Of a stretch of 64,000 nt of DNA, positions 1-64,000 are shown one piece after another. The stretch comes from a virus: positions 1 to 64,000 of IMG/VR virus record IMGVR_UViG_3300008266_000006. One strand, written 5' to 3'. The position numbers and the translations under genes are program-made. Each line of letters starts with the position of its first letter. Within the stretch, counting starts at the first letter, position 1. Under the pieces are notes generated by a model. That model was given only the letters and a program-made list of their open reading frames with translations, was not told the DNA's origin and ran no database searches.

Positions 1-8576: not shown

Positions 8577-11123
8577 ATGCAAATGTCATTTGAGACCTAC
8601 CGTCCAAATGTTCGACTTAAAGCAATGGCCAATGGACCATTGCGTTCTAATAACAATTATCAATTTGGTTTTTATGACATTGGTGTCATGCGTCACGCTC
8701 TTGAGCATTCGGGTGCTTCAGAGTATCGTGTAGCAGCTCTTCCTATCCCAGCAAACGATTTTGATCTTGATGATCTTGAAAAGATTATTTCAAACAAAAA
8801 CGTTCAATATGCCATCGTTGACAAGAATAAAATTGTTGTCACTATTATCGATGGCCAACAAGGCTGGATGAGTGTTCTTAATGACATGGGCTTTAAAGTC
8901 AAAGGTGGTGGCAAAACCGCAAAGCGGATGAAGTCATTTCACCGTGCAACTTTGCTCAATGCTCATTTTGATGATCTCAATATTCAATGGGTAGAGCCAA
9001 CCGATTTTACTCGGTATGATTTTACTGAATCTGCTAGTTGGTCAGACTGGGTTCAGGATGCAATTCCCCGTCTTTTGGACGGTGGTATTGTAATTTCTTC
9101 TCGTCTTGTTCAACAAGCCGTAAAGAATCTTCCTGTATATGAACCACATAATACTCTTGATACTAATGAGTATTATTATGATCCAACTGTTCGTCAACAG
9201 TTAACACAGTATCTGTTAAAGTCCAAAGTATTCAATGGCCGCATTCTTACTTCTGAAGGCGTCTTGAAGGGCAATTTCTTTGTCCGTGACGATCTTCCAG
9301 AGTTCATTGATGTCATCTCCACTCGTGACAACCTTAAGAAGGAAATCACCTATCATGGTGGTTACCGTCTTTTGGCAGAGCCTCAAGGCCCTAAGTCACG
9401 AGTTATTACCGATGACCAGACTGTAATCAACTTGCCAAAGTTGTTTCGTAAGTCTGACATGGAAATGTGGCTTAAAGAAGAATATGATAAGATGTTCCAG
9501 AAAGCAATTGACGGACACCTTATCACCGATTGGAAGTCTGTCTTCATGCGTAACTTCACACGCGATAACCAAGACATGGAAGATATCGAAGCACAGTCTC
9601 GTATCAGCTATGTCGGTTATCGATGGGTGAGCATGGGACTTTCAATTACTCATTCTCCTTGGCTCTTTGAGACTTTGGCTATTTCACACGCTAAACCTCT
9701 TCAAAAGCGTATTCCAATCCCTTGTTCTGTTTATGAGCAAGTCATTCCAGAGTCTTTGGCTCGAATGGCTGGTCATGATATTACAGTTGAAGAAAGTACA
9801 ATCAAGCGAATCAATTCTCTTGGTGTACATGTTGTCAATGACTATGACTGGCTTGAGATGTATGAATCTCATGGCGGTCATGACCAAGACGACTTCTTCA
9901 AGTGTTTCTACCGTACAATGGAAAAAGGTGACCGCTCTGAAAAGGTTGTTATCATTGCCCGTTCACCAAACGGCTATGGTGAGTATTCAGTATTCAACTA
10001 TGTTGAAGGCGAATGGTATCCAACCTGGACTAAAGCTGATGGAGAAGAAGTTTCTTTTCCAGCAGTAAATGGTCGTGGTTGGCCAGAACGTCTTTCCGAG
10101 TCTATTCGTCAACGTAAGGTCAAATATCTTGGCCTTCCCGGAGACACTCGTGAAGACACCACTCGTCCTGAAACTGAAGAATACTCCGTTGCAGATGTCA
10201 TGCATGACGTCAAGATTGCCATGAACGGTGGCAACGTTGGACGATTCGTCAATGCTTCAATGCTCCATTCTATGGTCATTGGCAAGCATAGACCAGTCCA
10301 GCTTTGCTCACTCGAGTCGGCAATTGACGGCTGTACTCAAACCAGTGATCCTGATGATCGTGAAGCCATTGACACAGAAGCACAAGTTATGATCGATGAA
10401 GTGCTTGCTTCTAACAAGCCTATTGATCGTGACTTTTGGTTCGGTCGGTTTCGTGCTCTTGCCCGTAAGCATCCGCAAGTGGAGACTTACGAAGGCAAAA
10501 TCACTCAGCTGAATAGCCTGTGCACCGAATATTATAATCGCTATGTACAGCGTGTTATTCAACATTCACAAGAAAATGTTCGTCCACCAGAAGTTATTCA
10601 CCAACTTGGTCAACGCTTGTATTACCATGCGCTGCCAGTGTTGCGTAACTTCCGTATGAGCATTTTCAATGCGAATGCTGCTGATACCGTTCAAGTGTCT
10701 AATGGCATTAAGCGTAACGAATGGGAATATCTTTACAACAACATTGTTGAAAAGATTGAATCATACGAACGCGTTCAAGATCGTCATGATTTTATCTTGT
10801 CACTCTATTCTGCATCAATCAAAAACCCTACCAGCAATGGTAAGGTTACCGACCAGATCGTGATGAACCGTTTGGTTTATCCGCATCTTGAGGCTGCGTT
10901 GATTCACTATGGTATTGGTAACAAGATCATTATGACATTTGAAGATGGTGAAGTATCGTTGACAGAACGCACCGCAACAACCTGGAGCTATCCAGATGAA
11001 AACGGTGACCTCGTCGAGTTCAACGATGTCTTTGCATATCAAGCATATCATGCTCAGTTCTCTGACATTGTTCATACGACTAGTGCTAAAACCACTGGAC
11101 GTAGAATGAAGGCAGAGTTCTAG
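8577..11123 (+). CDS. putative single-subunit two-barrel RNA polymerase (YonO / cellular RdRP-like)
   Basis: LLDGGIVISSRL, FNGRILTSEGVLKGNF, GGHDQDD and ARSPN motifs; probable start ATG 8583. Confidence 0.6.
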   Translation: MQMSFETYRPNVRLKAMANGPLRSNNNYQFGFYDIGVMRHALEHSGASEYRVAALPIPANDFDLDDLEKIISNKNVQYAIVDKNKIVVTIIDGQQGWMSVLNDMGFKVKGGGKTAKRMKSFHRATLLNAHFDDLNIQWVEPTDFTRYDFTESASWSDWVQDAIPRLLDGGIVISSRLVQQAVKNLPVYEPHNTLDTNEYYYDPTVRQQLTQYLLKSKVFNGRILTSEGVLKGNFFVRDDLPEFIDVISTRDNLKKEITYHGGYRLLAEPQGPKSRVITDDQTVINLPKLFRKSDMEMWLKEEYDKMFQKAIDGHLITDWKSVFMRNFTRDNQDMEDIEAQSRISYVGYRWVSMGLSITHSPWLFETLAISHAKPLQKRIPIPCSVYEQVIPESLARMAGHDITVEESTIKRINSLGVHVVNDYDWLEMYESHGGHDQDDFFKCFYRTMEKGDRSEKVVIIARSPNGYGEYSVFNYVEGEWYPTWTKADGEEVSFPAVNGRGWPERLSESIRQRKVKYLGLPGDTREDTTRPETEEYSVADVMHDVKIAMNGGNVGRFVNASMLHSMVIGKHRPVQLCSLESAIDGCTQTSDPDDREAIDTEAQVMIDEVLASNKPIDRDFWFGRFRALARKHPQVETYEGKITQLNSLCTEYYNRYVQRVIQHSQENVRPPEVIHQLGQRLYYHALPVLRNFRMSIFNANAADTVQVSNGIKRNEWEYLYNNIVEKIESYERVQDRHDFILSLYSASIKNPTSNGKVTDQIVMNRLVYPHLEAALIHYGIGNKIIMTFEDGEVSLTERTATTWSYPDENGDLVEFNDVFAYQAYHAQFSDIVHTTSAKTTGRRMKAEF

Positions 11124-11135
11124 TAGATGCAAATT

Positions 11136-11181
11136 AAGGGGGACTAGCCAGTTGTCAACTACTGGTTAGTCCCCCTTTTTT
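11136..11181 (+). terminator. intrinsic terminator
   Basis: AAGGGGGACTAGCCAGT/ACTGGTTAGTCCCCCTT followed by a T-run. Confidence 0.85.
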
Positions 11182-11204
11182 ATACTTCCTCCCAAAGGCA
11201 GAAC

Positions 11205-11573
11205 ATGGAAACTATTACAGCAGATACCATTTATCAAAATATTAATTTTGTAGTTCAGAATGTAGACAAGATTTATAAAGAAACACATACACGTGGCGAG
11301 TATGTAACTTACAAACTTGCTCAAAAGACTTCTCGATTCTTTAAATTTATGCGTAGTCCACAAATTAAAGTATTAAGTCTTTTAGTGTTTTGGGCTTTCT
11401 TTGTCACATCTTGGTTACTTGCATCATTCGCAATTGGCACACTTGCTGCTTTTATTGTCTTTGGTGTAATGATAGCTCTTTATACCAATGCAACTATGGA
11501 AGCCGTTTCTTCTATAATCAGAAATACGATGTTTAACTACTATTCAGGATTACTTGGGAATGTCAAATACTAA
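11205..11573 (+). CDS. membrane protein
   Basis: long hydrophobic segment. Confidence 0.65.
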   Translation: METITADTIYQNINFVVQNVDKIYKETHTRGEYVTYKLAQKTSRFFKFMRSPQIKVLSLLVFWAFFVTSWLLASFAIGTLAAFIVFGVMIALYTNATMEAVSSIIRNTMFNYYSGLLGNVKY

Positions 11574-12243
11574 AGATCAATCTGCTATTAAATTCACAGG
11601 CCAAGATGATTACAACGAACTATGTTCTCATATTCATCCAGATGCCTATGGTGAATTTCAAAAGCTATCCAACTTATTTTCTTCTATTGTTTCTAAAGAG
11701 GGTCCAGACTCTTTTAGCAATACAATGGTAGTTTATAACTCAATGAAGAAACTTGTTGGTGTATTGGCTTGCAGATCAGCAGAAGATAAAAATGATCTTT
11801 ATAAAGCTTTAGCTCAAATGCTATACTTTCCAAGATCTATTAATTCTGAATTGTTTATTATTGCTCAAGATTCAAGAGTTAGACTTTTTAGTAAAGATGA
11901 TCAACAAGAACAATCTGTTTCAGATGCTCTTGTTGTAACTTACGTCACTCCTAGAGACTGTATTATATTTACAGTTCCATATACTATTTTTCAAGATAAC
12001 ACAGTAAACTTTTTGTTTGATGACTCTTGGATTTCCTGTGTTCATGAAGATACACTTACTCCAACAAAAGGCCCTGCTGGAGATATGTTAGAATTATTTT
12101 ATACATTTTCACATGCTTCAACCAGTGGTCCTTTGTCCCCTCATGAAGTATTAGCTTTTCTCAAAGCCAATGATTTTAACTTTGAGATTATAAATCCCAA
12201 CAACATGAACAGTAATCACATAGCACTACCAATTGCTATGTGA
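11560..12243 (+). CDS. hypothetical protein
   Basis: long ORF overlapping the upstream stop. Confidence 0.7.
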   Translation: MSNTKDQSAIKFTGQDDYNELCSHIHPDAYGEFQKLSNLFSSIVSKEGPDSFSNTMVVYNSMKKLVGVLACRSAEDKNDLYKALAQMLYFPRSINSELFIIAQDSRVRLFSKDDQQEQSVSDALVVTYVTPRDCIIFTVPYTIFQDNTVNFLFDDSWISCVHEDTLTPTKGPAGDMLELFYTFSHASTSGPLSPHEVLAFLKANDFNFEIINPNNMNSNHIALPIAM

Positions 12244-12474
12244 TATCTTACCCCTATGATAACACTAGAAAAACCTATACTAAACAATAAAATACAAACA
12301 GATGATGCTCTCATTTGCTGGTATGAATCAGATACCCGTATTTGTGGGCATTTGATTGAATTTGATTATTCTGCTAAAATAGAATCAAAAATGGAATTAG
12401 AACCATTCTATGGTGATATAGATCTATTTGGATTCTAAGGCAAACGTTTTTTACAAAGGCAAGAGAGAATCTTT

Positions 12475-14154
12475 ATGACTATAACATTACGCCCCTACCA
12501 ACAAGAGGCGTTAGATTCTATTGTTGCCAGTGAAAACAATGGTGTTTCTAAACAACTTGTAGTTTTACCAACTGGAGCTGGTAAGACTATTTTATTTTCA
12601 CATCTACCTTTAATCAGAAAAAATACTTTGCCCATGTTAGTTCTAGCTCATCGAGGAGAACTACTTGATCAAGCCCGTAATAAAATTATTGCTAGCAATC
12701 CTCATTTAACCGTAGAGATAGAGCAAGCAGAAAGACGAGCTGGTAAGGTAGACGTAGTTGTAGCATCTGTTGCTACACTAGGTCGAAACAATACTCCACG
12801 TATTTTAGAATATCCTCAAGATTATTTTAAATCAATTGTTATTGATGAAGCTCACCATGCTGCTGCAACGACATACCGTCGTATTGTAGATTATTTCAAT
12901 TCACCATTTTTATTAGGTGTTACTGCAACGCCTCAGCGTTCAGATAACACTAGATTAACAGATGTCTTTGAAGAGATTGTTTATTATAAATCTATTCAAG
13001 ATTTAATTGAAGATGGATATTTATGTCCACTTATAGGATACAGAGTTAAAACTAATACTGACATTACGGAAGTAGAGATTCAAAATGGAGACTATAACCA
13101 GTCGCAACTGGAAGATCACATTAATACTCCTGAGCGTAACGCTTATATTGTTGCCAGTTATAATAATCTGGCAGCTTCTACGAAAGCCATTGTTTTCGCT
13201 GCAGGAGTCGCCCACGCAAAAGACTTGGCCACATCCTTTGCGCAAAACGGGACCTCTGTACGAGTAATCGTAGGCACAACCCCTGCTGAAGAAAGATCTC
13301 AAATACTCAGAGATTTTTCTTCAGGTGCCGTTAAAGTCTTAGTCAATGTTGGTGTCCTAACAGAAGGATTTGATGAACCTTCTTTAGAAACTATTATCAT
13401 TGCTAAGCCTACTCGTTCAACTCTTTTGTATACGCAAATAGTTGGTCGAGGTACCCGTTTATATGATGGTAAACCACATTGTACTATCATTGATATTTCA
13501 GACACAACTAAAGGTAAGAAGCCTATTGGCCTTCCATCTTTACTTGGTCTTCCACCTGACTTTGATTTACAAGGTAAGTCTCTTACTGAAGTAGCCAAAG
13601 AGTTTCAAGAACTTGAAACGTATTGCCCAGGTGAAGCAGTTCGTGTTCTTAATCCAGATGATATTCAACTTGCTTATGCAAGAATAAATCTGTTTATGCC
13701 ACCACCTCCAAACCCAATTGTTCAACAATATTCTAAACTTGTTTGGGCTGAGGTTGGCGAAAATAGTTTTCATCTTGGTTTAAATAACAATGAGGCTATG
13801 AGCATACACCAAGATGCTCTTGGTAGATGGTCAGTTGCTCTTCATGATAAACATTCTAAGACTGCTAAAGTGTTAGGCCATGTACTTGATCTCAGAGAAG
13901 CTTTTGTTAGATCAGATAGATGGATTCAAAATAATAGAGCACAATCTATGAACTTGATTGAATCTGATGCTCCTTGGAGAGCTGATTCTCCTACTGATTC
14001 ACAGAAGCGTGTTCTCAAGCGCATGGGCGTTCCACTCACAGCAGATCTTACTAAAGGTATGGCTTCTCAACTTATCTCAAGATATTATGAGAATAATCCT
14101 AAACCTAAATGGTTACAAAACAAAATTGATTATAATAAGAATAGGTATAGATAA
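12475..14154 (+). CDS. SF2 DEAH-box helicase (RadD/Irc3-like)
   Basis: LRPYQ, PTGAGKT, DEAH, TAT, LTEGFD, QIVGRGTR. Confidence 0.92.
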   Translation: MTITLRPYQQEALDSIVASENNGVSKQLVVLPTGAGKTILFSHLPLIRKNTLPMLVLAHRGELLDQARNKIIASNPHLTVEIEQAERRAGKVDVVVASVATLGRNNTPRILEYPQDYFKSIVIDEAHHAAATTYRRIVDYFNSPFLLGVTATPQRSDNTRLTDVFEEIVYYKSIQDLIEDGYLCPLIGYRVKTNTDITEVEIQNGDYNQSQLEDHINTPERNAYIVASYNNLAASTKAIVFAAGVAHAKDLATSFAQNGTSVRVIVGTTPAEERSQILRDFSSGAVKVLVNVGVLTEGFDEPSLETIIIAKPTRSTLLYTQIVGRGTRLYDGKPHCTIIDISDTTKGKKPIGLPSLLGLPPDFDLQGKSLTEVAKEFQELETYCPGEAVRVLNPDDIQLAYARINLFMPPPPNPIVQQYSKLVWAEVGENSFHLGLNNNEAMSIHQDALGRWSVALHDKHSKTAKVLGHVLDLREAFVRSDRWIQNNRAQSMNLIESDAPWRADSPTDSQKRVLKRMGVPLTADLTKGMASQLISRYYENNPKPKWLQNKIDYNKNRYR

Positions 14155-14156
14155 AC

Positions 14157-14615
14157 ATGTCTAGATTCTATTCTCGTTTTGTTGTTGATCCATATTTGGA
14201 TTACAATACAATTGATTATGTTGATGTATCTAAAAATGATATTTCTTTTTTAGCTGTAGCTACTAAACTTGCTGCAACATCTGACAACAGATTTCGTGTT
14301 GGAGCACTAGTCGTAAAATCTGGAAGAGTGTTTGGTGGTAGTGCTAATATTACTAAACGCTCACCAAGTACTCCTCCAAATAGATTTTCAACTCATGCAG
14401 AGATTGCAGCTTTAAAGGTAGCTTCAGAAACAGAAGACTCTACTTTGTATATTTCAAGGTTAAGTTCTTTAAACCTTCCAGCTTTAGCTAAACCATGCTC
14501 ATGGTGTATCCAGAAGATACTTGAAGCTGGAGTCAAACGTGTTGTCTATACTGTTGATAAAAACACATCTAAATATTTTTATACTTCCACTTTAAATTGG
14601 AGCAATTATGCGTAA
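14157..14615 (+). CDS. cytidine/dCMP deaminase-family protein
   Basis: THAE and PCSWC zinc motifs. Confidence 0.85.
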   Translation: MSRFYSRFVVDPYLDYNTIDYVDVSKNDISFLAVATKLAATSDNRFRVGALVVKSGRVFGGSANITKRSPSTPPNRFSTHAEIAALKVASETEDSTLYISRLSSLNLPALAKPCSWCIQKILEAGVKRVVYTVDKNTSKYFYTSTLNWSNYA

Positions 14616-16068
14616 AAAATACCTAGCTATTATTGCGGTTAGTGCAATAGTTTTTTCTTTAATTTCGTACAAAGAAGTTTCTGCACGGTCTTCAACTTAC
14701 AATGATGTGGCTGCTGCTACAACTCCAGTAAAGTTTAGATTTACTTTAGATAAATCAGTCCCATACATTGGTGCAACAAAAGCCTATAACTTAGGCTATA
14801 CTGGCGCAGATCAGTATGTTGTTGTTATTGATACCGGTATAGAAACTGCACATCCATTTTTGCAAGGCAAGGTTGCTTTAGAAGCTTGCTTTGCTGATAA
14901 ATGCCCTAATGGTCAGACTTCAATGATTGGTCCAGGAGCTGCTCGTCCAGTCCACTGGCACGGCACTCACGTAGCAGGTATTGTTGCTGGAAGCAATTCT
15001 AACATGCGCGGAGTTGCTCCAGGTGCTAAGATCATTGCTGTAAACGTATTTGATGTTTACGGTGCTGCTTATGACGACGATATTATCAAGGCTTTAAATT
15101 GGGTTAATACAATATCTTCCCAATATAATATTGTTGCTGTCAACATGTCACTTGGTTCCAGTCAAGTTTTTAGAACTACATGTGATGGATATATTCCAGC
15201 AATGACAGATGCGATTAAAGCTCTTCGTGATAAAAAGATTGCTACAGTAATTTCATCAGGCAACTCATATGCTGTAGGCATGAGTGCTCCTGCATGCATT
15301 ACTTATTCTGTTTCTGTTGCAGCTACAATGTCTACCTCTGATACAGTAACAAACTTTTCAAATATCAGTGAATATACTACTCTTGCTGCTCCTGGAAATA
15401 TGATTAACTCATCATCTTTGATGGGTGCATATCGATATGCTTCAGGCACATCTATGGCTTCACCTCATGTGGCTGGAGCATTTGCAGTCTATACTTCAAA
15501 GTATGGAAAACAAGATGTTTCTAAAGTTATTTCTGATTTTGCAATGAACGCTCCAAAAGCTGTTGACTCTTATAGCGGCATTAAAATACCACGCTTATAT
15601 TTTGATGCTTTATTTAGTGACGGTACTCCAGTTGTTACTACAACAACTACTGTCCCTGTTGTCACTACCACTACACTTCCTGTAACTACTACAACAGTTG
15701 TTTCTCCAACTACAACTGTTCCAGTGACTACTACTGTTCCTAGTCCTACTACTACTTTACCAAAACCTCCTTTTCACCCTACAATGACAAAACCATTACT
15801 TTTGGATATGTATGGTGGCTTTAAAACTTTTGTCTATGTAAAATATCGAGTCCCCGTTGTTGGAAGAAACATTGTTTCTTATTACAATTTATATTGTGAT
15901 GGAAACAATAAATATGTAATTCCACATCAAACTCGATGGACAATTGATACCTATAAATTGGAAGTTCCAGCTTCTCAAATTAACTACTGTTACTTGACAG
16001 CTGTTTCAATTTATGGACAAGAATCATCTCCATCATCCTTTTCCTATATCTATCCTAGAAACAAGTGA
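14608..16068 (+). CDS. secreted S8 subtilisin-like protease with Thr/Pro linker
   Basis: signal peptide; IDTG, HGTHVAG, GTSMASPHVAG catalytic triad. Confidence 0.93.
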   Translation: MRKKYLAIIAVSAIVFSLISYKEVSARSSTYNDVAAATTPVKFRFTLDKSVPYIGATKAYNLGYTGADQYVVVIDTGIETAHPFLQGKVALEACFADKCPNGQTSMIGPGAARPVHWHGTHVAGIVAGSNSNMRGVAPGAKIIAVNVFDVYGAAYDDDIIKALNWVNTISSQYNIVAVNMSLGSSQVFRTTCDGYIPAMTDAIKALRDKKIATVISSGNSYAVGMSAPACITYSVSVAATMSTSDTVTNFSNISEYTTLAAPGNMINSSSLMGAYRYASGTSMASPHVAGAFAVYTSKYGKQDVSKVISDFAMNAPKAVDSYSGIKIPRLYFDALFSDGTPVVTTTTTVPVVTTTTLPVTTTTVVSPTTTVPVTTTVPSPTTTLPKPPFHPTMTKPLLLDMYGGFKTFVYVKYRVPVVGRNIVSYYNLYCDGNNKYVIPHQTRWTIDTYKLEVPASQINYCYLTAVSIYGQESSPSSFSYIYPRNK

Positions 16069-16826
16069 TCTATTGTATTCTTCAACTTTAATTCAACAAA
16101 AATGTAGAGCCATACATATTCCAATGTATGATCCTCCATCTGTTTTGCAAGATGATATTCATGATATGAAGCGCTATATATTTTATGGCGCTCAAACTTA
16201 TATCAAAAGTTTTGACAATGAGCATTCATTTATATTATCTGCTAACTATGCTTCTGATTATTCAGAAGTAAATTTTTTTGCTACAACTTTAGTTAGAGCA
16301 TTATATCCTACAATATCAAATGGCTCCCTTACTATATACGGGCCAGCCCTTGTTGTCGGCATGGATGAAGACACAAATTATACTTCTGTGTCCTATCATC
16401 TATTAGACGCAACAGTTAATTTGATGAGTAGGTTTAAATATGAAATTTGATTTTAATCATTCAAGATTTCAAAAATCTTTAAAATGTAAAGATTGTTTTA
16501 CATATTCTGACAAAGTGTATCATTCTGTACGTTATGATGTTAATCTTTGTGTGACTTGTTTAATGCTTCGCATAAAAGAAGATATCAAAGAAGATTAATT
16601 CAAAGTATTGGGCTTTTGCCCAACTTATATTAAGGAGTAATATATGTCTATTGCATTTATGCTAACACCAGAAAACTTAGAACAACTTAAATATATATCA
16701 TTTATTATTAGAGAAAATGGCGATGGTTCTGAAGAAATGCAGACCGCTTTAAGACTTGTACAAAACGCTCTTGATGTTTTGGACGGGTCTTATAACAACG
16801 TTGCTTTTGCAACTGACTGACAATTT

Positions 16827-16912
16827 GCCCAGGTGGCGGAATTGGTAGACGCAAGGGGCTTAAAACCCCTCGGTTAGAAATAACCGTACGGGTTCGATTC
16901 CCGTCTTGGGCA
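16827..16912 (+). tRNA. tRNA-Leu(TAA)
   Basis: AGGGG-CT-TAA-AA-CCCCT anticodon arm, long variable arm, GGTTCGATTCC. Confidence 0.92.
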
Positions 16913-17049
16913 CAACTCATTACTATAGACACCATGCTTTCATTTCTATTAACAATTATCCTATCATTATCCATTATATTTATCCTTCCAATTATCATGC
17001 TATATTATATAGATAAGATAGTTGAAAAAGATAAATATACAACTAACTT

Positions 17050-17321
17050 GTACAAACAAGGAGATAACAATGAACAACCTTCAAGTCTTCCGTAAGCCTA
17101 AAGCTTCAGAAGTTAACAAAGTTAAAACTGCATTTGCTCAAGCAATATATGATAAAAGAACTGCTGCAGGTATCTCTCAGCAGACTTTAGCTGATATTGC
17201 TGGCATTGACCGTAAGACAATTAATAGAATTGAGAATGGACACTTTTCTCCTAATCTTGATACTATCACTAGACTTGCTATTGTTTTGAAACTTGAAACA
17301 AATAAATATTTTAAAGTTTGA
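17050..17321 (+). CDS. XRE-family HTH regulator
   Basis: SQQTLADIAGIDRKTINRIENG; AGGAG RBS. Confidence 0.88.
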
Positions 17322-17332
17322 TCTTTAAACAG

Positions 17333-17405
17333 TGGTGAGTAGCTCAGTTGGCAGAGCAAGGGACTGTTAATCCCTGGGTCGCAGGTTCGAGCCCTGCCTC
17401 ACCAG
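17333..17405 (+). tRNA. tRNA-Asn(GTT)
   Basis: cloverleaf, AGGGA-CT-GTT-AA-TCCCT. Confidence 0.93.
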
Positions 17406-17728
17406 CTATGACAAAACAAATAACAGACCTTATTGATAATGCCATCAAAAACATTTCTGGAAGACAACTTGTTTCTTCTGCAGAAATGACTGATCTTTTA
17501 TTAGACATTCGTCTACACATTATGATACAAGAAGAACTTTCACTAAAGCCTGAAACAGTATGATTGATTTTTTAAAATCTATATTCTTTCCAGGTCCATT
17601 TGATTACGACTTTAGGCCAGTACTCATTGTTTTAATCGTTATGATATCTTCTATAACTTATGCCATTAAACATAATTGGCAAGATGTTAAAGATGATTTT
17701 GATAGTGATTGGGAATAATTCTTTCTGA

Positions 17729-17801
17729 GCGCCTTTAGCTCAGTCGGTAGAGCACCGGACTTTTAATCCGTTGGTCCTGGGTTCGAGCCCCAGAGGGCGC
17801 A
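17729..17801 (+). tRNA. tRNA-Lys(TTT)
   Basis: cloverleaf, CGGA-CT-TTT-AA-TCCG. Confidence 0.93.
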
Positions 17802-17867
17802 CAAGTGTTAGAAATAATAACATACAGTGATATGTCTTTCTAATACAGTTCTTAACAAAGGAAAAAT

Positions 17868-18617
17868 ATGAAAACTAAATCTATTTTAGCTTCTAGTATA
17901 TTTATAATTTCTTCATTCTTTTCTACTGCAGTTTATGCAGAAGAAGCTACTCCAGCACAAGAGCCACAAGTATTATATTTTTATGATACTGAACTTGGCA
18001 CTGAGTCTTATGAACTTTTAATTACTTACTCCAATGGTGGACATTCTACTATTGGACAAGCATTAAAAGATGCTGGTGTAGCTGAAGAAGCTCCAGGTAT
18101 TGGATTTGGTGTAGGATCTGGTGGCAATGGTTACCGTCCAAATATTGCCATCTATATTTGGACTAATCAAACTTTAGATCTTACTGCTGCTCGGTCAGCA
18201 ATTAAGTCTTTTGTAAACGTTCCTGTTAATCCAGAAACAACTAATGGAGACTGTGCTATTTCTTGTGATGGTACATATCAAGAAGAAGAACCAGTCGAAT
18301 CAACTACAACTACTGTTGTTTCTACTACAACCATAGTTGTTATTCAGGAACCTCAATCAGATCCAGAACCAGCTTCTTCTCCAGAACCCGTAGTTGTTCC
18401 CACAACAACTACTACCACCACTACTCTTCCTGTAGTTGAAAACTATAACAGTGACACTGAGATTTCTCCTACACCTTTTTATATTACCGCACAACCTTCA
18501 ACCGGCGTTAAAACAATATCATCTTTACCAAAGAAAACAATTGTTAAAAAACCCATTATTAAAAAGAAGGTTGTAATCAAAAAGGTTCCAGCAAAAGTTC
18601 AGTCCAAACTAAAGTAG
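17868..18617 (+). CDS. secreted protein with Thr/Pro-rich and Lys-rich C-terminus
   Basis: signal peptide AVYA, poly-T tracts, KKxxKK tail. Confidence 0.75.
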   Translation: MKTKSILASSIFIISSFFSTAVYAEEATPAQEPQVLYFYDTELGTESYELLITYSNGGHSTIGQALKDAGVAEEAPGIGFGVGSGGNGYRPNIAIYIWTNQTLDLTAARSAIKSFVNVPVNPETTNGDCAISCDGTYQEEEPVESTTTTVVSTTTIVVIQEPQSDPEPASSPEPVVVPTTTTTTTTLPVVENYNSDTEISPTPFYITAQPSTGVKTISSLPKKTIVKKPIIKKKVVIKKVPAKVQSKLK

Positions 18618-18625
18618 GAGTTAAC

Positions 18626-18964
18626 ATGCCACCACATGGTCAAAAACAAAAGCGTACAGAAGACAAACGTTCTTCTGATGAGATTGCAATAGAGTCAGCT
18701 AAAAACTCTATTTATAATGTATGTACTCCAATGTACAAAGCAGAGCATATTCGTATGCGCAATCCAATCACCGCTTTAGATAAAGTTTATTCTGTTAAAG
18801 ATCCAGCTTTCTTTGAAGCTTTTTATGAACTTGCAAATATGGGTCTTGAAGAAAAACTTATGTCTGAAATTGAATATTTTGCTGCTTCTATTGATCCTGA
18901 TTGGCAATCTGTTTATTCAACACTTTCAGGATATATTAAAGCAAAGAAAACTGCAACTGAATAA
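18626..18964 (+). CDS. hypothetical protein
   Basis: AGGAG RBS. Confidence 0.7.
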   Translation: MPPHGQKQKRTEDKRSSDEIAIESAKNSIYNVCTPMYKAEHIRMRNPITALDKVYSVKDPAFFEAFYELANMGLEEKLMSEIEYFAASIDPDWQSVYSTLSGYIKAKKTATE

Positions 18965-18972
18965 ATCTATTT

Positions 18973-19305
18973 ATGAACACAAAGCAAATTAAACCAGGTA
19001 GTTCAACTTTGTTAATTTTAAATTATCTTGGCATGCGCAAGAGAAATAAAACTGAGTGGACTACTGATCTTCAAATAGCTCAATTTTTTCCACACAAGTT
19101 TCAACGTCGTAGTTCAAAAGCTGCAGATGTTCGTACTGCTATAAAGTATTTACTTAGCGCTGATTATGTTGTAGCCAAAGAAGTTGATGAAGTAACTTAC
19201 TACTCCATCACTCCTTTGGGTATGAACATACCTTTTCAAGTTGCTCATAGACTAGCTAATAGTCCTACTTATCAGTCTAGATTAAAGAATGAAGATTATA
19301 ATTAA
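18973..19305 (+). CDS. putative winged-helix protein
   Basis: AIKYLLSADYV...YYSITPLG wing signature. Confidence 0.55.
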   Translation: MNTKQIKPGSSTLLILNYLGMRKRNKTEWTTDLQIAQFFPHKFQRRSSKAADVRTAIKYLLSADYVVAKEVDEVTYYSITPLGMNIPFQVAHRLANSPTYQSRLKNEDYN

Positions 19306-19555
19306 TTAAACTTGTGTTGTTCTTTAATTACATCCCAATACATTCTTCCAACACGATCTTCGTATCTTTTTGGTGTATTGTCGTATTCGTAATTATTAAC
19401 TGCATTCATAATGAATTTATGAAATGTTATTCCAATTGTGCTTAATATTAAAAGTGTTATTATCATGTTAGATATAGTATCACTATATCACTAATAAAGA
19501 ACACTTAATATATAACTATCTCTAAATTAGATACCACCTATCAAGAAGGTAAATA

Positions 19556-19801
19556 ATGCCATATATTCAACAATCACGACGTGAAGAAATCACTGATTCT
19601 TCACTAGTTGAAACAGCTGGTGAATTAAACTGGCTACTTACAATTCTTATTAATGATTATATTAATAAACATGGGAAGTCTTACCAAACACTTAATGAAG
19701 TAGTTGGTGTACTCGAGTGTGCTAAACTAGAACTTTATCGCAGAGTTGTATCTCCTTATGAGGAAACTAAGATGCAACAACACGGTGACGTTTACAAGTA
19801 A
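19556..19801 (+). CDS. conserved phage protein
   Basis: MPYI...GELN...GVLECAKLELYRR...YE...GDVY pattern. Confidence 0.7.
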   Translation: MPYIQQSRREEITDSSLVETAGELNWLLTILINDYINKHGKSYQTLNEVVGVLECAKLELYRRVVSPYEETKMQQHGDVYK

Positions 19802-19816
19802 AATTAAGGAACCAAA

Positions 19817-20194
19817 ATGAAAAAGATTATTTTATCAGCTCTTGTTGTTCTTTCTTTGTCCGCTTGCGGTAAAGAAACTGTAAGAGAAGTGCTAGTTACT
19901 ACTCCACCAACTGAAGCACCAGCTGTAGAAGTTAATAAATACGATCAGTATTTAGAAGTTCTTTATAATGAATCAGCTCAAGCTCGTTCTTGGGACGAAG
20001 CTGACCTATTAGAATTCGGTACTGTTGTATGTGAATCATTTGATAATGGCGCAACACTTGATACTGTTCTTACTACTATGTCTAATTACTCATCAGGTAA
20101 ATATGATGATGAGTTATTTGCAGCCGTTATTGCTGCTGCTGTGATGCATCTTTGCCCAGAATGGCAAGCATACGTCAGTGCACAACTTTCATGA
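19817..20194 (+). CDS. DUF732-like lipoprotein
   Basis: lipobox LSAC; G-x-x-VC...AAVMHLCP. Confidence 0.7.
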   Translation: MKKIILSALVVLSLSACGKETVREVLVTTPPTEAPAVEVNKYDQYLEVLYNESAQARSWDEADLLEFGTVVCESFDNGATLDTVLTTMSNYSSGKYDDELFAAVIAAAVMHLCPEWQAYVSAQLS

Positions 20195-20450
20195 TAGTAG
20201 CGCATCAATCCGTTGGGAATGATAGAAATAAATGCGTACTGTAACTTCCCGTTACGGACCTCTATCACTACTATCACCTTTTAAAGGCGTTACCAATGAT
20301 TACTTATGAAGACATTATTTCTAAAATAGAACGTTCAATAAAACTTAGAGATGAATCTGAAGCTAATGGTGAAGTCACTTATTATTATTGGGACGGATAC
20401 ATAGACGCTTTAGAGTCTATAGTAGATCAATTTCTTACTGAGTAATTTAA

Positions 20451-20523
20451 GGGCCGTTAGCTCAGCGGTTAGAGCAGGGCACTCATAATGCCTTGGCCGT
20501 AGGTTCGATCCCTACACGGCCCA
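20451..20523 (+). tRNA. tRNA with CAT anticodon (Ile2 or elongator Met)
   Basis: GGGCA-CT-CAT-AA-TGCCT; paired G1-C72, so not an initiator. Confidence 0.9.
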
Positions 20524-21038
20524 CTATGAAAAAGAAATCTAAAAAACAAGGACACAAACCTCCTGTTGAAAATGTGTATTCTTTAGAAACACTTGTTTCA
20601 ACTTTTATTCCATCAGCTGATTTTGATTATGACAATGATGGTCAGATCATTATTTATACAAATCTTTATACAGATGATGATGGTAACTTGTTGCAGAAGG
20701 TAGTTTTATGAACAAGCGCATAGGTGCAATCACAGAAAACCCTAGTCTTGTTTGTAAAAGATGCGTATTAGATAATAACCATACGGTTACTGTATGGGCT
20801 TGGTCTATTGGTTATCCTAATGGCTATACTTGTGATGATTGTGGAGATGTCTACAATAAACAAGGAAAGGTTGTAGAGCACCCGTGAAGAAGTTAAACAT
20901 TAAACATTTTGTTCGTTTGTACAAAATGAATCGTCTATGGGGCGATGGTGTTTTAGAAGCTTCATACTATGCTTTACGTGGAAAAGCATTTACTGTACAG
21001 TTCCAATCACGTCTTAAAAAAGATGACGAAAAACCTTT

Positions 21039-21305
21039 ATGAAAAAACTGCTATTGTTTCCTATTGTTATTATATTATCTTCTTGTTCAATTATTTCTGC
21101 TCCTTGGACTCAAGAAAAGATTGATAAGCTTCGTCAAGAGTTCTGCGTTGACCTTATGGGTGAACGTTCAGATTCCCAATCTTGTGATTGTTTCATAGAA
21201 GCAACTAGAAGAGAATATAAAACATTTACCTCTTTTGCTAGATCTAATGGACCATCAGAACAGTACCGTGAAGAACTTTTATGGTGCGGTTATGTGCTCC
21301 AGTAG
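21039..21305 (+). CDS. lipoprotein
   Basis: lipobox LSSC. Confidence 0.65.
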   Translation: MKKLLLFPIVIILSSCSIISAPWTQEKIDKLRQEFCVDLMGERSDSQSCDCFIEATRREYKTFTSFARSNGPSEQYREELLWCGYVLQ

Positions 21306-21615
21306 ATTAGTGTAGCTACAAAATACAAAACTATCTTATAAGGATATGATATGATAACTTTATCTTTACCTAAAGTCTCAGACAATTATTTTGGACAGTC
21401 TTTATCTGTTGAAAATATTTCTGTTGGCGACATTTTGTTTGTTGGACCAAGTCCAATTGCAACTCCAACACAAGTAAAAGAAATTATTCCTCAGCCAATT
21501 GGTTACACAATCATTACTGATGATTTTAAACTACTTGTTGCTCAAAACACGCGTCTAAGCGTAAAGGCTAAATAATAATCTTTTTCACAAAGTTCTTACA
21601 AAAAAGGATATTTTT

Positions 21616-22101
21616 ATGGGAATGGATGTTTACGGTAGAAACCCAAAAAACGAAACAGGTGAATACTTTCGCCGCAACGTATGGGGATGGCATCCTCTAT
21701 GGGAATACTGCCAAGATGCTCATCCTGAAATTGCTAATAAAGTAGAACATGGACATAGCAATAGTGGAGATGGTCTAGGATCTCGTGATTCAGTCAAGCT
21801 TGCTAAACTAATGAAAGAAGATATTCGTTCTGGTTTTGCTGAAAAGTATATTAAAGATCGTCAAGAACATCTTGACGCTCTACCCTTAGAGGATTGTACA
21901 TATTGTAATACTACAGGCAAAAGAACTTGGAAAGCTGGTGAAGGTCCTAATGATACCAGCCAAGTTCAAATTAAAACCTGTAATGCTTGTCATGGAGAAG
22001 GTAAAGTAAAAAACTGGTCTTCTAACTACTACTTAGATTTAGATGACATAAAAGATTTTGCAGAATTTCTGGAAAACTCTGGCGGATTTAATATTCATTA
22101 A
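21616..22101 (+). CDS. protein with DnaJ-type zinc-finger repeats
   Basis: CTYCNTTG and CNACHGEG. Confidence 0.7.
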   Translation: MGMDVYGRNPKNETGEYFRRNVWGWHPLWEYCQDAHPEIANKVEHGHSNSGDGLGSRDSVKLAKLMKEDIRSGFAEKYIKDRQEHLDALPLEDCTYCNTTGKRTWKAGEGPNDTSQVQIKTCNACHGEGKVKNWSSNYYLDLDDIKDFAEFLENSGGFNIH

Positions 22102-22289
22102 TATGATATAATAGGGACTATGAACATGTCGCAACCTAAAATGGGTTATGAAACCTTGATTTCTGAAACGTTTACATCTGCACAGATTAAACGCATTCGT
22201 GAGCAAGACGCTATTGATCAGCGTCAAAAAGCCAAGGCACAAAAAGCAGCTGCTAAGGCAGCAAAAAGACAAGTTCGAATATAAAGCTC

Positions 22290-22364
22290 ACCGCACGGGT
22301 GAGCTGGTCGAACACAGATGTCTTATAAACATCCATTTGCTGGGTTCAATTCCCAGGTGCGGTA
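22290..22364 (+). tRNA. tRNA-Ile(TAT)
   Basis: ACCGCAC/GTGCGGT acceptor stem, GATGT-CT-TAT-AA-ACATC, GGTTCAATTCC; atypical D-arm. Confidence 0.8.
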
Positions 22365-22409
22365 CTGTGTTTGAAAAGTACTGTAATATATTTATGATAT
22401 GGAGTATTT

Positions 22410-23045
22410 ATGTATAACGATTTTATGTCTAGCAATGACGATGACTTATTTAGTTCTGAGTCTTCTTCAAAAGAGTCACCTAAAAGTTCAGATGAGATTT
22501 TTAAAGACATTGAGAAAATGCTCAAAGATAAGCCATCTGATTTCTTTAATGAAGTAGAGATAACTTCTAGAATTGTAAACTCTTTTAATGATTCTGCGAA
22601 TCGATATATTTTTGCAACTGATTCTTATAATCGTTCTATATTTGACGAGCTAAACTCTATTACAAGTGGCAAATTCTCTTATCGGGTTTATGCCGATATT
22701 TTAGAAGAGTCACTTGCAAGAAGATTTATTGTATTTGATTTTCTTAAAATTTTAGCTAGCGCAAAAGATGAAAGACTATTAAAGTTTTTCACTCAAAAAA
22801 TGAAACTTAATATTGATTCTCGTTTTGTCAATACTTATGTGACATCTTTAATTGAAATGCTAAATTTTGCTATTGATTACAATATAGAAATTTATATTAA
22901 AGTATGTCAAAAAATTGACAGAACTCCACTGCAACCTATTATTGATAGAGATATTGATAACGTTGATTTAAATCTTTTAGATTCAGATCAATATATTAAT
23001 AAGTATTTTTCTGTTATTCGCACTGAGATAGGATTTGACTTTTAA
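22410..23045 (+). CDS. hypothetical protein
   Basis: GGAG RBS, 211 aa. Confidence 0.7.
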   Translation: MYNDFMSSNDDDLFSSESSSKESPKSSDEIFKDIEKMLKDKPSDFFNEVEITSRIVNSFNDSANRYIFATDSYNRSIFDELNSITSGKFSYRVYADILEESLARRFIVFDFLKILASAKDERLLKFFTQKMKLNIDSRFVNTYVTSLIEMLNFAIDYNIEIYIKVCQKIDRTPLQPIIDRDIDNVDLNLLDSDQYINKYFSVIRTEIGFDF

Positions 23046-23046
23046 T

Positions 23047-23433
23047 ATGGCTTTAACTTCTAACAGTAATTTTTCTGATCATCAAACTCGAGTTATATTG
23101 CATATGTCTGATTGGCGTTCTGAGGCTAAATGTAAGTCTGTAGATACCCAATCTTTTTATGATACAGAAGAATCTGTTATGAAGAAGCAGGCTGCCAAGT
23201 ATTGCCCTAGCTGTCCTGTACAAAATCAGTGTTTGTATACTGCTATAGTCATTCATGAAAAGCATGGTGTCTGGGGTGGCTTAACCCCTAAGCAAAGAAA
23301 ATCTTTAATAAGAAATTTAAAACTTATTGCTCGTTCCAAAGGACTAGACTTAGACATTTGGAACAAAGATGTTGATAATCTTATTTTTCAACATACGAAC
23401 CTTCAAACGGCTTATAATATAATTAATAATTAG
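23047..23433 (+). CDS. whiB: WhiB-family transcription factor
   Basis: W-x4-C...CPSCPVQNQC...GVWGG. Confidence 0.9.
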   Translation: MALTSNSNFSDHQTRVILHMSDWRSEAKCKSVDTQSFYDTEESVMKKQAAKYCPSCPVQNQCLYTAIVIHEKHGVWGGLTPKQRKSLIRNLKLIARSKGLDLDIWNKDVDNLIFQHTNLQTAYNIINN

Positions 23434-23444
23434 ATTGGAGTTTT

Positions 23445-23840
23445 ATGACTTCTTATCCAGAGAAGGTCCCCCAATCTGCGCCAATTAAAAACTTTTATTT
23501 CAGTTTAGACGCAGCTGCCGACTCTAAAACAGAGATTAAAAATCAAATTTCTATTTTAGAAGAACGGATAGAAAAAATCATTCAACATTTTACTGTTGAT
23601 GATATGCCAATTATCAGATTCATTTTAAATATGACTCATGATAAAGAGATTATAAAAGGTCTTTCTAAAGCCTTAGATAGAGCTTCAGATCTTGTTGAGC
23701 ATCTCGATAATCTTTCTTCAAAGTTGAAGGTCATCGAGCATGCTGAATCAGACCCTTCTTGGTTTGCTTATACTTTTGGTGATTTTTCTAGTTCTATTGA
23801 TAATGATTTAAAAGATATATTTGGAGATAACAATGGCTGA
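23445..23840 (+). CDS. hypothetical coiled-coil protein
   Basis: GGAG RBS. Confidence 0.7.
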   Translation: MTSYPEKVPQSAPIKNFYFSLDAAADSKTEIKNQISILEERIEKIIQHFTVDDMPIIRFILNMTHDKEIIKGLSKALDRASDLVEHLDNLSSKLKVIEHAESDPSWFAYTFGDFSSSIDNDLKDIFGDNNG

Positions 23841-25734
23841 TAGCTTTAATTACGCACTTACACTTAATGATAATGGTGTATATGTATTGCGTTCCACAGT
23901 AGAAAGTTTTAATTTACAGCAAGTTACTGATAAAGATATCATTTCTTTTTATCAAAACTTTTCTAACTCAGCTGTATTTGATACTGGTTTATTACCTTTA
24001 GATGGAACTGGTGTTTTGGCTATTCGTGCTGCAGGTAACCACATGCAGGTTACCGTTCAGCACAAGCCAGGTCTTTACTATATCAATTGGGGAGAATATG
24101 AAGGCCAATCCGGTGCTAAAACTTATACTTTAGCTCAGCCTTACCGAATTATTATAGGCGACTTTGTTGATGGTCAACTTCTTGGCGCTAGAATGTTTTA
24201 TTCTCCTTATCCAATTACCCATCCAGACATGCCTTTATACCATGTTAATCTTCCAAACATCAACTGCAAAGGTTACCGTGGCAATGGTGTAGGTTGGATA
24301 TGTTTATATCTAAAAGAAGATTGGTCAAATCTTCCTTTAAATGAAAAGATCTCTCGTTTTATTGAACGCTGTTCTGGTGTCGAAACATACAACGACGCTA
24401 ATATGAGTGAAACAGATGGTCCTCGTTTTTACCAACAAAAACTTGAAGATAATATGGATGAAGATCTTTCTTATCTTTGGAACCCTCAGAAATGGCAAGA
24501 CAAAAGTCTTAATGAGGGCTTTGATTGGACCTTAAATGAAAATCTTTGGATTCCGGTTAAAGTTCAATCTATTGACAATCAAAACAATCACGATGATAAC
24601 GGCATTCCTCTTACTTTATCAGGTGCTTTACTTGGTAATTATAGAGCTTATTATACTGACGATAATATCCCTAAGTTTTATAATGTTGTAGCTCGTGAAG
24701 ATCTTAATCTTTCAAATGAACAAGTTGCTAAGTTTGTTAAGAAGTCTTTTTCACAATCTGCTGCAATCTATAGCTATAATAATCTTTCCAATCCTTTGTC
24801 TTCTACTTTAAAATCTAGAGAAGATAAATCAAATTCTTCACCACAATTACCTTTTGAAGAAGATGAAAGTGAAGATGAATTATTTACTTGTGTTTCATGC
24901 GACAGTACCTATACTGAATCTGATATAACATATGATGTTAATGGTGAACCAGTATGTTCTAGTTGCATAACTGAACATTATGTTTATTTAGAGAGCTTAC
25001 AAGAATATTATCATACTAGTGATGATAATCTTTATTATGATGAAGCTAAATCAACCTATTATCACACGTCTTATGACACAGTAAAGATTTGTGATAATTG
25101 TGATACTGTTTACTGCGAGCAGGGTAATTCAGTAGCAGTTCCTGTTTATGATTTTGCAACTCCTAAAGGTGAGGTATTTCAATACTGCAACAGTTGTATT
25201 GAATCTGTTGCTAAAGATAACAATCTTACCGTTGTTTCTTGCAGTTGTGGTAGCACTAAACATATTTCTGAGTTTATAGAATATACCCTTTCAACCTTGT
25301 ACATTAAGAAGTTTCTTCTTCCTAAACTTATTTGGTCTACAAATTCTAATCCACAAACAGATGAACCAAGCCCTGTAAGTCATGAAGTTGCTTTTGAATA
25401 TACAGATACTACACTTATATATTGCCCTAAATGTGTAGATAAATCCACCATGCTTCACCAGACTTGTCCATGTGGATCTTTGGTTGATTCTTCTGATATT
25501 CTAAAATGCTCTTTAACACCAGTCACTGTTGGTGATTCTCAATATCAAGTTGCAGCTGCTTGTGCATCTTGCATTGGCAATATCAAGCCTACTGATAATG
25601 GATACCATATTGGAGAATATATTCCTAAAGTTTCTTATCAGCTAGATAAAGCTATTGAATCTGGAGTTATTTTAAATTCTCCTTATGTCGTTCCAGATTC
25701 TTTGGTTGACAAAGAAAACAATGAACCATTTTAA
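23833..25734 (+). CDS. prokaryotic E2 (family D / PRTRC-B-like) domain with Cys-rich C-terminus
   Basis: LYHVNLPNINC...GWICL motif; many CxxC pairs after about aa 350; operon with JAB, E1 and Ubl genes. Confidence 0.65.
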   Translation: MADSFNYALTLNDNGVYVLRSTVESFNLQQVTDKDIISFYQNFSNSAVFDTGLLPLDGTGVLAIRAAGNHMQVTVQHKPGLYYINWGEYEGQSGAKTYTLAQPYRIIIGDFVDGQLLGARMFYSPYPITHPDMPLYHVNLPNINCKGYRGNGVGWICLYLKEDWSNLPLNEKISRFIERCSGVETYNDANMSETDGPRFYQQKLEDNMDEDLSYLWNPQKWQDKSLNEGFDWTLNENLWIPVKVQSIDNQNNHDDNGIPLTLSGALLGNYRAYYTDDNIPKFYNVVAREDLNLSNEQVAKFVKKSFSQSAAIYSYNNLSNPLSSTLKSREDKSNSSPQLPFEEDESEDELFTCVSCDSTYTESDITYDVNGEPVCSSCITEHYVYLESLQEYYHTSDDNLYYDEAKSTYYHTSYDTVKICDNCDTVYCEQGNSVAVPVYDFATPKGEVFQYCNSCIESVAKDNNLTVVSCSCGSTKHISEFIEYTLSTLYIKKFLLPKLIWSTNSNPQTDEPSPVSHEVAFEYTDTTLIYCPKCVDKSTMLHQTCPCGSLVDSSDILKCSLTPVTVGDSQYQVAAACASCIGNIKPTDNGYHIGEYIPKVSYQLDKAIESGVILNSPYVVPDSLVDKENNEPF

Positions 25735-25773
25735 TTATACACAAAAACTAAACCTATTGGATATTGGAGTTTT

Positions 25774-27444
25774 ATGACTGACACAGTAGAAGTACAACCA
25801 CTAAAACTAGAAGATTTAAACTATTTTTGGACTACATCAGGTCTGCCATGTTTTTACGCAAACCGTGATAACATTGAAGATATAGTTGAATCTTTGGGTT
25901 TTAATATATATTATCTTATTTGCAATATTGCAGAAGATAAAAAAGTAACAACTTCCACCACAACTTACACAAATGGAGTTGCCACAACAAGTCCACAGTA
26001 TACAACAGAACTTACAACTGGTATTGTTAAAGTTGTTAATAATATTGTTGGTCGTTCTGTTTCAGCTGTTTCTGATGACATTTCTGAATTGACTCCAATT
26101 CGTGAATCTGGTGCATACCACATGCCAGCAATTCCAAGAATTATAGTTGATAAACTTGATGAGTTTTTCAGACTTGTTGATGCACAACACGGCACAGAAT
26201 CAATTGTATTACTAACTTTTGATCCATCAAAAGATGATTCATCTGGCTGGGGAGTTTTAGTTCCAGACCAGACAAATACTGCTGTGCATTGCAACTACAA
26301 TCCAGATTCTATTGTAGAAGAGAAGCCTGATAATGTTTTGATTGTCGGCTCAGTGCATTCACACCCTGGAATGGCTGCTTATGCATCAGGTACTGATCAT
26401 TCTGATCAAGCAGACTTTGATGGCTTACACATCACTTATGGCTGGCAAAAGACCGTAAATAATGGTGCTACTCAATATCATATTGAAATGCAGATGAGTG
26501 GAACTAGCTGGACATTAAAACCAGAGGATGTTTTTGAAACTTTTAGTATCAAAAAGGAACCGGATCCTGATGTCGTTGAATGGTCTGGTAAAGTAAAAAA
26601 AGCACTCCCCCCGCTGCAGTCGCAGGCGGGGGTTTATACAACAAGCCCAGCTACTCCGCCAGCACCTTATCGTCCAGCCCCTCAAACTACTCCTACTACG
26701 GGTCTTGGTACTCATAAGCAATCTAAGCCAGATATTAAAACAAATGGTAATTACATCTTAGTTGCGGAAATAGATCCAGCAGTAGAAAGTTTGCCATGCC
26801 CAAATTGTGATCATATCAATACTGCATATGATATGCAAGTTGGCTATTGCAAAGTTTGTGATATTCCTTTTGTTTCTGCTGGTGACACTATTGATGAAAT
26901 AATGATTCAAATTAAATGGTATTTGAATTGTCGTTACATCTCTGAAGATACAATTGTTTATCTTTGGTCAAAAGATCCAAGTATCAAAGAAGAAATAGTT
27001 ATGAATGTCGGTACTGTTAAATTCTTAAATGACACAGATACCGAATTTATATATACATCTAAAGAATCTGATAATAAAACTGTTTTAGATTATTCTGAAG
27101 ATAGTTTTTATGATTCAGATCTTGAGTCATTTGATCCAGATTTAACAGTTTGCTGTGGAACAAATATACTAAATGGGAATTGCACTTGTGAACTTCCAGT
27201 TTTATATGAGGACACTGTAGACTTTGAAGATGCTCACGATGGAAAAGATATCTATGATTGGACATCAAAATGTCTTGAATGTAAGTTTTATTCTGGCCCT
27301 GGTTGCAGAGACTATGTTGATGCAGTCATAGATTATGCCACTAATCGTAACTTACTTAAAACAACCATCAAAGAGTGTGATTCTTTTCAAAATTACAGAG
27401 ACTTTGATTCATATGCGGAAACAACTTACAGAGGATATTTATGA
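25774..27444 (+). CDS. JAB/MPN metalloprotease with Cys-rich C-terminus
   Basis: GTES...HSHPGMAAYASGTD JAMM motif. Confidence 0.85.
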   Translation: MTDTVEVQPLKLEDLNYFWTTSGLPCFYANRDNIEDIVESLGFNIYYLICNIAEDKKVTTSTTTYTNGVATTSPQYTTELTTGIVKVVNNIVGRSVSAVSDDISELTPIRESGAYHMPAIPRIIVDKLDEFFRLVDAQHGTESIVLLTFDPSKDDSSGWGVLVPDQTNTAVHCNYNPDSIVEEKPDNVLIVGSVHSHPGMAAYASGTDHSDQADFDGLHITYGWQKTVNNGATQYHIEMQMSGTSWTLKPEDVFETFSIKKEPDPDVVEWSGKVKKALPPLQSQAGVYTTSPATPPAPYRPAPQTTPTTGLGTHKQSKPDIKTNGNYILVAEIDPAVESLPCPNCDHINTAYDMQVGYCKVCDIPFVSAGDTIDEIMIQIKWYLNCRYISEDTIVYLWSKDPSIKEEIVMNVGTVKFLNDTDTEFIYTSKESDNKTVLDYSEDSFYDSDLESFDPDLTVCCGTNILNGNCTCELPVLYEDTVDFEDAHDGKDIYDWTSKCLECKFYSGPGCRDYVDAVIDYATNRNLLKTTIKECDSFQNYRDFDSYAETTYRGYL

Positions 27445-28196
27445 GCAACAACCCAAAAAGAGTTATAGTTGTAGGAGCAGGCGGCATAGGCACTTGGCTT
27501 TGTGCTGGCTTAGTCAGAATGCTTGAGTGGAAGTTTCCTGGTTCTGCACTTATCATCGTCGACGGTGATAATTATGAAGCCAAAAACTTAGAACGCCAAG
27601 ACTTTACGCAAATTGGCAATAAAGCTTCAGTTAAAGCTTTAGAACTTTCTAAGCAATTTTCAGAGACAAATATATTTCCATTGCCGAAATGGGTTGTTTC
27701 TGATAACTTTGAACAAGCTTCTGATGACAATAGTAATAAAATTAAAGCTTCAGATCTTATATCTGAAAACGATATAGTTATTGCCGTTGTTGATAACTTT
27801 GCTGCTAGAAAAGTATTGTTTGATGCAGCAAGTAAAATTGACAATGTTGATGTTTTTACTGGCGGCAATGATGACAATCTTTTCGGCTCTGTGTATCATT
27901 ATCAAAGACGAAATGGACACGATGTTACTGCTCATCCTGCAACAACACATGACGAGTATCTAAACCCACCAGATAGAAATCCTGGTGAATTGTCTTGTCA
28001 GGAAAGAGCAGAACTTGAAGGTGGCACTCAAGTATTAGCCACTAATATGGCAGTAGCTGCCTTCATTCTTGGTCGGATACAAAAAACCATTGTTTCCGAC
28101 CAAAGTCCTGAAGAAACTGAGATCTACTTTGATCTTGGTTTAGGAATGTCTCAGCCATACAACCGTATGGTTGAACAACAATTAATAACCACATAA
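27441..28196 (+). CDS. ThiF/E1-like activating enzyme
   Basis: VGAGGIG, DGD-x-YEAKNLERQ, VDNFAAR, candidate catalytic LSCQE. Confidence 0.9.
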   Translation: MSNNPKRVIVVGAGGIGTWLCAGLVRMLEWKFPGSALIIVDGDNYEAKNLERQDFTQIGNKASVKALELSKQFSETNIFPLPKWVVSDNFEQASDDNSNKIKASDLISENDIVIAVVDNFAARKVLFDAASKIDNVDVFTGGNDDNLFGSVYHYQRRNGHDVTAHPATTHDEYLNPPDRNPGELSCQERAELEGGTQVLATNMAVAAFILGRIQKTIVSDQSPEETEIYFDLGLGMSQPYNRMVEQQLITT

Positions 28197-28213
28197 ACTT
28201 GGAGGATAATCCT

Positions 28214-28468
28214 ATGGAAAACCAAGCACAATCATCACAGCAGAACATACCTGCTGGTCAGCCAGCAAACGTCCGTTTCGGCGTTTACAGCCAGCCAGCA
28301 CCAGTTTCTGGAAAGACAGTTGGCGAAGTTCGTCAACAGTTTTCTAAAATCTGGGGTATTTCAAACGATGCAGTTGCATACAAGGGTAAAGACAAGCTTG
28401 ATGAGAATTATGTCATCCAGCCTGGTGACAACCTTGAATTTCACCGCCGTTCAGGCGAAAAGGGCTGA
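28214..28468 (+). CDS. ubiquitin-like beta-grasp protein
   Basis: GKTVGEVR...YVIQPGDNLEFHRRSGEKG with C-terminal Gly; GGAGG RBS. Confidence 0.8.
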   Translation: MENQAQSSQQNIPAGQPANVRFGVYSQPAPVSGKTVGEVRQQFSKIWGISNDAVAYKGKDKLDENYVIQPGDNLEFHRRSGEKG

Positions 28469-28484
28469 TTAGCCCTTTAAGATC

Positions 28485-28528
28485 GTGGGGGAGAGTGCTT
28501 TGATCGGGCACTTTCCCCCACATTTTTT
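28485..28528 (+). terminator. intrinsic terminator after Ubl gene
   Basis: GTGGGGGAGAGTGC/GCACTTTCCCCCAC followed by a T-run. Confidence 0.8.
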
Positions 28529-28564
28529 CTAAAGGCTATACTTTATAATTATATTGGAGATATC

Positions 28565-30151
28565 ATGTTGTACCAACAAATGCAGTTGGGAGTTCCAGCT
28601 CTTTGGATCCAAACCAAAGATTTTATAAGAGTTTCTGAACTTGTATTAAAATTCAAGTCTAGAAACTATTACACAATCACAAACGGTGCCTTTTCATTAT
28701 ATGCTGACGGTAAATGGAAACCAATTCTAGTAAAACTTACAGATCCAAGTACTTCTGACACTATTGAAACAACAACTGATAATATTGCTGTCGCAATTGA
28801 TTATGTTGAAAATCAACCAAATAAATCATCTTCCACATTCATTATAAACTCTTTAGAAGACCCTAAGAAAACAGCTTCTGAAATATCTGGACTTATAAAC
28901 CATTTGTCTTCTATATATCGTTCTTCTTTTATGAGTGATGATATTTCCGCAATGCCATATCAAGTTATTATTCTTTCTCCACATGTATGTCCAGAAGAGT
29001 ATAGCTTTTTGTTTGTTAGCATTGAAGATACATATCCTTCATTTGAAGATCTCGTTGAAATTGTTACACATATGCATTCTTCAACTAATGGAGAAATTGT
29101 TGACATTACTAAAGCAAAAGAAATTGCGAAAGCAGGTTTGGGTTTAAATGAATTTTCTTTCATTAACTATTGTCTTTTGTCAGTTCTTAATACTGGCAAA
29201 GTTAATCCTGAGTATGTTTACAAATCTAAAATGGCTAATGTCAAAAAGAACGGCATCCTAGAGATTATTAAACCGAAAATTACATTTGATTCTATTGGTG
29301 GTCTTGATAATATCAAGCAAGTAATTGAACGCAATGTATTTTTCTGGCAAAACCCACAAGAAGCCGAACGTTATGGCATAACACCAATTAGAAGAATACT
29401 TACTGTGGGTGTTCCAGGTACTGGTAAGTCTGCAATTTGTGAGGCTACTGCCAACGCTTTAAATCTTGATCTTGCGAGAACTGGTGTTAGCCAAGTTATG
29501 AATTCTTTTGTTGGTCAATCAGAAGCAAACATGCGTGCAGTCTTTCAGCAAATTAAAGTAATGGCTCCACTTTGTGTATGGATTGACGAGTTTGGTCGTG
29601 ATCTTTCAGGTGGTGCTAGCTCTTCTCATGTAGATGGTGGCACCACAGATCGTGTTCACGGTGAATTCTTAACTGGCTTGCAAGAACTTCCAGATAATGT
29701 TTTCTTGATGTGTGCTGCAAATCAGCTTGATAATCTTCGTCCAGAAATGCTTCGTGCAGAGCGTTTCGACAAGATATTCTTTGTTGGATTGCCAGCTTTT
29801 GAAGAACGAATTTCTATTATTAAAATTTATCTTCCTGAAGGTGATTTTAATTATGAGATTATTGCTCGAGCTACAAAGTATTTTACTGGTGCAGAAATCA
29901 AATCTTTGATCAAGCATGTAAAATTTGATGTTGTGTCTACTTTCCGTAGACCAGTTACAACAGAGGATATTGTTTCTCGTGTTCCAACTATGAGAAATAT
30001 TCTTTGGAATAAAGATAAAGAAATGATTAAGAATTTGTATCGATTAGCTTATGACCAATGGGATTGGGCTTCTACTTTACAACTCAATGACATTGATGAT
30101 ATACTTGGTAATCGTGTACAAAACACTGATTCTTGGGAAGTTAAAATATAG
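28565..30151 (+). CDS. AAA+ ATPase (Ycf46/CDC48-like)
   Basis: IGGLDNIK, GVPGTGKS, WIDE, RAERFD. Confidence 0.9.
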   Translation: MLYQQMQLGVPALWIQTKDFIRVSELVLKFKSRNYYTITNGAFSLYADGKWKPILVKLTDPSTSDTIETTTDNIAVAIDYVENQPNKSSSTFIINSLEDPKKTASEISGLINHLSSIYRSSFMSDDISAMPYQVIILSPHVCPEEYSFLFVSIEDTYPSFEDLVEIVTHMHSSTNGEIVDITKAKEIAKAGLGLNEFSFINYCLLSVLNTGKVNPEYVYKSKMANVKKNGILEIIKPKITFDSIGGLDNIKQVIERNVFFWQNPQEAERYGITPIRRILTVGVPGTGKSAICEATANALNLDLARTGVSQVMNSFVGQSEANMRAVFQQIKVMAPLCVWIDEFGRDLSGGASSSHVDGGTTDRVHGEFLTGLQELPDNVFLMCAANQLDNLRPEMLRAERFDKIFFVGLPAFEERISIIKIYLPEGDFNYEIIARATKYFTGAEIKSLIKHVKFDVVSTFRRPVTTEDIVSRVPTMRNILWNKDKEMIKNLYRLAYDQWDWASTLQLNDIDDILGNRVQNTDSWEVKI

Positions 30152-30162
30152 AAAGGACAACT

Positions 30163-30783
30163 ATGTCTTCATTTGATAATTCTGTCGAAGAGTTTTTAGA
30201 GAACTTAACACAGGATCCATCTCAGACTGAAAAGAAAGAATATGATGCTCCACTTTATAAGAAGTGGTTTCGTTCTAAGACGCAAAGCGGCTTTCTTTCA
30301 ATTCGTCCATGGTTTGTTGGTATGAAGTTTAATATTGATATCGGCAAGACATCAGCAGATGGAAAGTTGGAAAGTAGCACTTCTTGTTTTGTTGATGCAG
30401 TTGACTTTGCTGCCTATTTAAAATCTGTAGTTAATGGCACTGCTTCTATCAACTACCCAGCAAATGAACGCACAGGAACAACAACTCCTGAGGGCTTTGT
30501 TTCTTATGGTGGAGCTATTATTAATAATCAACCAGTTAGTAGAATATTAAAGATTCAATACTGGACTTCTAACGATGCTTTTGACACTACTGCTTTTATT
30601 TGGAAGTCTGGTCATTTTAAAGCTCGTAAGTCTGATAGCGGTGCTTTTATTCCAGATATGAAATCACCTATTTCAGTTGATTCTATCAAAGTTTCTCGTC
30701 AAGAAATGGTTGGCATTTCTTATTTACTTGATCTTTGCTTGCAATCACATGTTACAAACAATGTAGATTGGTATGATGTATGA
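30163..30783 (+). CDS. hypothetical protein
   Basis: AAAGGA RBS, 206 aa. Confidence 0.7.
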   Translation: MSSFDNSVEEFLENLTQDPSQTEKKEYDAPLYKKWFRSKTQSGFLSIRPWFVGMKFNIDIGKTSADGKLESSTSCFVDAVDFAAYLKSVVNGTASINYPANERTGTTTPEGFVSYGGAIINNQPVSRILKIQYWTSNDAFDTTAFIWKSGHFKARKSDSGAFIPDMKSPISVDSIKVSRQEMVGISYLLDLCLQSHVTNNVDWYDV

Positions 30784-31169
30784 GCGAAGATATAAGTTCT
30801 ATTTTAGGTCCCAAAGATGAAGTAAGTCTTCTTCGTGAACACGTTGAAGAACTTATACTAGCTTTAGCAAATAAATTTGAATCTCGTTTGCAAGACTCTG
30901 AAACTCATATAGAAATGCTAGAAAAGCAACTTGCTCAGATGATCGTCGGTTATGGCGAACAAGCAGTATTTATGGAAGCTTTAATTGCTCAAATAAACTT
31001 TGCTTCTCCTGAAGCTCAAAAAGCGTTTACTGCAAACGTTTCTGAGAATCGTAGAAAAATGTTTCAAGCTATGAAAGAAGGCGCACCTGGAATCCTGGGC
31101 CCAGAAAACGAAGACCTTGCCTCAGCCATTACAAACTTGGCTGATCAAAAGTTATCTGACTCCAACTAA
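30780..31169 (+). CDS. coiled-coil hypothetical protein
   Basis: ATGA overlap with the upstream gene. Confidence 0.7.
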   Translation: MSEDISSILGPKDEVSLLREHVEELILALANKFESRLQDSETHIEMLEKQLAQMIVGYGEQAVFMEALIAQINFASPEAQKAFTANVSENRRKMFQAMKEGAPGILGPENEDLASAITNLADQKLSDSN

Positions 31170-31366
31170 AAATAATTCTTCTTTATTATTAGTTCAACCA
31201 GATTATCTTCCATTAATTAATAATACATACTATCTTTCCCAAATATACCCTTTGGCAAGACAGGTGTATTCTGATTTATTATCCTTACACGTTACTGCCT
31301 CAACTTTGTATGATTTCATCAAAGATGAGACAATACTTTTTGAAGCTTTTGAATTGGAGTTATAAT

Positions 31367-32035
31367 ATGCTTAACGATTTTATTACCATGCGGGCTGCTT
31401 TAACGGATTATAATGTATTTTCTCAATACTATTTAAATCTTATACCAAATCCTGATCAACGGTTATTTAAATTAAATTCAGTTACTGCCTACTGGTTAAA
31501 GAACAAGCAGTTAAGTAATATTGAAAACTGGGATCAAACTACTATTCATTCTTTGACTGATGAGCAAGTTAATGAAGGTTCTCAGTTTATTTCTGACTTG
31601 AATCTTCCATTAGATTATAAGATTTATCCTGCTTCAAGAACTTCTTTCTTTAGAGAGTTTTTTAAAGTTTCACCAGTTCTTGCAAATGCTATTTATTCTG
31701 CAATGAACGATCAAGGTTTGATTATGGGAGTTGGTGCTGGCAGAGGCTATGCTACTTTGTTTAAACATCCTGTTTCTTTAACCGAAGATTATTATAAACA
31801 GTTTATTGTTTCTCACAATAGTGATGTTTATAGATATGCTGTTAATGAGTTATCTTTAACGCGCAAACCAGCTTCTATAACTTCTGCTTTAAATCACGCT
31901 GTTCTTACGCAAGAAGAAATTCAATATTATTTTTCTTATATGGCTGCTCAGCAAGCAGTTATTGAAGAACTGAATGATAAAGTTTTAACTCTTCAAAAAC
32001 AAAACTATATAAATACTCAGCTTACTTGGCGGTAA
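31367..32035 (+). CDS. hypothetical protein
   Basis: GGAG RBS before ATG 31367. Confidence 0.65.
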   Translation: MLNDFITMRAALTDYNVFSQYYLNLIPNPDQRLFKLNSVTAYWLKNKQLSNIENWDQTTIHSLTDEQVNEGSQFISDLNLPLDYKIYPASRTSFFREFFKVSPVLANAIYSAMNDQGLIMGVGAGRGYATLFKHPVSLTEDYYKQFIVSHNSDVYRYAVNELSLTRKPASITSALNHAVLTQEEIQYYFSYMAAQQAVIEELNDKVLTLQKQNYINTQLTWR

Positions 32036-32036
32036 C

Positions 32037-32645
32037 ATGAAACCTATAAATATATTTGATATTGATAATTATATTCAAGATTATCTACCTGTAGTGGAGT
32101 ATATAAATACCAAACAAGGCGCAATGCCTTACTGCTCTCACTTTACAAGTTCTAAGAATCCTATAGAGTATGCTTCTTCAGATTATGCTTTTGCTAATCT
32201 CCCAATTAAAAACAGTTGCAGTTCTTCTGACAGGCTTGCTCAAGTTTCTATGAATAGGATATGGACATGCCCAGATGCTAATGTACAAGTTTCATGCAGT
32301 TATTATCGTGCTGATGTATATAAAATATCTACTACATCTTTATTTGATGCAGTAGGTTCTGAAATTGTTTATGATTTAATTAAACTTAGGAATCAACACG
32401 GTTATACATATTTTATATACAATAAAACTCGCAAGAATATAACTCAGATTTATACAATTTCTTATGAAAATGATTTAATTGACGACAAGGCTATTGAAAT
32501 TTTTAAACAGCATTTGTCTGAGTCGTATGATTCTGTTTCTTCCTTTATTCCTGATTATGCTTTTAATGTAATTGAAAAAGATTTTTCAGTTCCACAAAAT
32601 CAAAAAGAGAATTCATTTCTTCTATCTTTAGTTTCTACTGAATAG
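32037..32645 (+). CDS. hypothetical protein
   Basis: 202-aa ORF in operon. Confidence 0.65.
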   Translation: MKPINIFDIDNYIQDYLPVVEYINTKQGAMPYCSHFTSSKNPIEYASSDYAFANLPIKNSCSSSDRLAQVSMNRIWTCPDANVQVSCSYYRADVYKISTTSLFDAVGSEIVYDLIKLRNQHGYTYFIYNKTRKNITQIYTISYENDLIDDKAIEIFKQHLSESYDSVSSFIPDYAFNVIEKDFSVPQNQKENSFLLSLVSTE

Positions 32646-32653
32646 GTATTTTT

Positions 32654-33994
32654 ATGGAAAATATAAGCCATATTAGTAAGTCAATGCACACGCTTATGGT
32701 TGATCCTTTTATGTTCAATTTAAATTGTTTTACTAAAACTTTATCTAGTAATTCAATAAATGATAACACTTACACTTACAATTTTCAGCTATATCCTGCT
32801 GACAAAACTTTTCTTCATAAATCCTATTCTTCTTTTGAGTATTCAAGTTCTTTAAACTCAAATAATGTTGATCTGCTTCCGATGGCTGTTAGGTATGCTG
32901 ATATTAAAAATAAAATTTATGTTATAGAACGACCACCTTTTCAAACTGATATAGATTTTTATCCTAATAAAAAAGTAAACGCTCGATTAGCAAATCATAT
33001 ACCAAATAAAAAAATTTGGATACCTTGGACTGTTTTTGTTGTTTCTTTAGGAGATTCTCCTGAAGAACTTAACGCAATGCTTTTCTTTAATGATAAGCCT
33101 TTAGAGTCATTTGATGACCGTGTTATTAAAGGTTATACTCCAAATTTGTTTGGTGACGCTAGAGTTTGTTTCGGTAATTCTTTGTTTACATTTAAACAAC
33201 GTATTGATCAAGGCGATATAAAATATAATATTTCAAACGTATATAATTATTTATTTAATGATTATTTTACCCAGTGGAATCCTGATATATCTCCAAACTA
33301 TTACTCTCTTTTTTATAATTATTTTAATCAAAACAAATTTATTGAAAGAGTTTTATCTTTAAAAAAATATCCTAAAGGAATTGAAGATTTTTCTTCATGG
33401 AATGCTCGTTCGGCTTCTACACCATGGATATATGTACTTTTCTTACTCAGTACAATGACCTATGAAGAAACAATGAGTCTTGTTTCTTATTTTAAGACTA
33501 CAGTTTTTCAAACTCACCATGTTAGGTATGTTGCTCTTTCTGAAATCATAACCCTTCGTATGCAAAAAAATTGTACTTTTAATTTTCAAGACAACAATTT
33601 TGATTTTAGTGAACGAGATTTCATTGGTCATTATTCTAACTATATGAGCGCTTTTAAGCATGCTATCCAACCATCCCATCGAAGTAAGAAAATTGACGTA
33701 CCTGTTATCGTTGCTTTTAAAGACTTTCCTGAAGATACAAACAAGTCAATTATAATCTCAGAAGATACTTACGCATACATTTATTCTTTTATTTTTGATA
33801 AGATAAATGAGGCTCTAAATGAATTGTCAAACACCCCAACATTAGAGCACGTTATCTTCAATAGCTCTGATGATTTTTATCATTTTTATTCTCGTTTTAC
33901 TAATTTTTTCTCCTATGGTTCTATTCACATAACCATTAATTATAATGATTATATGAATTTTATAGCTCAACCTTTAGAAGGTGTTTATGTCTAA
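32654..33994 (+). CDS. second E2 family D-like protein
   Basis: IWIPWTVF...YTPNLFGDARVCFG. Confidence 0.55.
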   Translation: MENISHISKSMHTLMVDPFMFNLNCFTKTLSSNSINDNTYTYNFQLYPADKTFLHKSYSSFEYSSSLNSNNVDLLPMAVRYADIKNKIYVIERPPFQTDIDFYPNKKVNARLANHIPNKKIWIPWTVFVVSLGDSPEELNAMLFFNDKPLESFDDRVIKGYTPNLFGDARVCFGNSLFTFKQRIDQGDIKYNISNVYNYLFNDYFTQWNPDISPNYYSLFYNYFNQNKFIERVLSLKKYPKGIEDFSSWNARSASTPWIYVLFLLSTMTYEETMSLVSYFKTTVFQTHHVRYVALSEIITLRMQKNCTFNFQDNNFDFSERDFIGHYSNYMSAFKHAIQPSHRSKKIDVPVIVAFKDFPEDTNKSIIISEDTYAYIYSFIFDKINEALNELSNTPTLEHVIFNSSDDFYHFYSRFTNFFSYGSIHITINYNDYMNFIAQPLEGVYV

Positions 33995-35348
33995 AATAAT
34001 TCAAACTATTTTGTCTAAGAATTATATATCTGATTTGTCTCCCAAACTTGCAGAAGGATTAGGAAAGAAAGTAAAATCTAGAAATCCTCTTATTAATCCT
34101 CTTATTAATTTAGGAGAAAAAAAAGCTTATTTTGAACATTACACAAGCCATATTGAACCAAGTGCTGTTCAAAGCAGTTTTTCTACTTATGAAGATTATA
34201 TTATTGATTCAAATTATTATTTAAGTATGGCTACAAATAATTCTGCTTATTACGCAGATAAGAATTTTCATAACATTCAAGACCATTGGAAAAAGTTATT
34301 TAAAATTCCTTTTGATATTAATGTTGGTGAAGATAAAGACGAACAAATTTCTAATTCAATAATTTTTCCTGGTGTTCGTCACATTGAAAGCAACATGATC
34401 ATATTTGAAATGCCGCCAGCTTATCGTCATGTTTCTTACCAGCATGCTTATAGGGATAATGCTAGCGGCACATCTTACAGGAAATATTATATTCCTGTTC
34501 CTTGGCAAGTGTATGTAGCTACATTTTCAAATGATATGAAATTAGTTGATGTTCAAATGTATTTTTCTAAAACATCTCTTTATTCGATGGATCAAAAACT
34601 ATATTCTCCACCGCTTTTAAACTTTTATGGCAGTGGTCTTTTATGTCGTCCATTCTTTGAATCTTTAGAAGATGTTGAAAAATATCCAAAAACCATATCA
34701 GGAATTATTTCTTCTGCTTTTGATTGGGTTTGGAACACTGGTTTTAATTGGGATATAACAGAGCCAATTTCACAGTACTTACATTCAAGATTTTATGAAT
34801 CAATGCAGCCTTTTGTTGATCGTAAAACTTATGAATCTTTAGTTCCATATTTTCACGGCTCTGCTCCACACACAAATGCTCAAGTTCATAGCGTTGATGC
34901 TATGTTTACACTTTGGCAAAATGTACCATTAGAAAATGTTCTTGATCTTGACTGGATTGCATTTTGTATATATTCTGATTTCTATTATCAATCAATAGAG
35001 CTTTATTTGAGTAATCATTTTTCTCAAGATTTTAACCAATATATTGAAGATAATAATATTGATTTAATTTCTGAAGATGAAGTAGAAGATGAAGAACAAG
35101 CCGAGTCTAGAGAGCACGATATTCAGTCAATACTTCAGTCTACTCAATTCCATTCATTTATGGCTCCTAAGTTAAATAATTTTAATTCTACTTTAAAACA
35201 CGCTTATGATATTGCTGATCGTAGACTTCATTCTTATAGGTTAAAACCAACAAATAATTATTCTTTTTTTACTAAAAAATCTTATCAAACTGACGCTTTT
35301 ACTAAACACCTTGACGCTAAAATATTAGAGATTACTTCTTCAGTTTGA
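33987..35348 (+). CDS. third E2 family D-like protein
   Basis: YIPVPWQVY...LYSPPLLNFYGSGLLCRP. Confidence 0.55.
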   Translation: MSKIIQTILSKNYISDLSPKLAEGLGKKVKSRNPLINPLINLGEKKAYFEHYTSHIEPSAVQSSFSTYEDYIIDSNYYLSMATNNSAYYADKNFHNIQDHWKKLFKIPFDINVGEDKDEQISNSIIFPGVRHIESNMIIFEMPPAYRHVSYQHAYRDNASGTSYRKYYIPVPWQVYVATFSNDMKLVDVQMYFSKTSLYSMDQKLYSPPLLNFYGSGLLCRPFFESLEDVEKYPKTISGIISSAFDWVWNTGFNWDITEPISQYLHSRFYESMQPFVDRKTYESLVPYFHGSAPHTNAQVHSVDAMFTLWQNVPLENVLDLDWIAFCIYSDFYYQSIELYLSNHFSQDFNQYIEDNNIDLISEDEVEDEEQAESREHDIQSILQSTQFHSFMAPKLNNFNSTLKHAYDIADRRLHSYRLKPTNNYSFFTKKSYQTDAFTKHLDAKILEITSSV

Positions 35349-35407
35349 TTGACTTTAATAGGTTTATATGATATTATACTTATATAAACTTTAAAAAAGG
35401 TGGATAA

Positions 35408-35725
35408 ATGCCTAAAAGTAAATCAGCTATCCCTGCTTTCAATAGATCAGAGGTAGCCAAAATCCTTAATGTTTCAACACTTACTGTTGCTAACCGTGAA
35501 AACTCTAAAAGATATCCTAGCCCTAAAAGAGATTTAAATAACTATCGTATTTATACAATAAATGATGTTTTAAATCTTCAACTCATCACATACAATATGA
35601 TAGATCCTAAGCCTATTATATCTGTTTTGTATGATAAAGGCTATAAAGATACAAAGCTTTTAGCTGAAATTATTGACGAAGCAATGTCTAACAGAGTTGG
35701 TGCAAATGTCACAAAACGAAAATAA
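35408..35725 (+). CDS. MerR-like HTH protein
   Basis: SEVAKILNVSTLTVANRE...PKRDLNNYRIY. Confidence 0.8.
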   Translation: MPKSKSAIPAFNRSEVAKILNVSTLTVANRENSKRYPSPKRDLNNYRIYTINDVLNLQLITYNMIDPKPIISVLYDKGYKDTKLLAEIIDEAMSNRVGANVTKRK

Positions 35726-35947
35726 CGAAGACATACCGCTTGTTGAAGAAGTAAGCGATTATGTTCCTACTGATGTCATAGTAGATCTAAAGTCTGGCAT
35801 ATATAATCTGTTTGTTTCTTTGCTAAACAACCTTATGTTACACTATGGCCCTATTGAAGCAGTTATACAAGCAACTGCTTTTATAGACCAAATATCAAAT
35901 ACATTTAAAGATACACTACCTAAAGAGAAAAATGAGGAGCAATAAAA

Positions 35948-36385
35948 ATGATAGACCCAAAGAACACAGTATCACTTACTGCAGGTGTAATTGCAGATCC
36001 AGAACTTGTTGCTAATGGCAACATCGCTAAATTGCGTATAGCTGTTGATTACGCTGGAAGCGAAAAAGGTTCTGGTATGAGCTCTGGTTACTTTGATGTT
36101 GTTTATTATCTCAAAGATGGCAATGATTTTGCAACCAAGAACGCTGCATTTATATCTAAGCAGATTAATGAAGCTAAGATGAAGAAAGGCGCACAGATTC
36201 AAATCCTTGGCAGACTTGTTCAAGAGCGTTGGCAGCAAGATAACCAGAATCGTTCTAAGGTAGTTATCGTTGCTGAAGCGATTACTTACGCTGGTTCTGC
36301 TTATCAGAAGAATTCTAACTCATCTTCAGATGCTTCTGCTCCAAAGGCAGCTACATCATCAAATTCAGTTCCAGATGAATTCTGA
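35948..36385 (+). CDS. ssb: single-stranded DNA-binding protein
   Basis: OB-fold pattern G-x-IADPEL, KGAQIQILGRL-x-QERW; tail VPDEF. Confidence 0.88.
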   Translation: MIDPKNTVSLTAGVIADPELVANGNIAKLRIAVDYAGSEKGSGMSSGYFDVVYYLKDGNDFATKNAAFISKQINEAKMKKGAQIQILGRLVQERWQQDNQNRSKVVIVAEAITYAGSAYQKNSNSSSDASAPKAATSSNSVPDEF

Positions 36386-37121
36386 TTTTGATCCTACTCA
36401 ACTTGATGAGATCATATCAAATGCGCTAGATGATTCCGTTATCCCAATTGATCGTAAATTCGGTCAGTTGGGATATATGGAGTCTCAAGTAATTGAATCT
36501 ATATTTACAGCTTTTGAAGATAGAATTGGCCAAACTGATCTTATCTCTATAATAAAAGATTCTAGAATTCCAGCATTATCTACGCAAAACAATTTTAAAA
36601 TCACAGATTTACACACCATAACTCACAATTGCAAAAAGTGTCAAAAACAGATATCTGTAGATCCACAACTTCCTAAGTGGAATGTAACAAATCCTGATGT
36701 TGTGTTTATTATGGATAGTCCTTCATTAAATCAACAAGCTTCTGCATTATTTATTTCTGCATTAAAGTCTGCTGGTTTTAGTTCTGAAAAAGTATGTTTA
36801 ACATATCTAGTTAGATGCCCTGTTAATTCAAATTCTTTTGATCAGACTATTATTGATACCTGCAGTCCTTACTTGCATCAAGAGATTCAAATAATGAATC
36901 CTAAGCTTATTATACCTGTCGGCAATAACGTCCTTAAAACATTTTTTGGGCCAGACGCCGCAATTAAAACTTATAAAGGAAAGATTACTTGGCTGGGATC
37001 TTGGCCAATATTTCCAGTATATTCTTTATTGTATATTCTAAAAGCCGGAGCTTCTGCTGAAGAAGTTTTTCAAGCAGATATGCTCCAAGCGTACCAATTT
37101 TGCTACAGTAAAGGTAGTTAA
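36375..37121 (+). CDS. uracil-DNA glycosylase family 4-like protein (degenerate catalytic motifs)
   Basis: CKKC, YLVRC, TCSPYL, EIQIMNPKLIIPVG. Confidence 0.7.
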   Translation: MNSDFDPTQLDEIISNALDDSVIPIDRKFGQLGYMESQVIESIFTAFEDRIGQTDLISIIKDSRIPALSTQNNFKITDLHTITHNCKKCQKQISVDPQLPKWNVTNPDVVFIMDSPSLNQQASALFISALKSAGFSSEKVCLTYLVRCPVNSNSFDQTIIDTCSPYLHQEIQIMNPKLIIPVGNNVLKTFFGPDAAIKTYKGKITWLGSWPIFPVYSLLYILKAGASAEEVFQADMLQAYQFCYSKGS

Positions 37122-37126
37122 TTATT

Positions 37127-37504
37127 ATGACAGAGATATTAGATCAAGAACAATTATTAAGATTTAGAGAACTGGTTATTGATGATGTAAAGGATTCTTC
37201 TAGTCAAGATATCTTTGAATATTTGCATCAATCTCCTGATCTTTGGCTTTATACTTTGCAGACTTTGAGACGAGAAGTTGAGCTTCAACTATCGTGTCAA
37301 AATGCAAAGAATAAAATGGATATTTATCAACTTTCAGCTTCTAACGAAGCAACTGATGAATATCTTAGAGAAAATCAAATAATTGACTTGAAGGTTAAAC
37401 ATCATAAATGGCGTATGTCTGTTTTAAAGTTTTTAGCTAATATTGAAAACAAAACACTATATGTCAAAATGTTTTTATCTAACAAACAAATAACAAACAC
37501 ATAA
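37127..37504 (+). CDS. hypothetical protein
   Basis: 125-aa ORF in operon. Confidence 0.65.
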   Translation: MTEILDQEQLLRFRELVIDDVKDSSSQDIFEYLHQSPDLWLYTLQTLRREVELQLSCQNAKNKMDIYQLSASNEATDEYLRENQIIDLKVKHHKWRMSVLKFLANIENKTLYVKMFLSNKQITNT

Positions 37505-37613
37505 GGTAGGTTATGGATCCTTTTGTAGCAGCAGCAATACTAACTGCTTTTGGTGCTATAATTGTAGCCATCATTGAAGGCCTATTTAGCTTATTTGTAT
37601 CGGAATAAATATA

Positions 37614-38054
37614 GTGAACAAAACCATTCTTACCGTTGAAAATATTTCTGATTTAGAAGCCACTTGGTATGAAGAAGATTCATATGGTTTTTTATTGGAA
37701 AATCAATTCGGTGATTGGTATATTTATGATTCTGATAAAATTGGGCTAGATGCCACAAAGGCACTAGCTAATAATTTTATGGCATTTCATGGCACTGTTT
37801 ATTTTCCTCAAAAAAATGAGCTTATTGAAACTTTTTGGACCTCAATTCCACTTGGTGTGTTTAGGTATAAAATGCTTTCTAATGGGCTACCGTATTTAGT
37901 TGATTCATATAAAGATATTCCTGGATACATAGTTGAAGGAGTTTATTGGGTTAATGGCTTTGTTTATCTTGTTAAAGATAACGATTCTATTATCCAAATA
38001 AAACTCTTTATAGATACTAAAACTAAAAATATTCAATTATATCCTGATGTATAA
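37614..38054 (+). CDS. hypothetical protein
   Basis: 146-aa ORF. Confidence 0.6.
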   Translation: MNKTILTVENISDLEATWYEEDSYGFLLENQFGDWYIYDSDKIGLDATKALANNFMAFHGTVYFPQKNELIETFWTSIPLGVFRYKMLSNGLPYLVDSYKDIPGYIVEGVYWVNGFVYLVKDNDSIIQIKLFIDTKTKNIQLYPDV

Positions 38055-38067
38055 TTGTCTAGTATAT

Positions 38068-38141
38068 GCGTCGGTAGCTCAATCGGATAGAGCAACAGAC
38101 TTCTAATCTGTAGGTTGCAGGTTCGATTCCTGCCCGACGCG
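38068..38141 (+). tRNA. tRNA-Arg(TCT)
   Basis: ACAGA-CT-TCT-AA-TCTGT cloverleaf. Confidence 0.93.
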
Positions 38142-38294
38142 CTTAATACATATCCTTACCAACTATTAGGAAGGATGCCATGGCACGTTCTGTTATTGTG
38201 CTACACTTATTGCTTATTCTTATCAAGTTCTTATTAATGATATTTGAAAAGAAAGAACCACAAATTTTTGATGAGTATCACGAGGAATTTAAAT

Positions 38295-38561
38295 ATGTTG
38301 CAGAATTCTGATATGCGGGTTGAGACCCATTCGCCATTGGACAGTTCTTTTATTATTAAAATGTCTTGGTTTGAAGACGGCAATATATTAATGCTTACGT
38401 TTACTACTGGCTCTATTTGGGCATACTATGATGTTCCATTTGAAATATATAGCGGCTTTTGTAAAGCAAAGTCTTACGGTGGATATTTTAATTCTAATAT
38501 AAGAAATGTTTATACTGCTGAAAGAGTCAATTACGTTAAAGTTAATTTAATTGAGGTATAA
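38295..38561 (+). CDS. KTSC domain protein
   Basis: SS-x-I...F-x-x-GS-x-W-x-YYDVP...A-x-SYG-x-YFN-x-x-IR. Confidence 0.8.
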   Translation: MLQNSDMRVETHSPLDSSFIIKMSWFEDGNILMLTFTTGSIWAYYDVPFEIYSGFCKAKSYGGYFNSNIRNVYTAERVNYVKVNLIEV

Positions 38562-38702
38562 TGTCTAGGAAGAAAAAGAAAAATAAAAAGCTTGCTGCTT
38601 ATAAGCAAAAACAGGCTTATTATGATTCTGTATGGCTTCCAGCCAAATCTAAAGACATTAAAGAAATTGCTTTTAAAGTATTTGGATCAACATATTTTAC
38701 TG

Positions 38703-38733
38703 TTGACTCAAATAACTAAATTTGTGTTATAAT
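38703..38733 (+). promoter_or_regulatory. sigma70-type promoter, leaderless
   Basis: TTGACT...TG-T-TATAAT, 6 nt before ATG 38740. Confidence 0.7.
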
Positions 38734-38739
38734 GTATTT

Positions 38740-39348
38740 ATGACTACGATAGTTGCTATTCAAGGGGACGGTTTTGCCCTTATTTGTTCTGATTCTCGTA
38801 TATCAGACATGGATGGTGATGGCTATGCTTCTCAGGTCAGCACTTTGAGAGAAGGCACTTCTAAGGTTGCTTCTAACGGAAAATACCTTCTTGGTGCTGC
38901 TGGAGATCTTAGAGCTATAAACTTACTGCATCATGCTTTTGTTCCTCCTCCAGCTCCTGCTGGAATAAAAGGAAAGAAGTTAGATCAGTTCTTTACTGTT
39001 AAGTTTATTCCGGCATTAAGAGAATGCTTTGAAGCACATGGCTATGCCACGCCTGATAAAGATGAAAAACGTCATATGGCAGAACATGAATCAATTGTTA
39101 TAGCTTCTATATCTGGCCAAATTTATATAGTTGACGGTGATTACTCTTGGCTTTCAGATACTTCTGGTGTCTATGCCCTTGGTAGTGGGTCTTCTTATGC
39201 CCTCGGTGCTCTTACTGCTTTGCTTCCTAAAGCTCCAATAACAGTCCAAGTAGCTAAGAAGATTGCCCTTAAAGCTATGAGCATTGCCGCTAGATTTGAT
39301 TCTTATACAGGAGCCCCATTTCATACTTTTGTACAAGAGCAGAAATAG
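38740..39348 (+). CDS. proteasome-beta / HslV-like Ntn protease
   Basis: M-TTIVAI (Thr1), SDSR, K-V, GAAGD, ALGSGS, D-x-YTG. Confidence 0.85.
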   Translation: MTTIVAIQGDGFALICSDSRISDMDGDGYASQVSTLREGTSKVASNGKYLLGAAGDLRAINLLHHAFVPPPAPAGIKGKKLDQFFTVKFIPALRECFEAHGYATPDKDEKRHMAEHESIVIASISGQIYIVDGDYSWLSDTSGVYALGSGSSYALGALTALLPKAPITVQVAKKIALKAMSIAARFDSYTGAPFHTFVQEQK

Positions 39349-39403
39349 TTATTTTTTATGCTATGCTCTTACATATAATTAGTATCATATTTTGGAGAGT
39401 GTA

Positions 39404-39784
39404 ATGGCTAGAGAAAAAATACAATGTCAGTTGTGCAAAAACACTTGGTCACGGAATCGTTCACGTGGTAGAAAGCCACGCTTCTGTCCTGGCTGCATAA
39501 AGAAGAATGCCGTTCAAGTTATGAGCACCAAAGATTATATTGATGAAGTTGATGATTCAGAAGAAATTGAATCGATTGACGATATTATTGATAATACTCC
39601 CAACGAAAAATTAAATCCTAAAAATAAACTTCAATGGGTATGCCCTAAGTGTTCTTCTCAACTAACCACATATGTTCGTTTGAGTGAACCTCCAGTTTGC
39701 AATAATCCATCTTCTCATACATCTAAGTATGTTGAAATGGTTTTAAATATTCGGAAAGAAGAAAAAATAGCTATTTATGCGTAA
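39404..39784 (+). CDS. zinc-ribbon protein
   Basis: CQLC...RGRKP..CPGC; CPKC...C...H. Confidence 0.65.
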   Translation: MAREKIQCQLCKNTWSRNRSRGRKPRFCPGCIKKNAVQVMSTKDYIDEVDDSEEIESIDDIIDNTPNEKLNPKNKLQWVCPKCSSQLTTYVRLSEPPVCNNPSSHTSKYVEMVLNIRKEEKIAIYA

Positions 39785-40393
39785 AGAGATTTTGTGAAAA
39801 TATCTCCAGATATTTCATACGAAGACTTTCTTGCTTTAGTTGATAAGTATCACCAATCAATTAAAACAAACAGATATGGTCAAACTTATTTTTTGGTTTT
39901 AAGTTCTGCAAAACCTCAACTAGCTGAGCTTTTAAAAGGGTCACTTCATGATCCTTTTCATAAAGATACTATTTCTGAACAAACTCATCAATATGTAAAA
40001 TCTAAGTGGATTTCAAATGGATGAAGAAGTTATACCTTGTGGGTATTTTGAATGTGACGTCCATATTGTAAGACCTGGAAAATCCCAGTGTTCTCATGAA
40101 AATACTTCTGTTTGTGGTATGAACTATTATAATTTTCCTTCTAACATGGATAAAACTATAATTTCTAAAATGGATATGAAAACATTTCGTGAGATTAAAG
40201 ATTTAGAATATCAAATTCAACAATTAAAAGACGATCTTAAAGAAGCTGACTTTTGTATAGATTATTTGCAAGGTAAAGTTCTTTTACGTGACAATGAAAT
40301 TATTGCACTTCGCAATAAGATTCAAGATTTGCAAAAGTAATTAATATATTGTTGCTCAATTATGTGATACAATTTTTTATCACTAACGTACTT

Positions 40394-40468
40394 GCCCGTT
40401 TAGCTCAGTGGTAGAGCTCCGCACTTGTAATGCGGTGGTCCTCGGTTCAATCCCGAGAGCGGGCTCCA
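40394..40468 (+). tRNA. tRNA-Thr(TGT)
   Basis: CCGCA-CT-TGT-AA-TGCGG, encoded CCA. Confidence 0.93.
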
Positions 40469-40510
40469 TTATTGCATTTTTTTGTTTATACAAAAAATAA
40501 CTATTTTAAA

Positions 40511-41361
40511 AGTTTTTTATTTTAGAACCTAAAAACAGATATTAGAAAGCTGATATAATATATCTATGAAAATTAATCATTTAGGTAATGGAATTGTCGT
40601 ATTTGAAGATTTATTATCAAAAGACGAACTTAATGAAATTAATTTGGCTTCAATTGAAAAAAGTATTGAACCTCAAGGTTATAAAAAAGTAGAAGAAAAA
40701 ACTTTTATGGAAGGTGGTCACCACATCCCTGAAGAAGATGTTCCTACAATGCCAGTAAGATACATTAAAGATATTCAATCTTTACCTTTTGTTCAAAACA
40801 TAAACCACGCTATGCATCGAGCTGCAGTTGAATATTGTAAGTTATTTCCTGTAGCAGCAGAGTGCATCACAGACTATAGCGGCATGCATTTTGTTAAGTA
40901 TTTACCCAAAGGAGTTATGGGCCCTCATTCTGATGTTGCTTTAGGCTATAAGCCAAACAGTGTTGAGGCTACATCTACAGTAGCTATAGGAAATACTTTA
41001 ACTGCGTCATTATTATTAAACGATGAATTCACTGGTGGTGGTATTTATTTCAATAACTGGGATATAGAAGTCCATCCAAAGGCTGGTTCAGCTTTATTTT
41101 ATCCTTCTAATTATATTGGTGCCCATGAGGTGCGTCAAATAACTTCTGGATTTCGTTGGATATATTTGGCTTTTTATTCTCATGGTGATCGTACTTACGT
41201 CAGTACAAATTCAAATAATCATTACGCACAGCGTTATGAATGGACAAATAATTTTAGAGATCAAATACGTAAAAAGTTTTCTACAAAACAAGAAAATTTA
41301 AATCATCTACAAAAAAAAGTAGAAAATGGTTATCAATAGTTTTTTATTTTAGAACCTAAAA
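40511..41361 (+). repeat. 24-bp direct repeats flanking an oxygenase cassette
   Basis: AGTTTTTTATTTTAGAACCTAAAA at 40511-40534 and 41338-41361. Confidence 0.8.
40566..41339 (+). CDS. 2OG-Fe(II) oxygenase (prolyl-4-hydroxylase-like)
   Basis: HSD, LNDEFTGG, FYPS, HEV, G-x-R. Confidence 0.88.
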   Translation: MKINHLGNGIVVFEDLLSKDELNEINLASIEKSIEPQGYKKVEEKTFMEGGHHIPEEDVPTMPVRYIKDIQSLPFVQNINHAMHRAAVEYCKLFPVAAECITDYSGMHFVKYLPKGVMGPHSDVALGYKPNSVEATSTVAIGNTLTASLLLNDEFTGGGIYFNNWDIEVHPKAGSALFYPSNYIGAHEVRQITSGFRWIYLAFYSHGDRTYVSTNSNNHYAQRYEWTNNFRDQIRKKFSTKQENLNHLQKKVENGYQ

Positions 41362-41368
41362 CTAGTTT

Positions 41369-42083
41369 TTAACTAAAAAAACCACTAAATGGATTTAGTG
41401 AAGGCCTTCTTTGTGCTGCTTCATAAGCTGCCATTCCCTGTGAAGTAACTCCACCCCCAGCAGCTGGGTTAACAAGCGCCCCTGTGCTTGTTGGTGATGC
41501 TATAGGCAACGCTGTAAGAGATCTGCCGGAACTTCTCGGTGTGCCTCTAGAAATAGCTCTGCCAGTAGAAGCTGCCCTTCTAGACATTCTCCCAGTTCCT
41601 TCTAAAGCCTGTCCGGCAAAACCTACCCCTGATGTAGCAGCTCGTGCTAAATTGCGTTTACCAAGACCCTTAACAGCTAGACTGCCAGCTCCAAATAAAG
41701 AAGCTCCAGCCAAGGCATAACCTCCAGCTGCTCCCATAATATCGCCCTGTTGCTGATTATAAGCACCGGTATCCTGCAGCACCGACCCCTACCACACCAG
41801 CCATTTTTGCTCCTGCAAATCTTCTTGATGCCTGCCCAGAAAGTTTTCCTGAAGCTCTTGCTGTTTCTCTTGCGACACGTTCAAAAGCTCTTGCTGTTGC
41901 ATGCTTTGAAATTCCACGTTTACCTAGAGCCAAAGAACCAACACCTAGTGCTGTTCCCACACCCATGGTACCCATGCCAGCATTTGTGTAACCAGCACCA
42001 GTTGCCTTATAGCCGGCATAGCCTATGCCAGCTCCTGCTGCAACGCCCATTGCTGCTTTTGATCCAATGCTAAAATAACCCAT
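41369..42083 (-). CDS. Gly/Ala-rich membrane or virion protein, one gene with a +1 frameshift at about 41768
   Basis: ORFs 41757-42083 and 41369-41782 join as AAGY-[C]-GAYNQQ; span 715 = 3n+1. Confidence 0.6.
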
Positions 42084-42122
42084 ATTTTTCCTTTAATAGA
42101 TATAACTATAGTACTTTTTTTT

Positions 42123-43088
42123 GTGATTTTACACACAAATGCTTCTAACTGTGCTATACTTTTCCTACGAAGTCAGATGCTCTTGGTGGGCAAGAACCCC
42201 TTGCCCACTGAGCTGTTTTATTTGGAGGAATATTTGATTGCCCAAATAGAGAATGTTTCTTCAAAAGAAATTCTTTTAAATATAAATAAGTACTTGGATC
42301 TGTTTCTAGCAGATGGAGTGATCCATTTTAAAAAACTTTTTGCCACCACTAAAGAACAGTGGGATATAACATGTGCCATTGGGGAACACTTTGGTTTTTT
42401 GCCAAATTTGACTCTTAAAGAAGAAATGCGTCCACCATTTTATTGTGTTGAAAATGAAGATCATAAAAATACTTTTAATAGACATTTAAGTGGTCCTACT
42501 AATATTTCTCGTAAAAAAAGTATTTTTATTGAATGGCACATGGAAAATATCCATCAAGATAATCCACAAATAGCTGCTTCTTGGAATATGATTAAATTTA
42601 AATGTGATCCAAGTTCAGGTACAACAGGTTTTGTTAATATGGCAAAAATATTTTCAATTATCCCTGAAGAATGGATTTCTTTTTTAAAAAAAATAAAAAT
42701 TAAATCTACTACTCACACTGATAATACTGGCACTATTCTTTTTTTAGACGACCATTCGTCTGGCACTGAGAGACCGATAATACAAAAGCACTATAAGACA
42801 AACGTTCCAGTAGTAAGAATGGGTTTTTACCCTAATGAAAACCTATTATCATCTGTTGATGGATTAGATCCTTCTGAAGAAGACATATTCTTATTTAAGC
42901 AAATAGAAGGATACATCTCAGAAGAAGTACTCAATAATTCTGATATCCAACATTGGATTAGTTGGGATGAAGGAGATTTGGTATTAGTTGATTTATTTAC
43001 CATGGCTCACGCAGTAAGAGGCGGTTTTTCTTTAGGCGAAAGAATATTTTCTAGAGTTTGGTGCTATCAACAAGAACCATTCAATTAA
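42123..43088 (+). CDS. TauD/TfdA-family dioxygenase
   Basis: WHME, GTTGFVNM, WDEGDLVLVD, H...R; true start probably about 42234. Confidence 0.8.
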   Translation: MILHTNASNCAILFLRSQMLLVGKNPLPTELFYLEEYLIAQIENVSSKEILLNINKYLDLFLADGVIHFKKLFATTKEQWDITCAIGEHFGFLPNLTLKEEMRPPFYCVENEDHKNTFNRHLSGPTNISRKKSIFIEWHMENIHQDNPQIAASWNMIKFKCDPSSGTTGFVNMAKIFSIIPEEWISFLKKIKIKSTTHTDNTGTILFLDDHSSGTERPIIQKHYKTNVPVVRMGFYPNENLLSSVDGLDPSEEDIFLFKQIEGYISEEVLNNSDIQHWISWDEGDLVLVDLFTMAHAVRGGFSLGERIFSRVWCYQQEPFN

Positions 43089-43104
43089 ATGATATAATAT
43101 TCGT

Positions 43105-43452
43105 ATGGGAATGTTTGATTACGTTGATATAAATTATGATATGCCCATTCCTGATAATGCTACCCAAGAACAAAAAATATTTATTAAAAACTCAATAGCT
43201 GCTGATAATTTTCAAACACAGGATTTACACTGTGTTCTAGATGTTTTTTATATAGATAAAAACGGATACATGTATCAAAAAAATGGTGATGAATATAAAC
43301 AATATTATGTTCATCAGCACGTAGAATGTTACACGTCTATTGAAATACCGTCTGAAAACTTAAAGTATTGGTTATCTTATAATATTAAATTTACAGATGG
43401 TAAAATACAACAGGTTACGATTAATGAGTGGAGACCTTTAATTAAAGGATAA
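43105..43452 (+). CDS. hypothetical protein (MGMFD family)
   Basis: leaderless promoter; MGMFDY...FQTQDL...FTDGK. Confidence 0.7.
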   Translation: MGMFDYVDINYDMPIPDNATQEQKIFIKNSIAADNFQTQDLHCVLDVFYIDKNGYMYQKNGDEYKQYYVHQHVECYTSIEIPSENLKYWLSYNIKFTDGKIQQVTINEWRPLIKG

Positions 43453-43454
43453 TT

Positions 43455-43673
43455 ATGACATATACTGAGATCTACAAGCAGATACTTGAATCTGTAAAAA
43501 AAGACGGCTACCCAGAAAATGCTCAAGTCATAGCTGCAAAGAATATTACAGACGCACTATGGCAAATGCACATACTTTTTAATAGTCCTAAAAGTGTAGC
43601 CTCTGTAAATACTTTAAATACTATTAAGGATATTATTGAAAATCGGTTTAACGAACCAATCAAATTTGGCTAA
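43455..43673 (+). CDS. hypothetical protein
   Basis: AAGGA RBS; possible +1 extension to 43704. Confidence 0.6.
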   Translation: MTYTEIYKQILESVKKDGYPENAQVIAAKNITDALWQMHILFNSPKSVASVNTLNTIKDIIENRFNEPIKFG

Positions 43674-43706
43674 TTATTTAAATTCAAACTGGTTTTCTGA
43701 ATAATT

Positions 43707-43781
<75 letters not shown>

Positions 43782-43835
43782 TTTTATAGCATTTGATTAC
43801 TATTTTGATATAACCAAAATATCAAAGGGGTAGTC

Positions 43836-44039
43836 ATGGCCGGCAAAAAACCAGCAAAAGTAAATTCAGGTAATAAAACAGTACAGCCAACCTTACCAGG
43901 TAAAGCTACGTATTATATGGCTGCTTTAAAGGGCGTTTTTCATATTTGCCCTAAGTGTTCTAAAAAAACAGGTCGTGGTATAGTATATGAAGACCAAAAT
44001 CAACTATATTGCTCAAGAAGATGTGTGACAACAGCATAA
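43836..44039 (+). CDS. small zinc-finger protein
   Basis: CPKC...YCSRRC. Confidence 0.65.
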   Translation: MAGKKPAKVNSGNKTVQPTLPGKATYYMAALKGVFHICPKCSKKTGRGIVYEDQNQLYCSRRCVTTA

Positions 44040-44058
44040 TTTTTAAAAGGATATTTTA

Positions 44059-45813
44059 ATGGCAAAAACTCCGCATCGTGCAATACAGATAGGTCTTGCT
44101 GGCCAACAATTTCAGAATCCTTCTGGAAAAGTTGATAGTCGTTTTGGTATGGTCGGTGCTAGTGGTATAGATATTAACCATGGTTGGAAAATCCACGCTG
44201 ACTTTGAAAAGCAAATTGCTTTAGACGATTTCTTTTATGCCATGGGTAGATCTGCAACTGGTGAAATAACTGATGCAAAAACTGCCAAAGAAATGGACAC
44301 CTTACTTGGCAAAGTTGGTATGTCTTATGATGAGTTTAAAAATGCTTTTATTGGAAATCCATCTAAAAAACTTGATGGGGCAGGGCTCATTGGTACAATT
44401 GGTGGACAACAAAAATACATGCATCCGTTGCCAGTGCTTGAAACTATGGGCGTCATGGAAGATCTTGGAATGCAGTACAAACTTTCTGGAGGGTATCGTC
44501 AAGGCAGACATCTTACAGCCTATCCACAAACTTTAGAAAGAAGAGATCAAGTTATAACCGCTCTCAATGAAAGAGTAGGCGGAATGCTGCAGTCCCAAGG
44601 AGATCGTACTTATAGGGCTGGGCTTGGATCAACTGGGGCAAAAAATGCACCACTATCTGGTTTTGTTTCTGGTAGATTTACCACAGATTATGCTGATATA
44701 AATCCAGATGGGACTCCAAATTTTCGCGAATCATCATCTGGTCCAACAGAATCCAAATATTCTGTTTCTGGAAAAGTTTCCGAAAGAGAAGCACAAAGGA
44801 TTAATAATGTTTTGGCAGCAGAGCCAGCATTTCAAGAGATTTTGCATGGTTCGCCTGGATATAAGTCACCTTATGCAACAATAGAAGACGTATTTGAAAG
44901 AAGAGTGTCTGGAGCGATACCCCCTAGCCCGTACTCTAAAGAAATGGACGAAGAAATAGTTTATGGCAACACTAGGCCATCTAGAGCTCCTGACCCAATA
45001 ACAACAAAAATTGCAAAAACATCTGAAGAAGCAAAAGCTGTTACTGCAGCTGTAGCTACTCCGGTTAAAAAAGCAGATATAACTGTAACCGGTCCAGTTG
45101 AAAAAGCAGATGTAACTCAACCTGCACCAAAAGCTATTATTGAAACAACAAAAGATGGTAGACCAGTCCTTAAAGTTGGAACACCTGTAAAAAAGGCTGA
45201 AGAACCAATCGCTAAAGAAAGAAAAAGAATACCATTAAAAGCCGGAAAAGTTATTGAAACAAAAGATGCGGCAAAAGGTGGATCAGACATAGATGATAAA
45301 AAAATTGATATGAGTGGCGTTTTAGACGACGCTCTAAGCGTTGCCACTTCACCAAAAGAAGCTTCAGAAGCTTTAGCAGAAAAAGCTAAAGAAAAGATGG
45401 ATCCAACTAAAAAAGTAGAAGAAAGAGTTGAAAAAGAAAAAGAAAAAGCTCAAGAACAATTATTAGAAAATATCATAGAAACAGATAATGCTAGATTTAG
45501 AAGTGCTGCTGGCAAAGCGCCAGTTGATACTGCTTTCAAGAAAAAACTTGTTGAAGGAATAACTAGTGTTACAGGAAAAGCTCCAGGAAGAACTACTATG
45601 GAAATACTTGATGCTAGTGAGGGTTTAGCGGGAAGTGTTATATCAGCAGCAAAAAATGGAAAAAATCTTAGACTTGCAGGAACCGCAGCATTGCTTTCTG
45701 TAGCTGGTTTTGCTATAGGTAAAGGTAGAGATAAAATTGGAAATCAGCCAGATGGCCCAATGGGCCCAGATGAAGCTTCAAATTTGAGAAGAAGCTTAAT
45801 GTCTGATGGTTAA
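44059..45813 (+). CDS. protein with N-terminal LanKC/OspF-like lyase motifs and a low-complexity C-half
   Basis: GWKIHA, YKL, QGRHLTAYP. Confidence 0.5.
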   Translation: MAKTPHRAIQIGLAGQQFQNPSGKVDSRFGMVGASGIDINHGWKIHADFEKQIALDDFFYAMGRSATGEITDAKTAKEMDTLLGKVGMSYDEFKNAFIGNPSKKLDGAGLIGTIGGQQKYMHPLPVLETMGVMEDLGMQYKLSGGYRQGRHLTAYPQTLERRDQVITALNERVGGMLQSQGDRTYRAGLGSTGAKNAPLSGFVSGRFTTDYADINPDGTPNFRESSSGPTESKYSVSGKVSEREAQRINNVLAAEPAFQEILHGSPGYKSPYATIEDVFERRVSGAIPPSPYSKEMDEEIVYGNTRPSRAPDPITTKIAKTSEEAKAVTAAVATPVKKADITVTGPVEKADVTQPAPKAIIETTKDGRPVLKVGTPVKKAEEPIAKERKRIPLKAGKVIETKDAAKGGSDIDDKKIDMSGVLDDALSVATSPKEASEALAEKAKEKMDPTKKVEERVEKEKEKAQEQLLENIIETDNARFRSAAGKAPVDTAFKKKLVEGITSVTGKAPGRTTMEILDASEGLAGSVISAAKNGKNLRLAGTAALLSVAGFAIGKGRDKIGNQPDGPMGPDEASNLRRSLMSDG

Positions 45814-45876
45814 TTTTGCGCAAAAACAAAAACTGTAGTACTATTATTATATAATTTTAACTAAAATGGAGTAAAT

Positions 45877-46209
45877 ATGTCTATTTATTGGCTAGCAGAA
45901 TTTTTAGAAAATCTTGAACAAAAAGAGATGGCAAGCATGCCGCTACCGGAACTTGAGTTTGCCAACGCTTTGTTGTCCATTGCTGCAAAATATGGCAAAC
46001 TTGCTAATAATGACGGTAAGGGCATTTGGGTTGGATACACTCCAGCTGCTGAAAACGACAATGCTGAAATGGGCGTTATGTGCAAAAACTGCTATTTACG
46101 TGAATCAGAAACAACATGTAAAATTGTAGCTCAAGAAATTGAACTTGGTGGTCTTTGCCGCCTTGCAGCAATTCCAGATGGATTAGTTACTCAAGGTGAT
46201 AGAGAATGA
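45877..46209 (+). CDS. HiPIP-like four-Cys protein
   Basis: CKNC-x8-CKIV-x-x-EI-x-x-GGLCRL. Confidence 0.55.
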   Translation: MSIYWLAEFLENLEQKEMASMPLPELEFANALLSIAAKYGKLANNDGKGIWVGYTPAAENDNAEMGVMCKNCYLRESETTCKIVAQEIELGGLCRLAAIPDGLVTQGDRE

Positions 46210-46613
46210 AAAATGTTTGGCTCTCAAATTTAGACTACCAAGTCTATAAATTAAAAACAATTAACGAAGCTGCGTACAATAAATCAGATGACGATGAAGA
46301 AATGCCTGAAGACGAAGAAGAAGACGGCGATGAAGAAGAAGGCCCAGAATCAAAGTTAAATAATCGTCAAAAAATGATGTATGAACTCTATGAAGAAGTC
46401 GTAGAGATGCATGGTAAATTTAACCAAACCGCAAAAGCTAATGGTGCACACTATGCGCCAGCATCAGCTAACCCTTTCAAAGATAAAGGAATGGCTTGTG
46501 CTAATTGCGTTTATTTTATCGGTGGTGGCGGATGTGAAATAGTCTCTGGCAAAATAGAGCCAATGGCTATTTGTAAGCTTTGGATTATCCCAGAAGAATT
46601 GATTAAAAAGTAA
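46206..46613 (+). CDS. HiPIP-like four-Cys protein (paralog)
   Basis: CANC-x8-CEIVSGKIEPMAICKLW. Confidence 0.6.
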   Translation: MKNVWLSNLDYQVYKLKTINEAAYNKSDDDEEMPEDEEEDGDEEEGPESKLNNRQKMMYELYEEVVEMHGKFNQTAKANGAHYAPASANPFKDKGMACANCVYFIGGGGCEIVSGKIEPMAICKLWIIPEELIKK

Positions 46614-46858
46614 TGAAAGTTTGGATTGATCAAGACTTATGCACTGGAGATGGACTATGTGCAGAGATAGCGCCAGATGTATTCCATATGATGCCGGATG
46701 GTCTTGCATATGTCAAAGAAGGAACCAAAATTTATGCGGAAGCTGTGGGAAACCCACAAGGAGCCGCTGGTCTGGCATCTTTTTCGGAAGAAAGATTAGG
46801 AGACGTAGTTGAAGCAGCAGAAGAATGCCCAGGAGAATGTATCTTCATCGAACCATAA
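46613..46858 (+). CDS. ferredoxin (single-cluster, actinobacterial type)
   Basis: IDQDLCTGDGLCAEIAPDVF...ECPGECI. Confidence 0.92.
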   Translation: MKVWIDQDLCTGDGLCAEIAPDVFHMMPDGLAYVKEGTKIYAEAVGNPQGAAGLASFSEERLGDVVEAAEECPGECIFIEP

Positions 46859-46954
46859 TGAGTTAGACTATCTAACTCTTCAAGAAAAGCTTGAAGAATT
46901 ATGGAAGAAAGAAAAAGAGTTTTTAGAAAAACTTAATGTAGATCCAGGAACAAA

Positions 46955-47653
46955 ATGAACACCGTAGAATTCTACGAAAAAAATGGCTATGCTATTTTAA
47001 AAAATGCGATTCCTGAAACTTTAATAAATCAGTATGAAAAACTTTGGTTAGATCACCACTCACAAAATGGGCAGATATTAAATTATCATGGTTGGACTAG
47101 CTCAAGTTCTTACATGAACCATAAAGAAATATTAGATATATTATGTCATGAAAATATATTTAATTTTTTAAAGTTGTTAAATAATAATATTGTCCTTCAT
47201 TTATCTTTTACTAGTTGGGTTTCAACTAGAAAAGCTTGGCATCAGGATTGGACAAAAGCTGATAAACAAGGCGCAAACAACTATTTCGGAGTATGGGTAG
47301 CACTGGATAAAATTGATCCTAATTCTGGCCCATTTCAGTTTATCCCTGGTTCACACAATTGGGATATTGACTACAACCTAATTTATGATAAATCAAATAA
47401 AGATCAAGTTAGCAATCTTTTAATACAAGAGTCTTTAAAGCGAGAAGCTTTAGCATATTCTTTTTTGCCAGATAAAGGTGATTTAATCATATGGAATGGT
47501 CATTTGATACATAGAGGTTCAGACCCAGTAGACGAAAATATTTTAAGAAAGTCTATTATTGGTCATTATGGTATAATTAATGGAAATATTGTAAGTCATA
47601 AAACTGGATTTTATCATTCTGATAAATCTTCTGCTATTGACTTATATAAATAA
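46955..47653 (+). CDS. phytanoyl-CoA dioxygenase (PhyH) family
   Basis: WHQD, VWVALD, GPFQFIPGSH, HRG. Confidence 0.88.
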   Translation: MNTVEFYEKNGYAILKNAIPETLINQYEKLWLDHHSQNGQILNYHGWTSSSSYMNHKEILDILCHENIFNFLKLLNNNIVLHLSFTSWVSTRKAWHQDWTKADKQGANNYFGVWVALDKIDPNSGPFQFIPGSHNWDIDYNLIYDKSNKDQVSNLLIQESLKREALAYSFLPDKGDLIIWNGHLIHRGSDPVDENILRKSIIGHYGIINGNIVSHKTGFYHSDKSSAIDLYK

Positions 47654-47679
47654 AATTAACACCTTCCTCAAAGGAACAT

Positions 47680-48737
47680 ATGAAGCAGGCACCTAAGCTA
47701 ATAGAAAATACTGATATATCAATTAAAATACAATGGCCCGATAATGGTCATAGCATATATCATTACATCTGGTTAAGAGACAATTGCTCTTGCTGCAGGC
47801 ACTCTCAAACTAACCATAGACTAGTAGAAACATCTAACCTACCTTTAGATATAAAGCCACAAGAAACAATATTTTCTGATAAAGAATTAAAAATTTACTG
47901 GAAAGATGGCCATATAAGTTTATTTTCTTTTGAATGCTTTCTGAAAAAAATTCAAGTTCAAAAGAAAACTTATCAAAAATAATAGAAGGATTTTACCAAT
48001 ACGGAATTATTTTTATAAAAAATATTCCAGTACCACATGTTGACGTATTGGATATAGTTGATTTTTTTGGATACATTAGAGAAACAAATTGGGGTAGGAC
48101 TTATCATGTGAAATCATACGCTGATGCTAATAGTGTTGCATATACAAACCATGCCTTATTTGGACACACAGATGATCCTTATAGGGACCCAATAGCTACA
48201 GCGCAGATAAGTTTATTCACTAAAAATACTACAAAAGGTGGAGAATCTACTTTATGCGATGGTTTTAAAATCGCAGAAGATATGAGAGTTCTGTATCCAG
48301 AACATTTTGAGCTTCTTGCAAAAACTCCAATTCATTTTTATTTAAAAGATAATAACAACATTTTTGAATCTATAAAAACAATAATAGAATTAGATTCTAT
48401 TGGACAAATTAATTGTATTAGATATTCTAATCACTCAAGTCAGCCATTTAATTTGCCTCCAGAAAAAATGTACGATTTTTATGCTGCGTATCAACAATTT
48501 GGGAAAATGCGAGAGCATCAAAAGTACCAATTAAAAATAAAGATGAACCAAGGCGATCTTTATATGATAGATAATACTAGGATCTTGCATGGGCGATCAG
48601 AGTATAGTGCAACTGAAGGTGAGAGAAATATCCATGGTTGCTTCCTTGAAAAAGATCAAATTCTTAGTAATTGGAAAATAAATCGTTTGAAAACAGACTC
48701 CTACTGGTCTTATTGGCTCAAAATGTCGAGGTACTAA
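47680..48737 (+). pseudogene. gamma-butyrobetaine/trimethyllysine dioxygenase-like, split into two ORFs
   Basis: N-terminal WLRDNC-x-C zinc domain (47680-47982) out of frame with the HTD...DNTRILHGR domain (47934-48737); linker appears short. Confidence 0.75.
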
Positions 48738-48738
48738 A

Positions 48739-49944
48739 ATGAAACCAGTTTATTCTGCTGAAGCAGAAGAATACAGAAATGTAGTTAAAACTTTTTTATC
48801 CAATAACCTCCCAAAAGATTGGGCTGGAATGGGAAAATTAAATGAAAAAGAATTTAATGAATTTGTTTTACAGTGGAGAAAAAAGCTTTCAACTACAACA
48901 TTTTTAGCCCCAACTTGGCCCAAAAAGTACGGGGGGGCCGACGCCTCTCCGATGGAACATGTAATAATTGCTGAAGAATTTACAAAAGCTGGCGTTCCAA
49001 TGGGAAGTATCAATGATTCTATGAGTATCAGAATGTTAGGGAATACACTTCTGCTTCTTGGCACAGAAGCGCAGAAAGAATACTACTTACCAAAAATTAT
49101 ATCTGGAGAACATGTTTGGTCTCAGGGTTTTAGTGAACCAAATGCAGGAAGTGATTTAGCTAATATATCTTTGTCCGCCAAAAAATACGGAGATGCTTGG
49201 ATCTTAAATGGCCAGAAGATATGGACCTCCTCTGCGATGACGTCTAATCATATAATGACCTTAGCTAGAACTGATAGCACTATGGGCAGGCATAAGGGAT
49301 TAACATTTTTTTTAGTTGATATGAATCAACCGGGTCTTGAGGTAAGACCAATAAATATGTTGTCTGGCTATAAAGAATTTAATGAAGTATTTTATAGGGA
49401 CGTTGTAGTAAAAGAGGAAGAGATCCTTGGTGAGATAAACAATGGTTGGGCAGTTGCTATGACTCTTTTGGGCCATGAGAGAGGTGGCAATGCGTCAGTA
49501 CTCCCAATTCTTCTTGAAGAAGAGATCCAAAAATTAATTAGACTAGCACAGCAAAACAAAACTAATTTGAGCCCAATTATACGAGATTCGTTGGCAGCAT
49601 GCTACTCAAAAGTCCAAATTTTAAAATGGTCTGGTCTAAGAACATTATCAAAATATTTACACGGTGCTCAATTGGGTCCAGAATCCGCAATAGCCAAATT
49701 AGCTTGGAGTGAGTATCACCAAGAAGTTTTGGAGCTTTCTACTGAAATACTAGGTGCAGAAGCCATGATCTTAGAGGGAAGAAAGCCATCAAACCTGTTG
49801 ATAACAGATGATATAGGTTCAGAAAACTCTTCGATGAGTTGGATTATGACATTTTTAAACGCTAGATCAGAGATAATCTATGCGGGCTCTTCTGAAATAC
49901 AAAGAAATATCATTGCAGAAAAAGTGTTGGGACTGCCTAAATAA
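48739..49944 (+). CDS. acyl-CoA dehydrogenase (FadE-type)
   Basis: QGFSEPNAGSD, NGQKIWTS, FNEVF, IYAGSSEIQRNII. Confidence 0.92.
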   Translation: MKPVYSAEAEEYRNVVKTFLSNNLPKDWAGMGKLNEKEFNEFVLQWRKKLSTTTFLAPTWPKKYGGADASPMEHVIIAEEFTKAGVPMGSINDSMSIRMLGNTLLLLGTEAQKEYYLPKIISGEHVWSQGFSEPNAGSDLANISLSAKKYGDAWILNGQKIWTSSAMTSNHIMTLARTDSTMGRHKGLTFFLVDMNQPGLEVRPINMLSGYKEFNEVFYRDVVVKEEEILGEINNGWAVAMTLLGHERGGNASVLPILLEEEIQKLIRLAQQNKTNLSPIIRDSLAACYSKVQILKWSGLRTLSKYLHGAQLGPESAIAKLAWSEYHQEVLELSTEILGAEAMILEGRKPSNLLITDDIGSENSSMSWIMTFLNARSEIIYAGSSEIQRNIIAEKVLGLPK

Positions 49945-49989
49945 ATCGTTACTATATCCCCTATAATACTTTAATTTGAAGGGGATTTT

Positions 49990-50241
49990 GTGGAGCAAAT
50001 AAAGAATATAATAATGCGTATTGTTGCAACTTTTGCAGCGTCTGGTCTTGGCGTAATTGGTGCTGGTACAATAGCCGGAGTGCCACTTTGGAAAGCAGTT
50101 TTTATGGCAGGGATTGCTGGAGTAGCAACCGTAATTGAAGGTCTTTCAAGAGCTTTTTTAGACGACGGGAAACTTTCAGTTGCTGAAATTAATCAGGTAT
50201 TTAATCAAGTAGACAAAAAGGTTAAAAAAGCAGGCGAATGA
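49990..50241 (+). CDS. holin-like small membrane protein
   Basis: two TM segments, charged C-terminus. Confidence 0.55.
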   Translation: MEQIKNIIMRIVATFAASGLGVIGAGTIAGVPLWKAVFMAGIAGVATVIEGLSRAFLDDGKLSVAEINQVFNQVDKKVKKAGE

Positions 50242-50344
50242 TGCGTCAAAATCATGAAAAGTCTGAGTGCAAATGCGCACATTGCGATTGTGAAACCTCA
50301 TGTTTGAACAGTTGTACTTGCAACGAATTAATGGGTTATAGTGC

Positions 50345-50578
50345 ATGTACAAGTCATCACGATTAATTAAACTGCTTCCAATCATGCTGATTGCAGTTTC
50401 AGCCTGCGGCTATGACGGAAGCTATAGATATGAGTGTCAAGATCCAGAGAATTGGGAAGCAGAGGAGTGTAATCCACCATTATGTCTAGTAGATGGAATG
50501 TGCACAGAAACATTGCTTGGTTTCGATCCAAGCGAAACAACAATAGAAACACCTACACAAGAAACGGTAGCGCCATGA
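50345..50578 (+). CDS. Cys-rich lipoprotein
   Basis: lipobox VSAC; YRYECQDPENW...C-x-PP-x-C-x4-C. Confidence 0.7.
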   Translation: MYKSSRLIKLLPIMLIAVSACGYDGSYRYECQDPENWEAEECNPPLCLVDGMCTETLLGFDPSETTIETPTQETVAP

Positions 50579-50838
50579 AAAAAAGACTAACACCCGAAGA
50601 ACTTGATGCTCGATTAAAATTTGTTGTTGGATGTGTTTTGGCTGGTGTTTTAACACTAACAACAATTGGTGTTTTATACGCATTAGTGTTTGTCACACAG
50701 CCAATTGGCGCTCAAGCTGAAAATGACAAAATGTTTTTTGGAGTTCTTTCTAGCGTTGCCACCTTTATCACTGGAACACTTGCTGGCCTAATGATATCTA
50801 CTGGTCGTAATTCTAAAGAAGAAGAATTAGAAGACTAA
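50575..50838 (+). CDS. two-TM membrane protein
   Basis: ATGA overlap; two hydrophobic helices. Confidence 0.7.
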   Translation: MKKRLTPEELDARLKFVVGCVLAGVLTLTTIGVLYALVFVTQPIGAQAENDKMFFGVLSSVATFITGTLAGLMISTGRNSKEEELED

Positions 50839-51467
50839 GAGTACGGCTTATTTAGCCATTTTTTTACAACCCAAAAAGTTGTTGTGACATAACGATCACC
50901 AGATGTTACTGGATTTACGCCATGAGCGTAATTTCCACCTGCTGGGAATATTAACACTGAACCAGCTTTTGGCTTGAATTCAAGATCGTACTGGCTAAAA
51001 AATATTTCTCCACCAGTGTAGTTATCATTATAATATAGTATATTGCTGACATCTCTCCAAGATTCACAGATCTTATCTGCGTGCTCATTTAGCATAGAGC
51101 CTGTTCTATATTCGGTAATGCTGTTTATTTCAGATTTTTCTAATTCACATTCAAATGTTTCTTCCAGAAGAAGTTGAACCTTGTCCCTATACTTAATAAG
51201 TACTTCTAGTAAGTCTCTGGTATTTTGATTAAAGTTTGGATCGTCTGGATGACAATCTTGGACCAAATAGGCCCTTAAAGGGTATTCATGCATTTTATAT
51301 TTATCTATGACAAAGTTTCCATCTTTAATTCCTTTGTCAATAGTGAGTAAATCTTCTTCTGAGATAAAATTTTCAATTAAGTAAATATTTTTAACATCGT
51401 CAGTATCTATGAGTAGATCTTTGCTGCCTTCATAGATATATCCACTTTTATTTGGAATAATTGCCAT
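50835..51467 (-). CDS. 2OG-Fe(II) oxygenase (prolyl-4-hydroxylase-like)
   Basis: HAD, YYNDNYTGGE, HGV, GDR; reads on the minus strand (CAT at 51465-51467) although the ORF track labels it +. Confidence 0.88.
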   Translation of the reverse strand: MAIIPNKSGYIYEGSKDLLIDTDDVKNIYLIENFISEEDLLTIDKGIKDGNFVIDKYKMHEYPLRAYLVQDCHPDDPNFNQNTRDLLEVLIKYRDKVQLLLEETFECELEKSEINSITEYRTGSMLNEHADKICESWRDVSNILYYNDNYTGGEIFFSQYDLEFKPKAGSVLIFPAGGNYAHGVNPVTSGDRYVTTTFWVVKKWLNKPYS

Positions 51468-51493
51468 ATTTATATAATACCATATTTCATTTT

Positions 51494-51576
51494 AAAATTC
51501 CTATATAGGGTTAAAATGAGAAAAAATTTTTAAGGGGGTTTTCCATTTTTGAACTTTTTCCCTATATAGGGATTTT
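51494..51576. repeat. 17-bp inverted repeat, each arm containing the palindrome CCTATATAGG
   Basis: AAAATTCCTATATAGGG ... CCCTATATAGGGATTTT (one mismatch). Confidence 0.7.
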
Positions 51577-51737
51577 TATTTTTTTATTAGATTATATAGA
51601 TCTAATAACATGTTCTCCACTTCTTGGTGAGAAAATAACTCTCTTTCAGCTTTAGATACTTCTTTTAAAAAATTTTCAACAGAAAGTTTTATCTCTTCTG
51701 TTTTAGGATCCTTTACTGCAGAAAGTATTCTACTCAT

Positions 51738-54700
51738 TTAAGCCTCGTCGTTTTTTAAAAGAACATGTATGTAGTGGACAGCTAGGGCAACGCCTGTTGC
51801 TATCATGGCTGTCTTTCTTGTGTCGCCGGACAATGTAATGAATACAACAACGCTACCAGCTAACGTGAATGATAGTGCAGCTGTTTCATTAACGAACTTT
51901 CTTACTAGTCCGAACCAACTTATTTTTCTCTTCCATGTACCCTCCTCCAGGTAATAATTAAATATGCTGTTTCTTGTATATTCTTCGTCGTCTTCGTCAT
52001 CCAAGCCTGCTATTTCTCCAGCTGGCTCTTCTCCCTCTTCTTCTCTCCTACTGCGTCCTTCTGGGCTAGAACTACCAGATCCTCCAGAACCGCTTCCAGA
52101 GCCTCCTGTAGAGCCTCCAGAAGGCCCCCCAGTGGCTGCAGCTGCAGCAACGCCAGCAACCGCTGTGGTGGCTGCTATAAGCGTTCTACGAGCTCCTACG
52201 TCAACCTGTGAGCCGACTGGCACGTAATCATCCAGACCCTCACCATACACGTCAATGGTCTCTTCAAAAGTTTCTTTAATTTCCTCAGGAGCATTAGTTA
52301 CGGCTTCAACGAGAGCTGCTTCTTCTGTTGCGGTTAAGTCTTCAACTGGGATGGTTTCGAACACAGCCTCTGCTTGAGTGGTGTCAATACTTTCGAGAAC
52401 TTTAGAACTGCTAGCAAGGGCGGTTGCCTGGTCTTCTGTTACACCGTTTTCAAGTACTGCATCAACAGCTTCAGCAACTTGTTCTTCAGATACAGTATCG
52501 GATTCAAGAACATTCAAAACTTCAGTAAATTGTTCGTCTGTTATATCTTCTGTGATAATAGAATCTATAACTGCAGTAAACTGTTCGTCAGATAATGGCT
52601 CATCAAACACAGCGTCAAGAACTGCAGCAAATTCTTCTACAGAAACGTCAGCTGACAACACTGTATCAAGAGCTGCCACTAATACTTCTGCATCTGCATC
52701 TGCAGTAAACACAGTATCGAGTACCTCTGTTAATTGTTCAGCAGATATATCAGAAGCAAAAATGTCTTCTAGTACTGTGGCCACTTCCTCCGAAGAAGTA
52801 ATATCTATGTCTTCAATAATATTATTTATTTCTTCGTCAGTGAAATCAGTTGTTTCATCTGGTATAGTGTCTACAGGAGGTTCAGTTGATTCTGTTTCAG
52901 GTTCTGTCGTCGTTGTATCTTCTTCTACAGTTGTTGTTTCTGTTTCTTCAGGCAGCGTCTCTTCTGTGGCTGGGGTGGTGTCTTCTGGGACTGTGGTCTC
53001 TGGCTCAGGCGATACAGGGACGACTACTACCACTGGCTCTGTGGTTGTTGTCCCTGGTTCTGGTTCCGGTGCTACTGAACTACTCGTAGGAACTGAACTG
53101 CTAGTTGGCACTGAACTGCTAGTAGTCGTAGTGCTTGAAGAAACACCAACCTGGATTGACACAGTGTTTGAATTAGCTGAATACTTACCGAATGTGTCGT
53201 TGTCAGAGCGAATATGAAAAAGCCAAGTAGTTCCGCTTGGCATCAAACTTTCGAGCAGTGAATAGCCAATTGTGTAGTTTGTATTTAAAGCATTTGTATC
53301 ACCGACATTCCCAGTTGCAACACCCCAACCGCTCTGTCCTGCCGTATTTAAACTGATGGCATATCTTTCAGGTAGATATCCACCAGTAGTTGGCGCATCC
53401 CAGTCAAGTAGGATTTCAGAGCCGGTATCAGTTACTGTTAGGTTTGATGGGGCACCAATTGTGTCTGGAAATGTATTAGAACTTTGTGTAAACACTGTTC
53501 CAGTTGTGTATGGGCGAGCAGTTCCCTCAACCTGGGTCGTTCCATTCCATTGATAGTGACGAATCCAAACACCTGAAGCATCCCAGGAGTTGCCGGTTAC
53601 TGTTGACCAACTTTGGTTCTTTTGACCATTATTGTATGTGTCGTCAAGATAAATAGCGATTGCATTTGTTGTGAATGTATTGCCACTAATGAGACGGTTG
53701 TCGGTTCCCATGTTGAAAGTCGGTGGAATCCAGCCGTTGTGATAAACACCAATTCCATTGTTTGTAAATGTGGAATTTAGAACCTGCCCACGATTTAGTC
53801 CTTGGATGTTTACTGCATAAGAGTTATTTGTAAATGTTGAGTTCTGCACTTTTGTAAAGCGCTGGGTATTGATACCAGAACCGTTATTGCTAAATACGCA
53901 ATTATTTACATATGTTTTGTTTTGGAAAGCAGAATCCGTTTGGTCTGCCCATGTTGTAACTCCAGCAGGAAGTTGTGGGGTTGAGCCGTGGTCTCCACCA
54001 ATACCAATACTTAGGTAGTCAAATGTACAGTTGGTATATGTTGCTGTTGATCCAGCAGCATTATTCCAAACAGCACTACCACCAGTCATTGCTGTGAATC
54101 TAATGTTTGTTGCAACAACCGTTCCTTGGGAGTTGTAAATAAGACCACCGTAAACATTTTGCCCTTGTTTAAGGGTCATGTCAGAGACCGTAAGGCTCTT
54201 GCCAGATGGAACGTTAAATATTCGGTACAGGTTATTTCCATCAATTATGGTTTGCGTTCTTCCGTTACCAGTAATTGTCACATTTTGAGTTATCTGTGGC
54301 AGTGCGCTAGCCAGAGTTATCGTTCCATCAACGCTAAATGTGATTGAGTCGTATATACCGCCAGCAGTAGCGTTTGCTTGAGTTATTGCCCAACGAAGAG
54401 TCCCGTTTGCGGTCGTATCTTCAAGGCTTGTTACCACTAGGGATGTTGGTGCAGGGATGTCATTAGGGACAAACGAAAGAGTTGAACCATACGCCGAACC
54501 TGAAGCATTGGTTACTTTTAGCCTGAAGTAATAAGTGGTTGAGCCAGTCAAGCCAGAAACAACAGTCGATACAGTTGAAAGCGAAGTTCCAGTAAATGTT
54601 CCAGATACCGGAATGTCAACGACAGTTCCAGAGAAGTCAGCCGTAGTGCTGTACTGGAATACTGCTGTTGAACTAAATCCATTAGGGTTTAACGTTCCAG

Positions 54701-56039
54701 AAAGTGTTACAGGGCCGTCATCAACAGTTACTGTTGGTTCCTCTGATGAAACTATTGGTGCAGTAGCAGCAAGTGTGTCAAAGTCAAATACAGCAGACTC
54801 TGTTGTTCCAGTTTCGTTAGTTGCAACAATCTTTGCGTAGTAGGTTTGGCTTGGATCAAGACCAGTAATTTCTGCACTGGCTGCTAATTCATCGGAGCCC
54901 GTGAAAGTTCCCATTGATACTGAACTAGAAGTAGTAAAGCTTGAGTCAGTTGAGTAAACAAGTTCTGCTGTAGTCGAGAACCCCTTGGGGTTCACTGTTG
55001 ATGCAACGGTTGCAGAGGTCTGTCCAATGCCGCTTACTACTGGTGCGCCTAGAACTGGAGCGTTATTTCCATCAGCTGAAAGCACATAGCTAATACGAAA
55101 AGAAGTTGATGCACCAGCACCAAGTGTTGGAACATTTAGTGCTACGTAGATTCCAGCGTCGGCGTATATTTCTCCAATATTGCCAAGGTACGCTCCGCTT
55201 GTTGCAAGAGTGTTTCCAGCATTCCAAATGTCTGCAGGGTCTGGAGAAGAGAATCCACCAGTTTGTCTGGCTACACGAGCACGAGCATCAAATGATTGTA
55301 GAGCGATGAATGCACCGTTACCCCATCTTGCTGTTGCTTGCGCTTCTGCTCCTTGACCAGTTACGGCATTGCATGATTGAAAAGTTGTTGTATTACCAGT
55401 ACTACCTGCACATGTCATTGAGCCAGAACCAGTTGCATTGTCTGGGTCAAATCCACGACCAAAGAAAACATCGCTAATCGCAGAGCTAGTTGTGTTGGTG
55501 AGAGTAACGTCGGTATGGAGTGCTTGCCCTGCTGTTGGCACACAATACCTTTGGGAAACGCTTACGCCGTTATAGGGACTTGCGCTGCTCCAAGATACAC
55601 ACTGAGAGGAGCCAGAGTTTTGGATGTCTGAAACTGCACCTGCGATACCTGTTTGGCCATTGTCATTTTTGCCTACGCTCCCAGCAACCTTCATTTGCCA
55701 GCCTTCAAACGGTGAGCCAGGGCAGAAGAAGTCTCCGTCATCTGTAGTGACGCCCCAGCCGTCCATTTCTCTGTCAACGCGAAAGCCAAGACAGTTTGAT
55801 GGGTTCTGGTTGAATCCAGAGGGAACACTCGTAGAGCCAAAAGCTCCGTTTGCTCGCACACCAACTTCAGCAAACTCGCCCTGCAGGAATGCCTGGTCCC
55901 CAGAAATCTTCGTATTTGTAGAAAATGTGGCTTGAGCAGGACCAGACGGCGGAACAAAAGATCCTATTAAAAATAGAGGAACAAAAATCCATGCTGCCTT
56001 ACGCGTAAAAGCGTAGCGTAATCTATTAAGTATATTCAA
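51738..56039 (-). CDS. large membrane-anchored surface protein (FN3-like repeats, beta-helix, acidic helical repeats)
   Basis: signal peptide; LDPSQTYY and LTGSTTYYFR FN3 ends; GTLRWAITQAN and NSTFTNN parallel beta-helix repeats; two C-terminal TMs. Confidence 0.8.
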   Translation of the reverse strand: MNILNRLRYAFTRKAAWIFVPLFLIGSFVPPSGPAQATFSTNTKISGDQAFLQGEFAEVGVRANGAFGSTSVPSGFNQNPSNCLGFRVDREMDGWGVTTDDGDFFCPGSPFEGWQMKVAGSVGKNDNGQTGIAGAVSDIQNSGSSQCVSWSSASPYNGVSVSQRYCVPTAGQALHTDVTLTNTTSSAISDVFFGRGFDPDNATGSGSMTCAGSTGNTTTFQSCNAVTGQGAEAQATARWGNGAFIALQSFDARARVARQTGGFSSPDPADIWNAGNTLATSGAYLGNIGEIYADAGIYVALNVPTLGAGASTSFRISYVLSADGNNAPVLGAPVVSGIGQTSATVASTVNPKGFSTTAELVYSTDSSFTTSSSVSMGTFTGSDELAASAEITGLDPSQTYYAKIVATNETGTTESAVFDFDTLAATAPIVSSEEPTVTVDDGPVTLSGTLNPNGFSSTAVFQYSTTADFSGTVVDIPVSGTFTGTSLSTVSTVVSGLTGSTTYYFRLKVTNASGSAYGSTLSFVPNDIPAPTSLVVTSLEDTTANGTLRWAITQANATAGGIYDSITFSVDGTITLASALPQITQNVTITGNGRTQTIIDGNNLYRIFNVPSGKSLTVSDMTLKQGQNVYGGLIYNSQGTVVATNIRFTAMTGGSAVWNNAAGSTATYTNCTFDYLSIGIGGDHGSTPQLPAGVTTWADQTDSAFQNKTYVNNCVFSNNGSGINTQRFTKVQNSTFTNNSYAVNIQGLNRGQVLNSTFTNNGIGVYHNGWIPPTFNMGTDNRLISGNTFTTNAIAIYLDDTYNNGQKNQSWSTVTGNSWDASGVWIRHYQWNGTTQVEGTARPYTTGTVFTQSSNTFPDTIGAPSNLTVTDTGSEILLDWDAPTTGGYLPERYAISLNTAGQSGWGVATGNVGDTNALNTNYTIGYSLLESLMPSGTTWLFHIRSDNDTFGKYSANSNTVSIQVGVSSSTTTTSSSVPTSSSVPTSSSVAPEPEPGTTTTEPVVVVVPVSPEPETTVPEDTTPATEETLPEETETTTVEEDTTTTEPETESTEPPVDTIPDETTDFTDEEINNIIEDIDITSSEEVATVLEDIFASDISAEQLTEVLDTVFTADADAEVLVAALDTVLSADVSVEEFAAVLDAVFDEPLSDEQFTAVIDSIITEDITDEQFTEVLNVLESDTVSEEQVAEAVDAVLENGVTEDQATALASSSKVLESIDTTQAEAVFETIPVEDLTATEEAALVEAVTNAPEEIKETFEETIDVYGEGLDDYVPVGSQVDVGARRTLIAATTAVAGVAAAAATGGPSGGSTGGSGSGSGGSGSSSPEGRSRREEEGEEPAGEIAGLDDEDDEEYTRNSIFNYYLEEGTWKRKISWFGLVRKFVNETAALSFTLAGSVVVFITLSGDTRKTAMIATGVALAVHYIHVLLKNDEA

Positions 56040-56086
56040 CCGACATCCCCTTCAGTTAGACACTCCTAATAGTAACAACTAAAATA

Positions 56087-56125
56087 AAAAAAAATCCCCA
56101 TCTCTAAATAAGCTGGGGATTTTTT
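56087..56125. terminator. bidirectional intrinsic terminator
   Basis: A-run-ATCCCCA...TGGGGAT-T-run. Confidence 0.75.
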
Positions 56126-56167
56126 ACGCTATAGAGCGTCGGTTTCCGTAGACAAAGTATACCAGAA

Positions 56168-56804
56168 CTAAATGTATTCTCCAAATTTTTTTATTTCTCT
56201 TCCTGGAACACCAACGACTGTAGCACCATCGCTTATATGCTCTATAACAACAGTGCCTGCTCCAAGTGTACAGTTGCTTCCTACATTTTTGAAGTTGATA
56301 ATAACACTTCCTGCACCTATTGATGTAGCTTCACCAACATTCACATCTCCACAAATTCTGGCCCCAGGACTAACAGTACAGAAATCTCCTATTGAACTAG
56401 ATTGGTTTATTGATGCAGCGGTGTTGATGTGTACATGCTTGCCTAAATGTACTCGTGTGGTTAAAACTGAGTAAGGGCCCATAGTTAAGCCATTCCCGTA
56501 ACTGCAGTAAGTTCCTATTAAGGCTGTTTCATGTATAAGATTCGCTGCTTGGTTGATTCTATTAATTTTTGATTCTATTTCTTTTCTTATCTTTGATGAA
56601 TTAATTGCAATAGTATATTTCAAATTAGGATATTTATCCAACAAAGAATTAATAAGAGATACACTGCCGAGTAAAGAAGAGTTTTCAACAGAAGAATTAT
56701 CATCTAGATAACCTATTATATTCCAGGCCTGATACTTATCGGATGAGCATAAATACTCTAGATCCTTAGAATGACCACCAGCTCCGAATTACAACTAAGT
56801 CCAT
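56168..56804 (-). CDS. NeuD/PglD-type sugar O-acetyltransferase with a +1 frameshift at about 56786
   Basis: MDLVVI-[C]-GAGGHSKD N-terminus plus hexapeptide repeats, VVGVPGR; span 637 = 3n+1. Confidence 0.8.
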
Positions 56805-56809
56805 AAAGG

Positions 56810-57520
56810 CTACCAAGTAAAAAGGTATGATCCAAAGTTGCTGGTGATGTCTTTGTTAGAAATCTGCTCACCGTTTTCAGTTAAAATATTATTAACTTTA
56901 TCTAGATCTTTTACTAGTTGGCTAGTTAGTGCATCCCCGTTTGTAAAAAACGGACCATGTAGAGATAATAAAAGTGGGATTTTATAGTCTTGTAAAATTT
57001 CTGCGTAATGATTAATTAAACTAAATTCGTGTCCTTCTATATCTATTTTTATCAGAGAAAAATCTCCCATTGATAAAAGGGCATCTAATCCAATTGTTTC
57101 TGCACTAATCCCAGTCGTATTTTTTTCAGAAACTCTTGTCATTGAATCGCCTAAAAAGTTATTTGACTGTAAATAAACTTCCTTAACTCCTGAAGCAGCT
57201 TTGTGTATTACGTTAATATTTTTAATGGAATTTAAAGATATATTTTTCTGCAGTATCTTATGCGCAATTGGATCTGGCTCAACGGCTACTACATTTCTTG
57301 AAAAGAAAGAACCATATATTGCAGTTGGTCCGATCCAAGATCCTATATCTAAATAATCTTTATCTTTTGATAAAAATCTATCTAAAAAATTGAAGGTGCC
57401 CGGTTCCCAGGAAGAATACTTTTCTGACCAAAAATTATAACCTATATCTTGATGTAGCTCTTTACTGTCTTCTACAGTAAATGATACGTTATTTTTACTT
57501 ACCAATAAATTATTAGTCAT
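56810..57520 (-). CDS. FkbM-family methyltransferase
   Basis: LDIGSWIG, VEPDP, IKIDIEGHE. Confidence 0.9.
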   Translation of the reverse strand: MTNNLLVSKNNVSFTVEDSKELHQDIGYNFWSEKYSSWEPGTFNFLDRFLSKDKDYLDIGSWIGPTAIYGSFFSRNVVAVEPDPIAHKILQKNISLNSIKNINVIHKAASGVKEVYLQSNNFLGDSMTRVSEKNTTGISAETIGLDALLSMGDFSLIKIDIEGHEFSLINHYAEILQDYKIPLLLSLHGPFFTNGDALTSQLVKDLDKVNNILTENGEQISNKDITSNFGSYLFTW

Positions 57521-58176
57521 TACAAAAACCAGTCTTCACTTCTTCTTCCACCAATGTGTGTAACTATTGGCTTATCATATATGTCGCCGTAAAAACCAAA
57601 TCTGTATTCTTTATTTAGAGAATGAACCTTTGAAGTAAATTCAGACTCTCCGCCATGATCTGGCCAACCAATTTTTACTGTTGACATAGGGTAAATGCAT
57701 GGGTTTAGTGTAAATAAACGACCATGTTCAAACCAACCATTTTTTTGGTGGTAATCCTCAAGATGTTGAAAAACAAATCCTCCAACCTGTTCTTCTGGTG
57801 GATTTACCGGTGCTCTAACCATAGCCATTTGTACCAAATAAGTATTTTCTAAAAGAATATTTATCATGTGATCAATATTGATTGATGTGTTAAATAAAAA
57901 ATCATCCTCTAAATGGAAAATGTATTGAGTTTCTTGAGAAACTGAATCCCACGCAGATTGGACAGCTCCAGCTAATCCTCTTCTTTGTTCATGGGAAACA
58001 ACTTTAAATTTTGGAAAACGGCTTACTAAAAAGTTATGATACCTTATATCTCCTGAATCATTTATTATAATTCTTTCAACAAAAGGATATGATACAGTTG
58101 AATCAAACTGGTCAATAGTTCTCTGAATACAATCTTGTCTACCATCTGTTATTACAACTAAAGAAACTCTATGCAT
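57520..58176 (-). CDS. GT-A glycosyltransferase
   Basis: IIINDS, FHLEDDF, HIG. Confidence 0.8.
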   Translation of the reverse strand: MHRVSLVVITDGRQDCIQRTIDQFDSTVSYPFVERIIINDSGDIRYHNFLVSRFPKFKVVSHEQRRGLAGAVQSAWDSVSQETQYIFHLEDDFLFNTSINIDHMINILLENTYLVQMAMVRAPVNPPEEQVGGFVFQHLEDYHQKNGWFEHGRLFTLNPCIYPMSTVKIGWPDHGGESEFTSKVHSLNKEYRFGFYGDIYDKPIVTHIGGRRSEDWFL

Positions 58177-59056
58177 GGGGTAACCCCACTAAAGGAGCTG
58201 GATCATTTATTAATGATCCAGTATTGCCAGTGACTAATATATTTTTATGGAAATAATCTTCCAATCCTTTAGTTCCATAAGCTTCATAAATTTTAAAGTG
58301 CTCTGCCCAAGCTGCCCCATTGTATAAGTCAGCACCTGGACCTAAAGCTCTGCACGATTCATAAGCGTTTAATATTTTTCTCATGAAATGATCAAGTGAT
58401 CTCCATTGAAAGTGTCTAATTTGGACAGTCTGTGGACCAAAGACAATTTTGTCATCACCATAATCATCTATAGCAACTTTAGCACCAGCATTGAAACCAG
58501 CACCGTTGTAATTAACTAAATGGTTCCCATTAGAAATCGAAACAAATCTATCTGATGGTCTAAATCTAAACGCACTTTTATGATTAGTCGGTAGGTTCCA
58601 TTTCCAAACCATGGAATGGAATGGGGATTCACCAATGGGATCAAATTCTGTTATAGAATGGTTTGTATATAGAGTTCTATACACATCATAATTTTGATTG
58701 TCAAGATCTATAAAAGCTTGCTTTAAAGAACTATTTGGGGAATACCAAATCTCATCTATATCAAATGGGATAATCCATTGCGCCCCATTTTTTCTAGCCA
58801 TTTCTCCTAGCGTAGTCATCTTCTGAGACTGAGTATATGCCAATACATTGTCTTCTAAAAGAATTACTTCTATATTTGGATAAGCTTTATTTATTTTTTC
58901 TTTGGCGGCTTCCATTTTATCTAAGGTATTATCTTTAGATAAATTATTTGCGACAATTAAACCATCAATTCCATTTGCTGCCAAATGGCACATAGTGTGC
59001 TCAATAATGTCACCCTCATCTTTAGCCATAGCTATGGCCCATAGGTTAATTGTCAT
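58169..59056 (-). CDS. glycosyltransferase family 2-like
   Basis: MAKDEGD, NNLSKDNT, FDIDE, HFQWRS. Confidence 0.8.
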   Translation of the reverse strand: MTINLWAIAMAKDEGDIIEHTMCHLAANGIDGLIVANNLSKDNTLDKMEAAKEKINKAYPNIEVILLEDNVLAYTQSQKMTTLGEMARKNGAQWIIPFDIDEIWYSPNSSLKQAFIDLDNQNYDVYRTLYTNHSITEFDPIGESPFHSMVWKWNLPTNHKSAFRFRPSDRFVSISNGNHLVNYNGAGFNAGAKVAIDDYGDDKIVFGPQTVQIRHFQWRSLDHFMRKILNAYESCRALGPGADLYNGAAWAEHFKIYEAYGTKGLEDYFHKNILVTGNTGSLINDPAPLVGLPHA

Positions 59057-59775
59057 ATTAATTTTGTTCCTCCGTCTGGATTTAAATTATTGGCCATATT
59101 CCATTGAACAGATTTTTCTCTATAGACTTTAGCTTGAAGAGGCTGTACATAATTAATTGGATAAAATATGAATCCATTTTTTTCAAGTCTATCAAAAAAA
59201 CCTGCGTCTGCTCCACTCCACCACCAAGGACTATCATCCCAACCACCAACTACATCGAAAGACTTTCTTGTAGTCATAACTTGATTGTGATCAAGCTTAT
59301 CCGCTCCTCTAACAAGAGGGGTACCAAAAAAACGAACACCCACACCAGGTGCACCTCCACCATCTATATTTCCATCAATATCTCTGATGTGTTGCGCACA
59401 AAAACAAACATCGTAGGAGTATTTTTCAGCCGTTTCTACAAGCTTTTCCAGCATCTCGGGGTAGTAGTAGTCGTCATCAGCTAAGTAGCAAATATACTTA
59501 CCACCTGAGTATTCTTTAACGGCCTTGTTTATTTGTGTAGCATAGCGCGCTGTCTTTAAGCGGTCTTCATCTTTAACAAAAGAATTAAAAAACTTTACAT
59601 TTTTAATGTCCTGATACTTCGCAATAACTTCAAATACTTTAACATTATCTGAGTTGTCATCTGCAATAATTAATTCATAATTATCATATGTTTGAGATAA
59701 AACAGATTTAATTGCCTTTTCTAAAAAGGCAGGCTTATTATAACTTGTTAGAATAACAGAAACTTTTGGGTTCAT
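59053..59775 (-). CDS. glycosyltransferase family 2
   Basis: VSVILTSYN, IADDNS, YLADDD. Confidence 0.9.
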   Translation of the reverse strand: MNPKVSVILTSYNKPAFLEKAIKSVLSQTYDNYELIIADDNSDNVKVFEVIAKYQDIKNVKFFNSFVKDEDRLKTARYATQINKAVKEYSGGKYICYLADDDYYYPEMLEKLVETAEKYSYDVCFCAQHIRDIDGNIDGGGAPGVGVRFFGTPLVRGADKLDHNQVMTTRKSFDVVGGWDDSPWWWSGADAGFFDRLEKNGFIFYPINYVQPLQAKVYREKSVQWNMANNLNPDGGTKLI

Positions 59776-60563
59776 TGGTTAACCATATCTTTTAGTTCTA
59801 CATTAATAATATTATTATACATCAAAAAATCTTTTGGTGGCAAAGTTTTACGCACTAGTAATCTTTGCAGCCACCTATCTGTTCCATCATATCTTGCCTT
59901 AAATGGTTTTCTACCATGAACAGCCTTATGATTATTGATTAGTAAAAGATCTCCAGTTTTTAAAATTACTTCTTTTGTTGCAAAAGAAATTGCTTTTCTC
60001 AAAAAAGATAAAGCTTCAGCCGCATCTTCATTTGTGGGTCTTATGACAGTTTCGTCATATATAAAAGATAAACCATCTATTTCGTCTTCCTTAATAATTG
60101 AAACAGGTATTTCAATATCTTCTTCGCCATTAGTTCTAAAACTAATGTCAACTCCAGTTACAAACCAATTTTGTTTTAGTACATCTATATATTTTTGCGG
60201 GATGTGCGTTAGGATATCATCAATTTTTGCGTAGGTTGTGGCTGCATTTGGGTCACCCCTTAAGCATAAAAGAAGTATATAGTCAGGCTTATAAGGATGG
60301 AAAGCTGTTTCCGTATGAAGGCCAAGTGTTACTTTGGATGAAGTGGATATTTGCTCAAGTTCTGTTTTATAAACAGGAAGAATATTTTGTATTAAAGATC
60401 CATTTTGTTCTTGGATATAACCAACAGGAGTTCCATAGTCTTGTCCATGCTCAACCAAAAGCTCCGCTATATGTGGTAGATAAGCAGATGGATCATTTGG
60501 ACTAGATGGAGTTGGTGGAACATCTCCTAAAAAAATATTCTTTCTAATATAGACCGAACTCAT
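59772..60563 (-). CDS. clavaminate synthase / AsnO-like 2OG-Fe(II) oxygenase
   Basis: LHTETAFH, LLCLR, HGR...DRWLQR. Confidence 0.85.
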   Translation of the reverse strand: MSSVYIRKNIFLGDVPPTPSSPNDPSAYLPHIAELLVEHGQDYGTPVGYIQEQNGSLIQNILPVYKTELEQISTSSKVTLGLHTETAFHPYKPDYILLLCLRGDPNAATTYAKIDDILTHIPQKYIDVLKQNWFVTGVDISFRTNGEEDIEIPVSIIKEDEIDGLSFIYDETVIRPTNEDAAEALSFLRKAISFATKEVILKTGDLLLINNHKAVHGRKPFKARYDGTDRWLQRLLVRKTLPPKDFLMYNNIINVELKDMVNQ

Positions 60564-60781
60564 GACATTAAAACCTTAAGAATCAGGAAGTGAAGTTTTT
60601 GTAAATCGTTTGGAAGCACACTGAAAACATATTCTTTTTCAAGAGTTTTTATCGTCAAACAATATACATCAACAAGTTGACCATCGGAAGTAATTGATGC
60701 GGTTTTTCCTGATATAACTACATCAGTAATCATTGGCATAAAGCCATCAAATGGACCACCCGTTTGCATTAGATAATTATA

Positions 60782-61573
60782 TCACATCACTTCATTGTAA
60801 AATGGTTTTGATTTTCCGATCTCTATTTTATTAAAAATTCTGCTACCCAAACTAAAACCGCCCATCAAACAGTGGGCTGTACAACGGTTATCCCATATAA
60901 CCAAATCGTCCTTTTTCCAGTCTAACATAAAAATATTATTGTGATCTTCAAATAGTTTAAATAAAACTTCGTTATACTTAGACCATTTATCTTGGTCTTT
61001 TCCAAGAGTAGTGAGACCAGGGTAAAAAATAGAAGTTTTACCAGTTTGTGGATGAGTTCTTAACGCAGGGTGGTAAATGTTTTCTGATTCTTCTCTGTAG
61101 AGAGGATCATTTATATCATCTGCGTTCCATTGTTTTTTAACTTTTACACTTTTTACAAAAGAAAGAGTTTCTTCATCTAGCAATGTGTAAATTTTTTCTA
61201 AATCAACCCATCTAGTTTGACCGCCAGTGACATCATCTAAATGATACATATGGATACAGTCAATATCTACTGGCTCTTGTAGCCAACTATCATCGGTATG
61301 CCATCTAGCAAAATGATCACCTTCACCTGGCATTGGTTGTGCGTTTCTTGAAAAGAGATCAAACAACGGAGCATGGTCTACGTCTTTAAGAATTCGCAAG
61401 TGATTACTTGATGGGTATAAATGTTCCATCAATTTAATTTGATCTTCTAAGGATGTTTTTATATTTCTAAAAACTAAAACCTTGTGTTCTAGAAGATGTT
61501 GGCGAACTCTATCAGGATTATCCCAGATATCTTGGTATGACGTATTTGTATAGTAAGTGCCAAAATCGCTCAT
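60782..61573 (-). CDS. TauD-family dioxygenase
   Basis: WHTD, GGQT, HPALRTHP, WDNRCTAH. Confidence 0.88.
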   Translation of the reverse strand: MSDFGTYYTNTSYQDIWDNPDRVRQHLLEHKVLVFRNIKTSLEDQIKLMEHLYPSSNHLRILKDVDHAPLFDLFSRNAQPMPGEGDHFARWHTDDSWLQEPVDIDCIHMYHLDDVTGGQTRWVDLEKIYTLLDEETLSFVKSVKVKKQWNADDINDPLYREESENIYHPALRTHPQTGKTSIFYPGLTTLGKDQDKWSKYNEVLFKLFEDHNNIFMLDWKKDDLVIWDNRCTAHCLMGGFSLGSRIFNKIEIGKSKPFYNEVM

Positions 61574-61588
61574 GTAAAAAGTATACCA

Positions 61589-61873
61589 CTATTTCTTTTT
61601 TGATCCTTTTTTAAAGGTAGAAATATTTTTTGGAGCTTGTCCTTTTACGCCCTTTTTTGCTGCACCCTGTGCTCTTTTTCTTTGCACTGCGCTTTTTCTT
61701 TGTGATGATGACATTGAGTTAGCTTTTGCAACTGGCACACATTTAGCGTATCCTGAACCACCTGCTCCAGATGTTCCACACGGCTGCCATTTTCCCTTTT
61801 TTTTAGGCGCACCAATGTTGACCCACTTTTGATCAAACCACTTGGTTAAGCCAACACCTTTTGGACCAGGCAT
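61589..61873 (-). CDS. small basic conserved phage protein
   Basis: GLTKWFDQKWVNI...CG...KCVP. Confidence 0.7.
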   Translation of the reverse strand: MPGPKGVGLTKWFDQKWVNIGAPKKKGKWQPCGTSGAGGSGYAKCVPVAKANSMSSSQRKSAVQRKRAQGAAKKGVKGQAPKNISTFKKGSKKK

Positions 61874-61882
61874 AGAGTTTTA

Positions 61883-62062
61883 TTACTTTTTTCTTTTAGC
61901 TTTTTTTGTGGAAACTGTTTTCCAAGTTCCACCCATAGCTTTATATTTTTTTGCAGCCCATGCATTTGCATAAGCGGATGGATAAACATCAAACTTTGCT
62001 TTAGCTTGTGACTTAGCCGAAGACCACAGAGCTGGTTTTGTGGGTTTGTTTACTTTAGCCAT
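61883..62062 (-). CDS. small basic conserved phage protein
   Basis: AKAKFDVYPSAYANAW...YKAMGG. Confidence 0.7.
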   Translation of the reverse strand: MAKVNKPTKPALWSSAKSQAKAKFDVYPSAYANAWAAKKYKAMGGTWKTVSTKKAKRKK

Positions 62063-62064
62063 AA

Positions 62065-62286
62065 TTAAACCAACTTTATAATTAAGTAAATTTCCACAGC
62101 GTGGAGACCAAGATACAAAGCATTCATCAACCAAGCACGAACGGCATATTTGTTTATATGGTAGTGGGCATCGTGTGGATTTGGGCCCTCTGGACCGTTG
62201 TGGTGATGTGACTCACAACAGTGTTCACGGTTATCGTGGCATGGTTCGCCGTTTGGCTTATGATGTTCGTGATTATTGCAATGCAT
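62065..62286 (-). CDS. His/Cys-rich small membrane protein
   Basis: His/Cys-rich N-half, C-terminal TM. Confidence 0.55.
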   Translation of the reverse strand: MHCNNHEHHKPNGEPCHDNREHCCESHHHNGPEGPNPHDAHYHINKYAVRAWLMNALYLGLHAVEIYLIIKLV

Positions 62287-62495
62287 TATTTGCTCTTCCT
62301 CTTTTTGCTAATTTTTCTAAGCGTTTTTGCAAGGTTAGCTTGGCGGACTGTTGTTGCACTATACTTGCTAGGATTCTTTGTAACTGCAGCAGCCATTGCT
62401 GCTACTGATTTGTTAGCCTTTTTTGCCTTAGCAGTAAAAGCCCCAGGTCTTTTAATTGCTTTTTGAATCCATTTCTTATCTTTTTTTGCTGCCAT
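62286..62495 (-). CDS. small basic protein
   Basis: KWIQKAIKRPGA...ANLAKTL. Confidence 0.7.
   Translation of the reverse strand: MAAKKDKKWIQKAIKRPGAFTAKAKKANKSVAAMAAAVTKNPSKYSATTVRQANLAKTLRKISKKRKSK

Positions 62496-64000: not shown

Follow-up and report, generated by a model that had tools for sequence, protein, structure and literature searches.

The analyzed window is a stretch of 64,000 nucleotides (64 kb) at the start of a 171-kb IMG/VR virus record, and it carries a gene cassette centered on a ubiquitin-like protein (Ubl). The source element is a phage, as indicated by its virus record and by its complete relatives, which end in terminal repeats. Specifically, the carrier is an uncultured lake phage of ~200 kb, and its relatives all have the same gene kit. 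The five contiguous genes that the initial annotation had placed at 23833-30151 are all present there, co-directional and on the + strand. The limits it gave to the block were too narrow, however, since conserved genes extend on both sides: g131 upstream, and g206, g129, and two E2-like paralogs (together 32654-35348) downstream. The features of the region are as follows:

23035..23433, +, whiB-like regulator gene, adjoining upstream (context; Pfam Whib E 2.1e-18)
23445..23840, +, g131, conserved 131-aa protein, its end overlapping the E2-like start
23833..25734, +, E2-like protein, 633 aa (start ATG 23833, as in homologs)
25774..27444, +, JAB/JAMM metallopeptidase, 556 aa, with a Cys-rich C-terminal half (Prok-JAB)
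27441..28196, +, E1-like adenylating enzyme, 251 aa, single ThiF domain (Pfam ThiF E 5.7e-15)
28214..28468, +, ubiquitin-like protein, 84 aa, ending EFHRRSGEKG-stop
28485..28530, +, GC-rich hairpin (16 bp; 28485-28521) plus T-run, intrinsic-terminator-like, between the Ubl and AAA+ genes
28565..30151, +, classical-clade AAA+ ATPase, 528 aa, a poorly conserved N-region then a single AAA module (Pfam AAA E 8.5e-24)
30163..30783, +, g206, conserved 206-aa protein ending NN.DWY[DE]x
30780..31169, +, g129, conserved 129-aa protein, its start overlapping the g206 stop
32654..33994, +, par2, E2_D-like paralog, 446 aa, with invariant Cys172
33981..35348, +, par3, second E2_D-like paralog, 455 aa
35948..36385, +, phage OB-fold SSB ending ...VPDEF (context for tail comparison; Pfam SSB above cut-off)
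38740..39348, +, HslV/BPH-like Ntn protease with Thr directly after Met (context only; Pfam Proteasome E 1.7e-7)

A syntenic block in a clade of freshwater phages

The presence of a Ubl cassette in this phage is confirmed. Its gene order is common to 47 viral contigs or loci in IMG/VR, complete genomes of 203-211 kb among them, and is found identically in 5 MAG contigs; recurring across the 47 loci, the arrangement is not due to chance. Start/stop overlaps link g131 with the E2-like gene, and the JAB gene with that of the E1. The latter shows the strongest conservation in the block, with most loci at 70-84% identity, and the Cys-rich tails of the E2-like protein and the JAB, put forward initially as putative substrate adaptors, are the most variable parts. 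The placement downstream of whiB was correct, and many, though not all, of the related loci have a whiB relative upstream. The module is core and syntenic in every complete relative, in contrast to a variable accessory island. In the literature searched, bacterial-side kits are described, but no phage-core cassette of this kind.

Three conserved proteins accompany the named genes. The first, g131, immediately precedes the E2-like gene in 46/47 loci and has a conserved DPSW..FGDF close to its C-terminus, with no family above threshold. For g206, identity is 58-72% in most loci, level with AAA+ conservation, and there was no match in Pfam, PHROG, or NCBIfam. A language-model score of 0.84 offers a Whirly-like fold as a mere lead, and comparison with the Pfam Whirly model found nothing. 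The third, g129, follows g206 in 41 loci, and family searches gave no match. The wider neighborhood holds replication-type genes (helicase, UDG, SSB). The Ntn protease, which matches HslV (E 1.5e-5) and BPH (E 6e-5) in the PDB, is encoded ~14-15 kb 3' of the E2-like gene in 4/4 complete relatives.

The Ubl, its predicted enzymes, and the AAA+ neighbor

Prok-JAB, ThiF, a ubiquitin-fold model, and Pfam AAA confirmed, respectively, the JAMM, E1, beta-grasp, and AAA+ proteins named in the initial annotation. The JAB matches Pfam Prok-JAB over residues 129-224 (E 1.2e-5, 25.6 bits for a cut-off of 25), and the full JAMM motif, E142 ... H195-x-H197 ... S205-x-x-D208, is kept in 36 relatives; in one sub-clade (L041), the C-terminal half of the JAB is encoded by a gene of its own. 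The E1, whose start overlaps the JAB stop, has neither zinc CxxC pairs nor a rhodanese domain. Its residues G12xGG15xG17, D41, R52, D118, and C186 are invariant in 32/32 relatives, as is the SC motif noted earlier (S185-C186-Q187). The AF2 model of the Ubl (pLDDT 80) has beta-grasp topology, and its top 50 Foldseek matches in the PDB are all ubiquitin, ISG15, SUMO, or NEDD8 (prob 1.00, TM 0.5-0.65). The annotated terminal Gly is present in all relatives, within an invariant GEKG end that two of them extend by two residues; the terminus is Lys-Gly, not Gly-Gly, a point against the conjugation proposed below.

The AAA+ protein matches phrog_8638 (E 1.4e-62), and among solved chains it comes nearest to the D2 modules of VAT and Cdc48/p97 (E 2.8e-54 to 1e-50). 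Walker A, Walker B, and the SRH arginines are invariant in relatives, and the pore loop is intact (Gly invariant, Phe kept in at least 70%). Both its identity and its adjacency hold, but its inclusion in the operon is in doubt. The hairpin preceding the gene is the strongest terminator-like site within 19.5-37.5 kb and unique within the window; most relatives have it at this junction too, and 7/10 of its pairs show compensatory changes. Moreover, cultured phages of Rhodobacter, Rhizobium, Pseudomonas, and Mycobacterium carry AAA+ relatives (30-32% identity) and gave no match in the E1 search. Because the hairpin intervenes and these phages carry AAA+ relatives without an E1 match, we only infer the link to tagging, and the gene may lie outside the tagging operon or pathway.

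The AAA+ gene, g206, and g129 could thus be a separate phage module, for example for replication or assembly, lying beside a four-gene tagging operon because the region is collinear in the phage clade. We consider this a serious possibility, just short of an even chance. In addition to the hairpin and the cultured phages, it is favored by the 2 kb inserted between the Ubl gene and the AAA+ gene in one sub-clade (L040, L041, and L044), and by related minimal operons on L054, L056, and L058, which have no AAA+. Conversely, the AAA+ gene adjoins in all main-clade loci and in the divergent L052 and L053, its nearest relatives are ubiquitin-dependent Cdc48/VAT unfoldases, and a leaky terminator could just set the ratio of tag to motor.

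The E2 assignment is the weakest call of the cassette. The protein, 100% identical to P0006 (633 aa), has a strongly conserved N-domain of ~330 aa with Cys161, followed by a variable, Cys-rich central part that bears CxxC pairs and by an acidic tail that ends PF; its family comprises 203 clusters at 50% identity. Cys161 is invariant in 80/80 sequences spanning 30-65% identity and lies in a strongly conserved loop, VGWxCLY, that follows His-x-Asn, with H141 and N143 kept in at least 90% of the family alignment. The label "E2-D-like" stands in part. The domain matched no Pfam or NCBIfam model and no PDB sequence, and Foldseek returned nothing for the model at E <= 0.001. Nevertheless, the AF2 model of the N-domain is confident (pLDDT 94), with a topology matching E2: a helix, a beta-meander, a long loop (H141-x-N143, C161), then three helices. 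Its best PDB structure matches are E2/UBC enzymes (120-136 residues aligned, rmsd 5-6 A), at Z 4.3-4.4, a range in which possibly only a common arrangement is shared. Most of the top-ranked among 48,161 representative chains are E2/UBC or UEV (Z 3.2-4.3, 111-140 of ~150 residues aligned). A chain of profile links points the same way: the E2-like profile aligns with the par2/par3 family (hhalign 87%, E 4e-6), and the profile of the latter (A4) with the first gene of X-JAB-E1-ThiS operons (94%, E 1.5e-7). Prok-E2_D appears in 25 of the 30 nearest ESM-Atlas clusters by language model (13-20% of members, among the clusters shown). Invariant in A4 are P94-P95, P124-W125, N164, and C172 (par2 numbering), and Prok-E2_D is matched by 2 of 24 members of the paralog family. 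It is the best family of par3, below cut-off (E 0.036; E 7.1e-4 and 16 bits in a one-genome search).

Conjugation could also proceed with no true E2, the E1 transferring the Ubl straight to targets in the manner of archaeal sampylation (SAMP/UbaA). The E2-like protein, par2, and par3 would then be non-catalytic UEV/RWD-like adaptors or Ubl-binding substrates. The low Z and the lack of a family-model match fit this, as do UEV proteins such as Tsg101 among the structural matches and the inactive E2/RWD-like domains of bacterial operons (Iyer et al. 2006, PMC1779556). We think it unlikely, given that Cys161 is invariant over such divergence, that its loop appears to occupy the place of the E2 HPN...Cys, and that par2 and par3 have an invariant Cys too.

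Relation to known Ubl systems

The cassette is a genuine, phage-borne relative of two bacterial cassette types, 6d and PRTRC. PRTRC denotes the ParB-Related, ThiF-Related Cassette (NCBIfam TIGR03735/TIGR03736; Pfam Prok-E2_D). The resemblance to it that was initially proposed is upheld, in that PRTRC_ThiF and PRTRC_A are the nearest named families, though far below curated cut-offs (34.5 vs 144.75 bits; 15.5 vs 101.8 bits). PRTRC_ThiF is the second-best NCBIfam match of the E1 (E 1.2e-8), PRTRC_A the sole and weak one of the JAB (E 0.0095), and par3 adds its sub-threshold match to Prok-E2_D; a bridging operon, L056, scores 1.1e-16 and 4e-12. PRTRC_B and PRTRC_C gave no match, there is no ParB in the 171-kb record, and in the literature we found no tested function for PRTRC.

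Operon type 6d is predicted to conjugate a Ubl to proteins (Iyer, Burroughs and Aravind 2006, PMC1779556, Table 1). It likewise has four separate genes, for a Ubl with C-terminal Gly, a JAB, a single-domain E1-like protein, and a Cys-bearing E2-like protein. However, 6d resides on bacterial chromosomes or mobile elements, and here we find a core phage module. The 6d E2s have no classical upstream His and an absolutely conserved His after the Cys (PMC1779556), whereas the phage family keeps the upstream His141 in at least 90%, and the residue after the Cys is Leu in the present phage. The phage cassette is further set apart by its three E2-like paralogs, by the Cys-rich tails, and by the AAA+ gene next to it.

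The E1 and the beta-grasp protein might instead form a thiocarboxylate, as with ThiS, MoaD, or CysO, for phage-directed biosynthesis or nucleic-acid thiolation, with the JAMM merely maturing the carrier like Mec+ with CysO. The best named families of the E1 are indeed ThiF/MoeB types, the Ubl of the related minimal operon L056 matches Pfam ThiS (E 1.7e-6), and such JAB-E1-ThiS trios are already known (PMC1779556). But the E1 lacks a rhodanese domain, the Ubl is structurally closest to ubiquitin-family modifiers, not to ThiS/MoaD, and three Cys-bearing E2-like genes are retained alongside. The initial remark that no thiamine or molybdopterin genes are nearby extends to the whole 171-kb record, where we found no sulfur-relay genes either: rhodanese, cysteine desulfurase, PP-loop thiolase, MoaE, and ThiG are absent, although host enzymes could substitute. 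We thus regard sulfur transfer as improbable.

The archaeal SAMP/UbaA/JAMM-Cdc48/PAN and eukaryotic ubiquitin-Cdc48/p97 pathways (PMC4895103) share with the phage a Ubl, an E1, a JAMM, and a Cdc48/VAT-type unfoldase. The phage AAA+ differs in its single AAA module and unrelated N-region, and the phage has no 20S core genes, only the HslV/BPH-like gene, ~8.6 kb away from that of the AAA+. A Ubl (TAPI) and a JAB (TAPK) are also paired in lambdoid and T1-like tail-assembly clusters (PMC1779556), comparable to the phage beta-grasp protein with its conserved Gly adjoining a JAB peptidase. That pair lies within tail genes and has no E1/E2; the present cassette lies among early/replication-type genes, with full activation machinery.

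Bil, Bub, and type II CBASS are the sole biochemically backed prokaryotic systems of this kind (PMC10557695, PMC11601596, PMC10097602). They too have an E1, an E2, and a JAB-type peptidase working on a Ubl or Ubl-like C-terminus, but are bacterial and anti-phage, whereas the present system belongs to a phage. In Bil, the E1 carries adenylation domains in tandem, in contrast to the 251-aa single-domain enzyme with an invariant Cys; CBASS Cap2 fuses E1 with E2 and acts on a cGAS-like enzyme, unlike the separate E1 here; and Bub forms Tyr/Ser oxyesters, the phage E1 having its invariant Cys. The only PADLOC matches were weak ones of E1-E2 models to the E1 and those of IetA to the AAA+. That the kit, instead of remodelling proteins of host or phage, disturbs Ubl-based immunity of the host (such as Bil or type II CBASS), for example by stripping or out-competing host conjugates, is improbable: bacterial Ubl systems do act against phages (PMC10097602, PMC10557695, PMC11601596) and the E1 weakly matches PADLOC CBASS E1-E2 models (best E 2.2e-7), but the kit is core rather than accessory, sits among helicase, UDG, and SSB genes, and for stripping the JAB alone would be enough.

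A proposed conjugation cycle and its partners

From the gene identities, conserved catalytic residues, predicted folds, and synteny reported here, we suggest that the cassette is probably a phage-encoded system for Ubl conjugation and deconjugation, a core module of a clade of ~200-kb freshwater phages. Reasoning from family chemistry for every step, the 84-aa ubiquitin-fold protein would be made with a free C-terminal Gly, and the JAMM peptidase would trim the two extra residues found in a few relatives. The single-domain E1 would adenylate this Gly and load the Ubl onto Cys186, from which it would pass to the E2-like protein at Cys161, or else to par2 or par3 at their own Cys. The Ubl would then be joined to lysines of target proteins, and the JAMM peptidase would take it off again. 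The Cdc48/VAT-like AAA+ neighbor may unfold or extract the tagged proteins.

Partners would be selected by the zinc-ribbon-like variable middle of the E2-like protein and by its acidic, Phe-ended tail. In this family, 128 of 253 members end in Phe, 65 of them in Pro-Phe, and acidic residues occupy positions -3 to -5. Bacterial SSBs end D-D-[DE]-x-P-F. The phage's own SSB, encoded downstream of par3 (par3 end 35348; SSB start 35948), has a tail of the form S[VI]P[DS][ES]F in 21 relatives. Because the E2-like tail resembles, over a short motif, the C-terminal tip of SSBs, replication or repair proteins are our best guess at the partners that this phage system may engage.

Layout and conservation of the cassette

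The initial annotation placed a ubiquitin-like conjugation operon in this phage, and we find its five genes (E2-like, JAB, E1, Ubl, and AAA+) in that order at 23833-30151; the observation is confirmed, and most of its interpretation holds. The cassette is probably a phage-borne ubiquitin-like (Ubl) conjugation set, a new variant of the kind known from the 6d and PRTRC-type operons of bacteria. Its Ubl, JAB, E1-like, and E2-like genes are separate and share one neighborhood, in a gene run of low local GC (32-37%). The parent IMG/VR virus record of the window is 171,197 bp long, with an estimated completeness of 81%.

Genes of the cassette and its surroundings (positions in the window; g131, g206, and g129 are named by length in amino acids)
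12475-16068, same strand as the cassette, upstream: SNF2/ResIII helicase (E 6.8e-31) and subtilisin-family S8 protease (E 1.9e-36)
23035-23433, +: whiB
23445-23840, +: g131, its end overlapping the E2-like gene
23833-25734, +: E2-like protein, 633 aa
25774-27444, +: JAB, its end overlapping the E1 gene
27441-28196, +: E1, 251 aa
28214-28468, +: Ubl, 84 aa
28565-30151, +: AAA+
30163-30783, +: g206, its end overlapping g129
30780-31169, +: g129
38740-39348: HslV/BPH-like Ntn protease, with Thr straight after Met

The order g131, E2-like, JAB, E1, Ubl, AAA+, g206, g129, par2, par3 (the last two being E2_D-like paralogs downstream) is kept in 47 IMG/VR loci, and several of the genomes carrying it are complete, at 203-211 kb, and have terminal repeats. 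Because the order recurs in so many loci, complete genomes included, we regard the cassette as a core module of a phage clade and not an accessory island. Five contigs from metagenome-assembled genomes (MAGs), of scattered taxonomy, share the same g131-to-par3 order and probably represent phage DNA placed in the wrong bins. Conservation is highest, in most loci, for E1 (70-84% identity) and Ubl (60-78%); the E2-like protein and JAB evolve faster (40-50% identity over the full length), diverging mainly in their Cys-rich tails.

A minimal four-gene version, consisting of a 489-aa E2_D-like protein, JAB, E1, and a ThiS-like Ubl, is found on two MAG contigs (L056:5393-8854 and L058:5357-8744) labeled Nomurabacteria and "uncultured bacterium." On L058 it adjoins aconitase genes, and a cellular form of the cassette may therefore exist. 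The E2-like family itself was not found in a pattern-based scan of 185,579 species genomes, the reach of which is limited to close relatives, nor by tblastn in 50,697 GenBank phage records. In all four complete relatives compared, an HslV/BPH-like gene lies ∼14-15 kb 3′ of the E2-like gene, and no HslU was seen. The related record G004 ("linear," 267,766 bp) carries the HslV-like and SSB genes in two copies, at positions 32093 and 251439; since these duplicates lie ∼215-219 kb apart, they suggest a concatemeric assembly of an underlying genome of roughly that size.

The predicted conjugation proteins

E1 matches the Pfam ThiF model (PF00899) at 55.6 bits, well over the gathering cut-off of 28.1 (E 5.7e-15), and consists of a single ThiF domain. 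Invariant in all 32 relatives are the glycines of the GxGxxG loop (G12, G14, G15, G17), D41, R52, D118, and S185-C186-Q187, which bears out the proposed ThiF/E1 protein with an SC motif. The JAMM protease call holds as well: JAB stands narrowly above the Prok-JAB (PF14464) threshold (25.6 versus 25 bits), and its metal-binding motif (E142, H195-x-H197, S205-x-x-D208) is complete and conserved in 36 relatives.

The 84-aa Ubl has no family match in Pfam or NCBIfam. Its AlphaFold2 model (pLDDT 80) nevertheless shows the beta-grasp order bb-a-bb-b followed by a floppy tail, and all of the top 50 chains that Foldseek retrieves from the PDB belong to ubiquitin, ISG15, SUMO, NEDD8, or prokaryotic ubiquitins (probability 1.00, TM 0.5-0.65). 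The protein ends in EFHRRSGEKG-stop; GEKG is invariant in 15 aligned relatives, 13 of which stop directly after the Gly, and the other two carry two further residues (LA, NI). Fold matches and terminal motif thus agree with the beta-grasp protein ending in Gly that had been proposed, and the Ubl, going by its predicted fold, is a ubiquitin-like beta-grasp modifier with putative covalent attachment.

An E1 next to a small beta-grasp protein could instead serve as a sulfur carrier, with the sulfur coming from host enzymes. That supply is the reason why we regard this alternative as lowered in probability and go no further, given that the phage itself offers little to it: the 171-kb record (81% complete) encodes no rhodanese, cysteine desulfurase, PP-loop ATPase, MoaE, or ThiG, in agreement with the earlier remark that thiamine and molybdopterin genes are missing nearby. 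E1 has no rhodanese domain, the best structural matches of the Ubl are ubiquitin-type modifiers, and three Cys-bearing E2-like genes are maintained alongside it. Protein conjugation is the reading that we favor.

The identity of the E2-like protein is the least certain in the set. Its N-terminal 330 residues define a tight family; clustering yields 472 groups at 90% identity and 203 at 50%, and of these 203, 182 have E < 1e-30. Neither the protein nor 80 diverse members matched Prok-E2_D (PF14460) at E ≤ 1, and the rest of Pfam, NCBIfam, PADLOC, and PDB sequences gave no match, with nothing useful from PHROGs. A model built from an 80-sequence alignment is of high predicted quality (pLDDT 94, pTM 0.90). 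Foldseek returned nothing for it at E ≤ 0.001. When we compared it with 48,161 representative chains using VIA-align, E2/UBC enzymes topped the list over model residues 44-243, at Z 3.2-4.3, a range in which (Z < 8) the aligner itself warns that a match can reflect merely a common arrangement; the alignments cover 111-140 of ∼150 residues, with rmsd mostly 4-7 Å. The chains matched include E2S, Ubc9, UbcH10, Ube2K, Ubc13, Pex4, Ube2W, UbcH5, Cdc34, and a bacterial CBASS E2. A second alignment over the top 1000 Foldseek chains agrees, with E2/UBC/UEV dominating (best Z 4.4). The weight of this model-based evidence lies in one family filling the list, the Z values being low.

The order of elements in the model (helix 40-48, beta-meander 64-128, a long loop, and helices 173-184, 200-208, and 222-232) also fits a UBC fold. 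The loop reads LYH141-V-N143-LPNINCKGYRGNGVGWIC161-LY, with C161, which follows the last strand (119-128) and precedes helix 173-184, invariant in 80 sequences, and H141 and N143 kept in at least 90%. The arrangement H141-x-N143...C161 is reminiscent of HPN...Cys in E2 enzymes, the spacer being longer here.

A chain of profiles leads in the same direction. Pairwise BLASTP of the E2-like protein against par2 (32654-33994, 446 aa) and par3 (33981-35348, 455 aa) is not significant (E 4.0 and 0.14), and a shallow profile links them at only 13%; with the deep, 80-sequence profile needed for this link, hhalign reaches the par2/par3 family at 87% (E 4e-6, 94 columns). That family in turn aligns with the first gene (489 aa) of the MAG operons of the form X-JAB-E1-ThiS-like (L056) at 94%, E 1.5e-7. 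Prok-E2_D is the best Pfam family for par3, below threshold (14-16 bits versus a cut-off of 25), and 25 of the 30 nearest ESM-Atlas clusters fall in a set where Prok-E2_D is common, carried by 13-20% of members in the two clusters shown. We read the E2-like protein as a very divergent E2_D-like enzyme of putative activity, and do not file it under Prok-E2_D because the family-model test failed. The earlier E2-D-like call is thus partly supported, by the E2/UBC-led structural lists, the invariant C161, and the profile chain, but not as membership in the named family; likewise, the expected UBC fold is suggested by the dominant chains and the secondary-structure order, with Z of 3.2-4.4, rmsd of 5-6 Å, and no Foldseek match at E ≤ 0.001 setting the limit.

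Residues 1-51 of the E2-like protein (window 23833-23985; the first three strands and a helix) resemble PC4, Pur-alpha, and Whirly-type nucleic-acid-binding folds over short stretches (Z 3-3.8, ∼50-67 residues), and one family member matches Pfam PC4 at E 0.042. We rejected a PC4/Pur-alpha-like assignment as too weak for use.

At the C terminus, 128 of the 253 E2-like family members have a final Phe, and 65 a final Pro-Phe, with Asp/Glu enriched at positions -3 to -5; the protein studied here ends in ENNEPF, and natural short forms without the Cys-rich middle retain the tail (e.g., DEEPF, DSDPF). In bacterial SSBs, an acidic C-terminal tip (e.g., DDDIPF, DDEPPF) recruits proteins of replication and repair. 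The OB-fold SSB of this phage (over the Pfam SSB cut-off), encoded 600 bp past par3, ends in VPDEF; its relatives end in S[VI]P[DS][ES]F, and in one relative the E2-like protein and SSB both end in TDF. The likeness to SSB tips, in what is a short motif, suggests that the E2-like enzyme may dock at the sites that bind them.

JAB ends in RGYL, resembling the mycobacterial proteasome-activator motif. A GQYL-type docking motif was rejected as a conserved feature: the tails of relatives are variable and rich in Tyr and acidic residues, and a penultimate Tyr occurs in only about one-third of distinct tails. Several tails terminate in Tyr-Tyr-Asp, -Glu, or -Asn. The C-terminal end of g206 is well conserved (NN.DWY[DE]x); judged by sequence, it and the JAB tails may be docking tails. 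In a divergent sub-clade (locus L041:11494-13388, and likewise L040, L043, and L044), JAB is split: the protein of 409-423 aa ends in GKG, GKS, GKA, or GKD, recalling the GEKG end of the Ubl, and the Cys-rich C-terminal part forms a separate 190-aa gene ending in NYEEF. The Cys-rich tails of E2-like and JAB proteins showed no kinship to each other (E 0.083).

The AAA+ gene and its neighbors

The AAA+ protein scores 84.9 bits against Pfam AAA (cut-off 21.2, E 8.5e-24), and among solved chains it comes closest to the D2 modules of archaeal VAT and Cdc48/p97 (E 2.8e-54 to 1e-50). It contains Walker A (GVPGTGKS), Walker B (WIDE), a pore loop (FVG), and an SRH (R..R..RFD). Walker A, Walker B, the second-region arginines, and the pore-loop Gly are invariant in its relatives, and the pore-loop Phe is present in at least 70%. 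Because the Walker, SRH, and pore-loop residues are conserved, it looks like a working polypeptide translocase.

The identity of this gene is thus firm, but its membership in the conjugation operon, as initially annotated, is weakened by a 16-bp GC-rich hairpin with a T-run at 28485-28530, between Ubl and AAA+. The hairpin is unique in the 64-kb window and the strongest terminator-like site over 18 kb; it recurs at the same junction in most relatives, with compensatory changes in seven of 10 pairs, and transcription probably stops or attenuates there. Past the hairpin and T-run (region 28485-28564), relatives share a short conserved motif, (T)ATAAAG[GC]C. Its single occurrence in the window is no more than expected by chance; it may act as a promoter element of the AAA+ genes.

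In the L040/L041/L044 sub-clade, ∼2 kb of other genes are inserted between Ubl and AAA+, and the minimal operons on contigs L054, L056, and L058 have no AAA+. Cultured phages of Rhodobacter, Rhizobium, Pseudomonas, and Mycobacterium encode relatives of the AAA+ protein at 30-32% identity, and these phages are absent from the E1 search results. A link between AAA+ and tagging is attractive because of the kinship to Cdc48/VAT, and unproven because such relatives occur in phages without an E1 match; we hold the chances to be nearly even. No gene similar to g206 was found behind the AAA+ gene of the cultured phages RcKickapoo and Dylan. For g206, an ESM-Atlas score of 0.84 points to a Whirly-type ssDNA binder and the Pfam Whirly model gave no match, so that this identity is a lead only.

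Known conjugation systems and a possible role of tagging in the phage

Among described operons, type 6d of Iyer, Burroughs, and Aravind (2006) comes closest: it has separate Ubl, JAB, E1-like, and E2-like genes (PMC1779556), as does the cassette studied here. The 6d operons also encode a fast-evolving alpha-helical protein, for which g131 and g129 are candidate counterparts, and a JAB with an N-terminal domain containing conserved Arg and Trp (PMC1779556). The histidine pattern is different. The 6d E2-like proteins lack the classical His and have an absolutely conserved His after the Cys (PMC1779556), whereas the phage family keeps the upstream H141 in at least 90% of members; the third residue after C161 is His in the family consensus and Leu in the studied phage.

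The resemblance to PRTRC (ParB-Related, ThiF-Related Cassette) that had been noted is sound insofar as this is the closest named family. Against the NCBIfam cut-offs, however, PRTRC_A scores 15.5 versus 101.8 bits and PRTRC_ThiF 34.5 versus 144.75; no PRTRC_B or PRTRC_C homologs appeared when the E2-like protein, its paralogs, and the Ubl were compared with NCBIfam at E ≤ 1 (unrelated weak matches only), and ParB_N had no match in the 171-kb record (81% complete).

What has been worked out to date on prokaryotic Ubl conjugation concerns the cell side only, as anti-phage defense by type II CBASS, Bil, and Bub (PMC10557695, PMC11601596, PMC10097602). These systems share the chemistry predicted for the cassette and differ in E1 architecture and in side, host there and phage here. 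The 251-aa E1 with one ThiF domain sets the cassette apart from Bil, for which no PADLOC model matched. Type II CBASS has an E1-E2 fusion beside a CD-NTase, whereas the cassette has one gene for E1 and another for the E2-like protein; the PADLOC E1-E2 models match E1 weakly (best E 2.2e-7), and no CD-NTase was seen among the neighboring genes scanned.

In the literature searched, we found no account of a bacteriophage that itself encodes all four of E1, E2-like protein, Ubl, and JAB; viruses of Asgard archaea are reported with E1-like genes only. In GenBank, the Acinetobacter jumbo phage ME3 has genes annotated as "PRTRC system protein A" and "ThiF" ∼3 kb apart; distant versions are therefore present in cultured phages. 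Bacillus phages WH1 and Edson, like ME3, encode distant ThiF proteins. An E2_D-like identity for the ME3 genes beside the annotated pair was rejected, the matches falling short of significance (E 0.09 and 0.68).

An entire clade of lake phages with genomes of roughly 200 kb conserves this set as a core module, and protein tagging therefore seems to be something that the phage requires in its own cycle. One such use, which we consider unlikely as a whole, would be a private "tag and extract" pathway at DNA: the acidic, Phe-ended tail, imitating the C-terminal tip of SSB, would bring the E2-like enzymes to replication or repair proteins; the enzymes would mark these with the 84-aa tag; the adjacent Cdc48/VAT-like AAA+ would remove or unfold the tagged proteins; and the downstream HslV-like protease might degrade what is extracted. 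If true, this would be a bacterial-virus counterpart of the control of the eukaryotic replisome by ubiquitin and Cdc48.

Should the chemistry be confirmed, the E2-like family, with ∼200 clusters and no Pfam model, would be a new and very divergent branch of the E2 superfamily, and its Cdc48-like neighbor would serve as a simple model of how unfolding came to be coupled to tagging. Ubl tagging would then be in use by phage and host alike in their conflict.
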